A stretch of DNA of 64,000 bases from IMG/VR virus record IMGVR_UViG_3300009073_000002. One strand, given 5' to 3'. The stretch is from a virus. The notes under the pieces were generated by a model. The model saw only the letters and a program-made list of their open reading frames with translations. It did not search any database and was not told the DNA's origin. Position 1 is the stretch's first letter, and every line of letters starts with the position of its first letter. Positions 1 through 64,000 of this stretch are shown here, piece after piece. The position numbers and the translations under genes were made by a program.

Positions 1-1
1 A

Positions 2-3000
2 ACAGATAAGGATATCAGTGATGTAGTAGATGCACTTGATAAGACTGGTTTCTTTAAAGACTTATCAGATGCAGTTACTCCAGATGATTTAGGATTGTCT
101 GATTTGATTGCAAAAGCAGATAGAGAGATCAATGATGATGGTACAAATAATTCTGATTTAGACAATGATGCTGAGAACGAATTTATATTTGAATCTAAGG
201 CAGTTGATCCGAGTAAGAAGCTGCGTAGAATTGTAAATATCGCATTTAATGATGCATATTTCAATAAGAGAAAGAAAGCAGGGAATAGTGACTTTTTAAG
301 AGGTAAAGACCCAATGGTTCGAATAAAAAAAGCACTAGAGACTTATTTTATACAAAAGATGCAAGGGGGATTGTTTGGTAGTGCAAATAATAACAACAAA
401 GCAGATATTAAAGAGTTTTATCGTCAATACCCGAGTGTAGCCAAGCAGATAGAAAAGCAGTATTTAAAAATGCAGAAGCAGATTGCAACTGACATTATCA
501 ATACTAAAGGAAATGCTGATCTAAAATCAATTTTACAGAGAAGTTATAAGAGTGTCAATAAGACATCTAAAGTTGTGCCGATCGATAAGTTGTTGGCTGA
601 CAGTAAGAATACTGGAAGAGTTGTTCGTGATGCCTTAGATAGATTGAGATTAAAAATGTCTTACGCTAAAGACCCAGTTGTTAGAGCAAGAATATTAGAT
701 GCGATCCAGAAATTAGAGCAGGTAAAGGCAAACTTAGTTTATGATGAATCTAAGATTGATATAAACAATCCTAAATTCTCTAGGTCTATAAACAAATCAC
801 TTAGGTCTCTTACAAAACAAGACTTAGCTGAATTGGGAATAAAGGTAGGTCAAGACATTGATCCGCAGAAGTATCCTCAGATTATCATGAGAGCAATCAT
901 GAATCAATCTAAGAGGGATAGTAATTTATCTATCACTTCACTAACTCAAAAGTTAGTTGGTTCATTCGACATGGACCCAAGACTGGCAGTTGAGTTGGCC
1001 AAGGCTATCAATGATGCTTATAAAGCAAAAGTAATCAAGAGGAAGAGAGCACAGCTCGACAGACATCTCTCTAAGCTGAAGAAAGGAGACAAGAAGAACA
1101 AGAGTTTACATGATAGGTTAGTCGCATACATTGAGGAAGGATATTTGAATGAAGAAGCAACAAGAAAAGCAGTAGCTGCGAAGTTTGGATTTAAAGGGAT
1201 TGATAATAAGACTAGAGAGAGATTAGGAACATTATTAGACCTAATGGAGAGTCCTGATCCAAGAGTGGTTTCTAGAGCAAACAGAGAGTTTAGAGCACTA
1301 ATCAACAACTTGAAGTCAAACAGAGTAAACAGAATACTCAAAGCATTGACGAAGTATAGATATATTTCTCTATTGAGTGGATTCGGTACAGCGTTAGTGA
1401 GTTTGATCTCTTCTGGTAATTTAGTTATAGGAAGGAGAATTAGTGACAATATTAAAATAGCAAAAAGAGGTAAGGAAGCAATAAAAGCTTTTAGGCGTGC
1501 AAAATCTAAAGATGCACAACTTTACGGTAGTATATTGAATAGATCTGGTGCCGCTGTACAACTTGCGAGACAGGCATTAAAGGAAGGTAGTTTGATTATT
1601 AATCATGAGGATAATCCTACAGATGCTATTTCTAATATCGATAAGAGAGTAAATGAAATACTCCTAAGAGGTATGGCTAGAATAGGTACAGCTGAGTCAA
1701 AAGCAAGAGCAGAGCAATTACTAGCTGAATCGGGATCGACTCGAGGTGAAGGTGCAGTAGAGTTTGGAAGAGATGTATTTTCTACGGCAATGTTAGTTAT
1801 TCCAACAATGATGACTAGAACACTTCAGGCAATGGATGTATTGTTCAATACAAGAGCAATTGAAAGAAGTGCCTTTTTACTTGCTTGGGATAAGACTTTA
1901 GGTGTTAATCCTGATACTGGTTCAGAAGCATTTTTCCATGAGTTATCTACGAACATGGGAACAGGAGTTGTCTTAGATGAAAATAACTTTGAGACAACAT
2001 TTGATGAGCAATTAAATTCTAAGGTTGCAGAGATTGAAGCAGCGAATGGAGGAATAAAGATGCGTCCAGGAGAGAAGTCAATATTAGCTAAGGAATTAGT
2101 ACTTCAGAACAGAAAGAGGATTGAATTACTTACAAGAGATCAAAGAGTAGAACTTGCTACAGATGAAGATGGTGTATTCAATAAAGATTTGTTTGATGTA
2201 CTCGAGAGGAATAAGAAGACAGTCAATAATATCTCATCACAAAGAGCCTTAGATGCTTCTTTATTGAATACAGATATTCGAGGATTAATGACTGGAATGT
2301 TAGGTTATGGATTAACAATGCCAAGTAGAAGCCTGAATCAAGCAGCAAATGAAGATTCTACTAAATCTATAAGTAGAGCATTGTTGCAAATACCTATGTC
2401 AATGATATTCCCAATTGTAAAGGTAGTTGTGAATAACTATTACAATTCATATGCTCACAATCCAATGAGTATTGTTCCAAGATTAGCATTGAAAGCGATA
2501 CTTGGAGTTGATGATGTTAGAAGAAGTACTAGAACAGGTGACTTGACCATAAATGGTATTGCGTTTAAAGATCTCAAAGCATTAGCCGATACTGAAGGTG
2601 GAGATGTACTTAGATTACTTAGAAACAAAGACTCTCAGGTTAGAAAGGCAGTAGAGATAATGCAGGAAGATAAAGTAAGTAAAGAAGATTACTTTATAGG
2701 TCTAGGGATGAGTACAATTGGAGGTGTGTTAGCTATTTTAGCTGCATTCGAATGGGAAGAAGATGAAGAGGGAAATACTAAGATTAAGAAGCGAGAGTCA
2801 TTCTGGAATAAACTACAGATAACAGCCGGAGGTACTGGTGATTATTGGGAGAATAAAGACATCTTTGGCAAAGAAAGAAAAGACAACACGATCTCTGTTG
2901 GTGGATTCCATACAAGGTGGACAGAAATGCCGTCTAGTGCAACCTGGGGGATGTTAGGAGTGATTGGAGATAAGTTGGACCTAAACCACCTTGAAGACGA

Positions 3001-3910
3001 TGGAACGCCTTATGGTACGTCAGGATTAATAAAAGATGCTCTGTATGGAACATATGCAGAGTTCCTAGGAGAAGGATTTGGTATTAGTACCAATTTGATT
3101 GGCCAAGTAGTAAACAGTGGATTTAAAATCAGTGAGTACGAAGGTAATATTAAAGATGCAAGATTGGAGTACTCTAAAGTCCTTCAAGACGGTAAAGCAA
3201 CTGACAGAGAAAAAAGGACAGCTGAAGTAAAGCTTAATCGAGCAGTAGAAACTAATGAGAAGTTGATAGATAGAGAGAGATCTAAGCAAGGTGTCTTTAT
3301 TGGTAGAACAGTTTCATCTCAGTTTTTCCCTCCAAATGTTTATAGGCAGTCATACAAGATGATCAAAGGTGGCCAGGAAGCACCTAAAAAGAATTTAAGA
3401 ACTGGTAGTAATTTGAATGATGTACTTGGAGAAGGTAGAACAGCATCGATATTTAATTCGATTGTAAATAACATACCATTGGTAGATGCTACTTTAGAGA
3501 ATAGAGTAGATATGTATGGTAATCCAATTCCAGAAAATTTTGATCTAATTCTTGCACCTGATAGATGGGAAGACCATATAGGTAGTTACATTAAGAATGT
3601 AGAAAGAGATCCAGATATGGACTTTATGATTAATGAATTGCCAATTGATTACAATGACATAAAGATGTCTAAAAGTGCTGCTCGTAGGACTAAAAACTTT
3701 GAGTATTATCCAAGGGAAGCACAAAAAGAATTAGATGATATCTGGCATGAGCAATTTGGAATTGAAGTCAAAAAACAAATTCCACAACTTAGACAAATGA
3801 GTGAGGATCAGCAACTTGCATGGGTCAAGTCAATTGCTAAGAGAGTCAAGGTTACAGAAGAATATAGGGCTGCGAAAGAAAGATTGAAAAAAGAAATTCC
3901 AGAAAAGTAA
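2..3910 (+). CDS. very large virion-associated protein, 5' partial (tape-measure or ejection-protein-like)
   Basis: The frame stays open from the window edge to 3910; the track start at 95 is a TTG. The protein is coiled-coil rich with hydrophobic segments (YISLLSGFGTALVSLISSG, GLGMSTIGGVLAILAAF). Function is guessed from size and composition only. Confidence 0.6.
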   Translation, partial: TDKDISDVVDALDKTGFFKDLSDAVTPDDLGLSDLIAKADREINDDGTNNSDLDNDAENEFIFESKAVDPSKKLRRIVNIAFNDAYFNKRKKAGNSDFLRGKDPMVRIKKALETYFIQKMQGGLFGSANNNNKADIKEFYRQYPSVAKQIEKQYLKMQKQIATDIINTKGNADLKSILQRSYKSVNKTSKVVPIDKLLADSKNTGRVVRDALDRLRLKMSYAKDPVVRARILDAIQKLEQVKANLVYDESKIDINNPKFSRSINKSLRSLTKQDLAELGIKVGQDIDPQKYPQIIMRAIMNQSKRDSNLSITSLTQKLVGSFDMDPRLAVELAKAINDAYKAKVIKRKRAQLDRHLSKLKKGDKKNKSLHDRLVAYIEEGYLNEEATRKAVAAKFGFKGIDNKTRERLGTLLDLMESPDPRVVSRANREFRALINNLKSNRVNRILKALTKYRYISLLSGFGTALVSLISSGNLVIGRRISDNIKIAKRGKEAIKAFRRAKSKDAQLYGSILNRSGAAVQLARQALKEGSLIINHEDNPTDAISNIDKRVNEILLRGMARIGTAESKARAEQLLAESGSTRGEGAVEFGRDVFSTAMLVIPTMMTRTLQAMDVLFNTRAIERSAFLLAWDKTLGVNPDTGSEAFFHELSTNMGTGVVLDENNFETTFDEQLNSKVAEIEAANGGIKMRPGEKSILAKELVLQNRKRIELLTRDQRVELATDEDGVFNKDLFDVLERNKKTVNNISSQRALDASLLNTDIRGLMTGMLGYGLTMPSRSLNQAANEDSTKSISRALLQIPMSMIFPIVKVVVNNYYNSYAHNPMSIVPRLALKAILGVDDVRRSTRTGDLTINGIAFKDLKALADTEGGDVLRLLRNKDSQVRKAVEIMQEDKVSKEDYFIGLGMSTIGGVLAILAAFEWEEDEEGNTKIKKRESFWNKLQITAGGTGDYWENKDIFGKERKDNTISVGGFHTRWTEMPSSATWGMLGVIGDKLDLNHLEDDGTPYGTSGLIKDALYGTYAEFLGEGFGISTNLIGQVVNSGFKISEYEGNIKDARLEYSKVLQDGKATDREKRTAEVKLNRAVETNEKLIDRERSKQGVFIGRTVSSQFFPPNVYRQSYKMIKGGQEAPKKNLRTGSNLNDVLGEGRTASIFNSIVNNIPLVDATLENRVDMYGNPIPENFDLILAPDRWEDHIGSYIKNVERDPDMDFMINELPIDYNDIKMSKSAARRTKNFEYYPREAQKELDDIWHEQFGIEVKKQIPQLRQMSEDQQLAWVKSIAKRVKVTEEYRAAKERLKKEIPEK

Positions 3911-3972
3911 ATAATAAATAAATAATTTATTTATATTTGTGATGTTGTATAATAATTAAACCATTTAGAATC

Positions 3973-4566
3973 ATGGATGACATCATATCAATAGAGTCCT
4001 GCGACTTCAGGACTGGGGTAATCGCAAGTGTGGGCCCAATTCGTAACAGTAGTGCAGGCGATGAATACAGATATTCTCGTAGCATTTATTTTAATAATGG
4101 AGATAAAGGAGTCTACTGGCATAATGACCGATTAGAGTTAGCAATGCTTGTCAAGGATGACGTATGCCATTATCAAAAAGAGATAATCACAAAGATTAAT
4201 CACGAAGACCAAAATAATCCTCATGTTTATGATAGGATTGTGAAAATCTATACAAGTGTATCACCTCATGTATTGAAGTCTCAGGAAGCATTTGTTCGGT
4301 ACAATGAATTCATGCGTGAGTCTAGAGAAATCGCAATGCAGATGATGACTTTTAAGTATGGCTCTTTGAGTGCTGCGGATAAGAAGAAGTTGAAAAACGA
4401 AACACTTATTAGTGATTTGAAGAATTTGAGTGCTGAGGCTTTCTCAGTGATGAAGTCGAATTACATCTCAGAGGATTATGGAGTTGAGGAAAAGAAGCCA
4501 TTAGAAGAGGTAGATCCGGAACTTGCAAAAGAAGTAAGTAAGAAAGAACAAGAATTAGATAGTTAA
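3973..4566 (+). CDS. hypothetical protein
   Basis: 197-aa ORF. The ATG is directly preceded by the conserved AAACCATTTAGAATC motif and a TATATTTG box at 3932. Confidence 0.65.
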   Translation: MDDIISIESCDFRTGVIASVGPIRNSSAGDEYRYSRSIYFNNGDKGVYWHNDRLELAMLVKDDVCHYQKEIITKINHEDQNNPHVYDRIVKIYTSVSPHVLKSQEAFVRYNEFMRESREIAMQMMTFKYGSLSAADKKKLKNETLISDLKNLSAEAFSVMKSNYISEDYGVEEKKPLEEVDPELAKEVSKKEQELDS

Positions 4567-4584
4567 CATTTTCAATTAAAAATA

Positions 4585-5625
4585 ATGATTGCAGAAGAAT
4601 TAAAAAGTAATGACCTGACATGGTTGAGAATTTACAATGGTGTCATAGTCCAGACCCTAGCTAAGGGGTATGAGCCGCCACAAGGATTAGCGGAGGATCA
4701 GTACATGTCAAGGAAAATAACCAAAGGGAAGTATCAGGATCAGAATGAGTATTATAAAGAATATAAAACTCTTACTGGTCTAATGAAGCCACCTCAAGTC
4801 AAAAGAGGTCAATTTGGTCTTGAAATAATGGTTTTCCTAGATTCTGGAGGTACAGACGTTTGTTTGACTTTAAGCACGAAGGATAATGCAGGTCAAGCAT
4901 TTATGAGAGCATTTAGGAACATTAGACTTAACGAACAAATTAAGTTTAATGGTCGAAGATATAATCGTAAAAGTGATGGCAAAGAGACTACTGGATTCTG
5001 GATGTATCAGAGAGGGAATGATGGAACATTTGAAGCAGGAAACTCTCAGGTAAATGATTTTCATTTGTGGGATGATTTACCAAAACCAATAAAAAGATAT
5101 GATGCTGATAAAGGTAGAGAAGTAGACGATTATGGACCTGCACAAAAGTTCTTGTTTGATTCATTGGTTGCTACGCTGACACAAGTTTATCCTGGTTGGT
5201 ATTATGATGCTCAAAGTGGTAAAGGAAAGGTTGTTAACACAAATAACAATCAGCAACAGAATTATAATCAGAATCAACAGCAACAGCAGAATCAGCAACA
5301 GAATTATAATCAGCAGAATCAGCAACAGCAGAATCAGCAGCAGAATTATAATCAGCAACAGAATCAGCAGCAGAATTATAATCAGCAGAATCAGCAACAG
5401 AATCAGCAACAGCAGAATCAGCAACAGAATTATAATCAGCAACAGAATCAGCAACAGCAGAATACTCAGCAAAATCAGCAGCATAGTTCGCAGATTAGTC
5501 AAAATCAGCCCCTGATGGGTGATCCTAATAAGCAGCAACAATATCAGCAAAATCCACCACCGCCAAGTCAGGAGCAATATGGTGAGCAGTTTAATCAAGG
5601 AGTACCTGACGACCTTCCATTTTAA
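4585..5625 (+). CDS. SSB-like protein with Q/N-rich low-complexity linker and acidic DDLPF C-terminal tip
   Basis: The C-terminus ...GVPDDLPF resembles the bacterial SSB tip DDDIPF. About 90 aa of N/Q repeats (QQNYNQ) lie before the tip. The gene sits in the replication module. The N-terminal fold is not recognisable by eye. Confidence 0.55.
   Translation: MIAEELKSNDLTWLRIYNGVIVQTLAKGYEPPQGLAEDQYMSRKITKGKYQDQNEYYKEYKTLTGLMKPPQVKRGQFGLEIMVFLDSGGTDVCLTLSTKDNAGQAFMRAFRNIRLNEQIKFNGRRYNRKSDGKETTGFWMYQRGNDGTFEAGNSQVNDFHLWDDLPKPIKRYDADKGREVDDYGPAQKFLFDSLVATLTQVYPGWYYDAQSGKGKVVNTNNNQQQNYNQNQQQQQNQQQNYNQQNQQQQNQQQNYNQQQNQQQNYNQQNQQQNQQQQNQQQNYNQQQNQQQQNTQQNQQHSSQISQNQPLMGDPNKQQQYQQNPPPPSQEQYGEQFNQGVPDDLPF
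5242..5500 (+). repeat. imperfect tandem CAG/CAA/AAT repeat tract encoding the Q/N-rich domain
   Basis: Reiterated cagcaacagaattataatcag units. The ORFs on other frames and on the opposite strand (5161..5598, 5204..5515) are repeat artefacts. Confidence 0.85.
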
Positions 5626-5644
5626 AAATCAAAATTAAAATCTA

Positions 5645-6319
5645 ATGCAAAAGAAACTATACGAATTAACAGAAGAGCAAGTCAATCTCCAATTCAAAAT
5701 CGAAAGAATTGGAGAGATACTTGCCACAGAAGAGCTTACTCCTGAATTGGAGTATGAACTTAAAGAGCTTGAAGCAGAGATGGCGTTCTCTCAAGTGAAT
5801 GCAAACTCTAAGATCATGAGTATCTGGAAAGTCATTCAGAACATGAAGCAAGACATCGATATGATCAATGGTGAGTTGAAGCCATTCAAGGATGAGGCAG
5901 CGAGACTTGGATCACGTATTAAAAAGAAGAAGAATGATATAGCTAGACTGGAAAGGTATGTTGATTCTTACTATACTGCCATAAAGCATGATAAGTCGAA
6001 GAATGTTGATCATGGATTATTTACTATCGGTTTTACACGAAAGCAGCTGTATGAGATTCCTCAGAAATTAGTTATGGGTTTAAAGAAATTGCTCAATTTC
6101 AGCACATCGATTAAGAGAGATGCCTTTAATGAATTTTGTGATGAGAATGATATCTCTGATACTGATAAGAAGTTATTGAAGAAGTTACTCAATGATGCAG
6201 TGGACAGAACATTTGATCCATCGTTGGCTAAGTCTGAGTACAATAAGATTATCAAGCCAGTTGCTACTACAAGTGATTTATGTGATTATAGTGATACACG
6301 AGTCCTTAAATTTAAGTAA
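5645..6319 (+). CDS. coiled-coil protein, Gp157-like (putative)
   Basis: The N-terminus KKLYELTEEQVNLQ..., the heptad-rich sequence and the position next to the SSB gene resemble the siphovirus Gp157 family as I remember it. Confidence 0.5.
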   Translation: MQKKLYELTEEQVNLQFKIERIGEILATEELTPELEYELKELEAEMAFSQVNANSKIMSIWKVIQNMKQDIDMINGELKPFKDEAARLGSRIKKKKNDIARLERYVDSYYTAIKHDKSKNVDHGLFTIGFTRKQLYEIPQKLVMGLKKLLNFSTSIKRDAFNEFCDENDISDTDKKLLKKLLNDAVDRTFDPSLAKSEYNKIIKPVATTSDLCDYSDTRVLKFK

Positions 6320-6633
6320 TGAAGCACGTAAAGATCATAGAAGAGGTAACTATTGATTTCGACAATGGAGTTGTAGGAAAGTATGGTCCTGGAGTTTGCA
6401 TTAAAGTAGTAGGATATTTAGCAACTCAGTTAGTTGGTCAGGGATATGCTCGATACACGTCAAAGTCTAGGTTTAAGTCTTATTGGAATGAAACGGAGAG
6501 AATGGCTAAGAATAAAAAAGCTATGGGTAAGGTTCAGGCAATGAATATGGCCAATAAGAAAATCTTAGGTGATGGCTCAGAGTATTATAAGATCAATGGA
6601 AACCTAGTTAGAACGACGAGTAAAACTTTATAG
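6319..6633 (+). CDS. hypothetical protein
   Basis: The start overlaps the upstream stop (TAATG). 104 aa. Confidence 0.6.
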   Translation: MKHVKIIEEVTIDFDNGVVGKYGPGVCIKVVGYLATQLVGQGYARYTSKSRFKSYWNETERMAKNKKAMGKVQAMNMANKKILGDGSEYYKINGNLVRTTSKTL

Positions 6634-7608
6634 ATGTGGGAAATAGATGTCGTATCATATTACCTTGGAACACCATATCGGCTTAACGAATTAGTTCGAA
6701 GTCCGATCGGGGTTAATAGAAGCGGCAAGCAGTTTCAAACACAGCTTTACGACGGCAAGTTTTACTGGAAAGATTACGGATATCAAAGTCCACATGGTCA
6801 TGATATCTATGCTCTGATAGTTGAGTTAGAACCAGGAATAACTTCTCGAGATGATGCCTACGAATTCGCAAAAGCAAAGGGTTGGGCAAAAGGGAATAGT
6901 TACAAGCCAAAGACAGTAAGTATATTCGACATGATAGGCAGCGTAAAGACGCCAACTGTTTATGAGTATGATGATCTGAGTTATGAACACTTCGGGTACT
7001 ATGAGTCCTTAATGGTGCCCGAAGATGTTCTTCATAGGTTTGCAATGAAGAAGCTGTTGAAGATATACAAGAATGATGTAGTAATCTTCGAGCATGATAT
7101 TGAGAATTATGGATTCTATTGGGAATTCTTTAAATCTAAGAAAGGATATATGCCATTCAATTACCCTTGGAAGGGAGATAAGAGAATAGCATTTAGTCAT
7201 ACAGCAATTACTGGTCTTGAAGGCTTAATGCAGATAGACTGGACGGCAAGAGACTTATGGATAACAAAGGCGATGAAAGACATCCTATGCCTTGTATCAT
7301 GTGGGTTTAATACGATAGGAGTAAGTGGAGAAGCCATGTTGAAGTATTTGAAGATATGGATGGGTTACTTTCTTTTGAAATTCGAGCGAGTAATCTTCTG
7401 GATGGACCCAGACCCCGCAGGATATAGATTAGTACATGAGATGAATAGACATTATAGAGGATTTTATGTCTGTGAGGGTAATCCGTTGATTGGTAAAGAC
7501 CCAAGTGATATCCTCCTGAGAACCGGTAATAGATTTTGGATAAACCATTTAGCAAGTAAAGTAATAGATAGTTCACAAATTCGTCTGTATGATGGCAAAA
7601 AACGATAA
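6634..7608 (+). CDS. Toprim-domain DNA primase (putative)
   Basis: Toprim-like motifs: ...CGFNTIGVSGE... and VIFWMDPDPAGYRL (DxD). Located in the replication module. Confidence 0.55.
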   Translation: MWEIDVVSYYLGTPYRLNELVRSPIGVNRSGKQFQTQLYDGKFYWKDYGYQSPHGHDIYALIVELEPGITSRDDAYEFAKAKGWAKGNSYKPKTVSIFDMIGSVKTPTVYEYDDLSYEHFGYYESLMVPEDVLHRFAMKKLLKIYKNDVVIFEHDIENYGFYWEFFKSKKGYMPFNYPWKGDKRIAFSHTAITGLEGLMQIDWTARDLWITKAMKDILCLVSCGFNTIGVSGEAMLKYLKIWMGYFLLKFERVIFWMDPDPAGYRLVHEMNRHYRGFYVCEGNPLIGKDPSDILLRTGNRFWINHLASKVIDSSQIRLYDGKKR

Positions 7609-7846
7609 ACTAACAGAAGTGCAAATAGCAAGTAGTGTTGCTAATAAGTCTAAGTGGTGTGTCCAAGGATGTCAAGAACCTAACAAAGAACCCGAACAAG
7701 TATTTTGCATGAAATGTGGAATATCAAATGAAGAAGATAGACAAGCTATTGTGATGACTGGCTATTGTAGTGAGGCGTGTTACAATTCTCAATTCATAGG
7801 CGGTGGAAAGTATATACCAAAAGAAGACAATTCAAATGAAAAATAA
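7589..7846 (+). CDS. small Cys-rich (zinc-ribbon-like) protein, paralog of 8601..8774
   Basis: Motif FCMKCG...AIVMTGYCSEACYNS is shared with the small ORF at 8601. Confidence 0.55.
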   Translation: MMAKNDKLTEVQIASSVANKSKWCVQGCQEPNKEPEQVFCMKCGISNEEDRQAIVMTGYCSEACYNSQFIGGGKYIPKEDNSNEK

Positions 7847-8261
7847 ACTAACAATACACCACTTAGCAAGAAGACTGCCTTATGGGTTGAAGTTTCAATC
7901 GTCTTTACATCAATTCAAGTATGGAGAAACAGAGGACTTGACAATGACGGGTGTTAGCAATGAGGACGATGAAATGGACTTAACGTTTCTTCGTGATGGC
8001 GACTTAACTTTTATGAGTTCTCTGAAACCTATCAAACCTTACCTAAGACCACTATCACAACTAACAGAAGAGGAATGGAATGAATTAGAGATTTGTGTCA
8101 ATATGTGGAAGTTTGATATAATGGCAGAAATTCAAGTTGCTAACGATAGTGACATTCTACCTCACAAGTTCTTTCTATACTGCTATGAAAATCACATAGC
8201 CTTAGACGAACCCGAAGGAACATACATACCCGTCACCCCTGACAATAACCCTTATAAATAA
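7836..8261 (+). CDS. hypothetical protein
   Basis: The track ORF starts at 7803. The ATG at 7836 gives a shorter overlap with the upstream gene. Confidence 0.5.
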   Translation: MKNKLTIHHLARRLPYGLKFQSSLHQFKYGETEDLTMTGVSNEDDEMDLTFLRDGDLTFMSSLKPIKPYLRPLSQLTEEEWNELEICVNMWKFDIMAEIQVANDSDILPHKFFLYCYENHIALDEPEGTYIPVTPDNNPYK

Positions 8262-8268
8262 AAAGATA

Positions 8269-8595
8269 ATGAGTAGTATAACTAGTAAGTCATTACAGAA
8301 TGCAATAGACAACAAAGGGTTTAATGCAACTAAGAGAAGAGCTCTTTGGCAATCGAAGTCATGTGATTGGAATTGGATAGGGATAAGTTGGGGATTAAGA
8401 AGAAGTAAGAAGAGACAGATTTTGCCAATATGGAATACATCAAACAACACCACAAGAAGTTTATTGTTTGGGTTTAACTTTTGGTACTTCGAGTTTAGTT
8501 ACAGTAAAAAAGGAAAGTCTTTTCAACATAAGAAAATAGCTAAGTATCTACCTAGATTCAATAGGTCTTGGAACCTTTATAATTTGATATTTTAG
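8269..8595 (+). CDS. hypothetical protein (doubtful)
   Basis: It is the only long ORF in this gap, but the composition is odd (W/K/S/F rich). Confidence 0.3.
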   Translation: MSSITSKSLQNAIDNKGFNATKRRALWQSKSCDWNWIGISWGLRRSKKRQILPIWNTSNNTTRSLLFGFNFWYFEFSYSKKGKSFQHKKIAKYLPRFNRSWNLYNLIF

Positions 8596-8600
8596 TAAAT

Positions 8601-8774
8601 ATGAGTTTCGATACAGAACCAGAACAATCATTCTGTTTAACTTGCGGATCTACTGAAGCAGAGGAAATGAAAGCCATAGTTGAATCTGGATATTGCACCG
8701 AATCATGTTACGAATCAAGTTTGCTTAAATGGAGCGATAGAGCTGAGTCAGTAAAACAAAATAAGCAAAGTTAA
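8601..8774 (+). CDS. small Cys-rich protein (57 aa), paralog of 7589..7846
   Basis: Read manually (below the track cut-off): MSFDTEPEQSFCLTCGSTEAEEMKAIVESGYCTESCYESS... Confidence 0.5.
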   Translation: MSFDTEPEQSFCLTCGSTEAEEMKAIVESGYCTESCYESSLLKWSDRAESVKQNKQS

Positions 8775-8806
8775 ATTGAAATTAAAAACCTAGAATCAAA
8801 ATCACA

Positions 8807-10375
8807 ATGAAATCCCTACAGTTAGTATTTGATATGCCTACCCACATCTTGTTTACGCAGGACGGTAAGTGGCTGCATTATAACACTCAAACTAAGGAAC
8901 TTCATACCGAAATCAAAATTGATATACAGAATTCAATTGTGGTAACATTTGATGAGAAGCTACCTTACCGAGATCATTACTATGATTTAAAGGTAGGATT
9001 CAAGCTTCTGGACTTTAATTCATGCTCTACTTTGAATTTCATGTGTATGAAGTACTTACACAAGAGATTGGATAAGCTAAACTTCAATAATTGCAGTCCA
9101 GAGGCGTATAGAGCCGAAGCGATATGGAGAATATGGGAGAAAGTATCAAGACAGATATTAAAGCTCTCTATGCTGCCTAGATTTGAATTAGAGATGTATT
9201 TTATCTCATATGCTTACAAGCTAGAGAATAGAAAGTTTAAGGTCAATAAGGACGCTATTAATGATGAGATAATTGGACTAAGGAATAAATTTAAGGGTAA
9301 GAATATTTTATCTTTGTCTGAACAGAAGGCAATACTCGATGAATTGCAAATTAATTGGAAAGACTTATATTCAGGGAAAACCAATTTTAGTCACAAATTT
9401 CTAAAAGCAAGTGGAGATCAGAGATTGATAGATCATGTAGAAGTATCAAGAGCTAAGTCGTTTAAAGACCACTTGATGGGATATGATACAGATCCTAGCA
9501 ATCCTATTTTCAGTGCTGATGAAGTAAGTTATACGATGAATACTCACCATTATATAACTGGTAGAGTCTTTTATGTCAATAAAAATATCCAAGGTCTTGC
9601 AGATAGATTTTGGGGAGAGCCTGGGTTTAAGACGTTTGACTACATTAGTCAGGAGATGTACATTTATTTAGCTGTATTTAATCCAGAGATGAGAACTATA
9701 TTTTACAGAAGTGGATATAAAGACTTCTATGCTTTTATGTATTGTCATATGAAAGGTTTGAAGGTTTCTGAGGCAGAGTACTACGAAGATCCTGCGCGAG
9801 TGAATGGAAGGAAGATGATGAAGGGCATGCTCATACCATTAATGAATGGAATGAAAGCAGATAGTATTTGTTGGAGATTAGGATTGCAGTATGAAAGTAT
9901 GATACCATTTTTCAATCGATTAGAGAAAGTAATGGAGTTCAATAAGAATCGAAATTCTATGTTGGACACATTAGCTAATGAGAAAGTTGTACTTATCTCG
10001 AGAAACCTAGGGTTTTTGAAAAGCAATAAGTTTGATCACTTTATTAAGTTGCATTCTGAAATGTTGAGAATCACTAAAAATAGAGACTTTGCCCAATATG
10101 GTGCTAGTACATTTGATCAGAATATATTAGATGAGTATGCTGAATTAAGAGAGAACATTGGAAGGAGAATTGTGGCTTTAAGAATACAATCATTAGGAGC
10201 AGCAATAATAAAAAAAGCAGTTGTAATGCTGATGGATAAAGGCTATGATGTTGTACTTTGCAAACACGATGATGTAACTGTAGCGAATAAAGGAGATTAT
10301 TCTTTGTGTCCTAAAATAATGGAGCAGGCATCAACGCAAATAATTGGTAGAGCAATACCAGTAAAAGTATCATAG
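8807..10375 (+). CDS. divergent family-A-like DNA polymerase
   Basis: Candidate motif A FDYISQEMYIY, motif B RKMMKGMLIPLMNGM and motif C LCKHDDVTV. Adjacent to the helicase. Confidence 0.55.
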   Translation: MKSLQLVFDMPTHILFTQDGKWLHYNTQTKELHTEIKIDIQNSIVVTFDEKLPYRDHYYDLKVGFKLLDFNSCSTLNFMCMKYLHKRLDKLNFNNCSPEAYRAEAIWRIWEKVSRQILKLSMLPRFELEMYFISYAYKLENRKFKVNKDAINDEIIGLRNKFKGKNILSLSEQKAILDELQINWKDLYSGKTNFSHKFLKASGDQRLIDHVEVSRAKSFKDHLMGYDTDPSNPIFSADEVSYTMNTHHYITGRVFYVNKNIQGLADRFWGEPGFKTFDYISQEMYIYLAVFNPEMRTIFYRSGYKDFYAFMYCHMKGLKVSEAEYYEDPARVNGRKMMKGMLIPLMNGMKADSICWRLGLQYESMIPFFNRLEKVMEFNKNRNSMLDTLANEKVVLISRNLGFLKSNKFDHFIKLHSEMLRITKNRDFAQYGASTFDQNILDEYAELRENIGRRIVALRIQSLGAAIIKKAVVMLMDKGYDVVLCKHDDVTVANKGDYSLCPKIMEQASTQIIGRAIPVKVS

Positions 10376-11878
10376 ATGTTGAGACCAGACTTATTTAGGA
10401 ATAATGTAGTTGAAAAGTTAATCCCAAGGGATTACCAGGAAGTGTCTGTTCGTAGTATAATTGACTATATAAAGTCTGCTACTACTTTTGATAAGAAAAG
10501 AGGCGTATATGTAGGTCCGGTAGCGTGTGGAAAAAGTTTCATAATAGCATTAGCGGCATTAGAGTTGGGAGAGCCAATATTGGTATTGCAGCCGAGTAAG
10601 GAATTGCTTGGTCAGAATTACGAGAAGTATACTGATGCAGGAGGTGTAGCGACTATATTCAGTGCTAGTATGAAAATGAAAGTATTGAGCTCTAATACCT
10701 ATGCAACTCTAGGGTCAATTAAAAATCAAGCCGCTAAACTTAAAAAATTAGGAGTAAGATATGTATTCATAGATGAATGTCATAAAGGTTATAGTCCTGA
10801 AGAGAAAGGAGTAGCTAGAATATTTTTGGAAGCATTAGATCCAACTTGTGTCGTTGGATTCACTGCGACACCAGTGAGATTAGAGTATGAAAAGAAAAAT
10901 GGTTTGCAGAAAAGCGGTATGCAGATTAAATTCATTACAAGTACTAATCCTACTTTATTTAATGATGTCATTCATATTGTTCAGATATCTGAAATCAAAC
11001 AATACTGGCCAGATATCTCTCTTTATGAATTTGACTTTGACGAATCAGCCCTAGTAACGACTAAAGATGGTACAGACTTCACAGATAAGAGTGCGTCGGA
11101 AGCAGTTGAGAAGAATAAAGTAAATCGAAATATTTGCATGCATTTGAAGTCAATTTCTAAAGAGAGGAAATCAACTTTAGTTTTTGTAGATAGTGTAGCT
11201 TCTGCTCATAAGTTTAGTAAATGGTGTAACGAATCATTAGGACTTAACACAGCAGTTGTTTATGGTGGAATGAATCTTGATCTAAGGAGTGATATTGTTG
11301 AAGAATTTAAGAACTTAGAAATTGATGTTATTTTCAATTTCGGTACATTAACTACTGGTTTCGATCACCCTGAATTGGATTGTGTTGTATTAGGTCGGCC
11401 AATGAATTCTTATAGTGACTTTTATCAAATGATAGGTAGAGGATTAAGAATTCATATAGAAAAAGAGAATTGCATGGTACTTGATTTCTGTAATAACTTT
11501 AGAAGAATGGGAGATGTAAGAAAAATGGAGATACTACATGTGCCTTACTGGGGATGGGCTATATTTGTTGGAGGAAAGCTATTGACTGATATTCCAATTA
11601 AAGGACCAAAACTTACTTTAGAACAAACTATAGTTTTAGGAAAGACTAGAGAATATAATTTGAAGAAACCTCGAATTGGATTTGGGCAGTATACAGAATG
11701 TGGATATGAAAAACTTGTAGAAGATCCGGGTTACTTGAGGTACTTACTGCCAAAAATAGAAGCTAAAATTGCAGAGGAAGGAAAGAAGATACCAAAGAAA
11801 TACATAAGATTTGTAGAAATGGGAAAATTTATTTTAAATATAGAAAAAGAATTAAAAAATGTTCGAAAAGCAGCCTAA
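10376..11878 (+). CDS. SF2 DEAD/DEAH-box DNA helicase
   Basis: Walker A GPVACGKS, DECH box (FIDECH), FTATP and motif VI QMIGRGLR. Confidence 0.8.
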   Translation: MLRPDLFRNNVVEKLIPRDYQEVSVRSIIDYIKSATTFDKKRGVYVGPVACGKSFIIALAALELGEPILVLQPSKELLGQNYEKYTDAGGVATIFSASMKMKVLSSNTYATLGSIKNQAAKLKKLGVRYVFIDECHKGYSPEEKGVARIFLEALDPTCVVGFTATPVRLEYEKKNGLQKSGMQIKFITSTNPTLFNDVIHIVQISEIKQYWPDISLYEFDFDESALVTTKDGTDFTDKSASEAVEKNKVNRNICMHLKSISKERKSTLVFVDSVASAHKFSKWCNESLGLNTAVVYGGMNLDLRSDIVEEFKNLEIDVIFNFGTLTTGFDHPELDCVVLGRPMNSYSDFYQMIGRGLRIHIEKENCMVLDFCNNFRRMGDVRKMEILHVPYWGWAIFVGGKLLTDIPIKGPKLTLEQTIVLGKTREYNLKKPRIGFGQYTECGYEKLVEDPGYLRYLLPKIEAKIAEEGKKIPKKYIRFVEMGKFILNIEKELKNVRKAA

Positions 11879-13460
11879 CAAACAGCAAGAGAAAGTACCA
11901 CCACAACCTAGAGGTGGTGCTAAAATTCCACCTACAGAGACTGAGAGTATAATTAGTCAGGCTATAGAAGTGGTTGAAAAAGTATTTGACACACTTGGTC
12001 CAAATGGAAAGAGAGTAGTTTATCAGAGTGCCGAAGGGATCGGCGCGAGTAAGGATGGTGTGACCATTTTAAAACATCTCTGGCATTACGATGAGAATGT
12101 AGACAATGCAATTGAATTGATCCGTCAAGGAAGTGAAAAGACTCTCCAAGAGGAAGGTGATGGAACAACAACAACAGCAATGTTAGCTTGTATCCTTTAT
12201 GGAATAATCACAGACAAAGCATTCGCGGAAATTCCACATCACCAGAAAGTGAAAATTGTAGAGGATTCTGAAAAAGCGATTCTGGAAGAACTTGAAGTAA
12301 TGATGCTTCCATGTGATACTGAAGAAGCATTAATCAAGATTGCTACCATCTCAGCAAATAATGATGCTGAAATAGGACAGCACATAGGATCTCTAGTCTC
12401 TAAGTACAGAGAGAATTCATTTATGATGATCAATAAGGGACGAAATCCAAAGACCATTGTAGAAGAAATGAAGGGAGTCTATTTAGATTGTTCTATTCAC
12501 AGTGATTACTTTTTAGATGATGGGCCTGCAATTAATAGGCCTCAGTCAGTATTATTGATGCTGAATGAAGCTGTTGGGTCAAGTAAAGGAATCATTGAAG
12601 ATTGTGCCGAGTATTGTATAGATAGAGGGATTAAGAGTATGATACTAATGTGTGAGTCAGTAGAGCCGACAATCTTAGAAGTATTTAAGGAATATGCTCA
12701 AACTGGATTTGACATAGTTCCAATCGGGCTACCTGATCATGGTGAGTTAAGACACCAAAAAATGGAGGATCTAGCTAGTGTAACTGGTGGAACCTACTTT
12801 CGAAGTGGAAAAGGAAAAAGCACTGATCCTGCGGATTGCTTAGGTGAAATAGCATATGCTAAGATATTGAAGTACGAAGTAGTATTGTCATTACTCGATT
12901 CAGCAGTTCCTAAAGTAAAATCAAGGACAAAGTATCTCAATGAGAAACTTGCAGAAATAGAAAAGTCAGATATTGTAAATAGAGATTTTGCAATAGATAA
13001 CATGAAGGAAAGAATCTCTTTAATCAATTCTAGTACTTGTACAATCATCGTAGGAGGACGAACTCCTGCGGAAGTAAGCGAGAAGTACGATCGGTATGAT
13101 GATGCCAAGAGAGCGACTATTAGTGCGCTGCAAAACGGTTTAGTGGTAACTTCATCTCAGGCATTGCATCAAGTGTCAGATGAATTAATCCTAAGAAAAG
13201 GGAATTCTGATTTGGAAGATGCTATTTATAATGCTCTAATAAAGCCATTTGAGTATGTCACAAAGGATTTATATGTAGAGTTTAGACCATTGAAAGGAGA
13301 AGCTTTGAATATTATTACAGATACATTAGGAGAACCACTAGAGGTAGGTGCAATCGATCCGTATGCTGTTGTGAGAAGTTGTGTTAAAAATGGATTTAGT
13401 GTAGCAAAAATGTTGATGAGTATTTCATCATTTGTGAAATTAAAGCCACATAGGAGGTAA
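11859..13460 (+). CDS. groEL: GroEL/Cpn60-family chaperonin
   Basis: LGPNGKRVV...ASKDGVTILK...EEGDGTTTTAMLA matches the GroEL equatorial-domain signature. 533 aa. Confidence 0.8.
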   Translation: MFEKQPNKQQEKVPPQPRGGAKIPPTETESIISQAIEVVEKVFDTLGPNGKRVVYQSAEGIGASKDGVTILKHLWHYDENVDNAIELIRQGSEKTLQEEGDGTTTTAMLACILYGIITDKAFAEIPHHQKVKIVEDSEKAILEELEVMMLPCDTEEALIKIATISANNDAEIGQHIGSLVSKYRENSFMMINKGRNPKTIVEEMKGVYLDCSIHSDYFLDDGPAINRPQSVLLMLNEAVGSSKGIIEDCAEYCIDRGIKSMILMCESVEPTILEVFKEYAQTGFDIVPIGLPDHGELRHQKMEDLASVTGGTYFRSGKGKSTDPADCLGEIAYAKILKYEVVLSLLDSAVPKVKSRTKYLNEKLAEIEKSDIVNRDFAIDNMKERISLINSSTCTIIVGGRTPAEVSEKYDRYDDAKRATISALQNGLVVTSSQALHQVSDELILRKGNSDLEDAIYNALIKPFEYVTKDLYVEFRPLKGEALNIITDTLGEPLEVGAIDPYAVVRSCVKNGFSVAKMLMSISSFVKLKPHRR

Positions 13461-13471
13461 TTCGTTTTGGA

Positions 13472-13516
13472 GTGTCGTGCTCGAGTTTTAGGGAGTAAGG
13501 GTGCGGCACATTTTTT
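13472..13516 (+). terminator. putative intrinsic terminator after the chaperonin gene
   Basis: GTGTCGTGC...GTGCGGCAC forms a 9-bp stem (with G-U pairs), followed by A and T6. The 20-nt loop is large. Confidence 0.4.
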
Positions 13517-13542
13517 ATCATTTAAAATCAAAAAATAATATT

Positions 13543-13881
13543 ATGGATTCAGTAATTTTAGAAGTAAAAAAAGAAAGAATGGCTCAAAATGACAAATGGG
13601 GTGTTCAAGATCATGGCCCAGTAGAATGGATGGCAATACTTATGGAAGAATTAGGCGAAGTATCGAAGGAAGCTGTAGATTTTCACTTTAAAAATCCAGT
13701 TAAGTATACAGATAAAAAAGGAGAAGGAAAGATTATGCCAAGTGATGATGATGTTCAGCATTCAAGATTATTGGCATATCGTAAAGAATTGATTCAAACT
13801 GCAGCAGTTGCTATTCAAGCTGTTGAATGCATTGATAGAAATTACTTTGACAAAACAAATGACGAAGTTATTTCTAAATAA
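13543..13881 (+). CDS. MazG-like nucleotide pyrophosphohydrolase
   Basis: EELGEVSKE (ExxGE-type) motif and all-helical small size. The ATG at 13543 is preferred over the track GTG at 13501, which lies inside the terminator. Confidence 0.65.
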   Translation: MDSVILEVKKERMAQNDKWGVQDHGPVEWMAILMEELGEVSKEAVDFHFKNPVKYTDKKGEGKIMPSDDDVQHSRLLAYRKELIQTAAVAIQAVECIDRNYFDKTNDEVISK

Positions 13882-13898
13882 TCAACACTAATAGGACA

Positions 13899-14771
13899 AT
13901 GGCATATTACGATTTTAATTCAGAAGATACAAGAGCGATACAAGAGCTTAATGAGGATCTTAATCTTGCAGAGAGTTTAAGGTTAAAAGGTCCAATGGGT
14001 GAGTTCCAGAGAGAACCATTCATGTATGAGGTAAGAAAGAATCTTGAAGGAGAGTATACTGGATTGATTTGCGAAGGAGGGGTTCTTAAAATTGATGGAA
14101 AAGAGAAGTCTGGAAAGAGTAGAGTATTAGGGGCAGCTGCATCTGCTTCATTACACACCCATGGTGGTTATTGGGATTTGCCAGATCAATATCCATTATT
14201 TAAGTATAATAAAGATCTTAATGAAGAAAAGGGATTTGGTTTATACATTGATACTGAAAATGGAGGTATTGAATTTGAAACTATTCAAAGATCAATATTA
14301 AAGTCGGCAGGATATGATGAGGCTCCTGATTTTTACAAATGCTATCCATTTAGACGGTTTACTGATTACATTGGAAAGACTAGAATGCTAGTAAAGTACA
14401 TTGAGGAATTGGCCAACAGCAGAATAGGACTTGATAATTTATTCTTAGATGTATCTACAGATTTTGTCAACAAAGTAAACGATGAAGATACAGCAAAGGA
14501 ATTCTGGGATTTGATAAGTAAATTAAGCGAGAAGTATAAGTTTTGCTGTTTAAATACAATGCATCAGAATAAAGGGAATGATAGTAGTACAGGTATTTTT
14601 GGTGGATTTGCAGATAAAAAAGCGAGTTACAATTCAAGTATCTTTTCTTCATCTATGGATGAAAGATTAAAGATTTGGACAACTAAAAATACTAGGCTAT
14701 CGGAGTCATTTAGATCAATGACATTTATTTTTGATGAAATTACTGGATTACCAGTACAACACTTTGGATAA
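13899..14771 (+). CDS. RecA-fold P-loop ATPase (DnaB-C/AAA_25-like)
   Basis: Walker A GKEKSGKS; Walker B-like NLFLDVSTD. Confidence 0.5.
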   Translation: MAYYDFNSEDTRAIQELNEDLNLAESLRLKGPMGEFQREPFMYEVRKNLEGEYTGLICEGGVLKIDGKEKSGKSRVLGAAASASLHTHGGYWDLPDQYPLFKYNKDLNEEKGFGLYIDTENGGIEFETIQRSILKSAGYDEAPDFYKCYPFRRFTDYIGKTRMLVKYIEELANSRIGLDNLFLDVSTDFVNKVNDEDTAKEFWDLISKLSEKYKFCCLNTMHQNKGNDSSTGIFGGFADKKASYNSSIFSSSMDERLKIWTTKNTRLSESFRSMTFIFDEITGLPVQHFG

Positions 14772-15289
14772 TGGGAATACCTGCCAGAAAAAAAGAATGT
14801 AAAGGATATGGTAGAGAGTCACATCATGCTTATCTGTTTAGTCATGGTTTGTGTAAGAACTGTAACAATGCTAGGATACTAGATGAAAGAAAAGAATTGC
14901 CAATTGAGCAACAAGCACCATTCCGAAAGACATATATTAAAACCACTCCGAGTAAAAAGCAGGTCAGTAGGAAAAAAGATGAGATGGAATCCGGACGTAA
15001 GTACTGGGAATCGATGGCGAATGAGAAGGGCGAGGTACATTGCGAAGAGTCGGGAGTATACCTTGGTCGTTCAGATGAATACAACCACGCCTGCCTTGCT
15101 CACATACTGGGCAATAAAGGACACCAGAGATTCAGAACCGACCCTAGGTGTTTTATCCTTTTGACGTTTGTATTGCATAATGTATTGGATACAGTAGGCG
15201 ACGCGGAGTATAAGGAGAAGATGCTGCCTAATACTTGGGAAAGAATAGAAGAAATGAGAATGCTATTAAATAGAGAAAGTCACACTTAA
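14771..15289 (+). CDS. Cys/His-rich nuclease-like protein (NinG/HNH-like, tentative)
   Basis: N-terminal CKGYG...CKNC cluster and C-terminal HCEESG...CLAHILGNKGH. Confidence 0.4.
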   Translation: MGIPARKKECKGYGRESHHAYLFSHGLCKNCNNARILDERKELPIEQQAPFRKTYIKTTPSKKQVSRKKDEMESGRKYWESMANEKGEVHCEESGVYLGRSDEYNHACLAHILGNKGHQRFRTDPRCFILLTFVLHNVLDTVGDAEYKEKMLPNTWERIEEMRMLLNRESHT

Positions 15290-15300
15290 AATTTAGAATT

Positions 15301-15486
15301 ATGATAATTATGTATTTTGCCTTATTCCTAATGTTAATTACAGCTTTGGAATGGCTTTATTTAGTAGGTAAACAGATTCATGCTTATGTCACAAAAGTAC
15401 AAAGTGATGCTATGAATATTATTGCAAATAGAAGGTATCGAGTTACTATGATTCTTGCTTTATTGTTAATCGTTTATTATGCGTAG
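15301..15486 (+). CDS. small membrane protein
   Basis: Two hydrophobic helices (ALFLMLITALEWLYLV, MILALLLIVYY). Confidence 0.5.
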   Translation: MIIMYFALFLMLITALEWLYLVGKQIHAYVTKVQSDAMNIIANRRYRVTMILALLLIVYYA

Positions 15487-15988
15487 AGAGATGAAAACAT
15501 TTGATCAGAATATAGCAGAAGCTAAGGAAAAGCTGAAGCATTATCTAACAGAGAGAACACAGAGGATACAGGAATGTGAAAATATGGGTGGAAATAATAC
15601 CGCTTACAAAGTTGCAATTTACGTTTATGGTCATCGATCAAAAAGACCAAGTGATGCTGAATATGACGTAACTAAGTATGGTCGTAAAGAACCTATAAAA
15701 TGGACGAATTACTTCTCTTTTCATAATTCTCTTATAACTGGTATTGGTAGAGGTGGAATACCTGCAATATTTGTATTGGAAAGAAAGCATTTTAATATGG
15801 ATTATCATGTTGATTCAAGTCATTGGAAAGCATCAGATAGTCTAGACTCGTATGAGGATTGGAAGAAGCAATTATCTGGACATCACCCTACTAATCAAAT
15901 GCAAATATTAGGATTGGATGTAATATCGGTAGATATTCCTGAGTTGAAAATTAAGGATTGGATAATCATACAACCAGAAGAAAATTAA
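15479..15988 (+). CDS. hypothetical protein
   Basis: 169-aa ORF in a tight plus-strand array. Confidence 0.6.
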   Translation: MRREMKTFDQNIAEAKEKLKHYLTERTQRIQECENMGGNNTAYKVAIYVYGHRSKRPSDAEYDVTKYGRKEPIKWTNYFSFHNSLITGIGRGGIPAIFVLERKHFNMDYHVDSSHWKASDSLDSYEDWKKQLSGHHPTNQMQILGLDVISVDIPELKIKDWIIIQPEEN

Positions 15989-15990
15989 TT

Positions 15991-16386
15991 ATGGAGCCAT
16001 TTGCAGTATTTGAAAAAATAATAGACCAAGTAGAGAAGCTTCAAGACCAAGGTATAGATGTTACAGTCTCTAAGTTTGATAAAGACTATGATCCAAATGA
16101 AACTAGGTGTTTACCTAGAGCATTATGGAGAAAGATAGAGTTTAGGTGTGCTAATAAGGCTGAATGCGCTGCCGTTTATGCTGCTTTGAGAGCCTTGGGG
16201 ATGCTTTGTATCTATTTTTACGTAGGAGGCAACTCAGACGGCGTAAGAGCCTGGAGTGTGGATTGGAGCACCTACACTACAAAAGAAGAAGATGCAGAAC
16301 GAATGCTAGGATTAGAACAATTTGAGAGAATAACAATGGGTGAAGAAACTATTGATTTGAGTAATGATCTAGAAGAAGAGCTATGA
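15991..16386 (+). CDS. hypothetical protein
   Basis: The ATG at 15991 sits just after the upstream stop. The track start at 15958 overlaps the upstream gene. Confidence 0.55.
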   Translation: MEPFAVFEKIIDQVEKLQDQGIDVTVSKFDKDYDPNETRCLPRALWRKIEFRCANKAECAAVYAALRALGMLCIYFYVGGNSDGVRAWSVDWSTYTTKEEDAERMLGLEQFERITMGEETIDLSNDLEEEL

Positions 16387-16658
16387 TAAAGATAGATCCA
16401 GATAAATACTATACTGTTGATGGTAAAGGTAAAATTCGAATTAAGAATGTAGGGAATAGAGGGAATCAGATACTAATTAAGTTTTTAGAAAAAGGGAAAC
16501 TTAGAACATCAACTTATGATAAAGAAGATATTGCTTTTGTAAACCCTGATTCATTACAAGAATGGGTAGAGCCTGAGAAGAAAAATGAAGATAAGAAAGT
16601 AAGAAATACGAAAGGATTATCTACTAATGATTTATACGAAATAATTAATGATGACTGA
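16383..16658 (+). CDS. hypothetical protein
   Basis: ATGA-type overlap with the upstream gene. Confidence 0.55.
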   Translation: MIKIDPDKYYTVDGKGKIRIKNVGNRGNQILIKFLEKGKLRTSTYDKEDIAFVNPDSLQEWVEPEKKNEDKKVRNTKGLSTNDLYEIINDD

Positions 16659-16938
16659 TAATCAATATATCAATGCGTGTATTAAGAAGTTAAGATCAAT
16701 ACGATTTTCACTTAAAACACATAGCTTAACTATTGAGCAATTTAAGGAGCTGATAGAAGCTTTTGAGAACTCTAATAATAAGGGAGTATCTAAAGCGATG
16801 AAAGAGAATGATGCGAACATAGAGTTTCTTAATTCATTTGAAGAGAACGCAGTAAAAATAAGAGCGTTTTGGACCGATAGAATAGATCAAATTGTAGACC
16901 ATTTAAAAGAAAAGAAAAATGAATTCTGTGAAAGTTAG
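16648..16938 (+). CDS. hypothetical protein
   Basis: Tight array. Confidence 0.55.
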   Translation: MMTDNQYINACIKKLRSIRFSLKTHSLTIEQFKELIEAFENSNNKGVSKAMKENDANIEFLNSFEENAVKIRAFWTDRIDQIVDHLKEKKNEFCES

Positions 16939-17194
16939 TAAAGAACAAAAAACGAAAATCAATAACCTATTAAAAGAAGTCGCTACAGACTTTACCTTTA
17001 GAGTTGAAGATAACTGTATTAAAATAAAATGCCGTAAAGTATCAAAGAGATGGATGGACATAGTAATTGATGTTAGTAACATCTTAGATGGAGTGTTTCC
17101 TAATATCGCTAAGATTATCAATACGGAGGGGAACTACTACGTAAAGAAAGTGCCTTTGAATTCACCTAAGAAAAAAGAAAAGCAAACCATTTAA
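16919..17194 (+). CDS. hypothetical protein
   Basis: Tight array. Confidence 0.55.
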   Translation: MNSVKVSKEQKTKINNLLKEVATDFTFRVEDNCIKIKCRKVSKRWMDIVIDVSNILDGVFPNIAKIINTEGNYYVKKVPLNSPKKKEKQTI

Positions 17195-17205
17195 AATTAA
17201 TATTT

Positions 17206-17664
17206 ATGTACTTTAAGGTAAAACCAAATTCAGATACTCACCGTAAGATTGATGAGTACTTTGAGAAAGAAAAAGATGCTCGAGAGAGGTTGAAAGTAAT
17301 CTTAGATGAAATCGGCGCAAAAAGATATGCTGTAGCAGACAACTGGGGATTCAGAACATTTGCTTTTGAATTTAAGGAAAAGCCAAAAGGATTTAAAATC
17401 TATAATAAGCATCGAAACTTATATACTCCTAGAAAGAATAATCCATTAAATTTAAGATTAGAATCATTAGGTTATCCAAGGAGAGATGATCTCAATAAGA
17501 TATTAGGATTCATTGAAGGGCAGGTAGGCAGGGCTATTACTATGAATGCCGGGATATTTAAGGCAGATGAAGTGTACTATGTTACTACTGGTAATGGTAG
17601 CACTGATAATTCTGACTTAATTGAAATACTTACATCAGAATATTTAAAGGCAAAAGGAGAGTAA
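17206..17664 (+). CDS. hypothetical protein
   Basis: 152-aa ORF. Confidence 0.6.
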   Translation: MYFKVKPNSDTHRKIDEYFEKEKDARERLKVILDEIGAKRYAVADNWGFRTFAFEFKEKPKGFKIYNKHRNLYTPRKNNPLNLRLESLGYPRRDDLNKILGFIEGQVGRAITMNAGIFKADEVYYVTTGNGSTDNSDLIEILTSEYLKAKGE

Positions 17665-17666
17665 AT

Positions 17667-17972
17667 ATGAGGAATTATTATAAATGTGGTATATGCGGAA
17701 CATATCATTGGACTGATGGAAATTGTCCTCCTGTGTACGAAGTTAATTATCCTGAATATATGGGAGAGGATGAATGGCATGAAGTCCGAGCGAGTAGTTT
17801 TGAGTCTGCTGCTGAAAAGTATGGGAGATACTATAACCAAGATTTTGAATTAATGAATGAGACTATAGAAGTCCAAGTTAGGTATAAAGATGAGATTCAA
17901 TACTTTAAGGTTTCAGCTGAGCCAGATATTCATTACGCAACACAATCAATTGAAAAATTTACAGAAGAATAA
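17667..17972 (+). CDS. hypothetical protein (N-terminal CxxC...C zinc-ribbon-like)
   Basis: YKCGICGTYHWTDGNCPP. Confidence 0.55.
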   Translation: MRNYYKCGICGTYHWTDGNCPPVYEVNYPEYMGEDEWHEVRASSFESAAEKYGRYYNQDFELMNETIEVQVRYKDEIQYFKVSAEPDIHYATQSIEKFTEE

Positions 17973-17974
17973 TC

Positions 17975-18208
17975 ATGGACTCTAAACTAGAAGAAGCAGT
18001 AGATCTCATTTTAGAAATGGGTTACTGCAGTGTATCAGCTATTCAAAGGAATTTAATGCTTGGTTATAATCGAGCATGTGGGATTATTGCTGAAATGGAA
18101 AAGCTAAAAATAGTTGGTCCGGCCAGAGGAACAAGACCTAGGGATGTGCTGATAGTAAGTAAAGACGAATTAGGTGAACTACCCACCCACGCCAGAGGCG
18201 ATGGGTGA
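17975..18208 (+). CDS. FtsK-gamma (winged-helix) domain protein; 3' end runs into the TnpB element
   Basis: LEEAVDLILEMGYCSVSAIQRNLMLGYNRACGIIAEMEKLKIVGPARGTRPRDVLI matches the FtsK gamma domain. The last ~10 codons are antisense to the tnpB 3' end. Confidence 0.8.
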   Translation: MDSKLEEAVDLILEMGYCSVSAIQRNLMLGYNRACGIIAEMEKLKIVGPARGTRPRDVLIVSKDELGELPTHARGDG

Positions 18209-18300
18209 GGCTTCAGGAGTCATCACTCCAACTAACGTCGGCAGTTCGTCCTGATTTTCAGTATCTATCCCAGACACCGTTTTATTTAAAGCAAAAGATT
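18159..18300 (-). ncRNA. predicted TnpB omega/right-end RNA (extent approximate)
   Basis: In known TnpB systems the guide RNA derives from the tnpB 3' end plus the right end of the element. Here a CACCCACGCC-AGA-GGCG-A-TGGGTG hairpin abuts the stop codon. Confidence 0.35.
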
Positions 18301-19440
18301 TAATATTTATGGCAGCATTAACATCACGATCAAGAACAGTAGAGCAACTGTTACAAGTCCACTCTCTATCCGAAAGTTGGAGGTCGTTGTTTATGCTACC
18401 ACAATTTGAGCACGTTTTACTTGAAGGAGCAAATCGACCTATGCGAAGAATATTATTCCCATACCATTCGGCTTTATATTCAAGCATATTCACAAAAGTA
18501 GACCAACTGGCGTCGGTTATCGCTTGTGCTAAGTTGTGGTTCTTAACCATATTTTTTACTGCAAGAGTTTCTAAAGCTATCGTTTGGTTCTCACGAATTA
18601 ACTTAGTCGAAACTTTGTGTAAAAAATCTTTTCTTTTATTTACTACATCTTCATGGAGTTTGGCAAGGCGTAGCCTTGACCTCTTTCCTTTATGTTTTGA
18701 ATACCTACGTTGTGCAAATCTTAATCTAGATTGCGCTTTACGTAAATACGTAGGGTTTTCAAATACTTGGCCATCTGAAGTGATAGCAAAATCTTTAATT
18801 CCAAGATCAATACCTATTGTAGATTCAGATTTTACTTTAGATTTGGCAGGAATCGATTCACCAGTATCGCAGAGGATAGAAGCAAAATACTTACCAGTAG
18901 GAGTTACACTAATAACAGCACTTTTAATTAATCCTTTGGTTGGTCTATGTAGAATTATCTTAATACCTTTCTTTCCAAACTTAGGTATAATCAATCGGTC
19001 TTTTTTTATTTTTAGATACTGCGGTACAGCAAATGATCCTCGATTGGACTTCTTTTTGAATTTAGGAAATCCTTCACCTTTAAAGAACCTTTTAAAAGCA
19101 ATATCCATATTTTGGATTGATTGTCCTAAAGATTGCGAGTTTACTTCTTTTAGAAATTCAAATTCTTTCTTTAAATCTGGGAACTGCTTAATTAAATCGA
19201 ATGCAGATAAATTCACTTTATTTCCTAAGTATGCAGAATTCTTAGTCTCTAAAGCTAGATTATACACTAATCTACAACATCCAATATGTTTATGGATGAG
19301 AACCTTTTGAGATTCAGTAGGATATATTCTGTATTTGAAAGATTTATACATTAAATATTATAACTATAATGTTTTGAGAAAAGTTTCAGTATCTCAAAAT
19401 TATTTTAAATATAAGATTAAAAGGAGTCGTGTAATAAATA
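18170..19440 (-). mobile_element. TnpB-only IS200/IS605-family (IS1341-like) element; ends approximate
   Basis: A TnpB ORF with a GC-rich hairpin at its 3' end (18184..18207) and an imperfect palindrome TTTTGAGA...TCTCAAAA upstream (19371..19398). No tnpA gene is present. Confidence 0.6.
18179..19351 (-). CDS. tnpB: TnpB RNA-guided endonuclease (OrfB_IS605 + zinc ribbon)
   Basis: YRIYPTESQKVLI...CCRLVYN, RuvC-I IGIDLGIKDFAITSDG, E in ALETLAVKNM, CSNCG...CNSC...DRDVNAAINI. Confidence 0.9.
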   Translation of the reverse strand: MYKSFKYRIYPTESQKVLIHKHIGCCRLVYNLALETKNSAYLGNKVNLSAFDLIKQFPDLKKEFEFLKEVNSQSLGQSIQNMDIAFKRFFKGEGFPKFKKKSNRGSFAVPQYLKIKKDRLIIPKFGKKGIKIILHRPTKGLIKSAVISVTPTGKYFASILCDTGESIPAKSKVKSESTIGIDLGIKDFAITSDGQVFENPTYLRKAQSRLRFAQRRYSKHKGKRSRLRLAKLHEDVVNKRKDFLHKVSTKLIRENQTIALETLAVKNMVKNHNLAQAITDASWSTFVNMLEYKAEWYGNNILRIGRFAPSSKTCSNCGSINNDLQLSDREWTCNSCSTVLDRDVNAAINIKSFALNKTVSGIDTENQDELPTLVGVMTPEASPIASGVGG

Positions 19441-19447
19441 AAAAGTT

Positions 19448-19455
19448 TATATTTG
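19448..19455 (+). promoter_or_regulatory. Bacteroidota-type -7 box TATATTTG upstream of the structured RNA candidate
   Basis: TATATTTG, then 8 nt, then GGGGG at 19464. Confidence 0.45.
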
Positions 19456-19463
19456 TAATATAT

Positions 19464-19875
19464 GGGGGCGAATTGAATCGACTGGAAGCAGTTGGGTGTT
19501 GGTCGTAGCAAGATGGAAACTATCTGTAAAAGTTTCAAACCTTAATTGGAAACGATTATACAAACTCAAGCAAGGATCTCCAGGAGGTTGTTGCAAGTGA
19601 GGCAGATTTCGCGATAGCTGATCTGTTAGAAGGTACTGGCGTTGCCTCTTCATTCGTGAAGGAAAATGCACAGTTGGAGTTAGTCTAACCAAACATCCTG
19701 CATCGGGAGAAATAATAGATGATGGTGGAGCTGCCATTGGCAGCCTTTAGAGGAAAGCTTTATACAAACCTATGCTACTAAAAAGACTGATATTAAACGC
19801 TTAGCAGGACCTCGGGTCGTACCGAGCGCTTCCACGAAGCACTCTTTAGCAAATAGCTAGAGAGTGCCATTATTC
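19464..19875 (+). ncRNA. orphan structured RNA candidate (about 410 nt) with a tmRNA-like 5' end
   Basis: ORF-free and visibly more GC-rich than its surroundings. It has a UUCG-capped hairpin (19647..19662), a 12-bp terminal hairpin (19839..19867) and long-range pairing TGGAAGC (19483) with GCTTCCA (19828). Confidence 0.4.
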
Positions 19876-19894
19876 TTAATTAAATCATATTATT

Positions 19895-20128
19895 ATGCCA
19901 AAAAAAATGGGTAAAAAAACATCTTATGGTAAAGATGTAAAAGGAGCTGAGAAGAGAGGAACAGGAGGTGGAGCGAGAAGAAAGATTGCATCTTTAATGA
20001 AGAAAGGATGGACACAATCTAAAATCGGTAAAAGAGTCGGTAGATCAGCTAGTACTATCTCTCAAATTCACACAGGAGCAATTCAGGATGTACCTGCAGG
20101 TCTCGCTGCTAAGCTAAGAAAGATTTAA
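19895..20128 (+). CDS. small basic helix-turn-helix protein
   Basis: GWTQSKIGKRVGRSASTISQIHTG looks like an HTH. Confidence 0.55.
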   Translation: MPKKMGKKTSYGKDVKGAEKRGTGGGARRKIASLMKKGWTQSKIGKRVGRSASTISQIHTGAIQDVPAGLAAKLRKI

Positions 20129-20332
20129 AGTGACTTTAGATCAAAGATTAATGGAGTCTAAGCAAATATGGTTAGACTCCATTAAAAAATACAAACCATA
20201 TAAAGTGAGATCAGTAATAAGTAATTAATAACCATTTAAAATCAAATAATAATCAAATCAACAACAACAATATCTAATTTAAAAAAAGAGAATGTTTTTG
20301 TATCGTTTTCAGGAGGTAGAACATCAGCTTAT

Positions 20333-21124
20333 ATGTGCCAGTATTTGCTTAAAAATCATCCTGATAATAACTATCAATTTTTATTTGCTAATACAGGTAA
20401 AGAAAAGAAAGAGACTTTAGATTTTGTACATAATTGTGATGTGGAAATGGGGCTTAATTTATCTTGGATAGAGTATGATCCCCAAGACGAATATGGAAAG
20501 AAAAACTGGTTTAAATTAGTTGACTATGAAACTGCTTCAAGAAATGGAGAGCCATTTGCTAAATTCATAAAGAAGGAAAGAATACCTAATTCGGCATACC
20601 CTAATTGTAGTGGTAGACTTAAATCTTTACCAATGCATAATTATATAAAATATCACCTTAAATGGGAAGATTATTATACATGTATAGGTATCAGATATGA
20701 TGAAAGGAAAAGGGTTAGAAATTGGGTTAAAGCTAATGAGAAAAAATACTTATATCCTTTAATAACTGATCATCGAATTGATGAAATGTTTGTAAGGAAT
20801 TATTGGGCCAAACAAGATTATGATTTGAACTTGAAAGATTATCAAGGTAATTGTGATTTTTGTTACAAAAAATCATTTAGAAAACTACTTACTTTAGCAA
20901 GTGAAGATCCAGATGGTTTAGATTGGTGGTCAGAAATGGAGGAAAAACACGGTGACGGATATACTTTCTTTAGGGATAATATTAGTGCAAATGAAATAAG
21001 AGAGTTATCTAAAAATAAGAGATTTGAAAAAGTTAAGGACTTACATCAACAAAGAAATATCAGTAATTATTTGTTCGATATGGATGCAGAAGCCACTTGT
21101 TTCTGTAACTTAGATGAATATTAA
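20333..21124 (+). CDS. PAPS-reductase/PP-loop ATP-pyrophosphatase family protein (true start unresolved, upstream of 20333)
   Basis: The PP-loop motif VSFSGGRTSAYM is encoded in frame at 20300..20335, before the first in-frame ATG. See the finding for 20151..20335. Confidence 0.7.
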   Translation: MCQYLLKNHPDNNYQFLFANTGKEKKETLDFVHNCDVEMGLNLSWIEYDPQDEYGKKNWFKLVDYETASRNGEPFAKFIKKERIPNSAYPNCSGRLKSLPMHNYIKYHLKWEDYYTCIGIRYDERKRVRNWVKANEKKYLYPLITDHRIDEMFVRNYWAKQDYDLNLKDYQGNCDFCYKKSFRKLLTLASEDPDGLDWWSEMEEKHGDGYTFFRDNISANEIRELSKNKRFEKVKDLHQQRNISNYLFDMDAEATCFCNLDEY

Positions 21125-21147
21125 TAACCATTTAAAATCATAAATCA

Positions 21148-21507
21148 ATGGATTTATTTAATCAACAAATTGCAAGACAAAACGCAGAAGAAGGAATCGC
21201 TAGAGCCGTTGGCCATGCCAATAAGGTAAGCGAGAAATGGTCAGTTAGAGTAAAGAAACTCTTTCACCAGTATCTGATTCAAACACCAGGAGAATTCTTT
21301 ATGGAAGACTTTCGAGTGTTTGCAAAGGGAAGGATAGAAGATCCACCAAGCAATAGAGCCTTTGGAGGTGTGTCTAGGTCATTTTCTCATAAAGGGTATA
21401 TTACTAGAATTAGAATAGATAAAACAACTGGGATAACTGCTCATGGGGCAAATGCAACAGTTTGGCAGCGAACACCAAAATTCATTGAGGAATGCCGGAA
21501 TAAATGA
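21148..21507 (+). CDS. hypothetical protein
   Basis: Preceded by the 19-mer TAATAACCATTTAAAATCA. Confidence 0.6.
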   Translation: MDLFNQQIARQNAEEGIARAVGHANKVSEKWSVRVKKLFHQYLIQTPGEFFMEDFRVFAKGRIEDPPSNRAFGGVSRSFSHKGYITRIRIDKTTGITAHGANATVWQRTPKFIEECRNK

Positions 21508-21526
21508 CCGTAGGGAATTGAGTATT

Positions 21527-21634
21527 ATGAAACATGAACTGAGTCCTCTTTATGTCAAAGAAAACAAATTAGAAAGGCTAAAAATCAGATTAAAGAAACT
21601 GGAAATAGCGATTATCACTCGTCTCATTGCGTAG
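21527..21634 (+). CDS. small hypothetical protein (35 aa)
   Basis: An internal ATG of track ORF 21443..21634 that avoids overlapping the upstream gene. The 3' end lies inside the hairpin at 21611..21663. Confidence 0.3.
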   Translation: MKHELSPLYVKENKLERLKIRLKKLEIAIITRLIA

Positions 21635-21663
21635 GCTTTGAGATGGGCGATATGAGTGATAAT
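21611..21663 (+). repeat. GC-rich hairpin closed by ATTATCACTC/GAGTGATAAT (10 bp)
   Basis: Perfect 10-bp outer stem. Member of the ATTATC...GATAAT hairpin family. Confidence 0.7.
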
Positions 21664-21733
21664 GGATTGAGTGCATACGTCTTCTTTTTCTTCCTGCGGG
21701 GAGGGCATTACTTAAACTAAAATATTTATTAAA

Positions 21734-22039
21734 ATGACAATACTATTAGAAGACAGAATCAATAAGATATTCGATGAATTATACGAGATCAGATATAGCG
21801 AAGTAGAAGCTGACAAATATTACATACAAATAGATGTGTGGGACAAAAAAAGCCAAAGTGTACACTCATCATTACTTACAAGGCAAAAAGAGAATCTTTA
21901 TCTATCTGAGGTCAAGGCTCAAGTAATAATACAGGCTTGTGGATTTGTAATAGATAAGTACGAAAGAATGAAACACGAGAAACAATCTTCTATAAACGCA
22001 ATAAAAAAAGCGTTGGCAAAAGAGGAAGAAAAAATATGA
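21734..22039 (+). CDS. hypothetical protein
   Basis: 101-aa ORF. Confidence 0.55.
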   Translation: MTILLEDRINKIFDELYEIRYSEVEADKYYIQIDVWDKKSQSVHSSLLTRQKENLYLSEVKAQVIIQACGFVIDKYERMKHEKQSSINAIKKALAKEEEKI

Positions 22040-22130
22040 CGTTATGCACTCTATTATCAGTAAGCGAAGGGATTGAGTATAATGGAGTAGCCGATATGTG
22101 GAGTTTATTTTTTTTAATTGAGCAGAGCAA

Positions 22131-22364
22131 ATGACAGACAAATCATTCTTACAAAGCAAATGGAAGCCTTTCGAGATAGTTAGGTTTAAATGCAGTCACT
22201 TCAATAGAGAAATAGAAGCCATCATAGTGGGGATGGATTTTGAAGATAGAACATTCAATATTAGACCACTGGATGTAGAAATGTATGAAGATGAATTAGT
22301 GACAGTAAATATGAGCGAAATAAAACGTGGAGGCATACCAAAGCTGAGGGTGGTAAAAAAATAA
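22131..22364 (+). CDS. hypothetical protein
   Basis: 77-aa ORF. Confidence 0.5.
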   Translation: MTDKSFLQSKWKPFEIVRFKCSHFNREIEAIIVGMDFEDRTFNIRPLDVEMYEDELVTVNMSEIKRGGIPKLRVVKK

Positions 22365-22382
22365 ATTCCATCATATCGGCTT

Positions 22383-22414
22383 ATTATGTGGAGTCCGTAG
22401 GATTACACCATAAT
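22383..22414 (+). repeat. hairpin ATTATG...CATAAT
   Basis: Member of the hairpin family. Followed by ATAATAGAAAATGATAAC. Confidence 0.5.
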
Positions 22415-22483
22415 AGAAAATGATAACGATAGTCGCTATCATCAAATGGAAAACAAATCTTAAACAACAGTAAAATATAAAGA

Positions 22484-22750
22484 ATGAAATACTTAAAATC
22501 AATATCCACAAAAGCGATTATCTGTTATCTATTGTTATCTATAGTATCCTGCTCAAATGTTTGTTTAAACCCCGACTGCCGTTTTGAGCAATTGGAAGCC
22601 CCAATTACATTGACATCTAAAAGCTTCAATACAATAATCCTGACGGACAGCAATGGTAAAATATGGCAATCATCAACGGGCTGGAATATTGCTCAAAACA
22701 TTCTAACAGATGGATATCAAATCGGAGATACAATAGGATATTATAGATAA
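22484..22750 (+). CDS. putative lipoprotein
   Basis: Signal peptide with a lipobox-like LSIVSC. Confidence 0.55.
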   Translation: MKYLKSISTKAIICYLLLSIVSCSNVCLNPDCRFEQLEAPITLTSKSFNTIILTDSNGKIWQSSTGWNIAQNILTDGYQIGDTIGYYR

Positions 22751-22864
22751 TGGGCGTCGCGTATGCGACTGTTTGAATTGCGTCATACGCGTAATTATCC
22801 TCTGCGGTCACGCTGCGACGCCCATTATCCACCACAACAGGTCATCAGACCGTGGTGGATAATG
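22747..22864 (+). repeat. 118-bp double-hairpin palindromic element, copy A (MITE-like)
   Basis: Nearly identical to 23551..23666. A 14-bp stem ATAATGGGCGTCGC/GCGACGCCCATTAT plus a 12-bp stem ATTATCCACCAC/GTGGTGGATAAT. Confidence 0.85.
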
Positions 22865-22959
22865 GAAAATGATATACGATGCGACTGAAAGGAGTAGCGT
22901 TATATCTATAATTATCTGATGGAACGAAGTGAAATGAACTGTTAAAATAAATCAAAATC

Positions 22960-23271
22960 ATGTACAATAAAGACTTAATCGAAGTACGACAAAAAGCAAT
23001 TCTTAACGAAGATACTTCATGTGTACGAAAGTTAGAAAATGTAGGTAGACTTAAAGGAGGTGCTACCATAGGAATCAAGTGGAAAGACTACGATCAGAGT
23101 GACATAGGTTACTTATTCCAAATGCCAGAAATGGAAGATGATGTATATGACTACTATATTCATGTACCACAACCACAGAATCCAATCGGAATGGACACTG
23201 CACCTCCTGTATGGACTCACTTAATAGAATTGCTTTCTAACGAGATGGTTGTTAAAATCACGGTGCTTTGA
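22960..23271 (+). CDS. hypothetical protein
   Basis: 103-aa ORF between the two repeat copies. Confidence 0.55.
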   Translation: MYNKDLIEVRQKAILNEDTSCVRKLENVGRLKGGATIGIKWKDYDQSDIGYLFQMPEMEDDVYDYYIHVPQPQNPIGMDTAPPVWTHLIELLSNEMVVKITVL

Positions 23272-23349
23272 TTTATTTTAATTGCAGATAATGAAAAATG
23301 ATAACTCTCGTCTATCTCGTGTGGGTGGGCGAACTAACTATAAATAAAA

Positions 23350-23490
23350 ATGAAGATTACAATATCGATAATGTATATAATAAGCGGAACACTATTCTTT
23401 CTTGCAGACAATATAGGACTAAGCGTAGCCTGTTGTGGTATGTCAATATGGTATGGATACGAAGCTGAAAGAGGGATGAGAGATATATGA
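23350..23490 (+). CDS. small membrane protein (46 aa)
   Basis: Read manually: MKITISIMYIISGTLFFLADNIGLSVACCGMSIWYGYEAERGMRDI. Confidence 0.35.
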   Translation: MKITISIMYIISGTLFFLADNIGLSVACCGMSIWYGYEAERGMRDI

Positions 23491-23550
23491 GATGTTATCT
23501 ATTATTATACAGAGTCCTATGGGTGGGCTTTGTGTAGTGCTGGATTCTGT

Positions 23551-23666
23551 ATAATGGGCGTCGCGTATGCGACTGTTTGAATTGCGTCATACGCGTAATT
23601 ATCCTCTGCGGTCACGCTGCGACGCCCATTATCCACCACGCGGTCATCAGACCGTGGTGGATAATG
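23551..23666 (+). repeat. 116-bp double-hairpin palindromic element, copy B
   Basis: Differs from copy A only at CAC-GC-GGTC versus CAC-AACA-GGTC. Confidence 0.85.
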
Positions 23667-23734
23667 TAGTTGTGATAAGATGAGTTAAATCCTACCTTGA
23701 GGGTAGGCAAATTAGTAAACAATAAATTAGAAAT

Positions 23735-23932
23735 ATGAAAGTATACAAAGCATTACAATACTCAATATTAAAACTTGGTCCAATACCAATAGAATTTCAA
23801 GAAGAAGCTATTTTTCACACAGCTACAGACTTATTAGAGGTAGAACTTAATTTAGACTTTTCAAGATTTGAGCAACTTATAGACGACGAATGGATATTAT
23901 TAGAGGACTTGAAAAAACGAAGAACTTTATAG
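23735..23932 (+). CDS. hypothetical protein
   Basis: 65-aa ORF. Confidence 0.5.
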   Translation: MKVYKALQYSILKLGPIPIEFQEEAIFHTATDLLEVELNLDFSRFEQLIDDEWILLEDLKKRRTL

Positions 23933-23969
23933 AAGCGTTGGCGTAGGATTTCATTCATTCTTATCACGT

Positions 23970-24025
23970 ATTATCATCTGTCCTTCGTGGGTGGATTTTG
24001 AGACGTGGTAAGGATGGATGATAAT
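23970..24025 (+). repeat. hairpin closed by ATTATCATC/GATGATAAT (9 bp)
   Basis: Member of the hairpin family. Followed by ATAATTACTTGATAAA. Confidence 0.65.
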
Positions 24026-24078
24026 TACTTGATAAACATACCCAATGTAGAACCACCACTGACAACCAATAACTTAAC

Positions 24079-24300
24079 ATGGTTACAAAAGAAATAATAA
24101 GTAAATGGAAGTGCGAATCAATACTGATTACCTCAGATAACCAAGTATATAATCAAAGAGGTGTTAAATTAAAAATGCAGCTCAAAGGATCAAGTAAAGG
24201 GTATTACATTAATAGAAGATTTAGAACGCTTAAATGGATCAAAAATAATTGTATTTTAGCTTCTGTATTAATTAAGCAAGACATCTTATGTCCTTTTTAA
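24079..24300 (+). CDS. hypothetical protein
   Basis: 73-aa ORF. Confidence 0.5.
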   Translation: MVTKEIISKWKCESILITSDNQVYNQRGVKLKMQLKGSSKGYYINRRFRTLKWIKNNCILASVLIKQDILCPF

Positions 24301-24312
24301 ATTAAAACAAAT

Positions 24313-24699
24313 ATGCAAGAATTTGACGGATTAAAAAATCCAATAGAAAAAACAGAGGTTCAAGAAAAGAAAAAGAACCAGAAGCATGTAGGTCGCATTA
24401 ATATGAGGCCAGGGATGAAGGTATTTAAGTGGTTTGATGGCGACGTCAAGGAGCTCAAAGATGACGACTATGAATACTTGCCAGTAGAGATAAGACAGAC
24501 TACATCTCTTATTCCGAGAAAGGAAGGTCGGATGCTTCGCTATGATCCTAAGACAAAGTTAGTTCCAAAAAGAAAGGTGAAGGTTACTCAGCATGAGTTG
24601 AATAATGGAGTCTTATTTATAGAAGCGCTGAACAGAAAGAATGCAGTAAAGAAATTTCAAAAAAAAGGCAAGTATATAAAGCCGAAGAACTTGGTTTAG
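24313..24699 (+). CDS. hypothetical basic protein
   Basis: 128-aa, K/R-rich. Confidence 0.6.
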   Translation: MQEFDGLKNPIEKTEVQEKKKNQKHVGRINMRPGMKVFKWFDGDVKELKDDDYEYLPVEIRQTTSLIPRKEGRMLRYDPKTKLVPKRKVKVTQHELNNGVLFIEALNRKNAVKKFQKKGKYIKPKNLV

Positions 24700-24729
24700 A
24701 CTATATTTGTGTCATCTTAAAGTTGATTC

Positions 24730-24758
24730 ATCCCCTCTCCGGGGATATTTTGATTTTT
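24730..24758 (+). terminator. intrinsic terminator
   Basis: ATCCCC-TCTCC-GGGGAT followed by ATTTTGATTTTT. Confidence 0.5.
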
Positions 24759-24772
24759 GATTCTAAATGGTT

Positions 24773-24800
24773 GGGGTTAAGGCGTGATTTCCTTAGCCCC
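24773..24800. terminator. 10-bp hairpin between convergent genes
   Basis: GGGGTTAAGG...CCTTAGCCCC (one G-U pair). Confidence 0.4.
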
Positions 24801-24808
24801 CATTTTAT

Positions 24809-25318
24809 TCACAGTTGAGAAGCAATTACAATACTTGCAACAATAGCTGCTCCTGCAATACCAACAACTTTAGTAGTGATATCTTTTCTCTTTATTCTCT
24901 TCAGTTCTTTCTTATAATCTTCAATCTCTTTATTCTTACCTCTTAACTCCTTGTCCAGTTCTTTAGTGTGAACGGCTAATAGATTTAGTTTAGATCTCAT
25001 TCTCTCCATATCTAATGCACTCTGATCAACTACATCCTGATAGTCCTGTATAGTCTTCTGGTAAGTCACTATAATCGCGTCAGTTTGCTCTCTCTGTGTC
25101 TCATATTGCTTCATAGCATCTAACTTCAACTGATTGTGAGTTCTACTCAGATCATTCTCTATGACAAAGTTTACGATATTCTGCATCGCTTCATACTTCT
25201 CGTATGGAAGTACGTAGGAGTCAGTCATTGTAGTGAAGTTCTCTCCTGGTAAAAGCCTTTGAGCATTGAGAGAGAATCCAATTAAGCAAAGGAATAGGGT
25301 GATTTTTAGATTATTCAT
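24809..25318 (-). CDS. secreted/tail-anchored coiled-coil protein (spanin-like, tentative)
   Basis: Signal peptide ...GFSLNAQ, a long coiled coil, and a C-terminal TM segment VVGIAGAAIVASIVIA. Confidence 0.55.
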   Translation of the reverse strand: MNNLKITLFLCLIGFSLNAQRLLPGENFTTMTDSYVLPYEKYEAMQNIVNFVIENDLSRTHNQLKLDAMKQYETQREQTDAIIVTYQKTIQDYQDVVDQSALDMERMRSKLNLLAVHTKELDKELRGKNKEIEDYKKELKRIKRKDITTKVVGIAGAAIVASIVIASQL

Positions 25319-25667
25319 ATTTTTGATATTCTTCGATTAGGTAATTTAATTGATCTGCTTCTTTGATAGCTTCGTCAAAAGATTGAGAGTTGAAAGAATT
25401 GACTAAGTTAGTTAGACTGTCAAGGTCTTTTTTGTTTCGATACATTAAGTTTGCAAGCTTTTTGTTAGATTCATCAATCTTTAGAGTTATAGCTTCAATA
25501 GCATCTATGTTAGACTCAGTAGAATCGATGTGCTCAACAAAGCCCTCATCCTCCGCGAGTCTGAAGTTGTTGTAGTTCCACTTAAAGAGTAAAAACGACT
25601 CAACAATTACAGCAATTACCGTTATAATAAGGAGTAAATTGAGAGTCTTATTATTTAATTTGATCAT
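25311..25667 (-). CDS. N-terminally anchored membrane protein
   Basis: TM segment LLLIITVIAVIVESFLLF. Overlaps the downstream gene by 8 nt. Confidence 0.55.
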   Translation of the reverse strand: MIKLNNKTLNLLLIITVIAVIVESFLLFKWNYNNFRLAEDEGFVEHIDSTESNIDAIEAITLKIDESNKKLANLMYRNKKDLDSLTNLVNSFNSQSFDEAIKEADQLNYLIEEYQKYE

Positions 25668-25700
25668 GATTTACAGTATTTTAATCCAAAAATAAGCAAA

Positions 25701-28700
25701 ATGCCTCAGATAGAAGCGAGATTTGATCACATGTACACCGATGGTATTCCCCAAGAGTCACCATCAATGAAGTATAGAAACGCATACGGATGGTCTAAAT
25801 TGCAAGATGCAGTACGTACTGGATACATCTCAACAGAGACTGCAAATAACATCAAAGCAAGCCTACCGTCAGGCTCAGATATTAGAGGATGGTACTACAT
25901 AGAAGAAAGAGATTGGCACATATTTCTCAATCAAGTAGGTGGTACTGATGAAATAGGAGTCTACAAAGAATTAGAATGCAAGTACTATCGAGTTGTTAGA
26001 GATGGTGACCTAGATTGCCCATTAGAATTATCATCTTGTAGATGGTTCCAGATGGCAGTTAATGTCCATGGAAATTGCAATAGAATCAAAATCCATTATT
26101 CAGATAATAAGAATATGTATCGAGTGGTTGATATCACTGATCCATGTTGTGAGCTTAAAGAAGGCTCTCTGAACGATACAAAGCTACTGAAGTGCACTTG
26201 TATACCAACTTTAAAGAAAACAGTACTCAATGGCCATGGACGACTGCCAAATGGATCGTATAGAGCCGCGCTGATGTTGTTTGATGAAGATGGTAATGAT
26301 ACAAACTACTCTATCACTACTCATTCAATGGTTGTCAGTGATAATAGCCATAGAGTAGGTGAAGTAAGTGATTCAGCTATTTTGATAGAAGCATATGGAC
26401 TCCCAGAGGGATATACTTTCGGAAGATTAGTTATTGTCGAGGTAGTAAATGGAGCAGAGAGATATCGAGTGATAGATAGAATCGGTATCGGACAGGGGAG
26501 ATTAAAATTCACGTACACAGGAAACGAGGGGTACTATGAGGAAGGTATAGCTGAAGATATTCGATTAAGAAAGAGAAGATGGTTTAAGGGTGCAGGCATT
26601 CACAATCATAATGGAATTCCTATTTTCTATAACATTGAACCTGAGAGAAATTGGGATCTACAAAGATTAGTCAATACTTTCAAGGTTAGATACTATCGAT
26701 ATGCAGTTCCTGCTAATGAAGCTAAGTATTATGAAGGATTTAGACCAAATGAGATCCTTTCTTTTTCTATTAATTTCAATCTTAAAGGTGGTAGAAAAAC
26801 TAAAGCTTTTATTCTTTCAAATGACAATGTAGTAACTGGTGGTGAAGTTGTTACTACTTGTGATGGATGTAAGATTCCTTTCTGGTTTGCAAATGATACT
26901 TCTAAAAGAATAAATGGATACAGTACAGTAGAAGAAGCTATAGAGGCTCAAGAAAGAAAGAGTCAAGGAGTTAACCAAGATTTTAAAGTTAGTGCCTCTC
27001 CAACAATGAAAATCACTAAGACTGATGGGAAAGCATCATCTAGTGGATATGGTCCTACTATGAATTATTGTGAGTGTTTTGAATGCATTAATACGCTTCA
27101 GAAGTGCTACAAAGAGTTCATGCTTCAAATTATTATCTTCTTAAATTGTATTACTTCTGCTATTAATTTTGTTTTAGATTTTATATCAGGAGATGATGGC
27201 TCAGGTTGGAGCTGCCCAACATTGGCTTTGACTGATGCTACTGACGATTGCTCATGTGACAAAGTATCTAAATGTGCTAGTTTACGTGCTGAAGCAAATG
27301 CTAGAAGTACTGTTGATAGAATAGTTGACGAGACCTACCTTGACAATAATGAAGACATCATTGAGTTTAGAGAAGGCGAAAGAAACAATCCTGCTGCGTC
27401 TGGTGCTGATGAAAGTCAGTTTACTTACCTTAAATCTGAATGGAAATGTGGACCTGACTATAAAGATGGAGACTTCCTAGTCCACAATCAGATTACTTTT
27501 AAATGTATTGGTGGTTATTGGCATTACGTAAATGGTAGCCACATCTTCGAACCACATCCTGCCGTTAATTTTGACAATAAAAATATTCCTTTAGCTCTTA
27601 AAGAAAGAGCTCTTGGCCGTAATGGTAACTCCCATGTCGCAGGAGATGAAAACGATGAAGACTGTATCCCAATCAGAACAAAGCCTATTTACTTTAGTCA
27701 TGGTTGCTTTGGATATGCTGAATCAGAAGAATTGTATCCTGAAACGATCAGTCGATTAGATTGTGAGAAGATGTATGGAGATCTAGCAGGAAAGCCAGTT
27801 CGACACTTCAGAGTGCCATCTAGTACTAAAGAGGTTCATTTTGCTTCTACTGGATCAAATGTAGAAAGTCATCTAAACCCTGCAAATAATGTACTGGATA
27901 ATACATGGGTTATACTAACAGGTCTTAGTGTTGAAGGGATTGAAATTCCAGATGAATTACAACCTTACCTTTGTGAGAATCAACCATTTGATATCAATCA
28001 AGCGCCATTATTAGAAGCTGAAAAAACAGTACTTAATAGTGGAATACTTCATGGAACATTCGAAGGTCCAATATATGGAGAGACGCATTTACATCCTAAA
28101 CATGGAGTTAATAGTCCTGAGTTTTATGATCCTGCAATACAAAGGGCATTCAACAACTCATTCAGGCGAGGATCTGCAAGTACTGTTCCTGCATATATTT
28201 TGCAGTCACCTGATGTTATGCTCTATAGAAATAGAATGGATGCTCACTTCTGGATTACAGAATTGGAAGTTTATGGACAAGGAATCAGGTACGGACATTA
28301 TGCAAATGGATTAGAGCCAGAAAAATCAACTATTCCAAGATTTAATCAGGCAGGAGTAAGGCAAGGAGTCAATCTTAATAAGTCTACAACGGCAGCAATT
28401 GGCGAGACACCTATATTTAGATGTATCAAAGGAATGCAGTTTGTAGAAGCTGATGGTAGTGTTGGTACAACAGGTGAGTTTACATATAGATTTAACAATA
28501 AGTGGAGAGAGTCAGGAATGTATATTGAATTTGAAGGTGATAAAGATGGGTTTAGTGATCCTTTTGCCTTCGAATATGGAAGTACAAATGGAGGAGATGA
28601 TGAAAGTGATACAAGCTTCATTGGTGATGGGATTGATCATTTTGCTTTAATTCCAGATGCTAGAGCTTGGTATGGTTCATCATTGAGATTCTTACCAAGA

Positions 28701-31145
28701 CAATATGGTGCAGTGGCCAACAGAACTTATGTTCCGCTCGGTTTATCTGGTACTAAGTTAGATTATCATCAAAAAACAGGTATTGTAGTTCAAGGGATAG
28801 TTGGTTCTTCTAGTGTTGGTGATTATAGCTATAAGAGAACTTCTGTTTTGTCAGATAAAGTTCATGAAGAGATCAGTACTAATCCTTCATTTGGAATAGT
28901 TGCTAATTTCTTAGATAATCTAGGGATAGAGATACCAGACTTTATGAATCCTTTTATTGAAGCTTTAGATGCGTTCTTCAATAATCTACTTGGGAATATA
29001 GGATTTATAGATTGTGGTACCGTACCACACACAGGAGATGAAAATGATGTAAGGAATAGATTTAACCTAAGACCTGGAATGCGTGGTATTACGGATACTA
29101 CAGGCTATACTGTTACTGCTCCTGCTCAGGGCGAATGGGCTGATGTGTTCTTTCCTAGTGCTCTTTCTACATTCGTTAATATCTTCGTGCCATCAGATGC
29201 TAAGTTAGGATATCGAGGTACTGGAAGTATTCAACTTCGAGAATCAATAGAAGACCCTTCAAGTATAGCTGAAGTATTTTATCGTAAGCTTAAAACCCTA
29301 TTCCTTGACAGTAGCTTCCCTAATGGAGCGAATTGGAGACTATCTTGGATGAATCGATTCTTTAAGAAACTAATCGAACCACCTAGATGGAAAGTTTTAC
29401 TTAGAGTTCTTCTGAATATACTTTGGAAATTCGGCATAGGATTTTATTTAATAATTGAAGGTATTGATCATCTTAGTGAGAATTTAGCCAATACTGTATT
29501 AGGTCCTGGATCTACTTCAGTTACATCGGCTATTGGAATTGCAATAGGTGTATTCTTAATTTTACTCGGTCTTGCTTGGATTATTTTTTGGGCTGGTAAT
29601 GATCTAATGACCAAAGTGTTTGACAGACTCCTTCAGTTAGATGGTTGCTATCCAGATATTGAGAACGGTCAACACGTAACGGCTGCAGGTGGTAGTAAGT
29701 GGCAAATGAAGCTAGGAGAGCACCTCAGAGGACTCGAAGACAACTATTATTACTATAATATTGATTACAATGTAGTTAATTGGTTAGAAGTGATATTTGG
29801 CATACCTGTGAATTACGATACTGAATGGTGTCCAGAAGAATACAGTACTGATATCATTGCAGGACAGATGCAGAATCCAAAGAGTCATATTAATGCTTGG
29901 AGGAATGTAAGAACAGATGAAAATTTTAGTATTCCTAGAACTAGAGGCGCTATTACAAGAATGGTTACTCGAGGGGATAGATTATTTGCTCACACTACAG
30001 ATTCGTTGATTCAAATTAGAATTGATAAGAATGGTAGGTTTATTGATAACACTGATTTATTTGGAGGTGTAGAGACTGGTTATGCAGGGAACAAAGACCC
30101 GAATGCGTCCGCTAATTTGCCTGATGGTTATTGGTGGTGGGATAGAGATGCTAGAAGACCATACCGAATGTCTAATGGTATCCAAGAGCAACCATTCACA
30201 GGAATGGAGGATTACTTTGATTGTAACTGGGGGCTGAACATCTTGGAGCATTGGCCAGACTTCGACAAAGTTGATCAGAAATGTAAATCAGGAGTACACT
30301 ACGATATTGCATTCGATAAAAAGAATGACATACTCTACTTGTATAAGAAAGATTACAAGCTGAAAGAAGGTGTTCATAAAGATAACAATGGTAAGTGGGT
30401 TTATCAGAAACAGAATTGTGATATCAAGAATCTTGATTTCTGGGAAGAAGATAATTTGTTGATCTCATTTGACACTAAGAGAAATGAGCAGCAATACATA
30501 TCAAAGCATTGTTGGGATGCTGAGGTATTTATCTGGAATAGGTTTGATATGATGACAATTAAGAATGATAAGATTGCTAGTCATTGGACCAAAGGTAGAT
30601 TCAATAATTTCCATGGAACTCAGTATCATTCGTATATTGATGTAACAATACCGATTGCTTTAAAGAATAGATCTGTTTCTAAGATTAATTCTGTGAGAAT
30701 AGTTGGTGAATTGATTGAGCACTTACCAGGAGGAATCAAAAGAGAGCTTATCGATGAGAGATTGGTAGAGAGAATCATGCTTTACAATGGATATCAGTCT
30801 ACTGGATGGATGTCTGTGAGGTATAGTGATGAAGAAGACCAGTACAGTACATCAGCTGAGTCTAAGGATGGTGAGTGTGAGATTAAGGTAGAAAATAAGG
30901 TCAATGGATTTAAGATTACTAAAATCAAAAATGCAGTTCCTAAAGGAAGCCCAGTATTTGATCGATATAATCCTGAGATTAAGGATTATGATAACAACTA
31001 CAAGATTACAAGTGTTACAGAATCAGATACATTGACAGATGATTTTGTAGGTGTAAGGATGATTGTAAAGAAGGCTGCAAACAAGCAAGTCATACTTCGG
31101 GCTGCCATGGTTGACTATGATCCCTTAGAGACTGGAGTGGAATAA
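25701..31145 (+). CDS. giant (1814 aa) Cys-rich structural protein with internal TM helices
   Basis: An uninterrupted 5.4-kb ORF. Hydrophobic helices are encoded at about 29390..29600. Function is inferred from size only. Confidence 0.7.
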   Translation: MPQIEARFDHMYTDGIPQESPSMKYRNAYGWSKLQDAVRTGYISTETANNIKASLPSGSDIRGWYYIEERDWHIFLNQVGGTDEIGVYKELECKYYRVVRDGDLDCPLELSSCRWFQMAVNVHGNCNRIKIHYSDNKNMYRVVDITDPCCELKEGSLNDTKLLKCTCIPTLKKTVLNGHGRLPNGSYRAALMLFDEDGNDTNYSITTHSMVVSDNSHRVGEVSDSAILIEAYGLPEGYTFGRLVIVEVVNGAERYRVIDRIGIGQGRLKFTYTGNEGYYEEGIAEDIRLRKRRWFKGAGIHNHNGIPIFYNIEPERNWDLQRLVNTFKVRYYRYAVPANEAKYYEGFRPNEILSFSINFNLKGGRKTKAFILSNDNVVTGGEVVTTCDGCKIPFWFANDTSKRINGYSTVEEAIEAQERKSQGVNQDFKVSASPTMKITKTDGKASSSGYGPTMNYCECFECINTLQKCYKEFMLQIIIFLNCITSAINFVLDFISGDDGSGWSCPTLALTDATDDCSCDKVSKCASLRAEANARSTVDRIVDETYLDNNEDIIEFREGERNNPAASGADESQFTYLKSEWKCGPDYKDGDFLVHNQITFKCIGGYWHYVNGSHIFEPHPAVNFDNKNIPLALKERALGRNGNSHVAGDENDEDCIPIRTKPIYFSHGCFGYAESEELYPETISRLDCEKMYGDLAGKPVRHFRVPSSTKEVHFASTGSNVESHLNPANNVLDNTWVILTGLSVEGIEIPDELQPYLCENQPFDINQAPLLEAEKTVLNSGILHGTFEGPIYGETHLHPKHGVNSPEFYDPAIQRAFNNSFRRGSASTVPAYILQSPDVMLYRNRMDAHFWITELEVYGQGIRYGHYANGLEPEKSTIPRFNQAGVRQGVNLNKSTTAAIGETPIFRCIKGMQFVEADGSVGTTGEFTYRFNNKWRESGMYIEFEGDKDGFSDPFAFEYGSTNGGDDESDTSFIGDGIDHFALIPDARAWYGSSLRFLPRQYGAVANRTYVPLGLSGTKLDYHQKTGIVVQGIVGSSSVGDYSYKRTSVLSDKVHEEISTNPSFGIVANFLDNLGIEIPDFMNPFIEALDAFFNNLLGNIGFIDCGTVPHTGDENDVRNRFNLRPGMRGITDTTGYTVTAPAQGEWADVFFPSALSTFVNIFVPSDAKLGYRGTGSIQLRESIEDPSSIAEVFYRKLKTLFLDSSFPNGANWRLSWMNRFFKKLIEPPRWKVLLRVLLNILWKFGIGFYLIIEGIDHLSENLANTVLGPGSTSVTSAIGIAIGVFLILLGLAWIIFWAGNDLMTKVFDRLLQLDGCYPDIENGQHVTAAGGSKWQMKLGEHLRGLEDNYYYYNIDYNVVNWLEVIFGIPVNYDTEWCPEEYSTDIIAGQMQNPKSHINAWRNVRTDENFSIPRTRGAITRMVTRGDRLFAHTTDSLIQIRIDKNGRFIDNTDLFGGVETGYAGNKDPNASANLPDGYWWWDRDARRPYRMSNGIQEQPFTGMEDYFDCNWGLNILEHWPDFDKVDQKCKSGVHYDIAFDKKNDILYLYKKDYKLKEGVHKDNNGKWVYQKQNCDIKNLDFWEEDNLLISFDTKRNEQQYISKHCWDAEVFIWNRFDMMTIKNDKIASHWTKGRFNNFHGTQYHSYIDVTIPIALKNRSVSKINSVRIVGELIEHLPGGIKRELIDERLVERIMLYNGYQSTGWMSVRYSDEEDQYSTSAESKDGECEIKVENKVNGFKITKIKNAVPKGSPVFDRYNPEIKDYDNNYKITSVTESDTLTDDFVGVRMIVKKAANKQVILRAAMVDYDPLETGVE

Positions 31146-31149
31146 AAAA

Positions 31150-31177
31150 CCCCAACTGCCAATCAAGACAGTTGGGG
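31150..31177. terminator. bidirectional terminator hairpin
   Basis: CCCCAACTG...CAGTTGGGG (9 bp), with an A-run upstream (= T-run on the minus strand). Confidence 0.65.
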
Positions 31178-31200
31178 AAATTCAATGAAGAAAAGTATGG

Positions 31201-31488
31201 TTATTTATCACTCATACCTCGCATAAACCCTCTATTGTATCCATCTTTGTATGACTCTTCTCCAAAATTAGGAAAAGGACATAATGGAGGAAAAGGTGCA
31301 TTGCAAAACTGCTGACCGTAACAGTATCCCTCTTTGTATCCATGGTCCCAACCATCGCAGAATACTGAACTTGGGGCTTCTATTTCATAGCACTCTGTTT
31401 GAATTTCTTCAAATATTACAGGTGCAGTCTCAACGGTTGGAGTTGAGATCATAAAAAGGAAACTGATGAAAAATGTTTTGATAATCAT
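31201..31488 (-). CDS. secreted Cys-rich small protein
   Basis: N-terminal signal peptide. Six Cys residues. Confidence 0.55.
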   Translation of the reverse strand: MIIKTFFISFLFMISTPTVETAPVIFEEIQTECYEIEAPSSVFCDGWDHGYKEGYCYGQQFCNAPFPPLCPFPNFGEESYKDGYNRGFMRGMSDK

Positions 31489-31664
31489 AATACTGATTTA
31501 ATAGTTAAAAATTTGTAACATATTATTTTTTATTTTTATCAAATGTGTCTTTGAAAAATTGAAAAAACTTACTTCTGTATTCTTGTTGTACTCTCATTCT
31601 GGCCACTAAGCCTAAATTTTCTGCTAGTCCAGTCCAAAATTTGTCCATTCTAATTTGTTTTAAT

Positions 31665-32081
31665 TTATGTATTAATTCCTTCTTCTATTATTGAAAAATG
31701 ATCAAATGCAAGATCTGGCAGGTCATTTACTTTAAACCATTTAACCTCTTTCGCATCATCTCCGGCCTTTATTGCAGTATTCTTAGGTATTTCTCCTATA
31801 AAGGGTACTGATATCACTTGCTCTCTTGGGTCTCTATTAGGATCACTTTTTATAGTAAGTTGTCTAAGCTTGAGATTATGGACACCCGTTTCTTCTTTTA
31901 ATTCTCTAAAAGCTGATTCAATAAGAGTCTCACGTACATCATGAAATCCGCCAGGCAGCGCCCATTTGTCTTTGAAGGGTTCATTCTTCCTCTTAATTAG
32001 CAATACGCGAAGAAAGTTAAGATCAAAAATTGCAAGATCTACAGCTATTGCTGCTCTTGGATGTTTGTAAGTGTAACTCAT
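31665..32081 (-). CDS. Nudix hydrolase
   Basis: Nudix box GGFHDVRETLIESAFRELKEETGV. Confidence 0.85.
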   Translation of the reverse strand: MSYTYKHPRAAIAVDLAIFDLNFLRVLLIKRKNEPFKDKWALPGGFHDVRETLIESAFRELKEETGVHNLKLRQLTIKSDPNRDPREQVISVPFIGEIPKNTAIKAGDDAKEVKWFKVNDLPDLAFDHFSIIEEGINT

Positions 32082-32084
32082 AAT

Positions 32085-32372
32085 CTAAATAAATTTAATC
32101 ACTTTTTGTATTTGAATCCTATCTGAAATGTCAGGACTCTTTATTGTACCATCATCAGGAGATATCCAATCATGTACAAACTTGCCATCTACTAAAGGTT
32201 CTCTTCTGTTAATGTCTCCATTTTCAAAGCTCCAAGACCAAGACTCAGGGATAGAAGATATCCTACTTGGTTCTTCAGTAGTGTACGCAGAGTCAATGAA
32301 TGCTAGTCCATGGTTAGTCATTATGATGTCACCAGTTTCTAACTTCTGTCCTTTAAATTTTTTCCATCTCAT
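32085..32372 (-). CDS. hypothetical protein
   Basis: Tight minus-strand array. Confidence 0.55.
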   Translation of the reverse strand: MRWKKFKGQKLETGDIIMTNHGLAFIDSAYTTEEPSRISSIPESWSWSFENGDINRREPLVDGKFVHDWISPDDGTIKSPDISDRIQIQKVIKFI

Positions 32373-32638
32373 ACTTGATATGTTTCTTCACAAAGTTTGA
32401 TAATATAATCTCTGAGCATTCTAGGCATAGTCGATTTACCTGCCTTGACAAGCTCTAATTCTTCCAGTACAGTCCTTTTACCGTCAATATGGTCTATTAG
32501 GCGGTTATATAGCCTTGCTTCCCTTCTCTGCGACGGATATGGCTCTGAAGACCACCGAGTAGGGTCGTTGGGATCTGTATAAGCCCCTCGTGCCACTCTA
32601 ATGTCTTCACCTTCTCTTGATGATCCAGTATAAATCAT
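32369..32638 (-). CDS. hypothetical protein
   Basis: 4-nt overlaps with both neighbours. Confidence 0.55.
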   Translation of the reverse strand: MIYTGSSREGEDIRVARGAYTDPNDPTRWSSEPYPSQRREARLYNRLIDHIDGKRTVLEELELVKAGKSTMPRMLRDYIIKLCEETYQV

Positions 32639-33786
32639 GTTTTACAAATTTGATATGTATTACCTGATTGTACTGACCCTATATATTTTACTTCGTGAGA
32701 AAAGCTATTATGTGTATGGATTCGCCCTTCAGTTATTGTCTCCCAATCTCCAAATTTTGTTCCTACATCAACTTTGCAGTCTAATACAATATGAGTTTTT
32801 CTTGTTATAATATCAAATACCCTTACTTTACCAAGAGTATGCTCCACTTGTTCTCCTACTTTAATTTCAGACGGGTCTTGATGAACTTTTAGGTCGCATG
32901 ATACTGGGGCTATTTGACCTCTTTGTTGAGAATCTACATATTGAGTGCTAATGACTTCAGGTGTATAGTCATCGTCTGGCACTTTAAAATGTCTAACTGT
33001 TTGATTGGATAGGCCGCCATACATTCCAGATGGTGCATCTGGATATTTACCATCTTCGAGATCCTTTCTAGTTATTCGCTCTTTTACTTCTGCTGTTCTA
33101 ACATCTAATCCTGGTTTGCTCTTATATCCTGCTTTTAACCATTCTTCATCATTTACTTTGAAAGCCGGATCTACTTTACCTCTTTCTGTCCATTGTTCAG
33201 GAGTTGTTTTCGCCAAGTACTCATCTCTTGCTCTTAGACTGTCCTCGATTACTTCTTTCTCAACTTTATCAAAATCAATCTTTTGCCTTTGAGGGTTTCG
33301 GATACCTCTACCTATTGATTGAAAGTGAAGATTGTAAGGAAACATTTTTATTAATGCTTCTGGTGATAAACCTGCATGCTCTCTAATATCTTTTTCAGTC
33401 CATGGACCATTGCCGGGTCTTATCTTTTGTAATCTCTGAATAACTTCAACATATACTGCTCCTAAATTATCAGTCAAAAAATTTTTCAATAGATCGTAAA
33501 TGTCTTGACATGTATATCGTTTAACATTTTCAAATGGTTGTGTAGGTCCAAATACGCCACCAATTTTTGAATGAAACTTAATTTTGCCTGCAGTAGGATC
33601 ATCCATCTCTCCGATTAAATTAATTACTCCTTTTTGGGCAGTGTAATTTTTACCTTCATAAGTAACCTCAAATCCACTATCTCTCATGCAAATAGAGATA
33701 GTCTCTCCAGAGTTAGTTTCTAAGGTTAATCCACTATATACTTCTTTCAGTACGATGTGTCCTTTTTCTGTTGTTTCGATTTTCAT
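32635..33786 (-). CDS. hypothetical protein (383 aa)
   Basis: Long ORF with no motif I can recognise. Confidence 0.65.
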   Translation of the reverse strand: MKIETTEKGHIVLKEVYSGLTLETNSGETISICMRDSGFEVTYEGKNYTAQKGVINLIGEMDDPTAGKIKFHSKIGGVFGPTQPFENVKRYTCQDIYDLLKNFLTDNLGAVYVEVIQRLQKIRPGNGPWTEKDIREHAGLSPEALIKMFPYNLHFQSIGRGIRNPQRQKIDFDKVEKEVIEDSLRARDEYLAKTTPEQWTERGKVDPAFKVNDEEWLKAGYKSKPGLDVRTAEVKERITRKDLEDGKYPDAPSGMYGGLSNQTVRHFKVPDDDYTPEVISTQYVDSQQRGQIAPVSCDLKVHQDPSEIKVGEQVEHTLGKVRVFDIITRKTHIVLDCKVDVGTKFGDWETITEGRIHTHNSFSHEVKYIGSVQSGNTYQICKT

Positions 33787-33787
33787 T

Positions 33788-34291
33788 CTAATATGTTCTT
33801 CTTATTAAATCTAATTTTTTTCGATGCTCTATTTCTCTTTTTTTATTTAAATCGTATTTTTTTTGAAATTGCGATAAAATTGATTTTTTAATTAAAAACT
33901 CTTCTCCATCGATGCAATTTGTTCCATATAATTTTTTTCTTGTTATGTATTTACATAACACATGGTCTTTGTCATATTCACCTACTACATAAACAACACC
34001 TTCTGAACTTATTCCACAATTATTAGAACCGCTTTCTGTTAATTCGCTGTGGACCCATATCCATTCTGGAATATTATAATAGCCTCCTATTTTTACATCT
34101 GAGGTGATTAATTTATCGTCAACTAAGCTATCTATTTTTACATTAGAGTGTTTTAATTCTGATGATTTTTTATGTAATTTTTTTTCAGTAAACTCTGTGT
34201 CATTTTTTTTGTTTTGACAGTAAATTCCTATTCTTGAAATAGAAATTAATAAAATTCCTAAAATCATTAATTTTACAGGTAAATTTTTCAT
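33788..34291 (-). CDS. putative lipoprotein/secreted protein
   Basis: Signal/TM segment LMILGILLISISRIGIYC. Confidence 0.55.
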   Translation of the reverse strand: MKNLPVKLMILGILLISISRIGIYCQNKKNDTEFTEKKLHKKSSELKHSNVKIDSLVDDKLITSDVKIGGYYNIPEWIWVHSELTESGSNNCGISSEGVVYVVGEYDKDHVLCKYITRKKLYGTNCIDGEEFLIKKSILSQFQKKYDLNKKREIEHRKKLDLIRRTY

Positions 34292-34302
34292 TTTGATTAT
34301 TT

Positions 34303-34563
34303 TTATTTTGGAAATACGTTTTCAATTTCAATATTAAAATGCTCACAGATATCATTCATTTCGAAGACTGTATGTCCTCCGTGAGTCAATGTTACTTCGA
34401 GTCCACCATCATCAAAGAATCCATAACCTAGCATATTTTCACACCATTCGCCTAATGTACCTGGTGATATCCAAATAAAGACATCTTGGCCGTTATCAGT
34501 CTCTCTCCAATGCCACTCAATGTTATTCTCTTGGATGAATTTGTATAGTTGTAATTCTGTCAT
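34303..34563 (-). CDS. hypothetical protein
   Basis: 86-aa acidic ORF. Confidence 0.55.
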   Translation of the reverse strand: MTELQLYKFIQENNIEWHWRETDNGQDVFIWISPGTLGEWCENMLGYGFFDDGGLEVTLTHGGHTVFEMNDICEHFNIEIENVFPK

Positions 34564-34640
34564 TATTCTTCTTCTGTTGATACTAATCTAAGTGGATTAA
34601 AATCCCTTCCTGATGGTGCTAGTGCATATCTATGTGCTTT

Positions 34641-35222
34641 TTAGACGCTCTGATGAAATGGATAGTAGCCTTCGGCTTCATCACTGTCTGGCGCGGATAA
34701 AGTCTCTTCAGGCACCTCATATGCACCTCCAGTCATGTATTTAAGGATATTTAAGTTCTTATCTCCATTAATATAAGCTATATCAACAAAATCAGAACTA
34801 TGACCAGTACCCTCATATGTTACTTCTTCTTCTTTAATTTCAAAAGTTAATCCTAATTTTAGAATAAGATCAATAGCATGCTGCCCTTTCGCTAAGTAAA
34901 AGTTACTATCCTCTTTACTGTATAATACAAGAGTATTGGTGAAATTAAGGTAACTAATTGATTGAAATGTTAATTCAACTGATGTGTGATGGATGCTCAG
35001 ATAAACTCCTATTTTTATCCAAATGTCATTATGAGGGAATCTGTTCCTTAAAGGTTTTGCGTAACCTCTAAAATATACAATATTGTTCTTCAGCATTTTC
35101 CTACCTAACTCTAATCCAAAGAACTCAGAACTAGCTGTTACTCTTTCTCCGTTCTCAACTCTCTTTAATCCAGATGGAGTTAAATGACTTTCGTTTAATA
35201 CTAATACTTTGATTTCTGACAT
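34641..35222 (-). CDS. hypothetical protein
   Basis: The ATG at 35222 lies just downstream of the CCAAACCATTTAAAAT motif, which the longer track ORF (to 35288) would contain. Confidence 0.55.
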   Translation of the reverse strand: MSEIKVLVLNESHLTPSGLKRVENGERVTASSEFFGLELGRKMLKNNIVYFRGYAKPLRNRFPHNDIWIKIGVYLSIHHTSVELTFQSISYLNFTNTLVLYSKEDSNFYLAKGQHAIDLILKLGLTFEIKEEEVTYEGTGHSSDFVDIAYINGDKNLNILKYMTGGAYEVPEETLSAPDSDEAEGYYPFHQSV

Positions 35223-35300
35223 TGATTGTAATTTTAAATGGTTTGGTAAAAAGGGCAACGCAAGATCCCTCTGCGCTGCCCAAAGCATTAAATCGAAGTA

Positions 35301-36080
35301 CTAAACTTCTTCAACAAAGTATCTATGTACCAGTTGGTCTATCTCTCTTGCTCCAATAGAGCTTTCTTCGTAAACTTCTGCTAACTTCTCTTTTACCCAC
35401 TTTCTAACTGTCTTAGATTCAATACTGTAAAGTTCACAATACTGATCAAGTGTAGGTGAAACATCTACAATTTGATTTAATTCATCGAGTTTAAGCTTCT
35501 TCAATGTAAAGACAATAGGAACTCTACCAATAAATTCTGTTTTGACTCCAAGGCCTGCAAGTCTAGTTCTTGTAATTCCCTCTTCTCCATTAAATGCTCC
35601 TGCAAATACGAATAAACACTTGCTAATATTGATTTTAGCAAACTTACCGTAGTCGGCCATGATTGAAACTTCAGAACCTTCTAAAGCATTCAAAAACTCA
35701 TTCTGAACACCGGTAGTAGTTTCATGTGCTAATTCAGAATTTGAATTTCCTGCAATCAATAGTTTGTCGAACTCATCAACAAATATTACTGTAAGCTTAT
35801 TCTGAAAATTCTTGAGCTCTCCAAAAGCTTTAGAGAGTGAATTACCAGAAGTACCTTCTTTGGTTAATCCTGCACCATCTATTGATACAAAATTAATTCC
35901 CATTCGATTTGCTAACTCCTTAATGATAGAGGTCTTACCAGACCCACTTGGACCAATTGTAAATGAATGTGGCTTGATCTTACCATTAGACTCAGAGAAT
36001 ATCTCTAAGATTTTAGTGAACCCTTGGACAAATTTCTCCTGACCAATGATTTTCATTTTTTGAACTTCTACTTTCGACAT
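35301..36080 (-). CDS. AAA+ ATPase (ClpX/HslU-like nucleotide-binding module)
   Basis: Walker A GPSGSGKTS; Walker B VIFVDEFDKL. Confidence 0.8.
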   Translation of the reverse strand: MSKVEVQKMKIIGQEKFVQGFTKILEIFSESNGKIKPHSFTIGPSGSGKTSIIKELANRMGINFVSIDGAGLTKEGTSGNSLSKAFGELKNFQNKLTVIFVDEFDKLLIAGNSNSELAHETTTGVQNEFLNALEGSEVSIMADYGKFAKINISKCLFVFAGAFNGEEGITRTRLAGLGVKTEFIGRVPIVFTLKKLKLDELNQIVDVSPTLDQYCELYSIESKTVRKWVKEKLAEVYEESSIGAREIDQLVHRYFVEEV

Positions 36081-36129
36081 AATACTTTGATTTTGATTTT
36101 GATTTAAAATGACATAATACTTTCGACTA

Positions 36130-36137
36130 CAAATATA
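36130..36137 (-). promoter_or_regulatory. -7 box TATATTTG (minus strand)
   Basis: About 50 nt upstream of the AAA+ gene start. Confidence 0.4.
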
Positions 36138-36152
36138 AAATAAATTTTTTAT

Positions 36153-36905
36153 TTATTCTCTATTTTTTCTGTATGACATTGCATCTCCTACATTTGCTGC
36201 AAACTTATATCGATCCTTAGTTCGCCAGAACATACCATCCCAATCATTGAACTCTCTAGACAGTTCTACGTGTTCACTCTGGAGCTTGGCTAAGTCTATT
36301 CTAAGGTTAGCTTTCGTCTTTAATGCTTCTTGATATAACTCACTGGATTTAAATGTTTTACGTGCTTTGGAATCGGATATACTGGCACTCAATTTATACT
36401 CTCCTTCTTTATCGTAATACTCATCAAATAGTCTTTTATACTCAGTGCCTTCAGCTTTTAAAACCTCGATATCAGCTGCTTCAATCTTACCATACATAGC
36501 TTTTATTTCAGCGTCTTTCTGCTGCATATCAAACATAAATTTATTTTTGTTTCTTTCTAAAATAGGTAGATCTATCTCTAAACTTCGATAAGCTACGGTG
36601 CTAATATCTTCTCTTAGGGAGCATGCTTCATCATTGGTAATCATCCGTTTTGTTTCTTCATATTCGGATATCTTGTTACCTAACTTCTGAATGTGATAGT
36701 TTTCTTCTTTAGCTTCGGATATCTCCATACAGCTCCTGATCGTCTCCATCAGTAGTATCCTGGTCTTTTCATTTGGAAAGACTATTTGATCTATAGCTAC
36801 TGGAGCAGTTATAGAGTTAGTTTCGATATGATTCAAAGCTTGTGAAAGCTTGGCTAATAGTCCTTCTGACATTTCCATTAGTGTTGATTTTGAGTATGAG
36901 TACAA
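36153..36905 (-). CDS. coiled-coil protein
   Basis: 250 aa, heptad-rich. Confidence 0.6.
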   Translation of the reverse strand: MYSYSKSTLMEMSEGLLAKLSQALNHIETNSITAPVAIDQIVFPNEKTRILLMETIRSCMEISEAKEENYHIQKLGNKISEYEETKRMITNDEACSLREDISTVAYRSLEIDLPILERNKNKFMFDMQQKDAEIKAMYGKIEAADIEVLKAEGTEYKRLFDEYYDKEGEYKLSASISDSKARKTFKSSELYQEALKTKANLRIDLAKLQSEHVELSREFNDWDGMFWRTKDRYKFAANVGDAMSYRKNRE

Positions 36906-37315
36906 TTCTGGCAGACTAGCCAGTTTACTTTGCCTGCGACAAATTTATCACAGACTTCTTTTCTTTCACAGTAGTTATTATTTCCGCAATGCTTCTTACA
37001 TCGTCCATTTCTGCCCTGAGATTCCATGTAGCAAGTGTAAGGGATGTGTTCATTAGGCACTAGGTCTTCAATTACTCTCATTTTATGTAGAAAATGCCTG
37101 ATAACGTGTCTCTCAGAGCCATTTACGTACCATTCTTTGCCATAAGTGTGACAGGCCATTATTCTGCCGTTACCTTCTCTTTTCATGTCAAATAGTACAA
37201 TCTCAGTAGGTATAGGATCATATCCCTCTTCGTCTTCATCAGGTCCGGGAACAAATCGATAGATTGGCTCACCGTGTCTTTTGATTATTTCGTCTAGGTT
37301 ATCCCTGGCTGTCAT
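36878..37315 (-). CDS. Cys/His-rich protein
   Basis: CKKHCGNNNYCERKEVC cluster. Confidence 0.55.
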   Translation of the reverse strand: MTARDNLDEIIKRHGEPIYRFVPGPDEDEEGYDPIPTEIVLFDMKREGNGRIMACHTYGKEWYVNGSERHVIRHFLHKMRVIEDLVPNEHIPYTCYMESQGRNGRCKKHCGNNNYCERKEVCDKFVAGKVNWLVCQNCTHTQNQH

Positions 37316-37784
37316 CTTCTTCTTCGTATTGATTACTCCAATTTTTTTTGTATTTTTCTATTAATTCAATGTCCTCTTTTGTTACGAAATTCTCACCTCT
37401 TTCTAGTTTAGGTATTTGCAATAAAAACTCCATTAATATCTTGCCTTCAACCATTACTTTAATTATACCTGAAGACAATGGATATCCCTTATAGATAATT
37501 GGATTAATTAAAGAATCATTGTCAAGTTCTAGATTGTGTTTAAGCTTAAATGGAAATTCAGCAAAAAAGAAATCCAAACTATCCGCAGGAAAAGACATCG
37601 TTTTAAATACGAATGCAAATTCTTTTTCCCTCATAAATCTTTGGATATTCCTTATTCCAATTGATCCACAAATAAGTGAAGTCTCTACTTTTCGTCTTGA
37701 CTGTTTCACAAGATTTAATATCTCACTGAAAACAGTATTCATATCATCAGGATTGTACCTTCTAATTATTGTTTGGGTTTGCAT
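37299..37784 (-). CDS. hypothetical protein
   Basis: 161-aa ORF. Confidence 0.6.
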   Translation of the reverse strand: MQTQTIIRRYNPDDMNTVFSEILNLVKQSRRKVETSLICGSIGIRNIQRFMREKEFAFVFKTMSFPADSLDFFFAEFPFKLKHNLELDNDSLINPIIYKGYPLSSGIIKVMVEGKILMEFLLQIPKLERGENFVTKEDIELIEKYKKNWSNQYEEEDDSQG

Positions 37785-37939
37785 AATTCTATTTTTATAA
37801 AGTCAATAAGACTGTTAGATATTTTGTTTACACTACATTCCTGGTGTTCATGTATGTCCGTGTAAGGATTCCAGATATTCATTTGTTTTCTACAGATCCT
37901 ACACTTAGGTGGTTCTGTGTATTTGAATCGAATATTCAT
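37766..37939 (-). CDS. small zinc-ribbon-like protein (57 aa)
   Basis: Read manually: MNIRFKYTEPPKCRICRKQM...HEHQEC. ATGA overlap with the upstream gene. It fills a gap that would otherwise be empty. Confidence 0.45.
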   Translation of the reverse strand: MNIRFKYTEPPKCRICRKQMNIWNPYTDIHEHQECSVNKISNSLIDFIKIELCKPKQ

Positions 37940-38133
37940 GTTATATCTTTTTTGGATACAACAACAATTCTAGCTTCAGTGGTGTCTATATCAGCTGAAT
38001 TACATAAATTGCATTCTAAGCTAATATCTTTACTTTCTACTGTTAATCCCTTGGTAGTCGAAAGATATCTAGATATTGCATCTCTTATTTCGCTCTCATT
38101 GAGCCTGTATTCATTTGTTTGAATATGTTTCAT
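37936..38133 (-). CDS. hypothetical protein
   Basis: 65-aa ORF with a 4-nt overlap upstream. Confidence 0.5.
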   Translation of the reverse strand: MKHIQTNEYRLNESEIRDAISRYLSTTKGLTVESKDISLECNLCNSADIDTTEARIVVVSKKDIT

Positions 38134-38504
38134 AGGCCTTCTCTTTTAATTATCAATCCTCTACTGTCTGAAACTCTTAAATACTTAGAAGCATCTAATC
38201 CTTTTCTTCTGTAGAGTTTAATTGTGTTGACTAGATGTCCGTTAGTCATCTCATTAATTAGCATATACTCTCCATTTCTTCTATTGTGGAGATACTGTTC
38301 GTTCCTTTGTCTTTGGTATTTAAGAATAATCTTCAGAAAGTAATTACCTCCTTCTAGTATCCATACAGATCCTATAACTCTTATGATTATAGGCTTTACG
38401 GTCTCGGGCGAGACAACAAGGTGGATGCCTGCTGCGATAGCAAAAAAGCAGTAGATGACTAGCTTTAAGTATGACTTGTTGAATTTTGATATTAGTTTTT
38501 TCAT
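38130..38504 (-). CDS. membrane protein
   Basis: Two TM helices at the N-terminus. Confidence 0.55.
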   Translation of the reverse strand: MKKLISKFNKSYLKLVIYCFFAIAAGIHLVVSPETVKPIIIRVIGSVWILEGGNYFLKIILKYQRQRNEQYLHNRRNGEYMLINEMTNGHLVNTIKLYRRKGLDASKYLRVSDSRGLIIKREGL

Positions 38505-38737
38505 TGCTCTAATGTATATGTATTTGTGATTGTAATAGGAATCAATACAGCATCCTTTAATTGTTCGAATTGGAAACTAGGTGCCATGTCTGTAGCTTTC
38601 TTACAAAACTCAGGATCAGAAACTTTAGCATTTTTCAGTGGACCAAAATCATAGTGTTTAGACCGACCATCATCATACTGTAATCCCCAGTACTTACCAT
38701 CTTTCATGGCTACTACACCTTTCTTAATTGTATTCAT
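38501..38737 (-). CDS. hypothetical protein
   Basis: 78-aa ORF. Confidence 0.55.
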   Translation of the reverse strand: MNTIKKGVVAMKDGKYWGLQYDDGRSKHYDFGPLKNAKVSDPEFCKKATDMAPSFQFEQLKDAVLIPITITNTYTLEQ

Positions 38738-38765
38738 GGTTTATTAGTTGTTTAGTTAAAAAAAA

Positions 38766-38915
38766 TAGAGAGCCAACAGTGTGGATGTAATTTGTGGGTT
38801 TCCAGAGCCATACAGGAGCTTATTCAAAGGCAGTTGTGCCTGCGGTAGTCCAGTCCTGACGTGTACACCTCACCTGCGTCGAATTCAGCTTCCTGCTCGC
38901 TTCCTCAAGGCTCTC
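38766..38915 (-). ncRNA. GC-rich structured intergenic RNA / attenuator candidate
   Basis: GAGAGCC (38915..38909) pairs with GGCTCTC (38774..38768), followed by TA and T8. Contains the palindrome GTGTACAC and direct repeats AGGAAGC. Confidence 0.35.
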
Positions 38916-38918
38916 ATA

Positions 38919-39491
38919 TTATCTTAATCCTATTCTGTTTTCGACCACATCAATTAATAGTATTATCTGATGATTAACAAATAGAACTGCTGCCAATACA
39001 TATAAAAAAGGATCAGCTATAAAGCTATTATCAACTGCTCCTAATCTACAAATAAAACATACAAAAGCAAATATTAAAGATATTGCAAAGTATTCATCAA
39101 ACTTTTTTGCTACGTGTCTTATATTCAAAAGAGCTGTACGAATGAAAGGTAATTTCTCAGGAGCAACTGGGCTACTCTTAATTTCTTTAGACTCATCATA
39201 GAAAGAGCTGTCTGCTACGCCTCTTATCTGTACATTATAACATCTAGATATTCCATCTACAAGTTCATCAAATAGAAATTGGTTGTTATTTTCTATCCCA
39301 TATATCTTAGCTGATGTATCCTTGAAGAAATCTCTATAAGTGTATGGTTTGGGTATTTTCAATCCTATTTCTAGAGCCTGCATCTTAATTCTATCTGGGT
39401 CGCGGCATACAATTGGGATTTGCCCTTTCCATGAGAGAATTATTAATGATCTTGTCTTTCCTGATCTTGGTTTACCTATGAATGCTTTCAT
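38919..39491 (-). CDS. mini P-loop NTPase with C-terminal TM helices
   Basis: Walker A GKPRSGKT; Walker B-like FLFDEL. Hydrophobic C-terminus. Paralog of 61144..61590. Confidence 0.6.
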   Translation of the reverse strand: MKAFIGKPRSGKTRSLIILSWKGQIPIVCRDPDRIKMQALEIGLKIPKPYTYRDFFKDTSAKIYGIENNNQFLFDELVDGISRCYNVQIRGVADSSFYDESKEIKSSPVAPEKLPFIRTALLNIRHVAKKFDEYFAISLIFAFVCFICRLGAVDNSFIADPFLYVLAAVLFVNHQIILLIDVVENRIGLR

Positions 39492-41014
39492 TATTTTGTA
39501 TTTATTAAATAGATGCTATCGTGATTAACTAAAAGGATTCCTCCTGTGCTAAAATGCAAACTACTATGTGAGTTACATTTAGGGCACTCTATCTCTGAAA
39601 CTACTTGCATATCTTTGATTCTGTAAACTATTATTTTACCGTCTGCAGGCTCAAATACAAAATCTTTGTTCATACATGATGATTTAAATTCATCAATTTC
39701 TAACTTTTTCTTTCCACCTCCTTTAAGTTCGAAGTAGGCATATTTTATTTCGGTTCCTTCTTTGTATTTGAATACAGCCATTGATCCAAACGTCTTTGCG
39801 TCAAGTATTCTAAATCCATATTCAAAAGATGCTAGATTATCATTTACATTAGAAAACACAAAAGAAGTCTTAGATGTATTAAAAATCATACCTGATCCAA
39901 ATGTCAATGCTTTCCTAAAGATATCCCTAGATCTCCTATATAGTATTCTATTGCCGGATTTATTTAAGGTGTAAATGTTCATTTTGTCACCTATAACTTC
40001 TATAAGGTTCGATCCAGTTTTGTGTTGAAATATAGCTAAAGGCATTTCTTTATTTGTGAATATTTTCTTATCAGAAAAATATCTCCCCTTACCAATTTCT
40101 TCAACCCAACGAACTCCTTTTATTTCAAAAACATTGCCATTAACTTGAAATCTATTCCCGTTAAAATGAAAGTCTATAATGTCACCTGTATAAACTAATT
40201 TTTCATGTATTTTATCAGATGATAGATCAATCTTAACAACTGGGGCCATTACAACCTTAGATAATGAAGGAAAAACTCTTAATCCTTCTTCCATTATTTT
40301 AAAGTAAATATCTTTTTGGTGACCGGTAAATTCTCTGTATGATTTGTGTATTTTAAGACCTGCATTTTTTCTCATTACAGAGAATTTATCAATCATTCTG
40401 TTTTTCAGTTTATCAGCACCTTTATAATTAGGATGCTGACCCTTATATGGGTGAGTATGAGTCATTGCTTCAAACATAATAATTGACAATGCAAACCAAT
40501 CTGATTCTTTCGATACTTTAGCGTTGTAATACCAATCAGTGATTTCGGGCTGCAAAACTTGGTTATGTCTGCCTCCTGGTGTTTGATATGAGGCTGTATC
40601 AATGAATCTTATCTCTTTTCCGTTAGTAAGTATGTTCTCAGGATTTAAGTCGCCTATAACGAATCCTATGTTGTGAGCTTCTTGAACTAACGAACTTACT
40701 TTCTCGAGCAGTATTACTTTCTGTTTATCTGATATTTTCTTTTTAGTGCAGAAAGATTGGTATTTAAGTCCAGAAATAGGATAGTAGCTTTGATCTACAT
40801 AATCCATTGTATGACCAATTATAACTCCTGATTTGTCAATCGTATCAAGTGGCTTAATGAATTCAGAAGGTAGTTTCCTAAAATCATTGATAGTTGTTTT
40901 TAGATGAGCACATCTTTTAGGGTCGTGATATATCTTAGCTACTAAGCTAGGATTGTTTGCTACTTCATAGATTGTTCCTTCCCCACCTCCGTTGATTTCT
41001 TTGCCTAATTGCAT
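39491..41014 (-). CDS. Ser/Thr protein kinase with about 250-aa uncharacterised C-terminal domain
   Basis: G-loop GGGEGTIYEV, VAKIY, catalytic loop IGDLNPENIL, FIDTASY. Confidence 0.75.
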   Translation of the reverse strand: MQLGKEINGGGEGTIYEVANNPSLVAKIYHDPKRCAHLKTTINDFRKLPSEFIKPLDTIDKSGVIIGHTMDYVDQSYYPISGLKYQSFCTKKKISDKQKVILLEKVSSLVQEAHNIGFVIGDLNPENILTNGKEIRFIDTASYQTPGGRHNQVLQPEITDWYYNAKVSKESDWFALSIIMFEAMTHTHPYKGQHPNYKGADKLKNRMIDKFSVMRKNAGLKIHKSYREFTGHQKDIYFKIMEEGLRVFPSLSKVVMAPVVKIDLSSDKIHEKLVYTGDIIDFHFNGNRFQVNGNVFEIKGVRWVEEIGKGRYFSDKKIFTNKEMPLAIFQHKTGSNLIEVIGDKMNIYTLNKSGNRILYRRSRDIFRKALTFGSGMIFNTSKTSFVFSNVNDNLASFEYGFRILDAKTFGSMAVFKYKEGTEIKYAYFELKGGGKKKLEIDEFKSSCMNKDFVFEPADGKIIVYRIKDMQVVSEIECPKCNSHSSLHFSTGGILLVNHDSIYLINTK

Positions 41015-41712
41015 TGGTAAATTATTAATGAAATATCGTCTTGATTAATTATCTTTTCGTAACCTGGGAATATTCCCTTGCTCAGCATTTTCAACTTGCG
41101 ACTAAGGCAGGTTTTGTTTTCATTCCTCCATCTGTCATTGATAAACAATTCAGATAGATTAAATTTCTCGGTATTACTTCTAAATGATTCTAGTCCATCC
41201 GTACTTAAAGCAACTTGATCTGTATACGCGAATAAATCAATGGTTAGAGATTCTTTAAAATCATTCCAGTCCTGATATTGAGAAATATACTTAGGTTGAT
41301 TGTTTTGATCAATTGATACTATATTGTGATCGATAGCATATATCCCATCTCCTGAGAAGACTACTATAGCATTCTTTGTATATTTATCTATTACGCATAT
41401 TCCAATTGTTGCTTCCAATTCATTTTTCTCTAGAGATAAATTTTTTCTGTATATTCTTAGATCTTCAAATAACTCTCTCATTATATAAAGAGCTTCTTCC
41501 TTTGGCTGTTTTAAAAAGATACCCATGTTCTTTTTGTCAATGAGTATCTTTTTGAACATCTTTTTGAATAGACCTGATGCGAATGCGCTGTCAAGTCCTC
41601 CGCTGCACCCATCTGAGACGAATAAATAAAGATAGCGTTCCGTATCAGATACGTACTGGCTATCTTCATTCGTCTTATGAGTGGAACCTATTTTACTGAG
41701 TTCCTTAATCAT
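41005..41712 (-). CDS. PP2C-family Ser/Thr phosphatase
   Basis: HKTNEDS, FVSDGCSGG, FSGDGIY, LSTDGL. Confidence 0.7.
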   Translation of the reverse strand: MIKELSKIGSTHKTNEDSQYVSDTERYLYLFVSDGCSGGLDSAFASGLFKKMFKKILIDKKNMGIFLKQPKEEALYIMRELFEDLRIYRKNLSLEKNELEATIGICVIDKYTKNAIVVFSGDGIYAIDHNIVSIDQNNQPKYISQYQDWNDFKESLTIDLFAYTDQVALSTDGLESFRSNTEKFNLSELFINDRWRNENKTCLSRKLKMLSKGIFPGYEKIINQDDISLIIYQCN

Positions 41713-42401
41713 TAGAATGTAACATTTGCGATGTTCGCGGTACTTCCAGACGATACTGACTGAGAAGCAACTGTAATCATTCCTCTGATCTTCTTTCCGA
41801 TTGGAGTTGGATCACTTGGGTCATCTACAGCCACTTTAGTGATTCCCATCTGTTGTGCTGCACCTTTGAAGTAAGATGGGTCATTAAGACCAAATAATAC
41901 TAAGTCAAAGTTTCCGAAATTCTCTTCATTTGAGTAAATCTCATCTAGCTTCTTTTTTACATCAGAAGGATTTTTAGATGAACTATTGTCATCTCCATCA
42001 GTGAAGACGAAAATCATTACTTTACAATCAGCACCAGAGCTTACGATACTTTCGTAGTAGCTTCTACTGTTTTCAAGAGCTGTGTAAACTCCATCATACA
42101 ATGCAGTCATTCCTCTTGGACTTACATCAATATGATCTACTGAAGCAATTGGAGTGAATCCATGAACTACTTCTACTGAAGAATCAAAATCAACTCTTGA
42201 ATACATTATTTTGTCTGAATGATGAGATCCTTTCCACTCTTTAAGAGTTTCAGACATTGCATCATTCATATCATTGACATAATTAGAGATAGAACCACTT
42301 CTATCTATGACGAATGTTACTAACATTACATCATCTACCTGAATGTCATCAGGGTTAAAATTAGGCTTCCCAAAGGATACGCCAAAATCTAAACTTTCCA
42401 T
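41712..42401 (-). CDS. von Willebrand factor A (TerY-like) protein
   Basis: MIDAS motif DRSGS, TALYDG, FTDGDDN. Confidence 0.8.
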   Translation of the reverse strand: MESLDFGVSFGKPNFNPDDIQVDDVMLVTFVIDRSGSISNYVNDMNDAMSETLKEWKGSHHSDKIMYSRVDFDSSVEVVHGFTPIASVDHIDVSPRGMTALYDGVYTALENSRSYYESIVSSGADCKVMIFVFTDGDDNSSSKNPSDVKKKLDEIYSNEENFGNFDLVLFGLNDPSYFKGAAQQMGITKVAVDDPSDPTPIGKKIRGMITVASQSVSSGSTANIANVTF

Positions 42402-42429
42402 TCTTTTTGGATTTTAGTTGTGATAAAAA

Positions 42430-43227
42430 TTATTTCAAAAATTGAGCTGTTGCTGTTGTACAAAGAACAACTCCTTTGCTTTCAGCTTCAGCAAAAATAG
42501 AGTCAGCCATACCTTCGAATCCTGCAACGTCACTCATAGCATCAGTAACCACATTCAACTTAGGTAATAAGTCTGGACAGTAATTAAGCATTTGCTTCAA
42601 TGTGTTTCCAACACAGTGACTTTTAGCTTGACCCATTAAAAATACTTTAGAGTACTTATTCAGCTTTGCATATAGTCCGTGATTGAACTCTGTTGACTCT
42701 TGACCAGGATAAGGTACATTTGCTCTTAATGCTCCAAAGTGTTCACTCAATGGGAATTCTCCTTTTTGCACTATTTCGTACAGAGACATTGTTTTTTCTT
42801 GCCAGTTAAGAACAGCATTCATAAGCTCAGGAACTATAGCTGCTCCCGACGAACCAATGATGCAGTGCTTTGGCCAGATACAATGCTTATACTCTCCATT
42901 CTTTTCAAGTTCTTCAATGTATGAAATTGATTCCCTTACATATAGTTGTGGAGTCCAAATTCCGTCTTTAATGTCTTGACTAGAAATCAAAGTGAATGGA
43001 GGTGGATTGCTTCCATCTTTGCCTTTCCACCATACTGGATGAGCGATGTGTAGAGATTGGTGACTGTCTTGTGTTAACGAGATGTAGTCAATGTGATCTG
43101 CATTGTCCTCTATTAGCTTAACAGTCCTCTGTGTGTCTTCCTCAGCTCCTTGGACAAACAAGGCTCCTTTAGGGTCACAGAAATCGACTTGACCATCGAT
43201 AATTAAAATAGCATTTCTTTTGTTCAT
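42430..43227 (-). CDS. isochorismatase-family hydrolase, nicotinamidase (PncA)-like
   Basis: ILIIDGQVDFCDPKGALFV and the catalytic-Cys context GQAKSHCV. Confidence 0.7.
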   Translation of the reverse strand: MNKRNAILIIDGQVDFCDPKGALFVQGAEEDTQRTVKLIEDNADHIDYISLTQDSHQSLHIAHPVWWKGKDGSNPPPFTLISSQDIKDGIWTPQLYVRESISYIEELEKNGEYKHCIWPKHCIIGSSGAAIVPELMNAVLNWQEKTMSLYEIVQKGEFPLSEHFGALRANVPYPGQESTEFNHGLYAKLNKYSKVFLMGQAKSHCVGNTLKQMLNYCPDLLPKLNVVTDAMSDVAGFEGMADSIFAEAESKGVVLCTTATAQFLK

Positions 43228-43261
43228 TACGTGTAGATTTAAAAGTGAAAAATTATTGTTG

Positions 43262-44761
43262 TTAAATATTATGCAAGTTAGCTTTCCCCATACTGTTAGA
43301 GATTGCAGTGATTAATTGAGGTGGAATACTGTTTCCGATCCCCTTAGTTTGCTGTGCTTTAGTGCCAGTTAAAATGTAATCCTCTCCAAATCCCTGACAC
43401 ATAGCCAATTCCCTAGGATTTAGCCATCTCATTTTTACATCTAGCAAGTATGTACCGTCACCAATATAGCAAGATATCAGAGTATTATGATCTTTGGTTG
43501 TAATGGTGTGCAATGGCTTATCCAGACTGCTCGCGTGATTACCTCCAAAATGCTTAGAGATGAACTGAAGTAACTCTACTGATACCTCTTTCTCAAATGG
43601 TCCTCTTACGATATCACAAGTCACAAGATTAGACTTTGTATTCGTTGTAATCGTTCCTAACGGCTTATCTATCGATGAGACGTTGTACTCCCCAGAAAAG
43701 TATTTATCTATGAACTGTAGCTTCTCAACAGTCACCAGAGCCTTCTCATCCTTGGTTACAATAGTCTTTAGCGGCTCGTCAATGCTTCCGTAGTTGCTCG
43801 CCCCATGATAATGTTGGGTGTAGAAGGTTTCTGTAGTAATCAATGCGTGTCTATCCTTAGTTGTAATCGTATGTAGTGGATCATCAATTGAAGATACATT
43901 TTGCTCTGATCTATAAGACTTGGCTATGAAGGGTACACCCGGACCATATTTTTTGATTCCGTATGCGATTCTCTTTAGCGTGTTTTCCACTAATGGATTA
44001 GGGTCGCCATTTTTTCGAGTACGTCCAAAGATTGAATTACCATGATTATTTAGATCGATACATTCCCTACATGGAATCCAAGGCTCAAGACCAAACATAC
44101 CAGGCTTTTCAGTATGTGTTGGCTCTGGCCATTCAATCTCCCAACCTTCTTTAGTAAACAATAAGAATAATCTTTTCCTAGAAGTTGGAGCACCATAGTC
44201 AGCTGCATTGAGAACTCTCTTGCTGTAATTCTTAAAACCGTAATCATACTGCATTTTGTAGCACCACTTATGAAAGTATTGACCTTTCTTTTTAGGGTCA
44301 GGAATCATTACTGGCTTCCCTTGATTCTTACCTCGAGTAATTTTAATTATTTTGCCATCTGAATCTCTCTTAGGAATAAGAGGACCCCAATCTAAAAACT
44401 CAACTACATTTTCAATGATTACGATGTTAGCTCCTGTGTACTTGATGTATCTAAAAATCTCATTAGCCATTGCTCGACTGTCAGGATCTCGCGATGAACC
44501 TCCTTTGGCTTTAGAATGATTCGTACATTCAATCCCTGCAGCTAGTACATCGGCTTTCTTAATTACAGCTTCATTGGACTTGTAGAGGTCTGCTATTACA
44601 AATTCTACATCTTTATGATTTCTGGAATTAGTCTCTATTGCATGTTGGTCATGATTAAGACCTTGGATTACTGTAAAGTAATCGCTGCGATGCATCCCTT
44701 CTGTCATGCCGCCTGATCCGCAAAGTAAGTCTACTGCTTCGAATTGTTGATTTGATTTCAT
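43262..44761 (-). CDS. DNA (cytosine-5) methyltransferase with four tandem repeat modules
   Basis: Motif I DLLCGSGG, IV-like GIECT, VI ENVVEF, QGF, X GIGNSIPP. Four repeats of SxDxPLxTIxTxxxxxL. Confidence 0.85.
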   Translation of the reverse strand: MKSNQQFEAVDLLCGSGGMTEGMHRSDYFTVIQGLNHDQHAIETNSRNHKDVEFVIADLYKSNEAVIKKADVLAAGIECTNHSKAKGGSSRDPDSRAMANEIFRYIKYTGANIVIIENVVEFLDWGPLIPKRDSDGKIIKITRGKNQGKPVMIPDPKKKGQYFHKWCYKMQYDYGFKNYSKRVLNAADYGAPTSRKRLFLLFTKEGWEIEWPEPTHTEKPGMFGLEPWIPCRECIDLNNHGNSIFGRTRKNGDPNPLVENTLKRIAYGIKKYGPGVPFIAKSYRSEQNVSSIDDPLHTITTKDRHALITTETFYTQHYHGASNYGSIDEPLKTIVTKDEKALVTVEKLQFIDKYFSGEYNVSSIDKPLGTITTNTKSNLVTCDIVRGPFEKEVSVELLQFISKHFGGNHASSLDKPLHTITTKDHNTLISCYIGDGTYLLDVKMRWLNPRELAMCQGFGEDYILTGTKAQQTKGIGNSIPPQLITAISNSMGKANLHNI

Positions 44762-44784
44762 TGATCTGATTTTAAATGGTATTG

Positions 44785-44792
44785 CAAATATA
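44785..44792 (-). promoter_or_regulatory. -7 box TATATTTG (minus strand) upstream of the methyltransferase
   Basis: Followed by CAATACCATTTAAAATCAGATCAATG. Confidence 0.45.
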
Positions 44793-44854
44793 CGTAAATA
44801 AATTATTTATTTTACAAATGACATGGATAAGTTGTGAGTCCACCCTGCTGTTAG

Positions 44855-45052
44855 TTAATTATAATTTAAAGTGATATCAATCCCATTAATGGTTTTTACT
44901 TTGGTTAGTGTGTTGATATGTACAAACTGAACTATATCATGTAGTCCAACAGTAAATATCATTCTAGTGCATCCGTCTGGATCATTGTAGATGAACAATT
45001 CTGCATCTTCAAGTCGATCTCGGTTTTTGGTTTGTAGTTTTCTTCTTTTCAT
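44855..45052 (-). CDS. hypothetical protein
   Basis: 65-aa ORF. Confidence 0.5.
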   Translation of the reverse strand: MKRRKLQTKNRDRLEDAELFIYNDPDGCTRMIFTVGLHDIVQFVHINTLTKVKTINGIDITLNYN

Positions 45053-45071
45053 GATTTTGGAATTTGGTTAT

Positions 45072-45359
45072 CTATAAATTTAATTTATTAGCTAGGTACT
45101 TTCTATCTAATCCGTATTTGAATATACGTCTGGTTATTGGTCCATTTATTCTGCATTCCTTTAAGGTTTCGTCGTAATCTAATCTTAACCATGCAAAAAT
45201 ATCTTGATGTAAATAAATATCATCTATACATTCTCCGTCGATATCAATACTCAAATACCAAATCATTTCGTCACCATAGATACTAGGCTCTCCGTACTTC
45301 CAATCGTAGTCAACTGAGATTGTTACTTTGTAAAATAAAAATGCTATAATTCTTTTCAT
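45072..45359 (-). CDS. hypothetical protein
   Basis: The ATG at 45359 forms an ATGA overlap with the upstream stop. The track start is 45380. Confidence 0.5.
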   Translation of the reverse strand: MKRIIAFLFYKVTISVDYDWKYGEPSIYGDEMIWYLSIDIDGECIDDIYLHQDIFAWLRLDYDETLKECRINGPITRRIFKYGLDRKYLANKLNL

Positions 45360-45670
45360 GATTGTTTTCTTCTTTCGCATTGTTCGTTACACATTGGCTT
45401 TTCTTTAAATTGTTCCTTGGTCATTGAGATTACATCAGCATCCATTTCTGCAGCTCCTACCATAAATTCTTTTTTGTCTTCGGCATCCATCATCTCCCAG
45501 GCCGCGGCAGCAACCCATCCTTTGCATGAGGGACACACGGTTATCTTAACCTCTCTCTGTTCGTTATCAGCTTTAGACTTTTCTTTGTCTGCCTTCATTT
45601 TTGCTTTAATGTGATCAGGTAATGCATCTTGACCTGCTTTGTCGAATGTAAGTGATTTTGTGTTTTCCAT
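45356..45670 (-). CDS. hypothetical protein (CxxC-containing)
   Basis: 104-aa ORF. Confidence 0.55.
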   Translation of the reverse strand: MENTKSLTFDKAGQDALPDHIKAKMKADKEKSKADNEQREVKITVCPSCKGWVAAAAWEMMDAEDKKEFMVGAAEMDADVISMTKEQFKEKPMCNEQCERRKQS

Positions 45671-45672
45671 AA

Positions 45673-46200
45673 TTAATCTGAATAGTAATATTGAATAAAT
45701 TCTTTTGGTGTCTTCAGTTGGTATCCTCTCTCTTTGAAAAAGTCATTCATAATGATGTGTTCATTTCCGTAAAGTTCTTTTTCATCATCAGGAATACTCT
45801 CATCAAACAATATTTCGTAAAAGTTTCTTTCATCTTGGTACTTGTCGGTTACAAACCTCCAGGCTTGAAAGTTTACTTTTCCGTCTCTAACGGCTCGACG
45901 ATAGTCTCTAGGACTAATCTTATCACCGTACAGTAAATGATAATTATTAGTGACTGCAAGTCCTATATATCCATAATCTTCAATATGTACGTGAAATGTT
46001 ATCCAGTCGTAATGCACTCTAACTTCACAGTCATAATCTTCGTACTGGTTTTTAACTAATCCATCGATAGTTCTCACTTCTTTTCCTTTCATCCATTGCT
46101 CAGGCATTTTGGGATGATACAGTTTTAGTAGATCCTTTAAGGTTTGAGGGTCGTTTAGTAACTGGTTTTGAAATACTGATTTGATTTTGACTCTTTCCAT
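45673..46200 (-). CDS. hypothetical protein
   Basis: 175-aa ORF. Confidence 0.6.
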   Translation of the reverse strand: MERVKIKSVFQNQLLNDPQTLKDLLKLYHPKMPEQWMKGKEVRTIDGLVKNQYEDYDCEVRVHYDWITFHVHIEDYGYIGLAVTNNYHLLYGDKISPRDYRRAVRDGKVNFQAWRFVTDKYQDERNFYEILFDESIPDDEKELYGNEHIIMNDFFKERGYQLKTPKEFIQYYYSD

Positions 46201-46202
46201 TA

Positions 46203-46910
46203 TTAAGGCTTATTGAACATTGATTCTATATCTTTTTTAAGTTCTGGATTCAACTCCATTACCTCTTTTGAACCATCTTGATATTTGAATATAATATGAC
46301 TCACTTCTGTCTTTGGTTTTTTTATTTGACCATAATTAAACTCTTCATCTTCTGGTGGAATAAAAGTATTTTTCAAATTATAAAAGTAAGTACACATTTG
46401 TTCGTGAAATAGAATAAGATTTTCATACTCTCGAGTAAATTTCTCTCCGATCATATGCCACGGTTCTTCGAATGTAAGTACTTTCTTAATTTCAGATCTT
46501 TCTATACTGTCATCTATAAGATAGTAAGGTAAGTTGGTAAATAGATTCTGGAACGAAGCAACAAAAGAATCAGATGAGTTACAATTAGATTGGAATCGTT
46601 TTATTTCTTCTCTCATTTCTTTTTGAAACTCAGTATGCATATACCAAGGGAATCTATCCTTTATCTCTTTCCTTAAATTGGCAAATGTTTTCTTTCGATC
46701 AAACTGATAGCAGCTTACTGGACCAAGTAGCTTTTCTGCAAAGTAGCTACAGTCAGTTTGAGGTAGAAAGTCCTTTAGCGTGGACTCCTTACCCATTGCT
46801 CCCCAGAAGAAAGAGTATGTCTTGTCAAATGTTTCGACAATAATCTTGCCTTTTCCTACTTTAAAGTCTTCCAGATAAAGTATTCCTGATTTGAGTTTAA
46901 TATTTTCCAT
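46203..46910 (-). CDS. hypothetical protein
   Basis: 235-aa ORF. Confidence 0.6.
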   Translation of the reverse strand: MENIKLKSGILYLEDFKVGKGKIIVETFDKTYSFFWGAMGKESTLKDFLPQTDCSYFAEKLLGPVSCYQFDRKKTFANLRKEIKDRFPWYMHTEFQKEMREEIKRFQSNCNSSDSFVASFQNLFTNLPYYLIDDSIERSEIKKVLTFEEPWHMIGEKFTREYENLILFHEQMCTYFYNLKNTFIPPEDEEFNYGQIKKPKTEVSHIIFKYQDGSKEVMELNPELKKDIESMFNKP

Positions 46911-47233
46911 TACAGCTTTATTTCTTCAAATTGTGATTTAAGGTTTGCCAATTGTTCAGCTGCATCAGTGGTTAGGATGTCCATGATCTTAGCCAGTTCT
47001 TTACCTGAGACTCTTAATGGTCTATCAGGCTTTCCTTTTTGACCTACAGTAACAAATACATCTTGCTCAATGTCTAATTCAATTATTGATTTTTGATGAT
47101 TTTGAATGTATCGTATTTCAGATAATATTTTTGCTGCCTTATCAACTTCTTCGTTTGTTGATTGCTCTGACTCTGGATTATTCTTCGCATGAAGGAATCT
47201 CATAAAGTCTTCTAAATTAGTGAATTGAAACAT
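46910..47233 (-). CDS. hypothetical protein
   Basis: 1-nt overlap. Confidence 0.55.
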   Translation of the reverse strand: MFQFTNLEDFMRFLHAKNNPESEQSTNEEVDKAAKILSEIRYIQNHQKSIIELDIEQDVFVTVGQKGKPDRPLRVSGKELAKIMDILTTDAAEQLANLKSQFEEIKL

Positions 47234-47235
47234 AG

Positions 47236-47565
47236 TTATTGGATTTTATTTGGGTTTGCGTATTCTTTCCTTCCTTTGTGTTTGATCCACTCAGAGTCGT
47301 CTGGGTCGCCTTCAATGGTCTTTCCCTGCGCTGAGAGTTCTTCCCACTTTTTAAGTGCTCTCATAGCATCAGAATGACCTTGATAACAATATCTACCTTT
47401 ATATCCATCTAAGGATAGACCATAGACTAAGCCTACTGTAAAAGCCATTCTCCTGAGTCCTACATATCCTTTACCTAAGATGAATTTCACAAATAGATAT
47501 CCTTCATTTTCCAGGAGTAGTTCAAGTTCAATGTTTTTGGTTCTTTTTCTTGTTGTTGTTTGCAT
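47236..47565 (-). CDS. hypothetical protein
   Basis: 109-aa ORF. Confidence 0.55.
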   Translation of the reverse strand: MQTTTRKRTKNIELELLLENEGYLFVKFILGKGYVGLRRMAFTVGLVYGLSLDGYKGRYCYQGHSDAMRALKKWEELSAQGKTIEGDPDDSEWIKHKGRKEYANPNKIQ

Positions 47566-47975
47566 TAGTTTTTAATTATTAATTTATTTGATTCTATTTT
47601 CTTTAAATGACTTCCAACTGAAATCCATCCTTTTGTACGTCTCTTAACTGGGGTAACATATCCTCCTTTAAGCCAATACAATCTAGTTCCATGCAGTCTT
47701 GCATGTACTGGTATCCTTTCCCCTCGTCCGTTGTAATCTGCCATTACTTCAATTTTTTCAACTAATACTATACCTGCTGACGAATAAACAATATCACCTT
47801 TTTTGAATTGGATTTTAGAGGCTAATTTTTGCTTTAATTTTCGAATCTTATGTTCCTTTATTCGGTTTAATGCCTCTAATGTCTTTTTGTAGTCATCGTC
47901 AAAATCTCTTAATGCTTTTTCTATTGGGACTACTCTCGAATCATTTTTTATTAATCTATTCATGAATTTTTGCAT
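47565..47975 (-). CDS. hypothetical protein
   Basis: 136-aa ORF. Confidence 0.55.
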   Translation of the reverse strand: MQKFMNRLIKNDSRVVPIEKALRDFDDDYKKTLEALNRIKEHKIRKLKQKLASKIQFKKGDIVYSSAGIVLVEKIEVMADYNGRGERIPVHARLHGTRLYWLKGGYVTPVKRRTKGWISVGSHLKKIESNKLIIKN

Positions 47976-48462
47976 TAGTTTTTTGATTTATAATTTTTCT
48001 TTCTTGTCTCATTTTAATTTTAGCTTCTCTGTCACACCACTCGTTAGCGTATGATCTTTTGTTTTCTATTCCTGAATGTGCTTTGACGTGTCTAAATTCA
48101 AGCACCTGGCATTTGTTCCTTATTTTCTTGAGAATATTTATTGCTTTACCTAGATTTTTATTCTTATGCTTTTTCAATCCTTTATATGTCCAATTCATTC
48201 TACCTATCGATACTGTAGAGTCAGTATTGACAATGATATACTTTGCTTTTGCATTATTCTCTCTCATTGTTTTCAAGAGAGTGAACAGTGCATTTATTAT
48301 GCAGTATGTCTCTGCGTCGTCTGCGCTCCTTACTGTACGTTTAAAGTTTCCAGACCTATTGATATCAAACTTATTAGATTTGATTCTAAAAGCCCATCCA
48401 GATGCCTTGGTATGATGGCAAAATGAAGCATCAGTAGTAATAGTTATGCAAATTAGATACAT
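47956..48462 (-). CDS. rnh: ribonuclease H
   Basis: DEDD-type residues in ITTDAS, ETYCIINAL, VNTDS and HVKAHSG...NEWCDREAK. Confidence 0.75.
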   Translation of the reverse strand: MYLICITITTDASFCHHTKASGWAFRIKSNKFDINRSGNFKRTVRSADDAETYCIINALFTLLKTMRENNAKAKYIIVNTDSTVSIGRMNWTYKGLKKHKNKNLGKAINILKKIRNKCQVLEFRHVKAHSGIENKRSYANEWCDREAKIKMRQERKIINQKTNAKIHE

Positions 48463-48464
48463 GA

Positions 48465-48728
48465 CTACTTCTTTTTGATAAACTGGCTCAGATCGTCTAA
48501 TTTGGAGTCTTCTAGCATAATTGTACCTAACAAAGTGTCACCACTCATGATATCAAAGTAAGTGCCTATGTTTGACTTACCAATGATCCAGACTCCATTA
48601 TGTACAGCCATTTCATTACGAACTATTAATCGACATTGAAAACCTGCAAAGAATAGTTTTCCTTTGTGTAGATTTAATTCGTGATGGTACTGGACTCGAA
48701 TATCTTTAAAAATCGTTGTTTCTGACAT
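48465..48728 (-). CDS. hypothetical protein
   Basis: Preceded by AACCATTTAAAATCAATT. Confidence 0.55.
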   Translation of the reverse strand: MSETTIFKDIRVQYHHELNLHKGKLFFAGFQCRLIVRNEMAVHNGVWIIGKSNIGTYFDIMSGDTLLGTIMLEDSKLDDLSQFIKKK

Positions 48729-48864
48729 AATTGATTTTAAATGGTTAGGTAAGAGGGAGTCGACTAAACTCCCTCCTAAATGAAATTGCGACTCACCGTA
48801 TTGAAATCAAACGAATACGGTAAGCAAATATCTCCATCGTTATGGCAGATGTTACAGGACATCG

Positions 48865-49077
48865 TTATGCTCCTGCCATTATCTTTTTGTAGATTGACAA
48901 CGCAGATAGTGATCCAAACCATCCAAGGCCAAAATAGAATGAAGGAAGGTTTTCCGATGAGATAAATTGTTGACCAACTTCAAATAAAATTATAATTAAA
49001 ATTGACCAAAACAATCCAAATAATATTGTTTTCATTAGTTGTAATTTGATTATCCAAAGATATTTTCGGGTAGCCAT
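48865..49077 (-). CDS. small membrane protein
   Basis: Two TM helices. Confidence 0.5.
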   Translation of the reverse strand: MATRKYLWIIKLQLMKTILFGLFWSILIIILFEVGQQFISSENLPSFYFGLGWFGSLSALSIYKKIMAGA

Positions 49078-49183
49078 CCTCTTTGTAAAGGCATGATTTT
49101 GATTTTAAATGGTTTGGTAAAATCGGGGACAGTCTTACACTTTTGCAGACTGCCCCGACAATTCCTATTGACTTACATCTTTA

Positions 49184-50677
49184 TTAGCCATTGACATCCA
49201 TTACTGGCATAACAAGTCTAATTTCATCTTTGTCATCATTCTCAATAATGAGACATTTATTTGCTGATATGTACTGTATAGTAGATACACTATCAGTAGG
49301 ACTTAGAGTTGCAGCCATAAACTTAGCTGATACAGATAATTGGCGTACATCGTTTTTAAACTGGGATGAACAGTTAATCAGCTTAGTCGCGGACGTATTA
49401 TGGTCGATGTCGTGTGCTGTGATTCTAACTTCTGAGTCACTAATATTAAGTACTACTTGGTTAGTAGTCTTATTAGCAAAAAAGGCAGTTTGAGTTAATG
49501 CACTTTTAAAGCGGTCTGTAGCTACTTTAAAGGAATTACCCTCTTTAGCATAGTTTGTTGGTAATACTGCATCTACATTGGGAAACTTCTCATCTTTAAG
49601 TCTACATTGATAAGTTAATTGACCCTCTGTACAAAGTATGAACTTCTTACCTAATACCTTTAGAGTAAATCTTTCAGAGAAAGAAGACAGTACAGACATT
49701 AGAAGTTTCTTTGGTACAATGATATCAAAAGGATTACCAGTATAGTCTATTGTTTTTTTGATTAGAATTTGTGCATCTGTAGACTCTATCACTAATTTAC
49801 CTTTTTTAGCATATATATGGACTCCACACATAGCCGATCTCAATTCATCTTCGCTACAAAAACTAATTGACTCTGTTAGAATCTTTCTGAGTCTTGTATC
49901 AATTGTGAGTGCTGCTACTTGTTTATCTGTGCATAGATCGTGACAGTCTTCTTGTGGTTCATCCAATGGTATCTTACAGTTTACATCTTGACCACTGATT
50001 TTGAGCATTTCTCTTTGACCTTTAAGAATCTCAAACTTATGCGTACTATCACTAAATTTAGATATCTCTCTAATTCCTGCATCTACTGATACATCAAAGT
50101 CATCACAACCGATGTAAGTAGAAACGATTGCAGTTGAGTCAATATTGGTAGCCATTATTTCCAATGTACCGTTTGTGGCTTTAAATCTGAAGTCGTCTAG
50201 AGTTGATATAACTGAGTTAACAGATCTTGCAGTATTTACTTTATCGAGCATATCCGCTAAGACCTTCATTTCAAGCTTAAAACTTGCACCCTTGGTTGTA
50301 CTAGCTTTTTTCTTTTTGTTCTGTTGTACTGGCTTTACTGACTCCACAGAGTCAGTTTGAGAGTTGTCTTTTGTAGATTTCACCACATCCGCGGCAGCCC
50401 CTTTAGTTGTTGACTTCTGCTTAGATTTCTGCTTCTCTACTACTAACGATTCTACATAAGAAGAATAAGACTCTTCTGTTAGTAGTTCTTCTCCTACATT
50501 TACATAAAAAACTTTACCTCTCTCACTAAGCAAATAAGCATCTGGAAACATCTCCAATACTACTTCTTTACCAATACCTTTAGTAGATAACTTCACTCTA
50601 CCCTTAATCGGTTCTACTTTACTCTTCTGTAGTATCTTCTTACCCTCTACTACATTACTAATGTTAATTGAATTCAT
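49184..50677 (-). CDS. dnaN: DNA polymerase sliding clamp (DnaN-like) with about 130-aa N-terminal extension
   Basis: LADMLDKVNTARSVNSVISTLDDFRFKATNGTLEIMATNIDST resembles the start of DnaN domain I. About 365 aa follow it. Confidence 0.65.
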   Translation of the reverse strand: MNSINISNVVEGKKILQKSKVEPIKGRVKLSTKGIGKEVVLEMFPDAYLLSERGKVFYVNVGEELLTEESYSSYVESLVVEKQKSKQKSTTKGAAADVVKSTKDNSQTDSVESVKPVQQNKKKKASTTKGASFKLEMKVLADMLDKVNTARSVNSVISTLDDFRFKATNGTLEIMATNIDSTAIVSTYIGCDDFDVSVDAGIREISKFSDSTHKFEILKGQREMLKISGQDVNCKIPLDEPQEDCHDLCTDKQVAALTIDTRLRKILTESISFCSEDELRSAMCGVHIYAKKGKLVIESTDAQILIKKTIDYTGNPFDIIVPKKLLMSVLSSFSERFTLKVLGKKFILCTEGQLTYQCRLKDEKFPNVDAVLPTNYAKEGNSFKVATDRFKSALTQTAFFANKTTNQVVLNISDSEVRITAHDIDHNTSATKLINCSSQFKNDVRQLSVSAKFMAATLSPTDSVSTIQYISANKCLIIENDDKDEIRLVMPVMDVNG

Positions 50678-50732
50678 AACTTAAAATTTGATTTGATTTA
50701 AAATGGTTTATAATTAAAATTCCTATTCTTTA

Positions 50733-51101
50733 CTATTCTATACTAAACAGTCTCCATCGACTATATTCAGTTTCATATATAAATACTCCTATCATCTCAT
50801 TCATCTTATAGAAGTACATTATCTCTTCTGAGTGTAAATCCCTCAACACCCAGTAACTTGTATAAATGATGCCCTCAGCATCATTTTCATCTTCATACAA
50901 TTGTATTTGATTCCTTTTATTTATGATCCCTAAAAAATCATAATTGTCATTCACCACATAATCTACACCAGTTAATGAATATACATATACCTCTCCGTTC
51001 ATCTGAGCATTACACCTAACACACCAAAAACCTATTAACATCATCACTAAAAAAAATGTCAATAATCTTATCTCTTCTACCTTCTTCTCTCTATTACTCA
51101 T
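50733..51101 (-). CDS. secreted/membrane protein
   Basis: Signal peptide ending CNAQ. Confidence 0.55.
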   Translation of the reverse strand: MSNREKKVEEIRLLTFFLVMMLIGFWCVRCNAQMNGEVYVYSLTGVDYVVNDNYDFLGIINKRNQIQLYEDENDAEGIIYTSYWVLRDLHSEEIMYFYKMNEMIGVFIYETEYSRWRLFSIE

Positions 51102-51108
51102 ATCTATT

Positions 51109-51414
51109 CTATTTAATGGCTCTATCTACTAAACTTGTAAAATACATCAGCACTCCAACAATCATCGCAAATACATAACATTTCAAATACAATACATCCA
51201 CAATAACTATAATCGCATAAAACACCATCAATATCCAATTCACTCTCCTATCTCTCGGATATCTAAAATGCTTTATCCTATTCAACTCTTTCCACTCCAC
51301 ATGGTCCCTCATCTCGTCTCTCTCCTGAATACTCATCTCTCCCCTTCTCATCCCTCTCTCCGCTATCCACCTATTCTCCCAATCCCTTAAACTCTTTACT
51401 TTCTTTAATCTCAC
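51109..51414 (-). CDS. membrane protein
   Basis: Two C-terminal TM helices. Confidence 0.55.
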   Translation of the reverse strand: MRLKKVKSLRDWENRWIAERGMRRGEMSIQERDEMRDHVEWKELNRIKHFRYPRDRRVNWILMVFYAIIVIVDVLYLKCYVFAMIVGVLMYFTSLVDRAIK

Positions 51415-51439
51415 TTCCTTTTCTTTAATTTAAACTCTA

Positions 51440-51447
51440 CAAATATA
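51440..51447 (-). promoter_or_regulatory. -7 box TATATTTG (minus strand)
   Basis: 26 nt upstream of the ATG at 51414. Confidence 0.4.
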
Positions 51448-51612
51448 AATAAAATTTTTTTTGTAATACCTCCAATCTCTTATCAATCGCGGTTCTCTCA
51501 GCCGTTTTTAGCACTTTTTTAACTCTTTTAACATCAAATATTTTTGTCGACAAAGGTTGTTTTGCTCAATGTTTACGGGTGTTCAGCGATTTTTTGAGAT
51601 AAAAAATGAAGG

Positions 51613-52074
51613 TTATAAAATGTTAGTAGTTAATTTAGAATTATTAATAACATTTCTTTCTTTTTTTGATCGTGCATAGAATGAATCTAGTGTAAGATTT
51701 TTGAATTTGGCTTTAAAAAGATTTTCTAAAAATTGAGTAGATTGATAGAGGACATATTGAGTTAGATCAAGATTGACTTCACTTATGGAGTAATAGATAT
51801 GTTTGTGTTGTCGTCGAGAGTTGACGATTCCAAGTAGTTTGAGTCTATTAAGTTTCTGCGAGACGTTAGATTGTGTATCTCTAATAGTGGTGTAGATGGT
51901 AGTGACATCGATATCAGGTTTTTCCTTTAGGAGTTGAATTATTTTGTATCCAGTATTGGTAGGATTATAGATATAACCGTTTAGTTCTTTGATAATGGAT
52001 GCAGCCTTATCGTGTTTAGTGATAGGGAAAGATCGTTGTTTTTTGATTTGGTTTAGTTTTTTAGGTTTAGGCAT
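51613..52074 (-). CDS. winged-helix (ArsR-like) DNA-binding protein
   Basis: TIRDTQSNVSQKLNRLKLLGIVNSRRQHKHIYYSI. Confidence 0.45.
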   Translation of the reverse strand: MPKPKKLNQIKKQRSFPITKHDKAASIIKELNGYIYNPTNTGYKIIQLLKEKPDIDVTTIYTTIRDTQSNVSQKLNRLKLLGIVNSRRQHKHIYYSISEVNLDLTQYVLYQSTQFLENLFKAKFKNLTLDSFYARSKKERNVINNSKLTTNIL

Positions 52075-52312
52075 GAGTTTTGTTTTTAGAGGTTAGATAT
52101 TCTTTTCTAGCTTTATCAAATATGGTACTGGCGTTTGTTCCTTCGGGGTGTCTTACGGTTATGTAGTAAGAAATAGGAGTATCTAATGAGGATTCAATTA
52201 CTTGTGTTTCCTCATTGCTTTTGAAGTGCTTAATGTAGACCTTATGAGAGTGGTTGTTGAATAGTTCTAACATATTGTTAGGTGTTATTCTTCTTCTTAT
52301 AGTTGTGTGCAT
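52067..52312 (-). CDS. hypothetical protein
   Basis: Tight array. Confidence 0.5.
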   Translation of the reverse strand: MHTTIRRRITPNNMLELFNNHSHKVYIKHFKSNEETQVIESSLDTPISYYITVRHPEGTNASTIFDKARKEYLTSKNKTHA

Positions 52313-52316
52313 GGTA

Positions 52317-52622
52317 TTAAGAGTTTTGGTTGTTATGAAAAAGGATTAAGTTGTCTTCAAATGACATGTTATCAAAGTCTAATGTATTTCTTTCGTACTG
52401 GTATTTAATTAGGCTTAGTTCTGTTCCTTTGTTTATCGCGCAATGAATAAAAGCATTAACTATGTGGACGTTATAGTTCTTATGAGTAGGCTCTATTAAG
52501 TCTTCTATATTTTTGTGTCTGTATAGGCTTCTTATATTTAGAGGTATATCATTTCCTTTAAAGTAATTATTTAGGTATTTTCTTTTTACTATGTATACCA
52601 TGATATTTTCTAATGTATTCAT
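52317..52622 (-). CDS. hypothetical protein
   Basis: 101-aa ORF. Confidence 0.55.
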   Translation of the reverse strand: MNTLENIMVYIVKRKYLNNYFKGNDIPLNIRSLYRHKNIEDLIEPTHKNYNVHIVNAFIHCAINKGTELSLIKYQYERNTLDFDNMSFEDNLILFHNNQNS

Positions 52623-52691
52623 TTTTGATTTAGTTTGTAGGCTTCGCTAATATTCCTTTGGTGCTTCGCCCAGGTTAGGTGATAGTTTGAT

Positions 52692-53294
52692 TTAAGATTC
52701 TAATTCATTTGAGTAATCCCAAATAACATTGAAAGAGATAGAGCAATTTTCACATTTATGTAATGATCGTTCGTGTCCTTCTTTGGTGTTCTTCTTCCAT
52801 TTACGGAATTCAATAGAGTTAAAATGATTTCGGGGATCGTCTACTCCTTGTGTCTCCCAGTTATCACATGATGGACATTGAATTTGTATATCTGTCTTGT
52901 TACTTCTGATTGTAGTTGAGAGTCGTTTACCTTCCTTTAGTAGTTGTTTTACTTCTTCCTTTTTTTGATTGTCAATAGCTAAGTTATATTTATCAAAAAA
53001 TTCTTGTAGTTCGTCTATAATAACGTCAGGAGTTGGTAATTTAAAATCTTCTTTTAGTGTTTGACCTTCCTTGTTTTCTATTTTAACATAGAAGTTATTG
53101 CTTTGTGTTGTTGTAAATGGGATAGTAGTATCTGGACTATAAATTATTACATTAAATCCATCTATTGTATGGCTTACATTCTCACGGCCTGCATTTTCAT
53201 CATGCTTTACACTTCCTTTGATTGTAAAGTGTTGTTTTAACTTGTGGTATACCTCATTGAGGATTAATACTTGGATTGCTTTTGATAGTTTCAT
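52692..53294 (-). CDS. hypothetical protein with C-terminal zinc ribbons
   Basis: CPSCDNW...HKCENCS. Confidence 0.6.
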   Translation of the reverse strand: MKLSKAIQVLILNEVYHKLKQHFTIKGSVKHDENAGRENVSHTIDGFNVIIYSPDTTIPFTTTQSNNFYVKIENKEGQTLKEDFKLPTPDVIIDELQEFFDKYNLAIDNQKKEEVKQLLKEGKRLSTTIRSNKTDIQIQCPSCDNWETQGVDDPRNHFNSIEFRKWKKNTKEGHERSLHKCENCSISFNVIWDYSNELES

Positions 53295-53296
53295 AA

Positions 53297-53623
53297 TTAG
53301 AATAGTGTTAATTGATTTTTGATTAAAAATGGTTTGATCTTATTAATTGTGTCTTCGTGTCCGTTTCTTTTAAGGAATCTCAAAGCTTGTTTTCTGTAGT
53401 GTGCATCAGCATCATTGACCGTCGCGAAATAGTTGTCGTGGTCTACGCTAACTGATCCGCATACTCCTGAGCATACACCTTTCTCATTCACTATGAAAGA
53501 TTTTGACGAATAGATCCTGCCTTTATGCTCTATGTACTCGTATCTAAAATAGCTTTTGCCATTGTCGTAAAGAGATACTTCTGTGCATCCCTCTAGGACT
53601 ACACCATGTTCGTTTACTCTCAT
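53297..53623 (-). CDS. hypothetical protein
   Basis: 108-aa ORF. Confidence 0.55.
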   Translation of the reverse strand: MRVNEHGVVLEGCTEVSLYDNGKSYFRYEYIEHKGRIYSSKSFIVNEKGVCSGVCGSVSVDHDNYFATVNDADAHYRKQALRFLKRNGHEDTINKIKPFLIKNQLTLF

Positions 53624-53859
53624 AGTATTTGATTGATTTTTATTGATTCTAATGTGTATTTAATGCTATTTACTTGTTCTACATTGTGATGTTCAAGCAT
53701 TTTGATTGCAGTTTCTAAAGCTTCTTTATTTACTATGTTAGTCATCTTCTCTTTAAAGCATTGTAGAGCCTTATCTTTATTGCTGAATACACCCATTAGA
53801 TAAGAGGTACCATCTGAATAGATTTTTTTCATTACTGTCAAGGTTTCTAAATGTTCCAT
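53620..53859 (-). CDS. hypothetical protein
   Basis: 4-nt overlap. Confidence 0.5.
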   Translation of the reverse strand: MEHLETLTVMKKIYSDGTSYLMGVFSNKDKALQCFKEKMTNIVNKEALETAIKMLEHHNVEQVNSIKYTLESIKINQIL

Positions 53860-53861
53860 GA

Positions 53862-54101
53862 TTATAAATTTTCAGTTAGATAAAGTAATGAATCAGTATC
53901 AAATGAGCATCTAGAAAGAACAGTCTTTTTGCTTATCTTCTTAAATCTGTTCTTTGCTCTGTCGAATTCCTTAAAGCCTTTGACTTGCCTTTGCCCTAAG
54001 TTAGGAATCAGATCACTAAAATCTTGCCAAGATTGGAAGATTAAAGAGTCTTTGGTATTGTGAAATTCTACTAAGTAGATGTGTATGCCAGTGTTTAACA
54101 T
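53862..54101 (-). CDS. hypothetical protein
   Basis: 79-aa ORF. Confidence 0.5.
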   Translation of the reverse strand: MLNTGIHIYLVEFHNTKDSLIFQSWQDFSDLIPNLGQRQVKGFKEFDRAKNRFKKISKKTVLSRCSFDTDSLLYLTENL

Positions 54102-54105
54102 GATG

Positions 54106-54261
54106 TTATTTTTTAAGTGATTTAATCCAAGATTCGACCTTTCTAACTTGCTTGTTAGTAGCTACTAATTTGGCTTTATTACCTCCAATTTTTTGAAGGG
54201 ATGCGACATCCTTTAAAAGTTCGTCGCGTCTATTATTTAAAATGATGAGATCGTTTGACAT
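54106..54261 (-). CDS. small coiled-coil protein (51 aa)
   Basis: Read manually: MSNDLIILNNRRDELLKDVASLQKIGG... It fills the gap between 54101 and 54264. Confidence 0.4.
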   Translation of the reverse strand: MSNDLIILNNRRDELLKDVASLQKIGGNKAKLVATNKQVRKVESWIKSLKK

Positions 54262-54263
54262 GA

Positions 54264-54650
54264 TTAAAATGATTTAGTTGAATTTTTGATATCCTTAATA
54301 ACTAAGGGTTTTATTTCTTCTAATAACTGGATTTTGGTTTCTTCTGTTAGTATTTCGTTACCCTTGTATCTGTTTACAGAATTGCAGCAACAACAATATA
54401 TCAATTTGCCTTGTGGCATAATTTTAATGTGTGCTTTACTTCGCTTTGATTCGCTGCCCTTTACGATGTCTATTTCTAGCCTTATAAACCATCCTGACCA
54501 CTCAACCCGAAAGTCAAGACCTAACGATTTTAGATAGATGCAGACTTCGTTATATTTTATGTCTCTCTGAAAATTAGCTAATGTGATCGCTTCTTTCTTT
54601 TTGATTTCCTCAGATTTAATCTGAGTTTGTACTTGGTTATAAATATCCAT
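54264..54650 (-). CDS. hypothetical protein
   Basis: 128-aa ORF. Confidence 0.55.
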   Translation of the reverse strand: MDIYNQVQTQIKSEEIKKKEAITLANFQRDIKYNEVCIYLKSLGLDFRVEWSGWFIRLEIDIVKGSESKRSKAHIKIMPQGKLIYCCCCNSVNRYKGNEILTEETKIQLLEEIKPLVIKDIKNSTKSF

Positions 54651-54744
54651 TGATTTGTGATTTTATGATTCTAAAAATGTGAAGTTAATAATAAAATTAA
54701 TATGTCGGGCAACAACTGATTAAGAAGTTGCCCGACTAAATAGA

Positions 54745-55311
54745 TTAAGCCTTTTTAAACGCTTCTGCATCTTCTTTGATCCATCCAATATGCTTAAAGA
54801 GAGGAATCCAATGTTGATTGTAAAAATTATATCCTGCACCTGCTATGAATAGGTAGTTTTCTCCACTCTCGTGATGCTCTATTACTCCAATTCCCATTCT
54901 GTATAAATCATCAGTATCGCAGTACTCCGAATCAGTCCAAAGGTCACTACATCTCCAAATCGTATTCCACATAGGATACCATTCTCTTTCGTCTCTCCAT
55001 TCTTCAAATTCTGACTTCTCAGATACCCACTCAACAAAATCTTCATCCTCTATTGCTGCGTCAATATTTACTGCGTCAAAATCCTCGTCCATTTCTTCCT
55101 CGTAGTCTTGAAGTAATGTTTCGAAGTCCATTCTGTCAAACTCTCTGACTAACTCAGAATTTGAAGGCTGTATTATATCCCAATCTTCGGGATAATTGCC
55201 AAGAGTCTCAAAGTGACTTAACGCGTTAAATTCTCTGTTGAAATAATACTCAGCTTGTGATTTTGCTGAATTAAGATTAATTGTAATTGGCTTTACTTTA
55301 GATTGATTCAT
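54745..55311 (-). CDS. acidic hypothetical protein
   Basis: 188 aa, D/E/W-rich. Confidence 0.6.
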   Translation of the reverse strand: MNQSKVKPITINLNSAKSQAEYYFNREFNALSHFETLGNYPEDWDIIQPSNSELVREFDRMDFETLLQDYEEEMDEDFDAVNIDAAIEDEDFVEWVSEKSEFEEWRDEREWYPMWNTIWRCSDLWTDSEYCDTDDLYRMGIGVIEHHESGENYLFIAGAGYNFYNQHWIPLFKHIGWIKEDAEAFKKA

Positions 55312-55347
55312 AACTTTAATAATTTGATTTGATTTAAATGGTTTGAT

Positions 55348-55662
55348 TTAAAATGTTTGATTTATCCAATAGCGCATGATCGGTTGCTTTTTGTTTTGGA
55401 CTGTCCAATAAATTGTAAGAATATTATCTTTTATTTCGTATTCATCAGACTTTGGGTAATGCATCCAACTATCAATCGTTTTACCCTCTCTTTCTACTTT
55501 ACGTGTAAATGCATTCGTTTGAATGATCCCTATTTTTGCGCTCTCTAAAGTGACCCAATTTCCATTAATAAACCTTTGCGCCTCAATGAATGCGGAATCT
55601 TTTAAAACTCTCTTAAATTGTGCCAATGATTTGAATACTTTCTTTTCGATAACTCTGTTCAT
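55348..55662 (-). CDS. hypothetical protein
   Basis: Preceded by AAACCATTTTAAATCAAATTATC. Confidence 0.55.
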   Translation of the reverse strand: MNRVIEKKVFKSLAQFKRVLKDSAFIEAQRFINGNWVTLESAKIGIIQTNAFTRKVEREGKTIDSWMHYPKSDEYEIKDNILTIYWTVQNKKQPIMRYWINQTF

Positions 55663-55802
55663 GATAATTTGATTTAAAATGGTTTAAAAAAAGTGAGTCG
55701 GTCAAAGGTTATATAAATTTCTCAGGTCTATTCTAACAGTACACGACCGACCCACAATACAAATGTAATATAAATTCTACAATTAATATGACATTAAAGG
55801 TT

Positions 55803-56114
55803 TTATTCTTCCAATTTGCGAAGAATTAATTTCAATACTTGTTCCTTGTCTAGATTCCATATTCTAAAACGTCTACTTCCTAATTTGGTCGCGCCTGCTC
55901 TTCTCTGGAGTTGCACCCTTGTAACTGTAGGCATTTCAAATACTTTTGCCTTTACGGTTTTTTCTGCTCCTACTGACTCAATAATAAACCTTTGGAGTGC
56001 TTCCAAGTCGGCACTATCAATAGTGATACTTTTACTCGTTTTCTTTCCAATTGATTCGGTTGATAAGATTACGGTTATACATTCTATTCCGTTCCTTTCC
56101 TTCTTTAACTTCAT
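55803..56114 (-). CDS. hypothetical protein
   Basis: 103-aa ORF. Confidence 0.55.
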   Translation of the reverse strand: MKLKKERNGIECITVILSTESIGKKTSKSITIDSADLEALQRFIIESVGAEKTVKAKVFEMPTVTRVQLQRRAGATKLGSRRFRIWNLDKEQVLKLILRKLEE

Positions 56115-56162
56115 AATAATTTTATTTTTTTGATTTTTAATAACTGGTTTGATCCTTGGATT

Positions 56163-56393
56163 TTATCCAAAAATGAAATTTACTTTTCTAAGATTCTTCA
56201 TTGAATTCTGTAGGAACATAAGACTCTGATATGTCTTTTGTAGTTCATCCTGAGAGACTTCTTCGTCTCTAATTATTGATTTTTGAGTCATCAATATATC
56301 TAGATACTTATCAAATGTCTTATCACAGTCATGCGTGTAAAAATCATTTAATAGCGTGTGAATTGCTCGTAGTACTTGGTCTTGTGTCTTCAT
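56163..56393 (-). CDS. hypothetical protein
   Basis: 76-aa ORF. Confidence 0.5.
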   Translation of the reverse strand: MKTQDQVLRAIHTLLNDFYTHDCDKTFDKYLDILMTQKSIIRDEEVSQDELQKTYQSLMFLQNSMKNLRKVNFIFG

Positions 56394-56396
56394 GGT

Positions 56397-56621
56397 TTAA
56401 AAATGATTTTTGATTAAGAATTTATTTAATGCGCTTAACATTTGAACCCTCGCAGCTAGTGGCGAAAGTACATTATATGGGTCTACATCTTTGACAAAAT
56501 AATTCCAAATCTCTTGGAAGTCTTCGCCTGAAGACTTAACATAGTTGTTCAATCTGTTTACACAACTTTTATTGTAGTCTGATAAGTTGTCAATGATGTG
56601 CTGCAAGTGGTTATCTAACAT
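56397..56621 (-). CDS. hypothetical protein
   Basis: 74-aa ORF. Confidence 0.5.
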   Translation of the reverse strand: MLDNHLQHIIDNLSDYNKSCVNRLNNYVKSSGEDFQEIWNYFVKDVDPYNVLSPLAARVQMLSALNKFLIKNHF

Positions 56622-56692
56622 GGTAATTTTTCATTTAATGGTGTGAAAATTGGCGAACGTCTTAGTCTGGTGAAGGTCGCCTAAATGATTAT

Positions 56693-57010
56693 CTACAATT
56701 CTTTAGCATAAGATAAAAACAACTCCATCTCATGCTCTTTATCTTCTTCAGATAGACTATTCCAGTCATTAATTGATTCGGCTAAAACTTCTGTTATACT
56801 TTCATCTCCATCATAAACAATAGGATAGCCTCCGCTATTTGTCACATTTATGTACGAAATAAAAACATTCGATGTAGACCAGTAATCTAATAGGTAAACT
56901 TTTAATTGATTTCTTTTAGTCCTCAATTGAGAAACTGTAAAGTAAGTATTTTCTAAAATAGCTTCAATAAATTGTGCCGTCGTTGGTTTGTTTATTTGAT
57001 AAAAGTCCAT
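56693..57010 (-). CDS. hypothetical protein
   Basis: Preceded by AACCATTTATATCAAAATC. Confidence 0.55.
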   Translation of the reverse strand: MDFYQINKPTTAQFIEAILENTYFTVSQLRTKRNQLKVYLLDYWSTSNVFISYINVTNSGGYPIVYDGDESITEVLAESINDWNSLSEEDKEHEMELFLSYAKEL

Positions 57011-57134
57011 AACTTAAATTTTGATTTTGATATAAATGGTTAAACAATAATTCAAAGGTAATACAATTATTTGAATTATTCAAGTATTGGAATAAATAGG
57101 GATTAATATTTTTACTTATCACTATCAATTCATT

Positions 57135-57230
57135 ATCTCTTTCTTACTCTCTCCCTCTCTCTCGTACTCTCTCCTGACTCTCCTTCCATCTCCTGACTCT
57201 GGTACTCACTCTCTCTTCTTGCTCTCTCTC
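57135..57230 (+). repeat. about 95-nt polypyrimidine (CT-rich) tract
   Basis: ctctttcttactctctccctctctctcgtactctctcctgactct..., with TCTCCTGACTCT occurring twice. Confidence 0.8.
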
Positions 57231-57459
57231 AGGAGGTCCTACTTCATCGGGTGGCTCTTGCCGTATGGTTACATTTACTAATACCCCGCGCGACGCCTGG
57301 CACTGACTTGACCGGGGGGTATTCGAAAGTCCGAGAGGACAACCCCCGATATATTATACATGACCCCCAGACCGAGCAATGTGGTTGTTAAAGCATGAAT
57401 GGTAAATAAGTATTATCTTAGTATAGATAATTACTTTTTTAAGATTTGGAAGTCTATGA

Positions 57460-57487
57460 GGTCGGTCCAGGAGGTACCGGCCTTTTT
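57460..57487 (+). terminator. intrinsic terminator
   Basis: GGTCGGTCC...GGTACCGGCC followed by TTTTTA. Confidence 0.5.
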
Positions 57488-57570
57488 ATTGATAAGAATC
57501 AGGGTTTTATTGATCTCCAAGGGTTTCGTTGGATGCAATGGAATGAGGTTGGTATTAACTCATGTTGGTT

Positions 57571-57603
57571 GGGGCAGTCTTTTAGGTTAGACTGCCCCTT
57601 TTT
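57571..57603 (+). terminator. intrinsic terminator
   Basis: GGGGCAGTC...GACTGCCCC (9 bp) followed by TTTTTATTT. Confidence 0.7.
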
Positions 57604-58256
57604 ATTTGGTTATTAGTGTTCATAAATCTTTTTATGTTAGAAAGGTCGTGTTGGAGACTTATTAATTTGGATTCCATAAGCATCACAATCATAGCGCAGA
57701 CATGGAGATCTTTATGTGTTTTAGCTAGTCCATTTAATTGATATCTAGTTCCCTCGACTGAGAGTATAAGAGGTTTGATAGACAATGTAATTTTTTTGCT
57801 AGAATCTGTAATATCTATTGAATGTTTGATCACCTCGTATATATCTAGATCATCTTCTATTCTTTGGCCTACTATTTTGTCTCCAGAGAAGTGTTTTACT
57901 TCAGTTCTGAGTCCGACGTAAGCTTTGTAAGCAAGTATTAAGTCTTTGAACTCTTTATCGATGTCAATTTCGTCGATACCTTGTTCTTTTATTGATACAT
58001 TATCCATTTGGAAGCACATCTTCTCAAATTCTTTATTAGTGAGAACAGAGATCTCAAGATTAGCATCTTTAATGATCCAATCATTTTCATTTAATAGGTT
58101 CATAGTTTCATTCAATCCAATTATTCGAGGATCTTCAGCTAGAGTACATTTGAACCTATACTCTGTTCCTCTTAGGAAATTGTTTATTCTATCGAATTTA
58201 ATAGCTGTTCTTTGCCACTGCATTGCTTCGATTTCTTCTTTTCTTGTGTATTTCAT
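57582..58256 (-). CDS. hypothetical protein
   Basis: The ATG at 58256 lies after the upstream stop at 58270. The track start at 58373 overlaps the upstream gene by about 100 nt. Confidence 0.55.
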   Translation of the reverse strand: MKYTRKEEIEAMQWQRTAIKFDRINNFLRGTEYRFKCTLAEDPRIIGLNETMNLLNENDWIIKDANLEISVLTNKEFEKMCFQMDNVSIKEQGIDEIDIDKEFKDLILAYKAYVGLRTEVKHFSGDKIVGQRIEDDLDIYEVIKHSIDITDSSKKITLSIKPLILSVEGTRYQLNGLAKTHKDLHVCAMIVMLMESKLISLQHDLSNIKRFMNTNNQIKRGSLT

Positions 58257-58269
58257 AGATCGTTGTGTT

Positions 58270-59304
58270 TTAGTATGAGAAATTAGGTGTGATATTGATA
58301 TTGTAGTTGTGTTTAAAGAAAGCCTTAGTAGCTTTTTTGGAAGAGTAGTCTTTATCGGAGCAGACAATGCCATTTTCCATGTAAGAGCAGAATAGGCATC
58401 CTAGGATCTTTTTATCTTGAATAAAGGTTCCGGCTAGAGGTTGTTCGGAAGCACATTGAGGGCAGAAGCCTTTGATTCTAGTAGGATCTGATATACGACC
58501 ACCTGCGTAGTAGTTTATAGTATCAGGACAGATAACAAAATGGTTTTCATCTGGGATGTTTGATACTTCCGAGAGATCGAGGTTAAAATAGATCATAGAA
58601 TCCCTCATAGGCATAGCAGGGAATAGATATCCTGGTGTTTTGAGTTCATGAGTACACTTTTGATCTTTCTTGTTGATATTTTGTGTGATTTGCTTGAATC
58701 CATGGTCAAGCATGATTATTTTTAGTCTAGTGGCCATAGCATCGTTGTAGCCGTATATTTTATCGAAATAAATCTGTCTAGAGTCCTTATCTATCCAAGT
58801 AAGGCTTCTGGCAAGTAGCACTTCGCCGCGTTTCACCCTTTTAGAGATACAAGCAGCAGTGATCATCTGTCTATCGTACCAGTTAGCAGAATCTATTTTA
58901 GCCTGACTCTCTACCATGCAAGTCCATAATCCATTTTTATTATGCTGTCTGTATTTGTAGAAGTTTTGAGGTCTAAAGAGATAAGAAGGGCTATTAGTGT
59001 AGAAGTAATCGATATTAGTAAGCGAGCAAGCTTTGATTATGTCCAGAGCCTTGTTAGTAGTAAGAGAAGAGTATTTACCTACTCTGGCGATGAGTTTACC
59101 CGGCTTTACCTTACGATTATGCTTATCTAGCAGCATAGGAGAGCCAGGAATAGACTTTAGCGGTTGTTTTCGCATAATCTTAGCCAAAGGAGCTGAAAGT
59201 CGCTTCACGGAGCTTAAATCGTGCATTCCAAGGGTCTCTTGGTACTTAGAAATAGGGGAATAGAAGATAGAATCTTGTATAGATCGTCGCTTAAATCGTT
59301 GCAT
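58270..59304 (-). CDS. hypothetical protein (344 aa, C-terminal Cys cluster)
   Basis: Long ORF. CPQCASE...CLFC. Confidence 0.65.
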   Translation of the reverse strand: MQRFKRRSIQDSIFYSPISKYQETLGMHDLSSVKRLSAPLAKIMRKQPLKSIPGSPMLLDKHNRKVKPGKLIARVGKYSSLTTNKALDIIKACSLTNIDYFYTNSPSYLFRPQNFYKYRQHNKNGLWTCMVESQAKIDSANWYDRQMITAACISKRVKRGEVLLARSLTWIDKDSRQIYFDKIYGYNDAMATRLKIIMLDHGFKQITQNINKKDQKCTHELKTPGYLFPAMPMRDSMIYFNLDLSEVSNIPDENHFVICPDTINYYAGGRISDPTRIKGFCPQCASEQPLAGTFIQDKKILGCLFCSYMENGIVCSDKDYSSKKATKAFFKHNYNINITPNFSY

Positions 59305-59351
59305 AATGTAAAATTAAAGAAATTTATTATGTATTAGTTGAAAAATTGTCT

Positions 59352-59359
59352 TAGATTTG
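59352..59359 (+). promoter_or_regulatory. -7 box TAGATTTG upstream of the plus-strand tRNA cluster leader
   Basis: Matches TAnnTTTG. Confidence 0.4.
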
Positions 59360-59495
59360 TTTCGAATTAAGAAGTTAGCAATAGACAATACATTAAAGTG
59401 AAAACAAAAATTCAACAAAGGCATCCTCGCAACTATCACACTCGTGATGGAGTAGACGCTATTTGACCTTTTGTAAAGAACTATTAGTGTAGATG

Positions 59496-59530
59496 CCCCT
59501 CATGAGTGAAAGCTTATGAGGGGTTTTTTT
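59496..59530 (+). terminator. intrinsic terminator immediately upstream of tRNA-Pro
   Basis: CCCCTCAT...ATGAGGGG followed by T7. Confidence 0.7.
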
Positions 59531-59544
59531 ATTTTGATCAATAT

Positions 59545-59617
59545 AGGGATGTAGCTTAGTGGCCAGAGCGCGTATTTTGGGAATACGAAGGCGAGTGTTC
59601 AAATCACTCCATCCCTA
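59545..59617 (+). tRNA. tRNA-Pro (UGG); CCA encoded at 59618..59620
   Basis: Manual cloverleaf: acceptor AGGGATG/CATCCCT, anticodon loop TTTGGGA, T-arm GAGTG-TTCAAAT-CACTC. Confidence 0.85.
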
Positions 59618-59625
59618 CCAATTAT

Positions 59626-59699
59626 GGTAGCCTTGTGCTGTTTTGCAATGCAGCCGGACTGTGGATCTGGTGCGACGGGTTGGATTCCCGAGGTTTACC
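59626..59699 (+). tRNA. tRNA-His (GUG) with encoded G-1; atypical D and T loops
   Basis: Anticodon arm CCGGA-CTGTGGA-TCTGG. G-1 lies opposite C73. One acceptor mismatch. The D loop lacks GG and the T loop is TTGGATT. Confidence 0.55.
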
Positions 59700-59706
59700 C
59701 AATAAT

Positions 59707-59779
59707 AGCCATGTAGCTCAACTGGCAGAGCGCTTCCCTACGAAGGAAGGGGTTGGGAGTTCGACTCTCTCCATGGTTA
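59707..59779 (+). tRNA. tRNA-Arg (ACG)
   Basis: Acceptor AGCCATG/CATGGTT, anticodon loop CTACGAA, T-arm GGGAG-TTCGACT-CTCTC. Confidence 0.85.
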
Positions 59780-59823
59780 CTAAAATTTTAAAAATCGACG
59801 GCGCTTCGCGCCTAGATACACAT

Positions 59824-59903
59824 GGTCAGGTAGCCACCCTCCTCTTCTAAAGGAGTAAGTGTAATTGGAGCTGAAAATCGGGGTTCGAATCCCTGTCTGA
59901 TCA
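59824..59903 (+). tRNA. atypical tRNA-like gene, anticodon-like loop UCU (Arg)
   Basis: 7-bp acceptor GGTCAGG/TCTGATC and T-arm CGGGG-TTCGAAT-CCCTG. The hairpin CTCCT-CTTCTAA-AGGAG starts only 8 nt after the acceptor strand and is followed by 23 nt. Confidence 0.4.
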
Positions 59904-59928
59904 CTATTAAATAATAAATTTATTATTG

Positions 59929-59936
59929 TATATTTG
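59929..59936 (+). promoter_or_regulatory. -7 box TATATTTG
   Basis: 17 nt upstream of the ATG at 59954. Confidence 0.45.
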
Positions 59937-59953
59937 TAAAAAATATATTAATT

Positions 59954-60220
59954 ATGACAGCATCGGAATTGTTAAATAAAGTACTGACTAAAGTATTTGC
60001 ACTTCAATCTTTATCTGGTAAAATCAGGATAAAGACTGAAGAAAATAAAATGCAAGAACTAAATCTGTTTATTGTCTACTCTAATCATCCTGTTCAGTAT
60101 AACAATAAAATAAGTATTCTGAATTCTGATGATCATGATCTTGAAGAAATTTGGGAACAATTCAAAGAAGATGTTGATACCAATATAAGAGCAATTGATC
60201 ATATCGTTAATATGCCTTAA
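59954..60220 (+). CDS. hypothetical protein
   Basis: 88-aa ORF between tRNA genes. Confidence 0.55.
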   Translation: MTASELLNKVLTKVFALQSLSGKIRIKTEENKMQELNLFIVYSNHPVQYNNKISILNSDDHDLEEIWEQFKEDVDTNIRAIDHIVNMP

Positions 60221-60229
60221 ATTACACAA

Positions 60230-60302
60230 TGATGGTTAGCATAACTGGTTAGTGCATCGGGTTTTGGTCCCGAGGGATGGAGTTCGAGTCTCCGACCGTC
60301 AT
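60230..60302 (+). tRNA. tRNA-Gln (UUG)
   Basis: Acceptor TGATGGT/ACCGTCA, anticodon loop TTTTGGT, T-arm TGGAG-TTCGAGT-CTCCG. Confidence 0.85.
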
Positions 60303-60317
60303 CTAAATTACTGTTTT

Positions 60318-60614
60318 ATGAATGATACAAACATACCTGGTCCTTCCTTTACGGACTTTCTATATGCTGATATACCTACATTTACATCAGGTGAAGGTGT
60401 AGATACTCTTGAATATTTCAAACCTATCATACCAGATCCTGGTCCTAGACAGTTTAATTTATTTGTAGGCACCGAAGGATTCTTTCTTATTAGTGACGGG
60501 TTTAAAGATGAAAGAGATCGATCAGAACGTAAACACTGGCTAGCTCAAAGAATAGCTTACAGGAACCTGATCGATGGTAGAGAATATTACTCACGATTTA
60601 ATAGCCCAGTATGA
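60318..60614 (+). CDS. hypothetical protein
   Basis: ATG at 60318. The longer track ORF (60252) would overlap tRNA-Gln. Confidence 0.55.
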   Translation: MNDTNIPGPSFTDFLYADIPTFTSGEGVDTLEYFKPIIPDPGPRQFNLFVGTEGFFLISDGFKDERDRSERKHWLAQRIAYRNLIDGREYYSRFNSPV

Positions 60615-60784
60615 GAAGATTTATAGGTCAGGAGATAGATGTCGGATCATTCTATACTTTAAGATACAGGTGGGTTTACCTGCCAAATGAGGCCTACATC
60701 GAAGTTCCGCGGCAAATCCGACCATCAGTGCACTCAAACAAACAAAACATCCTCTACAGCGGCCAAAAACTACTTATCCGATGA
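60611..60784 (+). CDS. small hypothetical protein (57 aa)
   Basis: Read manually. ATGA overlap with the upstream stop. Confidence 0.4.
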   Translation: MRRFIGQEIDVGSFYTLRYRWVYLPNEAYIEVPRQIRPSVHSNKQNILYSGQKLLIR

Positions 60785-60906
60785 ATAAATACTACAAACA
60801 AGCTATTATTGAAAGATATCAAAGCCACAATGGATGCTTATCATGCTTTATATTTATTATCTGGATTTTAGTAATGCTTATTGCATTGATACTTTCTTAC
60901 TCATGA
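60781..60906 (+). CDS. small membrane protein (41 aa)
   Basis: Read manually. ATGA overlap. TM segment FIFIIWILVMLIALIL. Confidence 0.35.
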   Translation: MNKYYKQAIIERYQSHNGCLSCFIFIIWILVMLIALILSYS

Positions 60907-61151
60907 AAAAACAAGAAATAAATCCAAGCACCAATAAATAAAAGTACAGGTATAAAACCAAAAATGAAATAACGAAATTTTCTATAGTATATCATTTTCT
61001 TCTCCTTTATTATAAGCTGATCATAATAGTAGTTAATAGCTTTGGGAATAGAACTACTCCAATAACCAAATGATATAGAAGATTCCTCGTAGTGCTCGAG
61101 AGCTCTTTTCCTCAAATCTTCTAGTGGTGTTTGTGCTGCTTGATTATCCAT
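60897..61151 (-). CDS. tail-anchored membrane protein
   Basis: C-terminal TM segment FIFGFIPVLLFIGAWIYFLFF. Confidence 0.55.
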   Translation of the reverse strand: MDNQAAQTPLEDLRKRALEHYEESSISFGYWSSSIPKAINYYYDQLIIKEKKMIYYRKFRYFIFGFIPVLLFIGAWIYFLFFHE

Positions 61152-61590
61152 TGTCTAATTTTATTTTAGCATCTATTTCTAAACCAATTATATCATGCAA
61201 CTCTTTCCTCAGATTCTTAGCTGTCTTTTCTGCTTCCAGTATCCCAGATATCAATTTCTTATGTCTTAATTTAGGATCGTGAATCCTTTTATCTCTAGGC
61301 TTGCTAATTGCAACCGAAGCCAAATCAAAACCTAAATTAGCTATTGCAACATTCAAATCATCTAGATATAAATCTCTAGGAAAACCAAATGCATTTCCAT
61401 CAGTTAATTGCTTGAAAATAATCATTTGAGGAACTGGATTGATTTCATGCTGTTCGCAGATTATTTTAGCCTCTTCTAAGCTTTGCTTGCTGTATCCAAC
61501 ATAAGTGCCTCCAGTCCTAGAAGCACATTTTAAAAGATGTATGGTTTTACCACTTCTTCTTGATTTATATAGTATTTGTACATTATTCAT
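61144..61590 (-). CDS. mini P-loop NTPase, paralog of 38919..39491
   Basis: Walker A KSRRSGKT; Walker B-like LYLDDL. Confidence 0.6.
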   Translation of the reverse strand: MNNVQILYKSRRSGKTIHLLKCASRTGGTYVGYSKQSLEEAKIICEQHEINPVPQMIIFKQLTDGNAFGFPRDLYLDDLNVAIANLGFDLASVAISKPRDKRIHDPKLRHKKLISGILEAEKTAKNLRKELHDIIGLEIDAKIKLDNG

Positions 61591-61771
61591 TTTTTGATTT
61601 TATTTGTTCTTTAAGCCATAAAAAAGCTATTTCTTTTGATTCAAAATCAGAGCTTGCATCTGATACATATACACCAACTCTTTGTTTAGTGCTTTTAGCT
61701 ATAAATGATACATAATGCTCTGTTCCATTATGCTCTACCTCTGTTAATTCTATAAATCTATCTAAAGTCAT
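61583..61771 (-). CDS. hypothetical protein
   Basis: 62-aa ORF. A TATATTTG box ends 4 nt before the ATG, so the mRNA may be leaderless. Confidence 0.5.
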   Translation of the reverse strand: MTLDRFIELTEVEHNGTEHYVSFIAKSTKQRVGVYVSDASSDFESKEIAFLWLKEQIKSKNE

Positions 61772-61801
61772 AAATCAAATATACAAAAAATTTTTATTTA
61801 G

Positions 61802-61876
61802 TACACCAGGTGGGCTACGATCCCACGATCCCTCGATTAAAAGTCGAGTACTTTAGTCCAACTAAGCTACTGGTGC
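61802..61876 (-). tRNA. tRNA-Lys (UUU), unusual T loop
   Basis: Acceptor GCACCAG/CTGGTGT, anticodon loop CTTTTAA, T-arm GTGGG-ATCGTAG-CCCAC. Confidence 0.7.
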
Positions 61877-61881
61877 ATTGG

Positions 61882-61954
61882 AGAACGTAGACGGGCTCGA
61901 ACCGTCGTATCCGGATTTGCAGTCCGGCGCCTATGCCATCTCAGCCATACGTTC
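61882..61954 (-). tRNA. tRNA-Cys (GCA); CCA encoded
   Basis: Acceptor GAACGTA/TACGTTC, anticodon loop CTGCAAA, T-arm GACGG-TTCGAGC-CCGTC. Confidence 0.85.
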
Positions 61955-61959
61955 ATTAG

Positions 61960-62027
61960 CACAGGATGAATGAGTCGAACACTCTCGTAAGGGTTTGGAA
62001 TCCTTTTAGCTCCACAGCCTATCCTGC
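61960..62027 (-). tRNA. tRNA-Trp (CCA), short D arm
   Basis: Acceptor GCAGGAT/ATCCTGT, anticodon loop TTCCAAA, T-arm GAGTG-TTCGACT-CATTC. 68 nt. Confidence 0.65.
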
Positions 62028-62033
62028 ATAAAT

Positions 62034-62113
62034 GATTGATCCTCGGATTCGAACCGACCTCTGCCATTGCCACTCACTTTTCAGCGCGGGAGGAATCGAA
62101 CCTCAAAATCAAT
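62034..62113 (-). tRNA. degenerate/atypical tRNA-like element (no assignable anticodon arm)
   Basis: Acceptor ATTGATT/GATCAAT, a 3' T-arm GTCGG-TTCGAAT-CCGAG, and a second T-arm-like hairpin GAGG-TTCGATT-CCTC where the D arm should be. Confidence 0.3.
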
Positions 62114-62118
62114 CATAG

Positions 62119-62190
62119 CGACAATGGACAGATTCGAACTGCCGTCCTCGGAACTTCACCCCGATGCTAAGCCACCTCAGCTACATTGTC
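62119..62190 (-). tRNA. tRNA-Phe (GAA)
   Basis: Acceptor GACAATG/CATTGTC, anticodon loop GTGAAGT, T-arm GGCAG-TTCGAAT-CTGTC. Confidence 0.85.
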
Positions 62191-62193
62191 AAA

Positions 62194-62230
62194 TAAAAAA
62201 AGCCTCGCAAAATTAATTACGAGGCTTTTT
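62194..62230. terminator. bidirectional terminator hairpin (stronger on the minus strand)
   Basis: A7-AGCCTCG...CGAGGCT-T5. Confidence 0.65.
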
Positions 62231-62316
62231 CATATGATCTAATCACATAGGTTTAGCAATCTCGCAATTCATGCAAAGAGAAACAAAACCATTTTTTTGT
62301 AATTAAAATCATAATG

Positions 62317-62336
62317 CAAATATAGTGTTATATTTG
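62317..62336. promoter_or_regulatory. divergent pair of TATATTTG -7 boxes
   Basis: CAAATATA (minus strand, 62317..62324) and TATATTTG (plus strand, 62329..62336). Confidence 0.45.
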
Positions 62337-62348
62337 TTAAAAAATAAC

Positions 62349-62675
62349 ATGATATCAAAACTTTCTTCAGAAGTAATCGATTTCGTAGCTAAAGTAGAAG
62401 CCAAATATCTTGAATACATGCAGGAGAGATTCCCTAATAATCGTATTGAGGAATTTGAAGTAACTGAAAACAAAAAGTACGTTAAGGTTATTCAATCAGG
62501 TGCCTTCTGCTTTATCAATAGAGAAAATGGGGATATCTATATGGCTAAAACATTTAGTTCTCCATCATTAAAAAATCCTCGAGGTAATTTATTCTCTAAA
62601 CAACTGGGAATGGAAGCGATATCTGAAAGATCTGCAGGAGGTAGAATCCATCCCCATATTAGGTATCTAAGATAA
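62349..62675 (+). CDS. hypothetical protein
   Basis: ATG at 62349, 12 nt after the -7 box. The track start at 62325 lies inside the promoter. Confidence 0.55.
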   Translation: MISKLSSEVIDFVAKVEAKYLEYMQERFPNNRIEEFEVTENKKYVKVIQSGAFCFINRENGDIYMAKTFSSPSLKNPRGNLFSKQLGMEAISERSAGGRIHPHIRYLR

Positions 62676-62679
62676 AAAG

Positions 62680-62750
62680 CGGGCCATCCCGGGCTCGAAC
62701 CGAGGATAACGGAGAGACAGTCCGTCGTATTACCACTATACTAATGGCCC
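62680..62750 (-). tRNA. tRNA-Asp (GUC)
   Basis: Acceptor GGGCCAT/ATGGCCC, anticodon loop CTGTCTC (U at position 37), T-arm CTCGG-TTCGAGC-CCGGG. Confidence 0.8.
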
Positions 62751-62754
62751 ATTG

Positions 62755-62828
62755 AGCCTAAGCAGGGATTCGAACCCCGGACATCTTCATTACAAATGAA
62801 GCGCTCTGACCAGCTGAGCTACTTAGGC
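62755..62828 (-). tRNA. tRNA-Thr (UGU)
   Basis: Acceptor GCCTAAG/CTTAGGC, anticodon loop TTTGTAA, T-arm CGGGG-TTCGAAT-CCCTG. Confidence 0.9.
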
Positions 62829-63265
62829 AAGTTTTTATTTAAATGAGACATTTTACCTCCACATCTTCGGCTACATGTAGGTGTTTTTCCCATTGATAGT
62901 TTATGATTTATATTTTTACAGTCTTTTGAAAATTCATTTTTACAAATTGGACAAATTAAGGTTATCATTGTTTTAGATTTCCCAATATGCTTATTGTGCT
63001 TCACTATATTCTCTTTTCTGGAAAGGATTTGAAGATTTGATATAGAATCATTCATTTTATTTTCATCTATATGATCTACATGCTCTTCTGGCCTTAAATA
63101 CCTTCTTACATGACAACTCATTATATATCTAGCATATGAAGTCGAAGTTTTTGTCCCATCTCTCCGAACCAATGCGACAACTCTTCTTGGTTCTTTGTTT
63201 GTATTTACATATCCTGCGATGTAATCTTTATAATATGGCCATCTTAATACTATTTTTGTTGACAT
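62819..63265 (-). CDS. HNH homing-type endonuclease
   Basis: EHVDHIDENKMNDSISNLQILSRKEN (H-N-H) plus a C-terminal CPIC...CSRRC zinc motif. Embedded in the tRNA array. Confidence 0.8.
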   Translation of the reverse strand: MSTKIVLRWPYYKDYIAGYVNTNKEPRRVVALVRRDGTKTSTSYARYIMSCHVRRYLRPEEHVDHIDENKMNDSISNLQILSRKENIVKHNKHIGKSKTMITLICPICKNEFSKDCKNINHKLSMGKTPTCSRRCGGKMSHLNKNLPK

Positions 63266-63285
63266 ATAAATTTATTTACTTAATG

Positions 63286-63362
63286 TATCTGCGGAGAGAC
63301 TTGAACTCTCATGTGACCAATTACGCTTTCGACAAGATATAAGCTTGAGGCGATACGCAGAC
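63286..63362 (-). tRNA. atypical tRNA-like gene, anticodon-like loop UAU (Ile)
   Basis: Acceptor GTCTGCG/CGCAGAT and T-arm GAGAG-TTCAAGT-CTCTC. The hairpin CAAG-CTTATAT-CTTG starts 8 nt after the acceptor strand and is followed by 22 nt. Confidence 0.4.
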
Positions 63363-63374
63363 AATATAACATTG

Positions 63375-63445
63375 TAGTTCTGGCAGGACTTGAACCTGCG
63401 TCCATGGTATGTAACACCACTGCTCGGCCACTGAGCTACAGAACT
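63375..63445 (-). tRNA. tRNA-Val (UAC)
   Basis: Acceptor AGTTCTG/CAGAACT, anticodon loop GTTACAT, T-arm GCAGG-TTCAAGT-CCTGC. Confidence 0.85.
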
Positions 63446-63518
63446 AGAGCCGCTTTCATTTATAACGCGCCAACGTCACCTTCTAAAAAGGCAGGTCATT
63501 ACAAGCGGGACCTGTTTG

Positions 63519-64000: not shown

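Follow-up and report, generated by a model that had tools for sequence, protein, structure and literature searches.

The minus strand of the window (the whole stretch of 64,000 nucleotides analysed, IMG/VR record IMGVR_UViG_3300009073_000002) carries a four-gene operon (39491-43227), which encodes a putative PncA-type nicotinamidase (Nic), a TerY-like vWA protein, a PP2C-family Ser/Thr phosphatase and a Hanks-type Ser/Thr kinase. This module recurs in divergent phages and bacteria, its recurrent neighbours being genes of NAD+ and ADP-ribose metabolism. With a probability of about one half, it may be a phosphorylation-gated route of nicotinamide salvage coupled to a switch derived from the vWA-PP2C-kinase triad known as TerY-P, plausibly directed against NAD+-depleting immunity.

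The operon begins with the gene for Nic (265 aa; 42430..43227), which is followed by the genes for the vWA protein (229 aa; 41712..42401), the phosphatase (235 aa; 41005..41712) and the kinase (507 aa; 39491-41014), all on the minus strand. A mini P-loop protein (190 aa; 38919..39491, minus strand) is encoded immediately downstream. As reported in the preliminary description, which started from the sequence alone, the last four of these minus-strand reading frames meet at 41712, 41005-41014 and 39491, the first and last of these junctions being one-base TAATG overlaps and the PP2C/kinase junction a 10-nt overlap (ATGCAATTAG). The attribution of this DNA to a phage is also well founded, being backed by helicase, primase, sliding clamp and GroEL PHROGs and by 13 tRNAs, with the helicase nearest to those of 145-151 kb Bacteroidota phages. 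No megablast match to positions 38000-45000 was obtained among 50,697 phage records. The promoter and terminator scan of positions 37500-45500 gave counts no higher than the shuffled expectation and is thus uninformative on where the operon ends. The 180-nt intergenic region at 38738-38918 was negative in Rfam and tRNA searches and had a folding z-score of -1.3.

Nic belongs to a divergent subfamily, as its scores fall under the curated cutoffs of both Pfam (Isochorismatase, 13.2 versus 27) and NCBIfam (PRK11609, 44.4 versus 174), and this subfamily carries an insert of ~57 aa. The alignment of Nic with yeast Pnc1 (2h0r) spans all motifs; the catalytic triad aligned with that of Pnc1 (D11/K155/C205) and the metal ligands matched to the DxH and WPxHC motifs (D54/H56/H121) are invariant in 127/127 family members. 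The protein is provisionally identified as a PncA-type nicotinamidase with predicted activity. It shares 40-68% identity with its counterparts in related loci and is the best-conserved partner in the module. When Nic proteins linked to the vWA-PP2C-kinase triad were compared with stand-alone ones, no residues told them apart, so that the sequences bear no sign of a specialised interface between Nic and vWA.

The vWA protein matches Pfam VWA with 25.3 bits (cutoff 23.8) as well as phrog_7371, and contains a complete MIDAS (D33-R-S35-G-S37, T99, D135), where D33, S37, T99 and D135 are invariant in 71/71 family members and position 35 is serine in 67 and threonine in 4. Its C-terminal tail (approximately residues 205-229, ...TVASQSVSSGSTANIANVTF; 41715..41789, minus strand) forms a Ser cluster, with an S/T fraction of 0.30 versus 0.15 in the body of the protein. 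The motif [IVLM]SxS[IVLA][ST] lies within the last 40 aa of 68/71 vWA family members, compared with 4/1544 control ORFs, and phenylalanine is the last residue in 60 of the 71. A related C-terminal motif, F[VI]S[SE]S[LM], is present in the vWA proteins of classical triads. From this pattern, the tail is a candidate phospho-acceptor or docking element.

The phosphatase scores 29.9 bits with Pfam PP2C_2 (cutoff 24), and its residues D17, D34 and G35 are invariant in 71/71 family members, with D172, G173 and D225 kept in 70/71; the four aspartates among them are those which bind metal in this family. The kinase domain (residues 1 to ~250 of the 507-aa protein; 40265..41014, minus strand) scores 30.8 bits with Pkinase, slightly under the cutoff of 31.7, and its AF2 model has the canonical Hanks fold, matched by Foldseek to CaMKII, PknB and others at E ~1e-8. 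The glycines of its G-loop (G10 and G11) together with D122, N127 and D139 are invariant in 68/68 sequences, and K27 is lysine in 67/68. The domain calls of the preliminary description (a vWA protein with an intact MIDAS, a PP2C phosphatase and a Hanks-type kinase) are therefore borne out, in the last case by the modelled fold. The C-terminal domain of the kinase (residues 262-507; 39494..40231, minus strand), for which a Foldseek comparison had been proposed there, is a beta-propeller as judged from its AF2 model (pLDDT 80.5, pTM 0.79, ~24 strands), since the top 50 PDB matches are beta-propellers without exception (50/50, BamB, PAN2 WD40, Vps18, DDB1-BPB and WIPI among them). The propeller was also found by a family HMM in 49/61 viral loci with the full triad, among the best 80 of 253 Nic matches. 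Since the catalytic and metal-binding positions that were checked show full or almost full conservation in each family (68-127 sequences), the enzymes of the module look active.

The same gene order, Nic-vWA-PP2C-kinase, was found in 7/7 independent loci reached via the kinase, and Nic and the kinase match the identical 4 of 50,697 phage records. The Nic subfamily has 253 matches in IMG/VR, and the survey of gene neighbourhoods covered the best 80 loci per collection, drawn from these 253 viral and at least 230 cellular Nic matches. Among the best 80 of the 253 viral matches, 61 loci contain the full triad within 7 kb of Nic, a linkage frequency which may be inflated because the survey alignment was built from triad-linked Nic proteins. 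After clustering of Nic at 90% identity, 52 of the 63 lineages in this set (again from the best 80 of 253) possess Nic and the triad in co-directional arrangement. In the reverse survey via the beta-propeller kinase, Nic is located within 9 kb in 14/16 loci. The linkage spans very divergent lineages (25-45% identity), and many of the viral loci lie on phage contigs of 100-500 kb. The module consists of two blocks, Nic-vWA and PP2C-kinase, both of which survive circular permutation and insertions between them; Nic and vWA are adjacent in almost every locus examined, with short ORFs intervening in a few, and the PP2C and kinase genes are neighbours in the majority of related loci but separated by short ORFs in some. 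Searching IMG/VR with the kinase or vWA sequence alone returned nothing useful, and family alignments were required; the idea that the kinase family is very rare (~10 full-length matches in a word-indexed search) was discarded as a sensitivity artefact in the light of the alignment-based surveys.

These results change the composition of the module as given in the preliminary description, which had grouped the triad with the P-loop protein and mentioned the nicotinamidase and a DNA methyltransferase merely as neighbours. The neighbourhood survey retains the vWA, PP2C and kinase genes, but the near-obligate fourth partner is Nic and not the P-loop protein, and the methyltransferase is not co-conserved. 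The P-loop protein does possess the described features, namely a Walker A motif (GKPRSGKT) and a Walker-B-like hhhhDE, both kept in ~100-aa relatives (phrog_1828), and two C-terminal hydrophobic segments predicted from hydropathy (residues 135-153 and 162-184). It has no homolog in ~180-190 related loci or in the phage collection, and phmmer, run exhaustively against 1.84 billion representatives, returned only weak matches, which were N-terminal and to ~100-aa proteins. Each lineage has a different gene after the kinase. With no relative in related loci, the P-loop protein was rejected as a member of the module; it is an accessory specific to its lineage, and its translational coupling to the kinase is confined to this phage.

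The recurrent context of the module is neither tellurite resistance, with which the preliminary description associated such triads, nor that of defence islands; its recurrent neighbours are NAD+/ADP-ribose genes. Genes for PncB, NadE, NadM-Nudix, NUDIX, Tpt1/KptA, NADAR and ARH recur in 25 viral loci among the best 80 of 253. Some of them lie inside the module, as PncB and NadE are inserted between vWA and PP2C in three loci (L034, L035 and L046), PncB alone occupies this position in L047, and ARH is placed between PP2C and the kinase in L031. PncB accompanies Nic in 11 viral loci, and in 21 genome loci that all lack the triad (best 80 loci per collection), and isolate genomes encode the same Nic subfamily with PncB, NadE, NadM and NUDIX, likewise without the triad. 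In Bacteroidales, Pyrinomonadaceae, Agitococcus and Rhodoferax MAGs, a bona fide NrtR gene is located directly upstream of the four-gene operon, and these NrtR-headed operons adjoin the chromosomal genes for AcrB and TamB; the phage copies of the module have no NrtR. The window itself encodes a NUDIX hydrolase (138 aa; 31665..32081, minus strand; Pfam NUDIX, 2e-19) ~10 kb from the module, which matches the Nic-accompanying NUDIX family at E = 7.6e-41 and is possibly a functional associate in ADP-ribose/NAD metabolism. HMM and Pfam sweeps of the window for PncB, NadE, NadM, Tpt1, NADAR, ARH and other NAD genes yielded NUDIX only, while the Pfam sweep, which took in 89 of the 94 non-overlapping window ORFs of at least 70 aa, detected no NAPRTase/Nampt-like, PRPP-synthetase-like, cytidylyltransferase-like or PnuC family in these 89. 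As PncB, NadD and NadE are absent from the 64-kb window (the phage genome being ~132 kb), these enzymes would have to come from the host or from the remainder of the phage genome.

The TerY-P triad comprises a TerY-like vWA protein, a PP2C phosphatase and a Ser/Thr kinase (Anantharaman, Iyer and Aravind 2012, as cited in PMC11090510). In the preliminary description, TerY-P was a computational prediction of which the mechanism had not been established experimentally; what has been shown experimentally, according to PMC11090510 and PMC7699616, is its anti-phage defence (Gao et al. 2020). The assignment of the present triad to this type is upheld by the strong co-conservation of its three genes, and the module resembles TerY-P in that one co-directional operon unites the three families, the MIDAS is complete, the phosphatase is of the PP2C_2 family and a vWA C-terminal signature, F[IV]S-x-S, is common to the module and classical triads. 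Because of this common signature, and because the closest outgroup kinases sit within classical vWA-PP2C-kinase triads, the triad of the module appears to descend from TerY-P-type triads. It differs in that its kinase is fused to a predicted beta-propeller, whereas TerY-P kinases carry a C-terminal OB-fold (defence type, Gao et al. 2020) or Zn-ribbon (CoCoNuT type), as summarised in PMC11090510. The module is further distinguished by its near-obligate fourth gene for the nicotinamidase, by surroundings in which NAD+/ADP-ribose genes and NrtR take the place of ter genes, restriction systems, CoCoNuTs or defence islands, and by its predominant occurrence in large phages. No TerY model of PADLOC was matched by the window proteins, nor by classical triads run as a positive control. 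The yegL-pphC(yegK)-yegI operon of Escherichia coli is another combination of vWA protein, PP2C-like phosphatase and eukaryotic-like Ser/Thr kinase, where the kinase and the phosphatase are biochemically active partners (10.1101/819920; 10.1101/303594), but YegI spans the membrane twice and has no propeller, and the operon has neither a nicotinamidase nor an NAD context.

Since 2024, three pathways by which phages reconstitute NAD+ have been reported, namely NARP1 (Adps and Namat), NARP2 (NadV and NMNAT) and NARP3 (PnuC and NadR-like) (10.1101/2024.02.11.579819; PMC13464706). By a proposed functional analogy, the module would likewise supply phage enzymes acting on NAD+ breakdown products or precursors, and so rebuild NAD+ against depleting immunity. 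Unlike NARP1-3, it would enter by deamidation to nicotinate, via the Preiss-Handler route, and it adds a dedicated kinase/phosphatase/vWA layer. None of the above NARP enzymes was found among the 89 window ORFs swept, and PncA, nicotinamidase and the Preiss-Handler route are unmentioned in the NARP accounts (10.1101/2024.02.11.579819; PMC13464706). Bacterial NAD salvage operons controlled by NrtR (pncA-pncB, nadE, nadM-Nudix) share with the module the same Nic subfamily and, in MAGs, the upstream NrtR, but in their classical form have no vWA, PP2C or kinase genes. No account of a Nic-vWA-PP2C-kinase module was found in the open-access literature searched. That the module constitutes a fourth, Preiss-Handler-type kind of phage NAD+ counter-defence, in which the kinase, PP2C and vWA sense NAD+ cleavage or an effector and gate the entry enzyme, is put forward tentatively and with some doubt.

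The phosphorylation-gated salvage favoured here would start from a product of NAD+ cleavage. Nicotinamide is released from NAD+ by NADase defence effectors and by ADP-ribosyltransferases, and nicotinamidases convert it into nicotinate, the entry to the Preiss-Handler route (PncB, NadD, NadE). Nic would carry out this deamidation; the later steps would fall to host enzymes in this phage and, in some related phages, to enzymes encoded within or beside the module. The vWA protein may bind a partner through its MIDAS, the leading candidate being Nic in view of the near-constant adjacency of the two genes. The kinase, presumably cytosolic, would sense a signal via its beta-propeller, typically an interaction domain, and would phosphorylate the Ser-cluster tail of the vWA protein, which the PP2C phosphatase would reset. 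The net effect would be a signal-gated recycling of nicotinamide, which keeps up or restores NAD+ during infection. Counting against this salvage, the Preiss-Handler route consumes both ATP and PRPP and, with its four steps, is slow on the time scale of a lytic cycle, and the removal of nicotinamide could relieve product inhibition of host SIR2-type NADases and harm the phage. The sub-threshold scores of Nic, the absence of PncB, NadD and NadE from the window, the lack of residues peculiar to triad-linked Nic and the possible inflation of the linkage frequency weigh against it too.

A further argument against salvage is that TerY-P is itself a defence system, its triads having been validated as anti-phage systems in their own right (Gao et al. 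2020, as cited in PMC11090510 and PMC7699616). The module might accordingly be a phage-borne, TerY-P-like device for defence or superinfection exclusion, where the triad senses a competing phage and Nic is effector or accessory; for example, Nic might destroy nicotinamide, which both NARP1 and NARP2 need (10.1101/2024.02.11.579819), so that rivals using these pathways cannot rebuild NAD+. The apparent evolutionary relationship of the triad to classical triads and the frequency of defence-like genes in large phages agree with such a role, but it is judged improbable, as the recurrent neighbours PncB, NadE and NadM rebuild NAD+ rather than deplete it, the cellular copies stand under NrtR beside housekeeping genes and not in defence islands, and the kinase has neither the OB-fold nor the Zn-ribbon of defence-type TerY-P. 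Defence HMMs give generic kinase similarity only, although PADLOC also misses classical TerY-P triads.

It is also rather unlikely that the triad serves host takeover as a kinase/phosphatase system directed at host proteins, with Nic as a co-expressed but uncoupled auxiliary metabolic gene. Phage Ser/Thr kinases which phosphorylate host proteins do exist, as in the case of T7 gp0.7, and both the lack of discriminating residues in triad-linked Nic and the insertion of other genes between the Nic-vWA and PP2C-kinase pairs speak for this reading; the linkage is, however, near-obligate in both directions over lineages of only 25-45% identity, the Nic-vWA adjacency survives permutations, and the four-gene unit also persists under NrtR in bacteria, to which the notion of host takeover does not apply. 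In another reading, modelled on MoxR-vWA systems, the vWA protein might assist the metalloenzyme Nic as a chaperone for metal insertion or as an activase, tuned by the kinase and the phosphatase in a device for enzyme maturation. This would suit the invariant D-H-H metal site of Nic, the Nic-vWA pair as the tightest gene pairing in the module and the known action of vWA/MIDAS proteins as metalloenzyme cochaperones (MoxR-vWA in PMC7824862), yet it seems very unlikely, given that no MoxR-type AAA+ protein is conserved in the module and that the Nic subfamily occurs without vWA in many isolate genomes.

NAD+ depletion is among the commonest bacterial anti-phage strategies. Found across dozens of divergent lineages of large phages and also in bacterial operons under NrtR control, the module suggests that the conflict over NAD+ has a regulated branch as yet unexplored. 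For TerY-P-type triads, the module puts forward Nic as a candidate client and the vWA tail as a candidate phospho-acceptor, and it makes vWA-PP2C-kinase triads, which are present even in E. coli K-12, biochemically approachable. If the reading as a fourth kind of NAD+ counter-defence is true, no phosphorylation-gated anti-defence pathway would precede this one, an enzymatic client would for the first time be identified for a TerY-P-type triad, and the mechanism of TerY-P would become directly testable.

The genes for the vWA protein (229 aa, 41712-42401), PP2C phosphatase (235 aa, 41005-41712), Ser/Thr kinase (507 aa, 39491-41014) and mini P-loop protein (190 aa, 38919-39491), all on the minus strand, occupy positions identical to those in the preliminary description, with TAATG one-base overlaps at 41712 (vWA/PP2C) and 39491 (kinase/190-aa ORF) and a 10-nt overlap at the PP2C/kinase junction (41005-41014). 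Profile searches bear out its domain calls, but the divergence of the proteins makes this support weak: 25.3 bits for VWA (cutoff 23.8), 29.9 bits for PP2C_2 (cutoff 24) and 30.8 bits for Pkinase, which is below its cutoff of 31.7. The AlphaFold2 model of the kinase, computed from a 10-sequence family alignment (pLDDT 75.8), resembles canonical Hanks kinases (Foldseek E ~1e-8). Its C-terminal domain (residues 262-507; pLDDT 80.5 and pTM 0.79 when modelled alone) contains about 24 beta-strands and is predicted to be a beta-propeller, the fold of each of its 50 best PDB matches, including BamB, PAN2 WD40, Vps18, DDB1-BPB and WIPI. The closest viral predicted structure (E 1.7e-33) belongs to an unstudied full-length kinase of 'Myoviridae sp.'.

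The gene directly upstream of the vWA gene (42430-43227, minus strand; 265 aa) encodes a putative nicotinamidase (Nic), in which all hallmark motifs align with those of yeast Pnc1 (PDB 2h0r). The catalytic Asp-Lys-Cys triad (D11, K155 and C205) and the nicotinamidase-specific metal ligands (D54, H56 and H121) are invariant in all 127 family members. As its scores lie under the thresholds set by Pfam and NCBIfam curation, and as about 57 residues are inserted in it, Nic is assigned to a divergent PncA-type subfamily with predicted activity, and is not named an equivalog. Judged from their sequences, Nic, vWA, PP2C and kinase are all predicted to be catalytically intact.

These four proteins form the conserved unit. 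Among the contexts compared, comprising the loci of full-length kinase homologs and three huge-phage genomes matching the kinase, every independent locus has the gene order isochorismatase-like protein (~266 aa), vWA, PP2C and kinase. Nic is the best-conserved member, with 40-68% identity in tblastn against related loci, as compared with 26-58% for vWA, 29-46% for PP2C and 27-45% for the kinase. The preliminary description had instead taken the 190-aa ORF as the fourth gene. No relative of it occurs in any fetched locus or in a collection of 50,697 phage records, and the gene 3' of the kinase is a different one in each lineage (190, 568, 220, 104 or 201 aa); the 190-aa ORF was therefore rejected as a conserved member of the module. 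The 190-aa ORF has no Pfam match, and its first ~90 residues correspond to a family of ~100-aa proteins (phrog_1828) that keeps the Walker A (GxxxxGKT) and Walker B (hhhhD[ED]) motifs, while the hydrophobic segments at residues 135-153 and 162-184 are unique to the copy in the window. It is followed by a 180-nt intergenic region (38738-38918) with a T-run at its end, which has no Rfam or tRNA match and a folding energy not significantly below that of shuffled sequences (z = -1.3). On the other side of the module lies a C5 cytosine DNA methyltransferase (499 aa; 43262-44761, minus strand), whose Pfam match is split into two stretches by a large insert; this neighbour, also pointed out previously, is not conserved beside the module in other phages (tblastn against related loci).

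The window is phage DNA, with phage-type genes for helicase, primase, sliding clamp and GroEL as well as long co-directional gene blocks. The nearest relatives of its helicase are from Bacteroidota phages of 145-151 kb, and identical copies of the kinase are present on metagenomic contigs of up to 132 kb. Thirteen tRNA genes (Pro, Arg, Gln, Lys, Cys, Trp, Phe, Asp, Thr, Val, Gly, Asn and Ala) are arrayed on both strands at 59545-63984; such arrays are typical of large phages. The GroEL-type chaperonin (phrog_5725) is encoded at 11859-13460 (plus strand), and the phage also has genes for a PAPS-reductase-like protein (phrog_424; 20333-21124, plus strand) and a ClpX/HslU-like AAA+ ATPase that lacks a protease partner (phrog_5534; 35301-36080, minus strand). 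Two giant ORFs on the plus strand (95-3910, 1271 aa; 25701-31145, 1814 aa) match nothing in Pfam or PHROG. A TnpB/IS605 OrfB-like protein of 390 aa (18179-19351, minus strand) is encoded antisense inside a plus-strand phage gene block and contains the HTH_OrfB_IS605, OrfB_IS605 and Cas12f1-like TNB domains; its gene either marks the insertion of a mobile element or codes for a domesticated RNA-guided nuclease.

Searching with the Nic alignment gave 253 matches in IMG/VR and at least 230 in GTDB species representatives, of which the best 80 of each were examined with family HMMs built for this analysis. Genes for vWA, PP2C and kinase all occur within 7 kb in 61 of the best 80 viral loci, a linkage that may be somewhat inflated because the search alignment came from triad-linked Nic proteins, and the full triad is found in 52 of the 63 viral lineages obtained by clustering Nic at 90% identity; where two of the three were detected, PP2C mostly lies where the fetched flank ends. 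Two results are independent of this ranking: 14 of 16 viral loci found via the beta-propeller kinase have Nic within 9 kb, and in the phage collection Nic and the kinase match the same four records. Contigs exceed 100 kb in 38 and 200 kb in 22 of these 80 viral loci. The module genes are all co-directional and comprise two blocks, Nic-vWA and PP2C-kinase, into which only short ORFs intrude in some loci, and the blocks can also occur in circularly permuted order (PP2C-kinase-Nic-vWA) or with genes inserted between them. In L027 the triad is flanked by two Nic copies, while in L125 (an Armatimonadales MAG) the vWA and PP2C matches fall in a single 693-aa ORF (7333-9414), possibly a fusion. The contig L133, which binning placed in a Promethearchaeota (Asgard) MAG, carries the full module and is probably viral.

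When all the ORFs around the module were clustered, the sole further families to recur were those of NAD+/ADP-ribose genes, namely PncB (NAPRTase), glutamine-dependent NadE, NadM-Nudix, NUDIX, Tpt1/KptA, NADAR and ADP-ribosylglycohydrolase (ARH), with at least one within 7 kb in 25 of the best 80 of 253 viral loci. In L034, L035 and L046 the vWA and PP2C genes are separated by PncB and NadE, in L047 by PncB alone, and in L031 and L184 an ARH separates PP2C from the kinase; just upstream of the module are NadE and a cytidylyltransferase-like gene in L012 (1-1241), and Tpt1/KptA and DnaJ in L015 (141-701 and 1877-2962). HMM and Pfam sweeps of the window itself found one NUDIX (31665-32081), of the same family as that accompanying Nic elsewhere, and no further NAD gene, neither PncB nor NadE. 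In genomes of isolates (Dyadobacter, Spirosoma and many Burkholderiales) the Nic subfamily is accompanied by PncB, NadE, NadM-Nudix and NUDIX, and the triad is never beside it among the best 80 of at least 230 GTDB matches; full modules in the genome collection are confined to MAG contigs, several of which are clearly chromosomal. NrtR is a Nudix-related transcriptional regulator of NAD-metabolism genes, and a bona fide NrtR (Nudix plus NrtR winged helix) is encoded directly upstream of Nic-vWA-PP2C-kinase, on the same strand or divergently, in Bacteroidales, Pyrinomonadaceae, Agitococcus and Rhodoferax MAGs, at loci adjoining AcrB or TamB.

Several observations support the descent of the module's triad from TerY-P-type triads. 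The weak kinase matches outside the family (P0011 and P0014) sit in classical vWA-PP2C-kinase triads without Nic, which have Zn-ribbon and Sel1 genes as neighbours, joined in L017 by an integrase; a viral triad of this kind is found in L197. In the vWA proteins of the module the C-terminus is a conserved Ser-cluster tail ([IV]S[SK]S[IV]S[ST]xS...x[TN]F-COOH; 68/71 members versus 4/1544 control ORFs), with a terminal Phe in 60 of 71, and the vWAs of classical triads bear a related motif, F[VI]S[SE]S[LM]. In kinase fusion and genomic company the triad also differs from the forms known so far. Kinases are fused to an OB-fold in defence-type TerY-P and to a Zn-ribbon in the CoCoNuT type (PMC11090510), whereas the module's kinase carries the predicted beta-propeller, and the neighbours of the module are NAD salvage genes instead of ter genes or restriction systems. 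TerY-P protects against T7-like phages (Gao et al. (2020), as given in PMC7699616 and PMC11090510), and in the yegL-pphC-yegI triad of E. coli the kinase and phosphatase are active (10.1101/819920).

The linkage of Nic and triad is tight in both directions, and its context is NAD-centred in phages and bacteria alike. Nicotinamidase converts nicotinamide to nicotinate, which feeds PncB, NadD and NadE, and nicotinamide is the product released by NADase defence effectors and ADP-ribosyltransferases. The module may provide phosphorylation-gated nicotinamide salvage, sustaining or restoring NAD+ during infection, a reading to which we give a probability of about 0.5. Its specific wiring is considerably more speculative: vWA might bind Nic or another client via its MIDAS, the beta-propeller kinase might sense a signal and phosphorylate the Ser-cluster tail, and PP2C might reset the switch. 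This tail lies at the domain's C-terminal end, which in integrin I-domains is the part governing the state of the MIDAS.

It is unlikely that the triad is a host-takeover kinase system with which Nic is co-expressed and nothing more; the tight two-way linkage of Nic and triad speaks against it. Slightly less probable again is that the phage carries a TerY-P-like system for defence or exclusion in which Nic is the effector, the ancestry of the triad being in favour of this and the altered kinase fusion and neighbours speaking against it. That vWA is a chaperone for the Nic metal site is the most doubtful of these alternatives; the pairing of Nic and vWA in one block speaks for it.

Neither the NARP1/2 preprint nor the NARP3 paper, on phage NAD+ reconstitution pathways, mentions PncA, nicotinamidase or Preiss-Handler, and PncA, isochorismatase, PP2C and TerY are likewise missing from two large Aravind-lab surveys, one on viral NAD+/ADP-ribose systems and the other on jumbo phages. 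In the phage G paper a PncA-like gene appears only as an entry of unknown function, and a full-text literature search for nicotinamidase with vWA, PP2C and kinase returned no description of the module. From the silence of these sources, the Nic-vWA-PP2C-propeller-kinase module is undescribed within the open-access literature searched; it would represent a TerY-P-type triad recruited to NAD salvage.

What the first reader, a model, noticed from the sequence alone, without database searches (positions are those of the whole stretch)
59824..59903. tRNA-like gene with normal acceptor and T arms but the anticodon hairpin placed where the D arm should be (1 of 3)
Read 5' to 3' the gene is GGTCAGG-TAGCCACC-[CTCCT CTTCTAA AGGAG]-TAAGTGTAATTGGAGCTGAAAAT-[CGGGG TTCGAAT CCCTG]-TCTGATC-A. 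The acceptor (7 bp) and T arm are textbook. The internal hairpin has a canonical 7-nt loop with U33, anticodon UCU and A37. However, only 8 nt separate it from the acceptor strand, against about 18-20 nt in the canonical tRNAs of this same window. In addition, 23 nt follow it, against the usual 4-5 nt. That 3' segment carries a D-loop-like AATTGG motif. The triplet just 5' of that motif (GTG) is complementary to CAC in the 5' linker. The loci at 63286 and 63697 have the same layout, with compensating triplets CGC/GCG and ATC/GAT. This suggests a strand-swapped D stem that encloses the anticodon arm. I do not know of any described tRNA with this topology. Possible roles are functional tRNAs, decoys for anticodon nucleases, or processing elements.
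Basis: partly seen in the sequence, partly recalled or inferred. Interest (0 to 1): 0.85.

Follow-up and report, generated by a model that had tools for sequence, protein, structure and literature searches.

The report
Phage tRNAs with strand-swapped D stem
This is most likely a working arginine tRNA gene whose internal wiring differs from the universal cloverleaf (the anticodon arm sits inside the D arm). It belongs to a large family hidden in phage genomes that standard tRNA finders and GenBank annotations miss.

Summary
Window 59824-59903 (+) encodes an 80-nt tRNA-like RNA with textbook acceptor and T arms. Its UCU anticodon hairpin starts only 8 nt after the acceptor strand. ARAGORN misses it. 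Rfam's tRNA model fits it only by deleting the D arm and inserting 20 nt before the T arm.

It is not a one-off. Pattern and covariance-model searches recovered 151 copies (134 distinct) in 111 phage-type loci. These include cultured Pseudomonas, Microbacterium and crAss-like Bacteroides phages, where the genes checked are unannotated.

Anticodons are Arg (113), Ile (17) and CAU (2). The base after the displaced G18G19 is A in 112/113 Arg members and U in 18/19 Ile/CAU members, matching bacterial ArgRS and IleRS identity elements. R15-Y48 covaries. Encoded CCA follows each contig's convention. AGA makes up 64% of this phage's Arg codons.

Best reading: a functional tRNA-Arg(UCU) with a rewired core. 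Ten literature searches found no description. Expression and charging are untested.

The parts
59824..59830 (+). Locus 1, acceptor stem 5' strand GGTCAGG
   Evidence: Pairs 7/7 with 59896-59902. The acceptor helix covaries in the family.
59831..59831 (+). U8. Invariant U8 and A9 follow the acceptor strand in 134/134 members.
   Evidence: RNAalifold pairs U8 with the invariant G at 59873 (U.G in 23/23; no covariation).
59832..59834 (+). Helix D' 5' strand (A9 G10 C11)
   Evidence: Pairs with GCU at 59870-59872. Family pair types: 10-52 GC15/AU6/CG2; 11-51 CG12/UA5/AU2/UG1.
59835..59837 (+).
   Evidence: Pairs with GUG at 59859-59861. Family: C12-G invariant in the A1 long-class alignment (23/23); 13-40 GC14/AU4/CG4/GU1; 14-39 AU6/CG5/GC4. 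All classes: 359/402 cells paired.
59839..59855 (+). Anticodon arm CUCCU-CUUCUAA-AGGAG; anticodon UCU at 59846-59848 (Arg, codon AGA)
   Evidence: Aligned to the anticodon arm of RF00005 by Infernal. The stem covaries. C at 59838 can pair with the U at 59856 in the RNAalifold model.
59859..59861 (+). Helix X 3' strand (GUG)
   Evidence: As for 59835-59837.
59862..59869 (+). Displaced D-loop motif U-A14-A15-U-U-G18-G19-A20
   Evidence: TAATTGG in 112/134 members; variants keep A-R...GG. The base after GG is A in 112/113 Arg members. A20 is the main bacterial ArgRS determinant (PMC9976931).
59870..59872 (+). Helix D' 3' strand (GCU)
   Evidence: As for 59832-59834.
59873..59878 (+). Connector GAAAAU to the T stem. 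The last U is the Y48 equivalent.
   Evidence: Position 15 against the last connector base: A/U 126, G/C 6, A/A 2. This fits a retained R15-Y48 Levitt pair.
59879..59895 (+). T arm CGGGG-UUCGAAU-CCCUG
59896..59903 (+). Acceptor 3' strand UCUGAUC plus discriminator A. No CCA is encoded.
   Evidence: Encoded CCA in the family follows each contig's convention.
63286..63362 (-). Locus 2, short-class member, anticodon UAU (Ile). On the minus strand: acceptor 63362-63356, UAU 63355-63353, X 5' CGC 63352-63350, anticodon loop 63343-63337, X 3' GCG 63326-63324, D loop UAAUUGG 63323-63317, UCACAU 63316-63311, T arm 63310-63294, acceptor 3' 63293-63287, discriminator A 63286.
   Evidence: 42.2 bits with R1, not in the seed. 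Short-class X helix: 59/60 cells paired, 12 distinct triplets.
63697..63773 (-). Locus 3, anticodon GAU (Ile). On the minus strand: acceptor 63773-63767, linker UAAUCGG 63766-63760, anticodon arm 63759-63743, ACUAAGA 63742-63736, D loop U-A14-G15-C-G-G 63735-63730, UUGAAAAC 63729-63722, T arm 63721-63705, acceptor 3' 63704-63698, discriminator A 63697.
   Evidence: 41.8 bits with R1. G15 with C48. X core pairs U11-A and C12-G. The third pair is either A10-U (reader) or, following the family pattern, A9/A10 pair with UU before GAAAAC.

Best explanation
Locus 1 is a gene for a functional elongator tRNA-Arg(UCU). Loci 2 and 3 encode tRNA-Ile(UAU) and tRNA-Ile(GAU). All three belong to a widespread phage tRNA class with a rewired core.

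Structure (shown by covariation):
- The acceptor stem, T arm and anticodon arm are canonical.
- The chain leaves the acceptor stem through U8-A9 and runs as one continuous 7-8-nt strand straight into the anticodon stem.
- After the anticodon arm the chain pairs back onto that strand (helix X).
- It then forms the D-loop nucleotides (U-A14-R15-..-G18-G19-N20).
- In the long class it pairs once more onto nucleotides 9-11 (helix D') before a short A-rich connector ending in Y48 enters the T stem.
- The D stem is thus kept as a helix stacked on the anticodon stem, but with its strand connectivity swapped.

Inferred:
- The D-loop nucleotides still dock on the T loop (G18G19 with psi55/C56), U8-A14 and R15-Y48 still form, and the RNA adopts an L shape.
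- It is cut out of the tRNA-cluster transcript by RNase P and the 3' processing enzymes, and receives CCA.
- It is charged by the host ArgRS (A20, C35, U36) or IleRS (A73, U20, anticodon).
- It reads AGA, AUA and AUY, which are among this AT-rich phage's most-used Arg and Ile codons (AGA is the commonest Arg codon, AUU the commonest Ile codon).
For: 1. No canonical fold exists. Infernal places the hairpin as the anticodon arm and deletes the D arm in all three loci.
2. Helices X and D' covary in a MAFFT alignment of 23 long-class genes: 96.2% of cells paired against 64.4% shuffled, and 36-45% when partners are slid. RNAalifold predicts the same structure on its own. Short-class X is paired in 59/60 cells with 12 distinct triplets. 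Across all 134 distinct members X is paired in 359/402 cells.
3. aaRS identity elements track the anticodon. The base after the displaced GG is A in 112/113 Arg members and U in 18/19 Ile/CAU members. The discriminator is A in 19/19 Ile/CAU members. These match the bacterial Arg set (A20, C35, U/G36) and Ile set (A73, U20...) tabulated in PMC9976931.
4. Tertiary covariation: position 15 against the last base before the T stem is A/U 126 times and G/C 6 times, never A/C or G/U.
5. Encoded CCA directly follows the discriminator in 20/22 members from loci whose canonical tRNAs mostly encode CCA, and in 0/49 members from loci where they do not.
6. The genes lie inside tRNA clusters, a median of 53 nt from the nearest canonical tRNA.
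7. In 44 of 50 fetched loci no canonical tRNA with the same anticodon was seen. One search lists 8 of 50, of which two are ARAGORN calls of the family member itself.
8. In the window, AGA is 64% of Arg codons and AUA is 34% of Ile codons. No canonical Arg(UCU) or Ile tRNA lies in the visible part of the cluster.
Against: - There is no expression, end-mapping, aminoacylation or ribosome data of any kind.
- Helices X and D' are only 3 bp each. X's third pair is mismatched in about 20% of members.
- The 3-D fold is inferred, not modelled. EF-Tu and the ribosome contact the D stem region, and their tolerance of this core is unknown.
- Six of 50 loci also carry a canonical isoacceptor with the same anticodon, so the rewired copy is not always needed for decoding.
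- Locus 2 has only a 4-bp anticodon stem plus a U.U, a G1.U72 pair, and scores below Rfam's threshold.
- U33 and R37 were required by my parser, so their apparent invariance is not independent evidence.
Confidence: 0.75

Rival explanations
1. Same RNA and same fold, but its main purpose is counter-defence. On this view the rewired core makes a chargeable tRNA that escapes host tRNA-targeting nucleases or other D-arm-dependent host factors. Alternatively the RNA acts as a decoy that soaks up such nucleases, rather than simply supplementing decoding.
For: Phage tRNAs are known to rescue infection from tRNA-cleaving defences such as retron Eco7 PtuAB, PrrC and PARIS (PMC11555353). Six of 50 loci carry both a canonical and a rewired tRNA with the same anticodon, a redundancy that a resistance function would explain. 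The class is almost confined to phage-type tRNA arrays: 90 viral contigs against 16 hits in 596 Gb of cellular genomes with the same pattern.
Against: No defence system or nuclease is linked to it in any data seen here. Known evasion works through anticodon-loop changes or overexpression, and the anticodon loops here are ordinary (CUUCUAA, CUACGAA). A pure decoy would not need A20/U20, A73 or an encoded CCA that follows the contig convention.
Confidence: 0.15
2. Decayed tRNA pseudogenes or tRNA-gene fragments with no function.
For: Low or sub-threshold scores with standard models. ARAGORN is silent. The same cluster holds other odd tRNA-like sequences.
Against: There are 134 distinct sequences from 111 loci in phages of unrelated hosts. 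They keep the same layout with compensatory changes in five helices and invariant U8, A9 and G18G19. Decay would not preserve these.
Confidence: 0.02
3. A canonical tRNA in disguise. On this view the mature RNA becomes a normal cloverleaf after removal of an insertion or intron, or the gene is permuted and is rearranged during processing.
For: Non-canonical intron positions and permuted tRNA genes exist in archaea and a red alga (my own knowledge).
Against: Removing the hairpin leaves 38 nt before the T arm, which is too short for a D arm plus an anticodon arm. The acceptor 5' and 3' strands are in normal order. Every segment takes part in a covarying helix or a conserved motif, so all are under selection in the final RNA.
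Confidence: 0.02

Closest known systems
Canonical bacterial and phage tRNA-Arg / tRNA-Ile (cloverleaf, Rfam RF00005)
   Same: 7-bp acceptor stem, discriminator, 5-bp T stem with UUCGAAU loop, 5-bp anticodon stem with 7-nt loop, U8-A9, D-loop nucleotides A14-R15...G18G19-N20, Y48, identity elements A20 (Arg) or U20 and A73 (Ile), location in tRNA clusters, CCA convention.
   Different: There is no local D hairpin. The anticodon arm lies between the D-stem-like 5' strand and the D loop. The D loop comes after the anticodon arm. There is no variable loop between the anticodon arm and the T arm in the usual sense. ARAGORN misses all three genes, and Infernal scores them at 25-40 bits.
D-armless mitochondrial tRNAs, e.g. 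mt-tRNA-Ser(AGY/UCU) (PMC7609411)
   Same: The anticodon arm follows the acceptor stem after a short connector, giving a three-way junction instead of four. UCU is one of the anticodons.
   Different: The mitochondrial forms have lost the D loop and its G18G19/T-loop contacts, have a short variable loop, and are floppy. Here the connector is base-paired, the D-loop nucleotides are kept but relocated, and the T loop is fully canonical. The genes are in phages, not organelles.
tRNA-like domain of tmRNA
   Same: An acceptor/T-arm stack joined to one long helix. A single-stranded D-loop analogue contacts the T loop without a D stem (my own knowledge).
   Different: In tmRNA the D-loop analogue is on the 5' side, the long helix leads to pseudoknots and a tag reading frame, and there is no anticodon loop. 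ARAGORN's tmRNA search found nothing here.
Class II tRNAs (Leu, Ser, Tyr) and allo-tRNAs (PMC5389517)
   Same: A long stretch between the anticodon arm and the T arm. Like allo-tRNAs, these were found by mining metagenomes and phages.
   Different: Those have a normal D arm and a self-contained variable hairpin, or altered 8/4 and 9/3 acceptor/T lengths. Here the long stretch pairs with the 5' linker and carries the D loop, and the acceptor/T arrangement is the standard 7/5.
Circularly permuted tRNA genes of Cyanidioschyzon merolae (my own knowledge)
   Same: The order of tRNA elements along the DNA departs from the cloverleaf order.
   Different: There the gene is permuted but the mature tRNA is a normal cloverleaf. 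Here the gene is colinear with an RNA whose own topology is changed.

Membership tests
Canonical cloverleaf tRNA (RF00005 / ARAGORN) | 7-bp acceptor stem plus discriminator | tested here: met
   GGTCAGG/TCTGATC pairs 7/7, discriminator A.
Canonical cloverleaf tRNA (RF00005 / ARAGORN) | T arm: 5-bp stem and UUCRANY loop abutting the acceptor 3' strand | tested here: met
   CGGGG-TTCGAAT-CCCTG.
Canonical cloverleaf tRNA (RF00005 / ARAGORN) | Anticodon arm: 5-bp stem, 7-nt loop, U33, purine 37 | tested here: met
   CTCCT-CTTCTAA-AGGAG, aligned to the model's anticodon arm.
Canonical cloverleaf tRNA (RF00005 / ARAGORN) | Local D-arm hairpin (10-25) between the acceptor and anticodon arms | tested here: not met
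   Only 8 nt lie there. Infernal replaces 13-15 model positions with 3-4 nt in all three loci.
Canonical cloverleaf tRNA (RF00005 / ARAGORN) | Variable region of 4-5 nt, or a self-contained extra hairpin | tested here: not met
   23 nt with no local hairpin. Its two triplets pair with the 5' linker instead.
Canonical cloverleaf tRNA (RF00005 / ARAGORN) | Detection at curated thresholds | tested here: inconclusive
   ARAGORN: none. Rfam gathering run on the window: only locus 3. Locus 1 reaches 30.5 bits against a cut-off of 29 only when searched alone. Locus 2 scores 25.3 bits. tRNAscan-SE was not available.
Canonical cloverleaf tRNA (RF00005 / ARAGORN) | Mature CCA end, aminoacylation, use by the ribosome | not testable with these tools
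   Indirect evidence only: the CCA convention, identity nucleotides, codon usage.
D-armless mitochondrial tRNAs | D arm replaced by an unpaired connector; D-loop/T-loop contacts lost; short variable loop | tested here: not met
   The connector is paired (helices D' and X). G18G19 and a canonical T loop are retained. 23 nt precede the T arm.
Class II (long-variable-arm) tRNAs | Normal D arm plus a variable-arm hairpin | tested here: not met
   Neither is present.
Permuted or intron-containing tRNA genes | 3' half upstream of 5' half, or a removable insertion that leaves a cloverleaf | tested here: not met
   The acceptor strands are in normal order. Excising the hairpin leaves too little sequence.
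Strand-swapped-D-stem phage tRNA class (defined here, model R1) | Helix X: the 3 nt ending one nt before the anticodon stem pair with the 3 nt just 5' of U-A14 | tested here: met
   CAC/GUG in locus 1 and CGC/GCG in locus 2. Locus 3 has 2 of 3 pairs in register. Family covariation.
Strand-swapped-D-stem phage tRNA class (defined here, model R1) | Displaced D loop U-A14-R15-(N1-3)-G18G19-N20 between the anticodon arm and T arm, with R15/Y48 matched | tested here: met
   Locus 1 UAAUUGGA...U; locus 2 UAAUUGGU...U; locus 3 UAGCGGU...C.
Strand-swapped-D-stem phage tRNA class (defined here, model R1) | Helix D' (long class): nt 9-11 pair with the 3 nt after N20 | tested here: met
   AGC/GCU in locus 1. 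Absent in short-class locus 2. Possibly AA/UU in locus 3.
Strand-swapped-D-stem phage tRNA class (defined here, model R1) | Covariance-model score well above canonical tRNAs | tested here: met
   Locus 1 scores 91.5 bits (in the seed). Loci 2 and 3 score 42.2 and 41.8 bits (not in the seed). Canonical tRNAs of the window score 27.4 bits or less.

The most novel reading that the evidence does not exclude
Phages of many unrelated bacteria (Pseudomonas, Microbacterium, Streptomyces, Bacteroides and numerous uncultured hosts) use a so-far undescribed structural class of genuine, chargeable tRNAs. In this class the L shape is built with a different strand topology: the D stem is strand-swapped, the D loop is relocated 3' of the anticodon arm, and in one subclass it is a bulge between two helices. 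The class is invisible to routine annotation and almost absent from cellular genomes. It may have been selected because it escapes host factors that recognise the canonical D arm.
Probability: 0.55. Interest if true: 0.92.

Novelty: new variant of a known kind. Interest (0 to 1): 0.86.

Why it matters
Outside mitochondria the cloverleaf is treated as universal. A large natural family that keeps every functional module of a tRNA but connects them in another order would show that the L shape does not require the cloverleaf topology. It would also give a natural experiment on what synthetases, EF-Tu, RNase P, modification enzymes and the ribosome really need.

Practical consequences:
- Phage tRNA repertoires are undercounted. 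Here the missed genes decode some of the phage's most-used Arg and Ile codons.
- Annotation pipelines need a new model.
- The scaffold could be useful as an orthogonal tRNA chassis.
- Members exist in cultured Pseudomonas, Microbacterium, Streptomyces and crAss-like phages, so every prediction is directly testable at the bench.
- If the architecture confers resistance to tRNA-targeting immunity, it adds a new move to the phage-host arms race.

Tried and rejected
1. I looked for a missed canonical cloverleaf using ARAGORN, Rfam at the gathering threshold, and Rfam at E<=10 on small windows. None was found. The only fits delete the D arm.
2. I considered reading the hairpin as a D arm with the anticodon arm in the 23-nt stretch. 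The candidate stems have at most 2-3 pairs and no U33, so I rejected this by inspection.
3. I considered a local hairpin between the two 3' triplets (X 3' with D' 3'). They are not complementary in locus 1 or in homologs (table).
4. I tested a D'-like pairing in the short class (A9-U10 with the last AU before the T stem). There is no covariation: members with UAC or UAA do not compensate.
5. I searched for close relatives of the window phage to get orthologous clusters. Megablast of the cluster found only canonical tRNA fragments. The neighbouring 344-aa protein has no relative in viral contigs. blastn of locus 3 found nothing in isolate phages.
6. Ten full-text literature searches and reading the 2020 review of non-canonical tRNAs found no description of this topology. 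The library lacks many subscription papers, so this is not proof of absence.
7. Single-sequence MFE folding is weakly informative (z -1.0 to -1.75). It recovers helix X for locus 1 only.
8. The two other odd loci in the cluster (62034-62114, 59626-59699) are not members of this class: the first scores 14.5 bits with R1, the second was not among R1's window hits at E<=10, and both get only weak Rfam hits.
Full report
**1. The observation**

It has a 7-bp acceptor stem (GGTCAGG/TCTGATC), an 8-nt linker and a 5-bp hairpin with the loop CUUCUAA. After 23 nt containing TAATTGG comes a textbook T arm (CGGGG-UUCGAAU-CCCUG) and discriminator A.

The window's last 4.5 kb is a tRNA cluster. ARAGORN canonical tRNAs there but nothing at 59824, 63286 or 63697. 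Rfam at its gathering thresholds reports the same kind of set plus locus 3 (63697-63773, minus strand, 39.7 bits). Searched in small windows, locus 1 reaches 30.5 bits and locus 2 reaches 25.3 bits.

- the D arm of the model (13-15 positions) is replaced by 3-4 nt;
- the hairpin is aligned as the anticodon arm (UCU, UAU, GAU);
- 18-20 nt are inserted in the variable region.

No canonical cloverleaf was overlooked.

**2. It is a family, not an oddity**

Parsing them gave 51 distinct genes with the window's layout. I built a covariance model (R1) from 23 of them.

R1 scores in the window:

| Sequence | Bits | Note |
|---|---|---|
| Locus 1 | 91.5 | in the seed |
| Locus 2 | 42.2 | not in the seed, E about 2e-8 |
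| Locus 3 | 41.8 | not in the seed, E about 3e-8 |
| Canonical tRNAs of the window | 27.4 or less | |

Over all loci fetched, R1 finds 151 copies in 111 loci, 134 of them distinct. There are often two to four per tRNA cluster.

With one identical, stricter pattern there are 90 hits in the viral-contig collection. The 596-Gb collection of bacterial and archaeal genomes gives only 16. Twelve of those 16 are family members, and each sits in a dense, phage-like tRNA array on a MAG contig.

Members also occur in cultured phages:
- Pseudomonas phages PA11, TC6, PSA11, IME180, Bitten, ventosus and UAVern;
- Microbacterium phages Zooman and A3Wally;
- Streptomyces phage TunaTartare;
- the crAss-like Bacteroides phage Kehishuvirus 'tikkala';
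- a 642-kb megaphage.

Most of these rest on blastn similarity alone. PA11, Zooman, Bitten and tikkala were inspected, and the last three scored with R1 at 50.7, 63.5 and 34.0 bits. No GenBank record annotates a tRNA at the spot. Most show no feature at all. In Zooman the gene sits in a gap between two annotated tRNA-Arg genes.

**3. Secondary structure**

Two classes are visible.

Long class (locus 1; about 80 nt):
acceptor - U8 - [A9 N10 N11] - [C12 N13 N14] - N - anticodon arm - U A N - [N N G] - U A A U U G G A - [N N U] - G A A A A U - T arm.
- The second bracket pairs with the third.
- The first bracket pairs with the fourth.

In a MAFFT alignment that was not fitted to any structure (A1), 96.2% of all cells form standard pairs. 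Column shuffles give 64.4%, and sliding partners by 1-3 columns gives 36-45%. Pair types in the two short helices:

| Helix | Columns | Pair types |
|---|---|---|
| D' | 10-52 | GC 15, AU 6, CG 2 |
| D' | 11-51 | CG 12, UA 5, AU 2, UG 1 |
| X | 13-40 | GC 14, AU 4, CG 4, GU 1 |
| X | 14-39 | AU 6, CG 5, GC 4, UA 1, UG 1 |

RNAalifold, given only that alignment, predicts the same helices. It adds an invariant U8.G pair and an extra N15-U pair that extends the anticodon stem.

Short class (locus 2; about 76 nt):
acceptor - U A U - [N N N] - N - anticodon arm - (N) N G A A A - [N N N] - U A A U U G G N - N A C A U - T arm.
With positions fixed only by distance from the 5' end and from TAATTGG, helix X is paired in 59 of 60 cells, with 12 different complementary triplets. 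Shuffles give a mean of 29.8 and a maximum of 44.

Over all 134 distinct members, X is paired in 359 of 402 cells with 33 distinct triplet combinations. Shuffles give a mean of 219 and a maximum of 250. U8 and A9 are invariant, and the 5' linker is 7 or 8 nt in 132 of 134.

Locus 3 is a compact variant. Its X core (U11-A, C12-G) is in the family register. That D'-like pairing covaries in related Ile members (C10-G, U10-A, A10-U).

**4. Evidence that the RNA is a real tRNA**

- *Anticodons.* They are restricted to Arg (UCU 61, ACG 28, UCG 17, CCU 7), Ile (GAU 11, UAU 6) and CAU (2).
- *Identity nucleotides outside the anticodon change with it.* The base after the relocated G18G19 is A in 112/113 Arg members and U in 18/19 Ile/CAU members. 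The discriminator is A in all 19 Ile/CAU members. The review of tRNA identity lists A20, C35 and U/G36 for bacterial Arg and A73, U20 (among others) for bacterial Ile. It calls A20 the main ArgRS determinant (PMC9976931).
- *Tertiary covariation.* Position 15 of the relocated D loop and the last base before the T stem are A/U in 126 members and G/C in 6, including locus 3. They are never A/C or G/U. This is what a retained R15-Y48 Levitt pair predicts.
- *CCA.* In loci where at least 60% of canonical tRNAs encode CCA, 20 of 22 family members have CCA right after the discriminator. Where 20% or fewer do, 0 of 49 have it.
- *Location and redundancy.* The genes sit a median of 53 nt from a canonical tRNA. 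In 44 of 50 loci no canonical tRNA with the same anticodon is present in the fetched stretch. Of the 8 apparent duplicates, two are ARAGORN calls of the family member itself.
- *Codon demand.* In the window (35% G+C), AGA is 64% of Arg codons, AUA is 34% of Ile codons and AUY is 65% of Ile codons. The only Arg(UCU) and Ile genes in the visible part of the cluster are the rewired ones.

**5. How it probably works (inference)**

In a cloverleaf, two connectors (8-9 and 44-48) must run along the D stem in opposite directions to join the four helices. Here the chain goes acceptor, then down one strand into the anticodon stem, then back up the other strand. It then passes through the D-loop nucleotides and enters the T stem.

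Helix X occupies the place of the D stem, stacked on the anticodon stem. Its 5' strand takes the spatial role of 22-25 and its 3' strand the role of 10-13, which as in a normal tRNA runs on into A14. In the long class the return path from the elbow forms helix D' with nucleotides 9-11, where a cloverleaf has tertiary layers.

The 7-8-nt 5' strand equals the number of stacked layers (two tertiary layers, four D-stem pairs and position 26) between the acceptor/T junction and the anticodon stem of a normal tRNA. A standard anticodon-to-CCA distance is therefore plausible.

The acceptor/T minihelix is intact. By established knowledge it is what RNase P, the 3' processing enzymes and the CCA-adding enzyme chiefly recognise. 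None of this fold was modelled or measured here.

**6. Rivals**

- *Counter-defence.* Phage tRNAs do rescue infection from tRNA-cleaving defences (PMC11555353). Six loci carry a canonical twin. The class is nearly phage-specific. But nothing here links it to any nuclease, the anticodon loops are ordinary, and a pure decoy would not need A20/U20, A73 or CCA. I treat this as a possible reason for the architecture rather than an alternative to tRNA function.
- *Pseudogenes and 'canonical tRNA after processing'* are contradicted by the covariation and the arithmetic of the sequence.

**7. Comparison with known systems**

The closest relatives in function are ordinary tRNA-Arg and tRNA-Ile. The closest in shape are the D-armless mitochondrial tRNAs, the tRNA-like domain of tmRNA, class II tRNAs and allo-tRNAs. 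Each fails a defining feature (see the membership table).

Rfam 15 has no family for it beyond weak tRNA hits. Ten full-text searches and the 2020 review of non-canonical tRNAs turned up no description. The library is incomplete, so I put the chance of a prior description at roughly one in five.

**8. Context**

The window's helicase is nearest to those of the gut phage csAssE-Sib, Cellulophaga phages and a Bacteroides phage. TAnnTTTG motifs precede ORFs. The window probably comes from a large phage of a Bacteroidota host with no close sequenced relative.

**9. Verdict**

- It is a new structural variant of a known kind of molecule.
- It is of high interest and can be tested at the bench in cultured phages.

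Noticed in passing
window 59626-59699 (+): A divergent tRNA-His(GUG)-like gene lies between tRNA-Pro and tRNA-Arg(ACG). It has G-1 and C73, anticodon arm CCGGA-CUGUGGA-UCUGG, an unusual T loop UUGGAUU and one acceptor mismatch. ARAGORN misses it and the Rfam tRNA model gives only 13 bits.
   Followed up: partly
window 62034-62114 (-): A tRNA-like gene lies between tRNA-Phe and tRNA-Trp. It has a 9-bp acceptor-like stem (GAUUGAUUU/GGAUCAAUC), a 4-bp T stem and a T-arm-like hairpin GAGG-UUCGAUU-CCUC right after the acceptor strand. It gives a weak tRNA-Sec hit (20.7 bits, E 0.027) and is not a member of the strand-swapped class (14.5 bits with R1). Its nature is unresolved.
   Followed up: partly
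window 61959-62027 (-): tRNA-Trp(CCA) is only 69 nt, with a much shortened D arm.
   Followed up: no
L036, L042, L069, L082 (coordinates output): Phage tRNA-Ile(UAU) genes of 92-94 nt with a long, hairpin-like variable arm. This is a class II-like architecture, which is unusual for Ile.
   Followed up: no
L008, L014, L031, L037, L060, L076, L080: A conserved 101-nt tRNA-like gene (AGTCAGGTGGCGGAATGGTAGACGC...GGGTTCGAATCCCGTTCTGACTA) with about 25 extra nt in the anticodon or variable region.
   Followed up: no
L010, L020, L035, L073, L108, L118: A conserved 74-nt tRNA-like gene (CTCCTGCTACCCACTGGGATGGGCTCGTGTTTAATTGGTT...TAGGTTCGAATCCTACGCAGGAGT) with no obvious standard anticodon arm.
   Followed up: no
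L121 (Pseudomonas phage PA11, NC_007808 about 47672-47751): The unannotated rewired tRNA-Arg(UCU) gene starts inside the 3' end of the annotated HNH endonuclease CDS (47246-47698) and ends with an encoded GCCA. ARAGORN finds no tRNA in the surrounding 3 kb.
   Followed up: partly
window 5291-5530: An imperfect tandem repeat of CAGCAG/AATCAG-type units lies inside ORF 4585-5625. It showed up as noise in the stem scan.
   Followed up: no
window 11859-13460 (+): The phage encodes a GroEL-like chaperonin (PHROG 5725, E 2e-77) next to a helicase whose nearest relatives are in Bacteroidota phages.
   Followed up: no
window 59911-59940 and about 62320-62340: TAnnTTTG motifs (Bacteroidota-type promoter -7 element) lie upstream of the ORFs starting at 59954 and 62325. 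A strong bidirectional terminator-like hairpin lies at about 62196-62232.
   Followed up: no

What the first reader, a model, noticed from the sequence alone, without database searches (positions are those of the whole stretch)
63286..63362. Second member of the re-ordered tRNA-like class (anticodon-like UAU)
On the minus strand the gene reads GTCTGCG-TATCGCCT-[CAAG CTTATAT CTTG]-TCGAAAGCGTAATTGGTCACAT-[GAGAG TTCAAGT CTCTC]-CGCAGAT-A (77 nt). It shares GTAATTGG with the locus at 59824. CGC in the linker is complementary to the GCG that immediately precedes that motif. I could not form a canonical D arm in any register. UAU would decode AUA, a common codon in AT-rich genomes.
Basis: seen in the sequence. 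Interest (0 to 1): 0.75.

Follow-up and report, generated by a model that had tools for sequence, protein, structure and literature searches.

The report
Phage tRNA-Ile with rearranged core
This 77-base gene is an intact member of a widespread, apparently undescribed family of phage transfer RNAs in which the D-loop segment sits after the anticodon arm instead of before it, so standard tRNA finders miss them.

Summary
ARAGORN finds nothing. The Rfam tRNA model reaches only 25.3 bits (cut-off 29), and only by deleting the D arm.

It is not a decayed pseudogene. Pattern scans and two covariance models recovered 147 distinct sequences with the same layout in viral contigs, phage-like MAG contigs and cultured phages, where they are unannotated.

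The layout is: acceptor, UA, 3-bp helix H1 (5' strand), anticodon arm, short linker, H1 (3' strand), UAAUUGG D-loop-like motif, T arm.

- In a scan that fixed neither H1 nor the anticodon, H1 paired perfectly in 89 of 89 sequences, in 12 combinations.
- The "R15" base of the motif covaries with the base before the T stem, like the tRNA 15:48 pair.
- The base after GG is A in 18 of 18 Arg-anticodon members and U in 116 of 118 Ile members, matching the bacterial ArgRS and IleRS identity sets.
- The discriminator is A in all Ile members.

The window holds three members: Ile-UAU (this locus), Ile-GAU and Arg-UCU. It holds no canonical tRNA for these anticodons, while AUA is 37% of Ile codons and AGA 63% of Arg codons.

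Best reading: a working tRNA-Ile(UAU) with a block-swapped core. I found no published description.

The parts
63286..63362 (-). Whole gene: non-canonical (core-re-ordered) tRNA-Ile(UAU), 77 nt including the discriminator; no encoded CCA
   Evidence: R1 38.3 bits; R2 94 bits; gapless fit to the 77-nt family
63356..63362 (-). Acceptor stem 5' strand GTCTGCG (RNA positions 1-7)
   Evidence: Pairs with 63287..63293. The family acceptor is 95-97% paired and all 7 pairs covary
63353..63355 (-). U8 A9 U10 (TAT). T8 and A9 are invariant in the family; U10 is proposed to stand at position 22
   Evidence: Invariant columns; the position-22 equivalence is inference
63350..63352 (-). H1 5' strand CGC (RNA 11-13), a D-stem-like helix strand
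   Evidence: Pairs with GCG at 63324..63326. H1 is 100% paired and all three pairs covary
63332..63348 (-). Anticodon arm T CAAG CTTATAT CTTG T (RNA 15-31): 4-bp stem under a conserved Y.Y mismatch; anticodon TAT at 63339..63341
   Evidence: columns 16-19/27-30 are 97.7% paired; 15:31 unpaired in 65/66; U33 and A37 in 89/89
63327..63331 (-). Linker y, CGAAA (RNA 32-36); GAAA is invariant in the 77-nt family
   Evidence: GAAA in 112/112
63324..63326 (-). H1 3' strand GCG (RNA 37-39)
63311..63323 (-). Displaced D-loop-like segment TAATTGG TCACAT (RNA 40-52). Proposed equivalents: U13 A14 A15 U16 U17 G18 G19 U20 .. A21 .. U48
   Evidence: Column 42:52 covariation A-U / G-C / G.G. The base after GG tracks amino-acid identity. 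T40, A41, G45, G46, C50 and A51 are invariant
63294..63310 (-). T arm GAGAG TTCAAGT CTCTC (RNA 53-69)
   Evidence: 98.8% paired; 4 of 5 pairs covary; G57:C65, equivalent to G53:C61, is invariant
63286..63293 (-). Acceptor 3' strand CGCAGAT plus discriminator A (63286)
   Evidence: Discriminator A in 89/89 and in 118/118 Ile members
59824..59903 (+). Second member of the class in the window: Arg-UCU type, H1 = CAC/GTG, A after GG
   Evidence: R1 94.8 bits; R2 38.9 bits
63697..63773 (-). Third member of the class in the window: Ile-GAU type, H1 = ATC/GAT, shortened D-loop-like AGCGG, G15 with C before the T stem
   Evidence: R1 36.2 bits; R2 29.3 bits; Rfam 39.7 bits, only with the D arm deleted; ARAGORN none

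Best explanation
Window 63286..63362 (minus strand) is a functional gene for a structurally non-canonical tRNA-Ile with anticodon UAU. It belongs to a widespread family so far seen only in phage or phage-like contigs.

Structure. [quoted passage not shown] The core is block-swapped. Canonical order is acceptor, 8-9, [D-stem 5' strand + D loop], [D-stem 3' strand, 26, anticodon arm], variable loop, T arm. Here the order is acceptor, U8 A9, [3-nt strand H1-5', C, anticodon arm], linker, [H1-3', U A R Y Y G G N .. A], .. Y48, T arm.

H1 therefore encloses the anticodon arm, and the D-loop-like motif lies where the variable loop normally is.

Inferred fold. In canonical tRNA the D stem and anticodon stem form one coaxial stack, with a continuous strand (22 to 31) and a nicked strand (39 to 44 | 10 to 13). 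The re-ordered RNA keeps both strands in place and polarity. It seals the nick with the linker and opens the 21|22 junction. It can therefore still form an L shape with the usual elbow contacts (U8-A14, R15-Y48, G18G19 with the T loop).

Inferred function. It is co-transcribed with the upstream tRNA-Val (11-nt spacer) in the minus-strand tRNA array. RNase P and 3' trimming process it, and CCA is added (none is encoded). Host IleRS charges it, using A35, U36, A37, U20 and A73. It then reads AUA, a very frequent codon in this 35% GC phage.

Shown here: the sequence anatomy, family conservation, helix and 15:48 covariation, identity-linked position 20, tRNA-array context, and codon usage.

Inferred only: the 3D fold, processing, charging, decoding, and an origin by tandem duplication with deletion (permutation by duplication).
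For: (1) Family size. One search gave 141 pattern hits in 139 loci, 136 of them fully tRNA-like, in a scan that fixed neither the anticodon nor H1. One search counts 147 distinct members overall.

(2) H1.
- 100% paired in 66/66 sequences with compensatory changes.
- All three pairs covary.
- 89/89 perfect pairing in 12 combinations without filtering on H1.
- RNAalifold predicts H1 independently.
- Mutual information: the top 19 of all column pairs are the 18 variable helix pairs plus 42:52.

(3) D-loop behaviour of the motif.
- When position 15 is A, the base before the T stem is U. This holds in all 66 distinct sequences of the scan that left that base free; in the pooled 93 of 93 some sequences come from scans that fixed it.
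- When position 15 is G, that base is C (15) or G (7), and never U.
- The base after GG is A in 18/18 Arg members and U in 116/118 Ile members. This matches bacterial identity sets: Arg A20; Ile U20 and A73 (PMC9976931).

(4) Anticodon loop and discriminator. U33 and A37 are present in 89/89, and the discriminator is A in 89/89.

(5) Context.
- 106 of 125 members have canonical tRNAs within 1 kb, always on the same strand.
- In Kehishuvirus 'tikkala' a member fills the single unannotated gap in a dense annotated tRNA array.
- In Pseudomonas phage IME180 a member with an encoded CCA lies in the 3-kb stretch examined, where ARAGORN finds no tRNA.

(6) Need. ATA is 37% of Ile codons and AGA 63% of Arg codons in 66 window ORFs. 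The window has no canonical tRNA-Ile or tRNA-Arg(UCU).
Against: - There are no expression, aminoacylation or structure data of any kind; everything is comparative sequence analysis.
- The single-sequence minimum-free-energy fold does not form H1 and is only marginally better than shuffles (z = -1.75).
- The anticodon stem has only 4 Watson-Crick pairs.
- H1 is only 3 bp.
- Other bacterial IleRS determinants listed in PMC9976931 (C4-G69, U12-A23, C29-G41, A38) are not conserved in the family (pair types and loop-position counts).
- Some large phages carry a canonical tRNA with the same anticodon next to the re-ordered one (L122, L040, L370). This raises the possibility of a different role.
- The window ends at 64000, so a canonical tRNA-Ile could lie just outside it.
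Confidence: 0.72

Rival explanations
1. It is a D-armless tRNA whose long 3' region is only an enlarged variable loop. H1 merely lengthens the anticodon arm, and the molecule does not reproduce the canonical L-shaped core. It would then work, if at all, like mitochondrial armless tRNAs.
For: The Rfam tRNA model aligns it exactly this way: D arm deleted and an 18-nt variable-region insertion. No 3D data exist.
Against: The 'insertion' carries the universal D-loop nucleotides in order (A14, R15, G18, G19). It covaries with the base before the T stem like 15:48. Its position after GG switches A/U with Arg/Ile identity as aaRS identity rules predict. U8 is invariant. Armless mitochondrial tRNAs lack G18G19 and are much shorter.
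Confidence: 0.12
2. It is a tRNA mimic that is not used in translation. Examples would be a decoy or sponge for host tRNA-targeting defence nucleases or modification enzymes, or a regulatory RNA.
For: Some huge phages keep a canonical isoacceptor right beside the re-ordered one (L122 6001-6080 next to 6086-6157). tRNA-cleaving antiphage systems, and phage tRNAs that counter them, are known (PMC13056530).
Against: Here, and in the 3-kb IME180 stretch examined, no canonical counterpart is present. The codons concerned are among the most used. Identity elements outside the anticodon (position 20, discriminator) are conserved by amino-acid class, which a pure nuclease decoy would not need. About 13% encode CCA.
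Confidence: 0.1
3. It is a decayed tRNA pseudogene or a chance tRNA-like stretch left in a tRNA cluster.
For: It is missed by ARAGORN and falls below the Rfam cut-off. An HNH homing-endonuclease-like ORF lies next to it, and such elements can disrupt genes.
Against: It matches a 77-column family consensus without a single indel. All helices are intact. It carries its own compensatory H1 variant, CGC/GCG, which is also seen in unrelated contigs L362 and L375. R2 scores it 94 bits.
Confidence: 0.02
4. It is a precursor that RNA cutting and re-ligation (or an intron) rearranges into a canonical cloverleaf, as with the permuted or split tRNA genes of algae and archaea.
For: Block order differs from canonical tRNA by a simple swap. 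Permuted tRNA genes exist elsewhere (PMC3978253, listed).
Against: The acceptor strands are already at the two ends. No bulge-helix-bulge motifs are evident by eye, though I did not search for them. Restoring canonical order would need two internal cuts and two ligations. From my own knowledge, bacteria lack the tRNA splicing endonuclease. The covarying H1 and the conserved GAAA linker argue that the encoded order is the functional one.
Confidence: 0.02

Closest known systems
Canonical bacterial and phage tRNA (Rfam RF00005), specifically tRNA-Ile reading AUA
   Same: It has a 7-bp acceptor with discriminator A73. It has a 5-bp T arm with the TTCRA loop and G53:C61. Its 7-nt anticodon loop has U33 and A37. 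U8, A14, R15, G18, G19 and Y48 are all present. It lies inside a phage tRNA array.
   Different: The D-stem 5' strand plus D loop lie after the anticodon arm, not before it. The 'D stem' is 3 bp and encloses the anticodon arm. The anticodon stem has 4 pairs plus a conserved Y.Y. It scores below the Rfam cut-off and is missed by ARAGORN. From my own knowledge, most bacteria read AUA with a CAU tRNA modified to lysidine rather than with a UAU anticodon.
D-armless mitochondrial tRNAs (for example mammalian mt-tRNA-Ser(AGY), nematode and mite minimal tRNAs)
   Same: There is no D hairpin between the acceptor and anticodon arms; a short linker takes its place. Reviews of non-canonical tRNAs cover this class (PMC7609411).
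   Different: Those tRNAs are short (about 54-65 nt), lack G18G19 and the elbow contacts, and need adapted mitochondrial partners. This family is full length (76-95 nt) and retains every elbow nucleotide in a displaced block. It occurs in phages that use bacterial machinery.
Circularly permuted tRNA genes of red and green algae and Thermofilum
   Same: A tRNA gene whose segments are in non-canonical order; an origin by duplication is plausible.
   Different: There the whole gene is permuted (3' half before 5' half) and processing restores a normal tRNA. Here only the inner core blocks are swapped, the termini are normal, and the mature RNA is expected to keep the swapped order.
Allo-tRNAs (8/4 and 9/3 acceptor/T branches; PMC5389517)
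   Same: Unusual tRNA architectures found by metagenome mining, with UAU and Arg anticodons frequent among them (PMC7609411).
   Different: Allo-tRNAs have a normal D arm position, a long variable arm and an 8/4 or 9/3 branch. This family has a covariation-supported 7/5 branch and a displaced D block.
Phage tRNAs that escape tRNA-targeting defence through sequence changes (van den Berg et al. 2023, cited in PMC13056530)
   Same: Phage-encoded tRNAs that depart from host tRNAs, possibly under selection by host nucleases.
   Different: Those carry point changes in the anticodon loop of otherwise canonical tRNAs. Here the backbone topology of the core is changed, and no link to defence has been shown.

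Membership tests
tRNA, canonical cloverleaf (Rfam RF00005 / ARAGORN) | 7-bp acceptor stem with unpaired discriminator | tested here: met
   GTCTGCG/CGCAGAT plus A. All 7 family pairs covary.
tRNA, canonical cloverleaf (Rfam RF00005 / ARAGORN) | T arm: 5-bp stem, 7-nt loop T54 T55 C56 R57 A58, G53:C61 | tested here: met
   GAGAG TTCAAGT CTCTC. T58, T59, C60, A62 and G57:C65 are invariant in the family.
tRNA, canonical cloverleaf (Rfam RF00005 / ARAGORN) | Anticodon arm with 7-nt loop, U33 and purine 37 | tested here: met
   The loop is CTTATAT. U33 and A37 are present in 89/89. The stem has only 4 standard pairs plus Y.Y.
tRNA, canonical cloverleaf (Rfam RF00005 / ARAGORN) | D arm hairpin between position 9 and the anticodon arm | tested here: not met
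   Only 7 nt separate the acceptor and anticodon arm. The Rfam alignment deletes the D arm. ARAGORN makes no call.
tRNA, canonical cloverleaf (Rfam RF00005 / ARAGORN) | Score at or above the Rfam gathering threshold (29 bits) | tested here: not met
   25.3 bits on a 106-nt slice. No hit at E<=10 in 4.7 kb.
tRNA, canonical cloverleaf (Rfam RF00005 / ARAGORN) | Aminoacylation and decoding on the ribosome | not testable with these tools
   Indirect support only: position 20 and the discriminator follow Arg/Ile identity rules, and codon demand is high.
Re-ordered-core phage tRNA family (defined here; models R1, R2) | 3-bp helix H1 between the nucleotides after U8 A9 N and the 3 nt just 5' of the UARYYGG motif, enclosing the anticodon arm | tested here: met
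   CGC/GCG in this locus. The family is 100% paired with covariation at all three pairs.
Re-ordered-core phage tRNA family (defined here; models R1, R2) | D-loop-like motif U A R Y Y G G downstream of the anticodon arm, with R covarying with the base before the T stem | tested here: met
   TAATTGG ... T in this locus. A-U 93, G-C 11, G.G 8, and no A with C/G or G with U.
Re-ordered-core phage tRNA family (defined here; models R1, R2) | Significant covariance-model score from a model that excludes the locus | tested here: met
   R1, built from four Arg-type members, scores it 38.3 bits, E=6e-7.
D-armless mitochondrial-type tRNA | Short molecule (about 54-65 nt) lacking G18G19 and elbow contacts, with a short variable region | tested here: not met
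   It is 77 nt. A 22-nt region carries A14, R15, G18 and G19.
Circularly permuted tRNA gene | 3' half upstream of 5' half, with the acceptor ends internal and joined by a processed linker | tested here: not met
   Acceptor strands are at the two termini of the 77-nt unit.
Allo-tRNA (8/4 or 9/3) | 12-bp acceptor branch split 8/4 or 9/3, plus a long variable arm | tested here: not met
   A 7/5 split is supported by covariation. This locus has no variable-arm hairpin.

The most novel reading that the evidence does not exclude
Phages carry a large, previously unrecognised class of translationally active tRNAs (Ile, Arg, and a few Tyr, Val and CAU types). Their core is a topological permutation of the cloverleaf: the D-stem 5' strand and D loop are transplanted downstream of the anticodon arm, yet the L shape and synthetase identity elements are preserved. 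They are invisible to standard tRNA finders, so phage tRNA repertoires and codon-supply analyses are systematically incomplete. The rewiring may be selected because it makes these tRNAs poor substrates for host tRNA-targeting immunity or host-specific processing.
Probability: 0.55. Interest if true: 0.9.

Novelty: new variant of a known kind. Interest (0 to 1): 0.85.

Why it matters
[quoted passage not shown] A natural family working with bacterial ribosomes, synthetases, RNase P and EF-Tu, but with a re-wired core, would have several consequences.

- It would show that tRNA function tolerates a change of backbone topology.
- It would give engineers a new orthogonal scaffold.
- It would provide a natural experiment on which core contacts matter.
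- It would mean that tRNA counts in phage genomes and metagenomes are underestimates. The missing tRNAs read AUA and AGA, codons often cited in phage-host codon-mismatch arguments.

Cultured carriers make it directly testable: the Pseudomonas phages IME180, HHBS10_2 and vB_PaeM_Ty, and the crAss-like Kehishuvirus 'tikkala'.

Tried and rejected
- **Canonical folds.** ARAGORN and Rfam at gathering and at E<=10 find no canonical D arm.
- **Single-sequence folding.** The fold of this locus was uninformative: it does not form H1, and z = -1.75.
- **Close relatives of this phage.** Megablast of the tRNA region against GenBank phages found only fragments of ordinary tRNAs. tblastn of a 522-aa ORF found nothing. 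A protein-guided locus search with the neighbouring 344-aa ORF found nothing. The 'canonical ortholog at the same position' test therefore could not be run. Only the same phage was found again (L242, L243).
- **Alignment.** MAFFT alignments of mixed-length members (A1, A2) mis-registered the anticodon arm and were dropped in favour of gapless subsets and model-based alignment. The R1-based alignment A4 also shifted H1 in CCCC-containing linkers and was not used for counting.
- **Pattern syntax.** None of these counted.
- **Extra pairing.** An idea that the CUG in the 3' segment of Arg-type members pairs with UAG after the acceptor was considered by eye and left untested.
- **Transcription signals.** The promoter and terminator scan of 61700..64000 gave nothing useful near the locus.
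- **Other odd stretches in the tRNA cluster.** Folding gave one possibly structured element (62028..62117) and three unremarkable ones.
- **Literature.** Seven full-text searches and look-ups in four papers found no description of this architecture. The library is incomplete, so prior publication cannot be excluded.
Full report

- It has a 7-bp acceptor helix and a textbook T arm.
- It has a hairpin whose 7-nt loop (C U UAU A U) looks like an anticodon loop.
- That hairpin begins only 7-8 nt after the acceptor strand, where the D arm should be.
- A 22-nt segment containing GTAATTGG sits between the hairpin and the T arm.

The locus lies 11 nt downstream of tRNA-Val (63374..63445), on the same strand, inside a tRNA cluster. 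An HNH-type ORF follows it (62819..63265).

**No canonical fold.**

- ARAGORN finds 13 tRNAs in the window but not this one.
- Rfam's tRNA model gives no hit here at its gathering score, nor at E<=10 over 4.7 kb.
- On a 106-nt slice it reaches 25.3 bits, below the cut-off of 29. It does so only by deleting the 15 D-arm positions and declaring 18 nt an insertion in the variable region.
- The single-sequence minimum-free-energy fold is unremarkable (z = -1.75).

**It belongs to a real family.** A scan of viral contigs for GTAATTGG at the right distance from a T loop was filtered for T-arm and acceptor pairing. This gave about 17 sequences with the same odd order as this locus and the window locus at 59824..59903. 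The shared order is:

- acceptor, TA, 1-2 nt;
- a 3-nt strand (H1-5');
- the anticodon arm;
- a linker of 2-15 nt;
- the complementary 3 nt (H1-3');
- TAATTGG and 6-13 more nt;
- T arm, acceptor.

H1 differed between sequences but always paired (CGG/CCG, CAG/CTG, CTC/GAG, CGA/TCG, CCC/GGG, CAC/GTG). In this locus it is CGC/GCG.

A covariance model (R1) was built from four Arg-type sequences that exclude this locus. It scored this locus 38.3 bits (E = 6e-7 in the window). It also revealed a third window member at 63697..63773, with anticodon GAU.

**The locus matches its subfamily exactly.** A second scan required CTTATA, GTAATTGG and a T loop. Parsing gave 66 distinct sequences, almost all of one 77-nt layout into which this locus fits without a gap:

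Acc7 | TATC NN C | Y NNNN CTTATAN NNNN Y | N GAAA | NN G | TAATTGG | T N ACAT | T arm | Acc7 | A

The locus is therefore not decayed. It is a consensus-perfect member with its own compensatory H1 variant. The same CGC/GCG variant recurs in unrelated contigs L362 and L375.

**Structure tests.**

- *66-sequence alignment A5.* H1 is 100% paired. Pair 12:38 is UA 40, CG 21, GC 4, UG 1. Pair 13:37 is CG 61, GC 3, AU 1, UA 1. The whole structure is 92.7% paired, against 65% in shuffles and at most 50% when partners are slid. The covariation score is 0.719 against 0.188 in shuffles (0 of 500 shuffles reach it).
- *Top of the anticodon stem.* The position equivalent to 27:43 is a conserved pyrimidine-pyrimidine mismatch, unpaired in 65 of 66. 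The anticodon stem therefore has 4 pairs.
- *Removing pattern bias.* The first patterns fixed the last G of H1-3'. Two further scans did not. The TAGTTGG scan and the GAAANNNTAATTGGTNACATNNNNNTTC scan show that this pair covaries too: ACC/GGT, TCC/GGA, GCC/GGC, AGA/TCT, ATC/GAT.
- *Unfiltered test of H1.* In the second of those scans, neither H1 nor the anticodon was specified or filtered. 136 of 139 hit loci were fully tRNA-like, and H1 was perfectly paired in 89 of 89 distinct sequences, in 12 combinations. Chance would give about 5%.
- *Independent prediction.* RNAalifold predicts acceptor + H1 + 4-bp anticodon stem + T arm.
- *Mutual information with APC correction, 112 sequences.* The 19 highest-ranked column pairs are the 18 variable helix pairs plus column pair 42:52.

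**The displaced motif behaves as a D loop.** Read as U13 A14 R15 Y16 Y17 G18 G19 N20, the motif contains the universally conserved D-loop nucleotides. T8, A41 (= A14), G45 and G46 (= G18, G19), and the T-loop T, T, C and A are invariant. Two further observations tie it to tRNA tertiary structure and recognition.

- *The 15:48 (Levitt) pair.* When the scan fixed A at '15', the base just before the T stem was free and was U in all 66 distinct sequences. When the scan fixed G at '15', it was C in 15 and G in 7 distinct sequences, and never U. Pooled counts are A-U 93, G-C 11, G.G 8, but that pool includes sequences from scans that fixed the U. This is the behaviour of the 15:48 pair. G15:G48 is listed among tRNA-Cys determinants in PMC9976931. 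Window member 63697..63773 has G15 with C.
- *Position 20.* The base after GG is A in 18 of 18 members with Arg anticodons, and U in 116 of 118 members with Ile anticodons. The discriminator is A in all 118 Ile members. Bacterial identity sets list A20 for Arg, and U20 and A73 for Ile (PMC9976931, Table 1). This locus has U20, A73, A35, U36 and A37.

**Proposed architecture (inference).** Established tRNA structure is taken from my own knowledge of yeast tRNA-Phe. The D stem stacks on the anticodon stem. One strand of that stack is continuous (22-25, 26, 27-31). The other is nicked (39-43, 44 | 10-13).

In the re-ordered RNAs the 5' block runs U(22), H1-5' (23-25), C(26), then the anticodon-stem 5' strand. 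The 3' block runs from the anticodon-stem 3' strand through the linker into H1-3' (10-12), U13, A14 and onward.

Both strands therefore keep their place and direction. The nick between 44 and 10 is sealed by the linker (GAAA is invariant in the 77-nt type), and the chain is opened between 21 and 22. The new joins, 9 to 22 and 21 to (46-48), connect residues that are neighbours in the canonical core. The result is a local circular permutation of the 10-44 region. A simple origin would be tandem duplication of that region followed by loss of the outer parts.

Longer Arg and Tyr members add a 4-bp helix H2. It pairs the first nucleotides after the anticodon arm with nucleotides after the motif: AGGC/GCCT, GGAC/GTCC, CCTT/AAGG, AGTC/GACT, CTGC/GCAG. 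H2 resembles a long variable arm whose loop holds H1-3' and the D-loop motif, which makes H1 and H2 a pseudoknot. This locus lacks H2.

**Distribution and context.**

- Across all fetched loci I count 147 distinct members: Ile (UAU, GAU) 118, CAU 7, Arg (UCU, CCU, ACG) 18, Tyr (GUA) 3, Val (UAC) 1. About 13% encode CCA.
- Two of the scans were anticodon-specific, so these totals are biased. The unbiased 77-nt-layout scan gave UAU 68, GAU 16, CAU 4, UAC 1.
- 106 of 125 members have ARAGORN tRNAs within 1 kb, always on the same strand, with a mean of 4.2. ARAGORN overlaps only 5 of the 125.
- In one genome per species of bacteria and archaea, the 13 true hits are all on MAG contigs. Several of these are 200-400 kb contigs, and one carries a dense tRNA array, so they look like binned phage contigs (my inference). 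The only isolate hit (Methylacidiphilum) is a chance match.
- In GenBank phages the elements are unannotated. They occur in two huge uncultured phages, in Pseudomonas phages IME180, HHBS10_2 and vB_PaeM_Ty, and in crAss-like phages.
- In IME180 a member with an encoded CCA lies in the 3-kb stretch examined, where ARAGORN finds no tRNA.
- In Kehishuvirus 'tikkala' a GAU member (R2 88.8 bits) exactly fills the one unannotated gap between annotated tRNA-Trp and tRNA-Met in a dense tRNA array.

**Demand in this phage.** The window is 35% GC. In 66 non-overlapping ORFs, ATA is 37% of Ile codons (28.9 per 1000) and AGA is 63% of Arg codons (30.8 per 1000). The window's canonical tRNAs include Arg-ACG but no Ile and no Arg-UCU. 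Those anticodons are supplied only by the three re-ordered genes: 63286..63362 UAU, 63697..63773 GAU, 59824..59903 UCU.

**Rivals.**

- A pseudogene is excluded by the family fit.
- 'Merely D-armless' is how Rfam sees it, but that view does not explain the 15:48-like covariation or the identity-linked position 20.
- A non-translational mimic remains possible. Some huge phages place a re-ordered tRNA next to a canonical tRNA with the same anticodon. It fits poorly with conserved synthetase determinants and with the lack of canonical counterparts here.
- Post-transcriptional re-ordering is implausible, because the termini are already correct and the encoded order is the one under structural selection.

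**Novelty.** Seven full-text searches and targeted reading found no description of such tRNAs. A 2020 review of non-canonical tRNAs does not mention phage or permuted-core types. A 2024 abstract states that all known bacterial tRNAs are canonical cloverleaves. The library is incomplete, so prior description elsewhere cannot be excluded. I rate this a new structural variant of a known kind of molecule, and of high interest.

**Limits.** Everything is comparative sequence analysis. Sequences are phylogenetically related, so counts are not independent events. No close relative of this particular phage was found, so positional orthology could not be examined. The 3D model, processing, charging and decoding are all inferred.

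Noticed in passing
window 63697..63773 (-): A third re-ordered tRNA in the window: TGGCACA TAATCGG CATGC CTGATAC GCATG ACTAA GAT AGCGG TTGAAAAC ATAGG TTCGAAT CCTAT TGTGCCA A. It has anticodon GAU, H1 = ATC/GAT, a shortened D-loop-like AGCGG, and G15 with C before the T stem. Rfam passes it (39.7 bits) only by deleting the D arm; ARAGORN misses it.
   Followed up: yes
It has H1 = CAC/GTG and A at the position-20 equivalent. Its closest look-alike among cultured phages is the element in Pseudomonas phage IME180.
   Followed up: yes
window 62028..62117 (-): A 90-nt stretch between tRNA-Phe and tRNA-Trp has a ~12-bp terminal helix (AUGAUUGAUUUU/GAGGAUCAAUCAU) and two hairpins with TTCGA-type loops. 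Its fold is better than shuffles (z = -2.6). It matches neither R1/R2 nor Rfam tRNA. It could be another odd tRNA-like RNA or a remnant.
   Followed up: partly
window 61959..62027 (-): tRNA-Trp (CCA) is called by ARAGORN at only 69 nt, but it is absent from the Rfam gathering-level list. It may be another atypical tRNA in this cluster.
   Followed up: no
window 62819..63265 (-): A 148-aa ORF with a weak HNH_3 hit lies 20 nt downstream of the locus, inside the tRNA array. It looks like a homing-endonuclease insertion between tRNA genes. The same protein occurs on Logan SRR5754787 and JGI 3300005647 contigs, which carry the same phage.
   Followed up: partly
window 10376..13460 (+) and 43262..44761, 49184..50677 (-): Gene content fits a phage with no close relative in GenBank phages at the loci tested. 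It includes a helicase, a GroEL-like chaperonin (phrog_5725, 2e-77), a DNA methyltransferase and a DNA polymerase processivity factor.
   Followed up: partly
L308 9215..9308 (+), L337 6440..6533 (+): Re-ordered members with a Tyr anticodon (GUA), 94 nt long. Here H1-3' (CGT) and an AGTGG D-loop-like motif sit in the loop of a variable-arm-like helix (CTGC/GCAG). The architecture is therefore not confined to Ile and Arg.
   Followed up: partly
L387 (77-nt member), L362, L366, L382, L394, L395, L415: One member of the 77-nt layout has anticodon UAC (Val), and several have CAU (Met or lysidine-dependent Ile) on an otherwise Ile-type body. UAU, UCU, UAC and CAU are single-base neighbours, which suggests identity switching within the family.
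   Followed up: no
L122 6001..6157 (LR745206.1, 635-kb uncultured phage): A re-ordered Arg-UCU gene lies 5 nt upstream of a canonical Arg-UCU gene. ARAGORN mis-calls the re-ordered one as a 90-nt tRNA-Arg at 5992..6081. A canonical tRNA with the same anticodon also sits on the same contig in L040 and L370.
   Followed up: partly
alignment A5, columns 6:71: A recurrent mismatch (mostly U.U) at acceptor pair 6:67 in 19 of 66 Ile-UAU members, for example AGGCATG/CTTGCCT. Kehishuvirus 'tikkala' has two such mismatches.
   Followed up: no
window 59621..59706 (+): The 86-nt gap between tRNA-Pro and tRNA-Arg contains a T-arm-like CGGG TTGGATT CCCG and a partly complementary pair of ends. Its fold is no better than shuffles (z = -0.27), and no model matches it.
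   Followed up: partly
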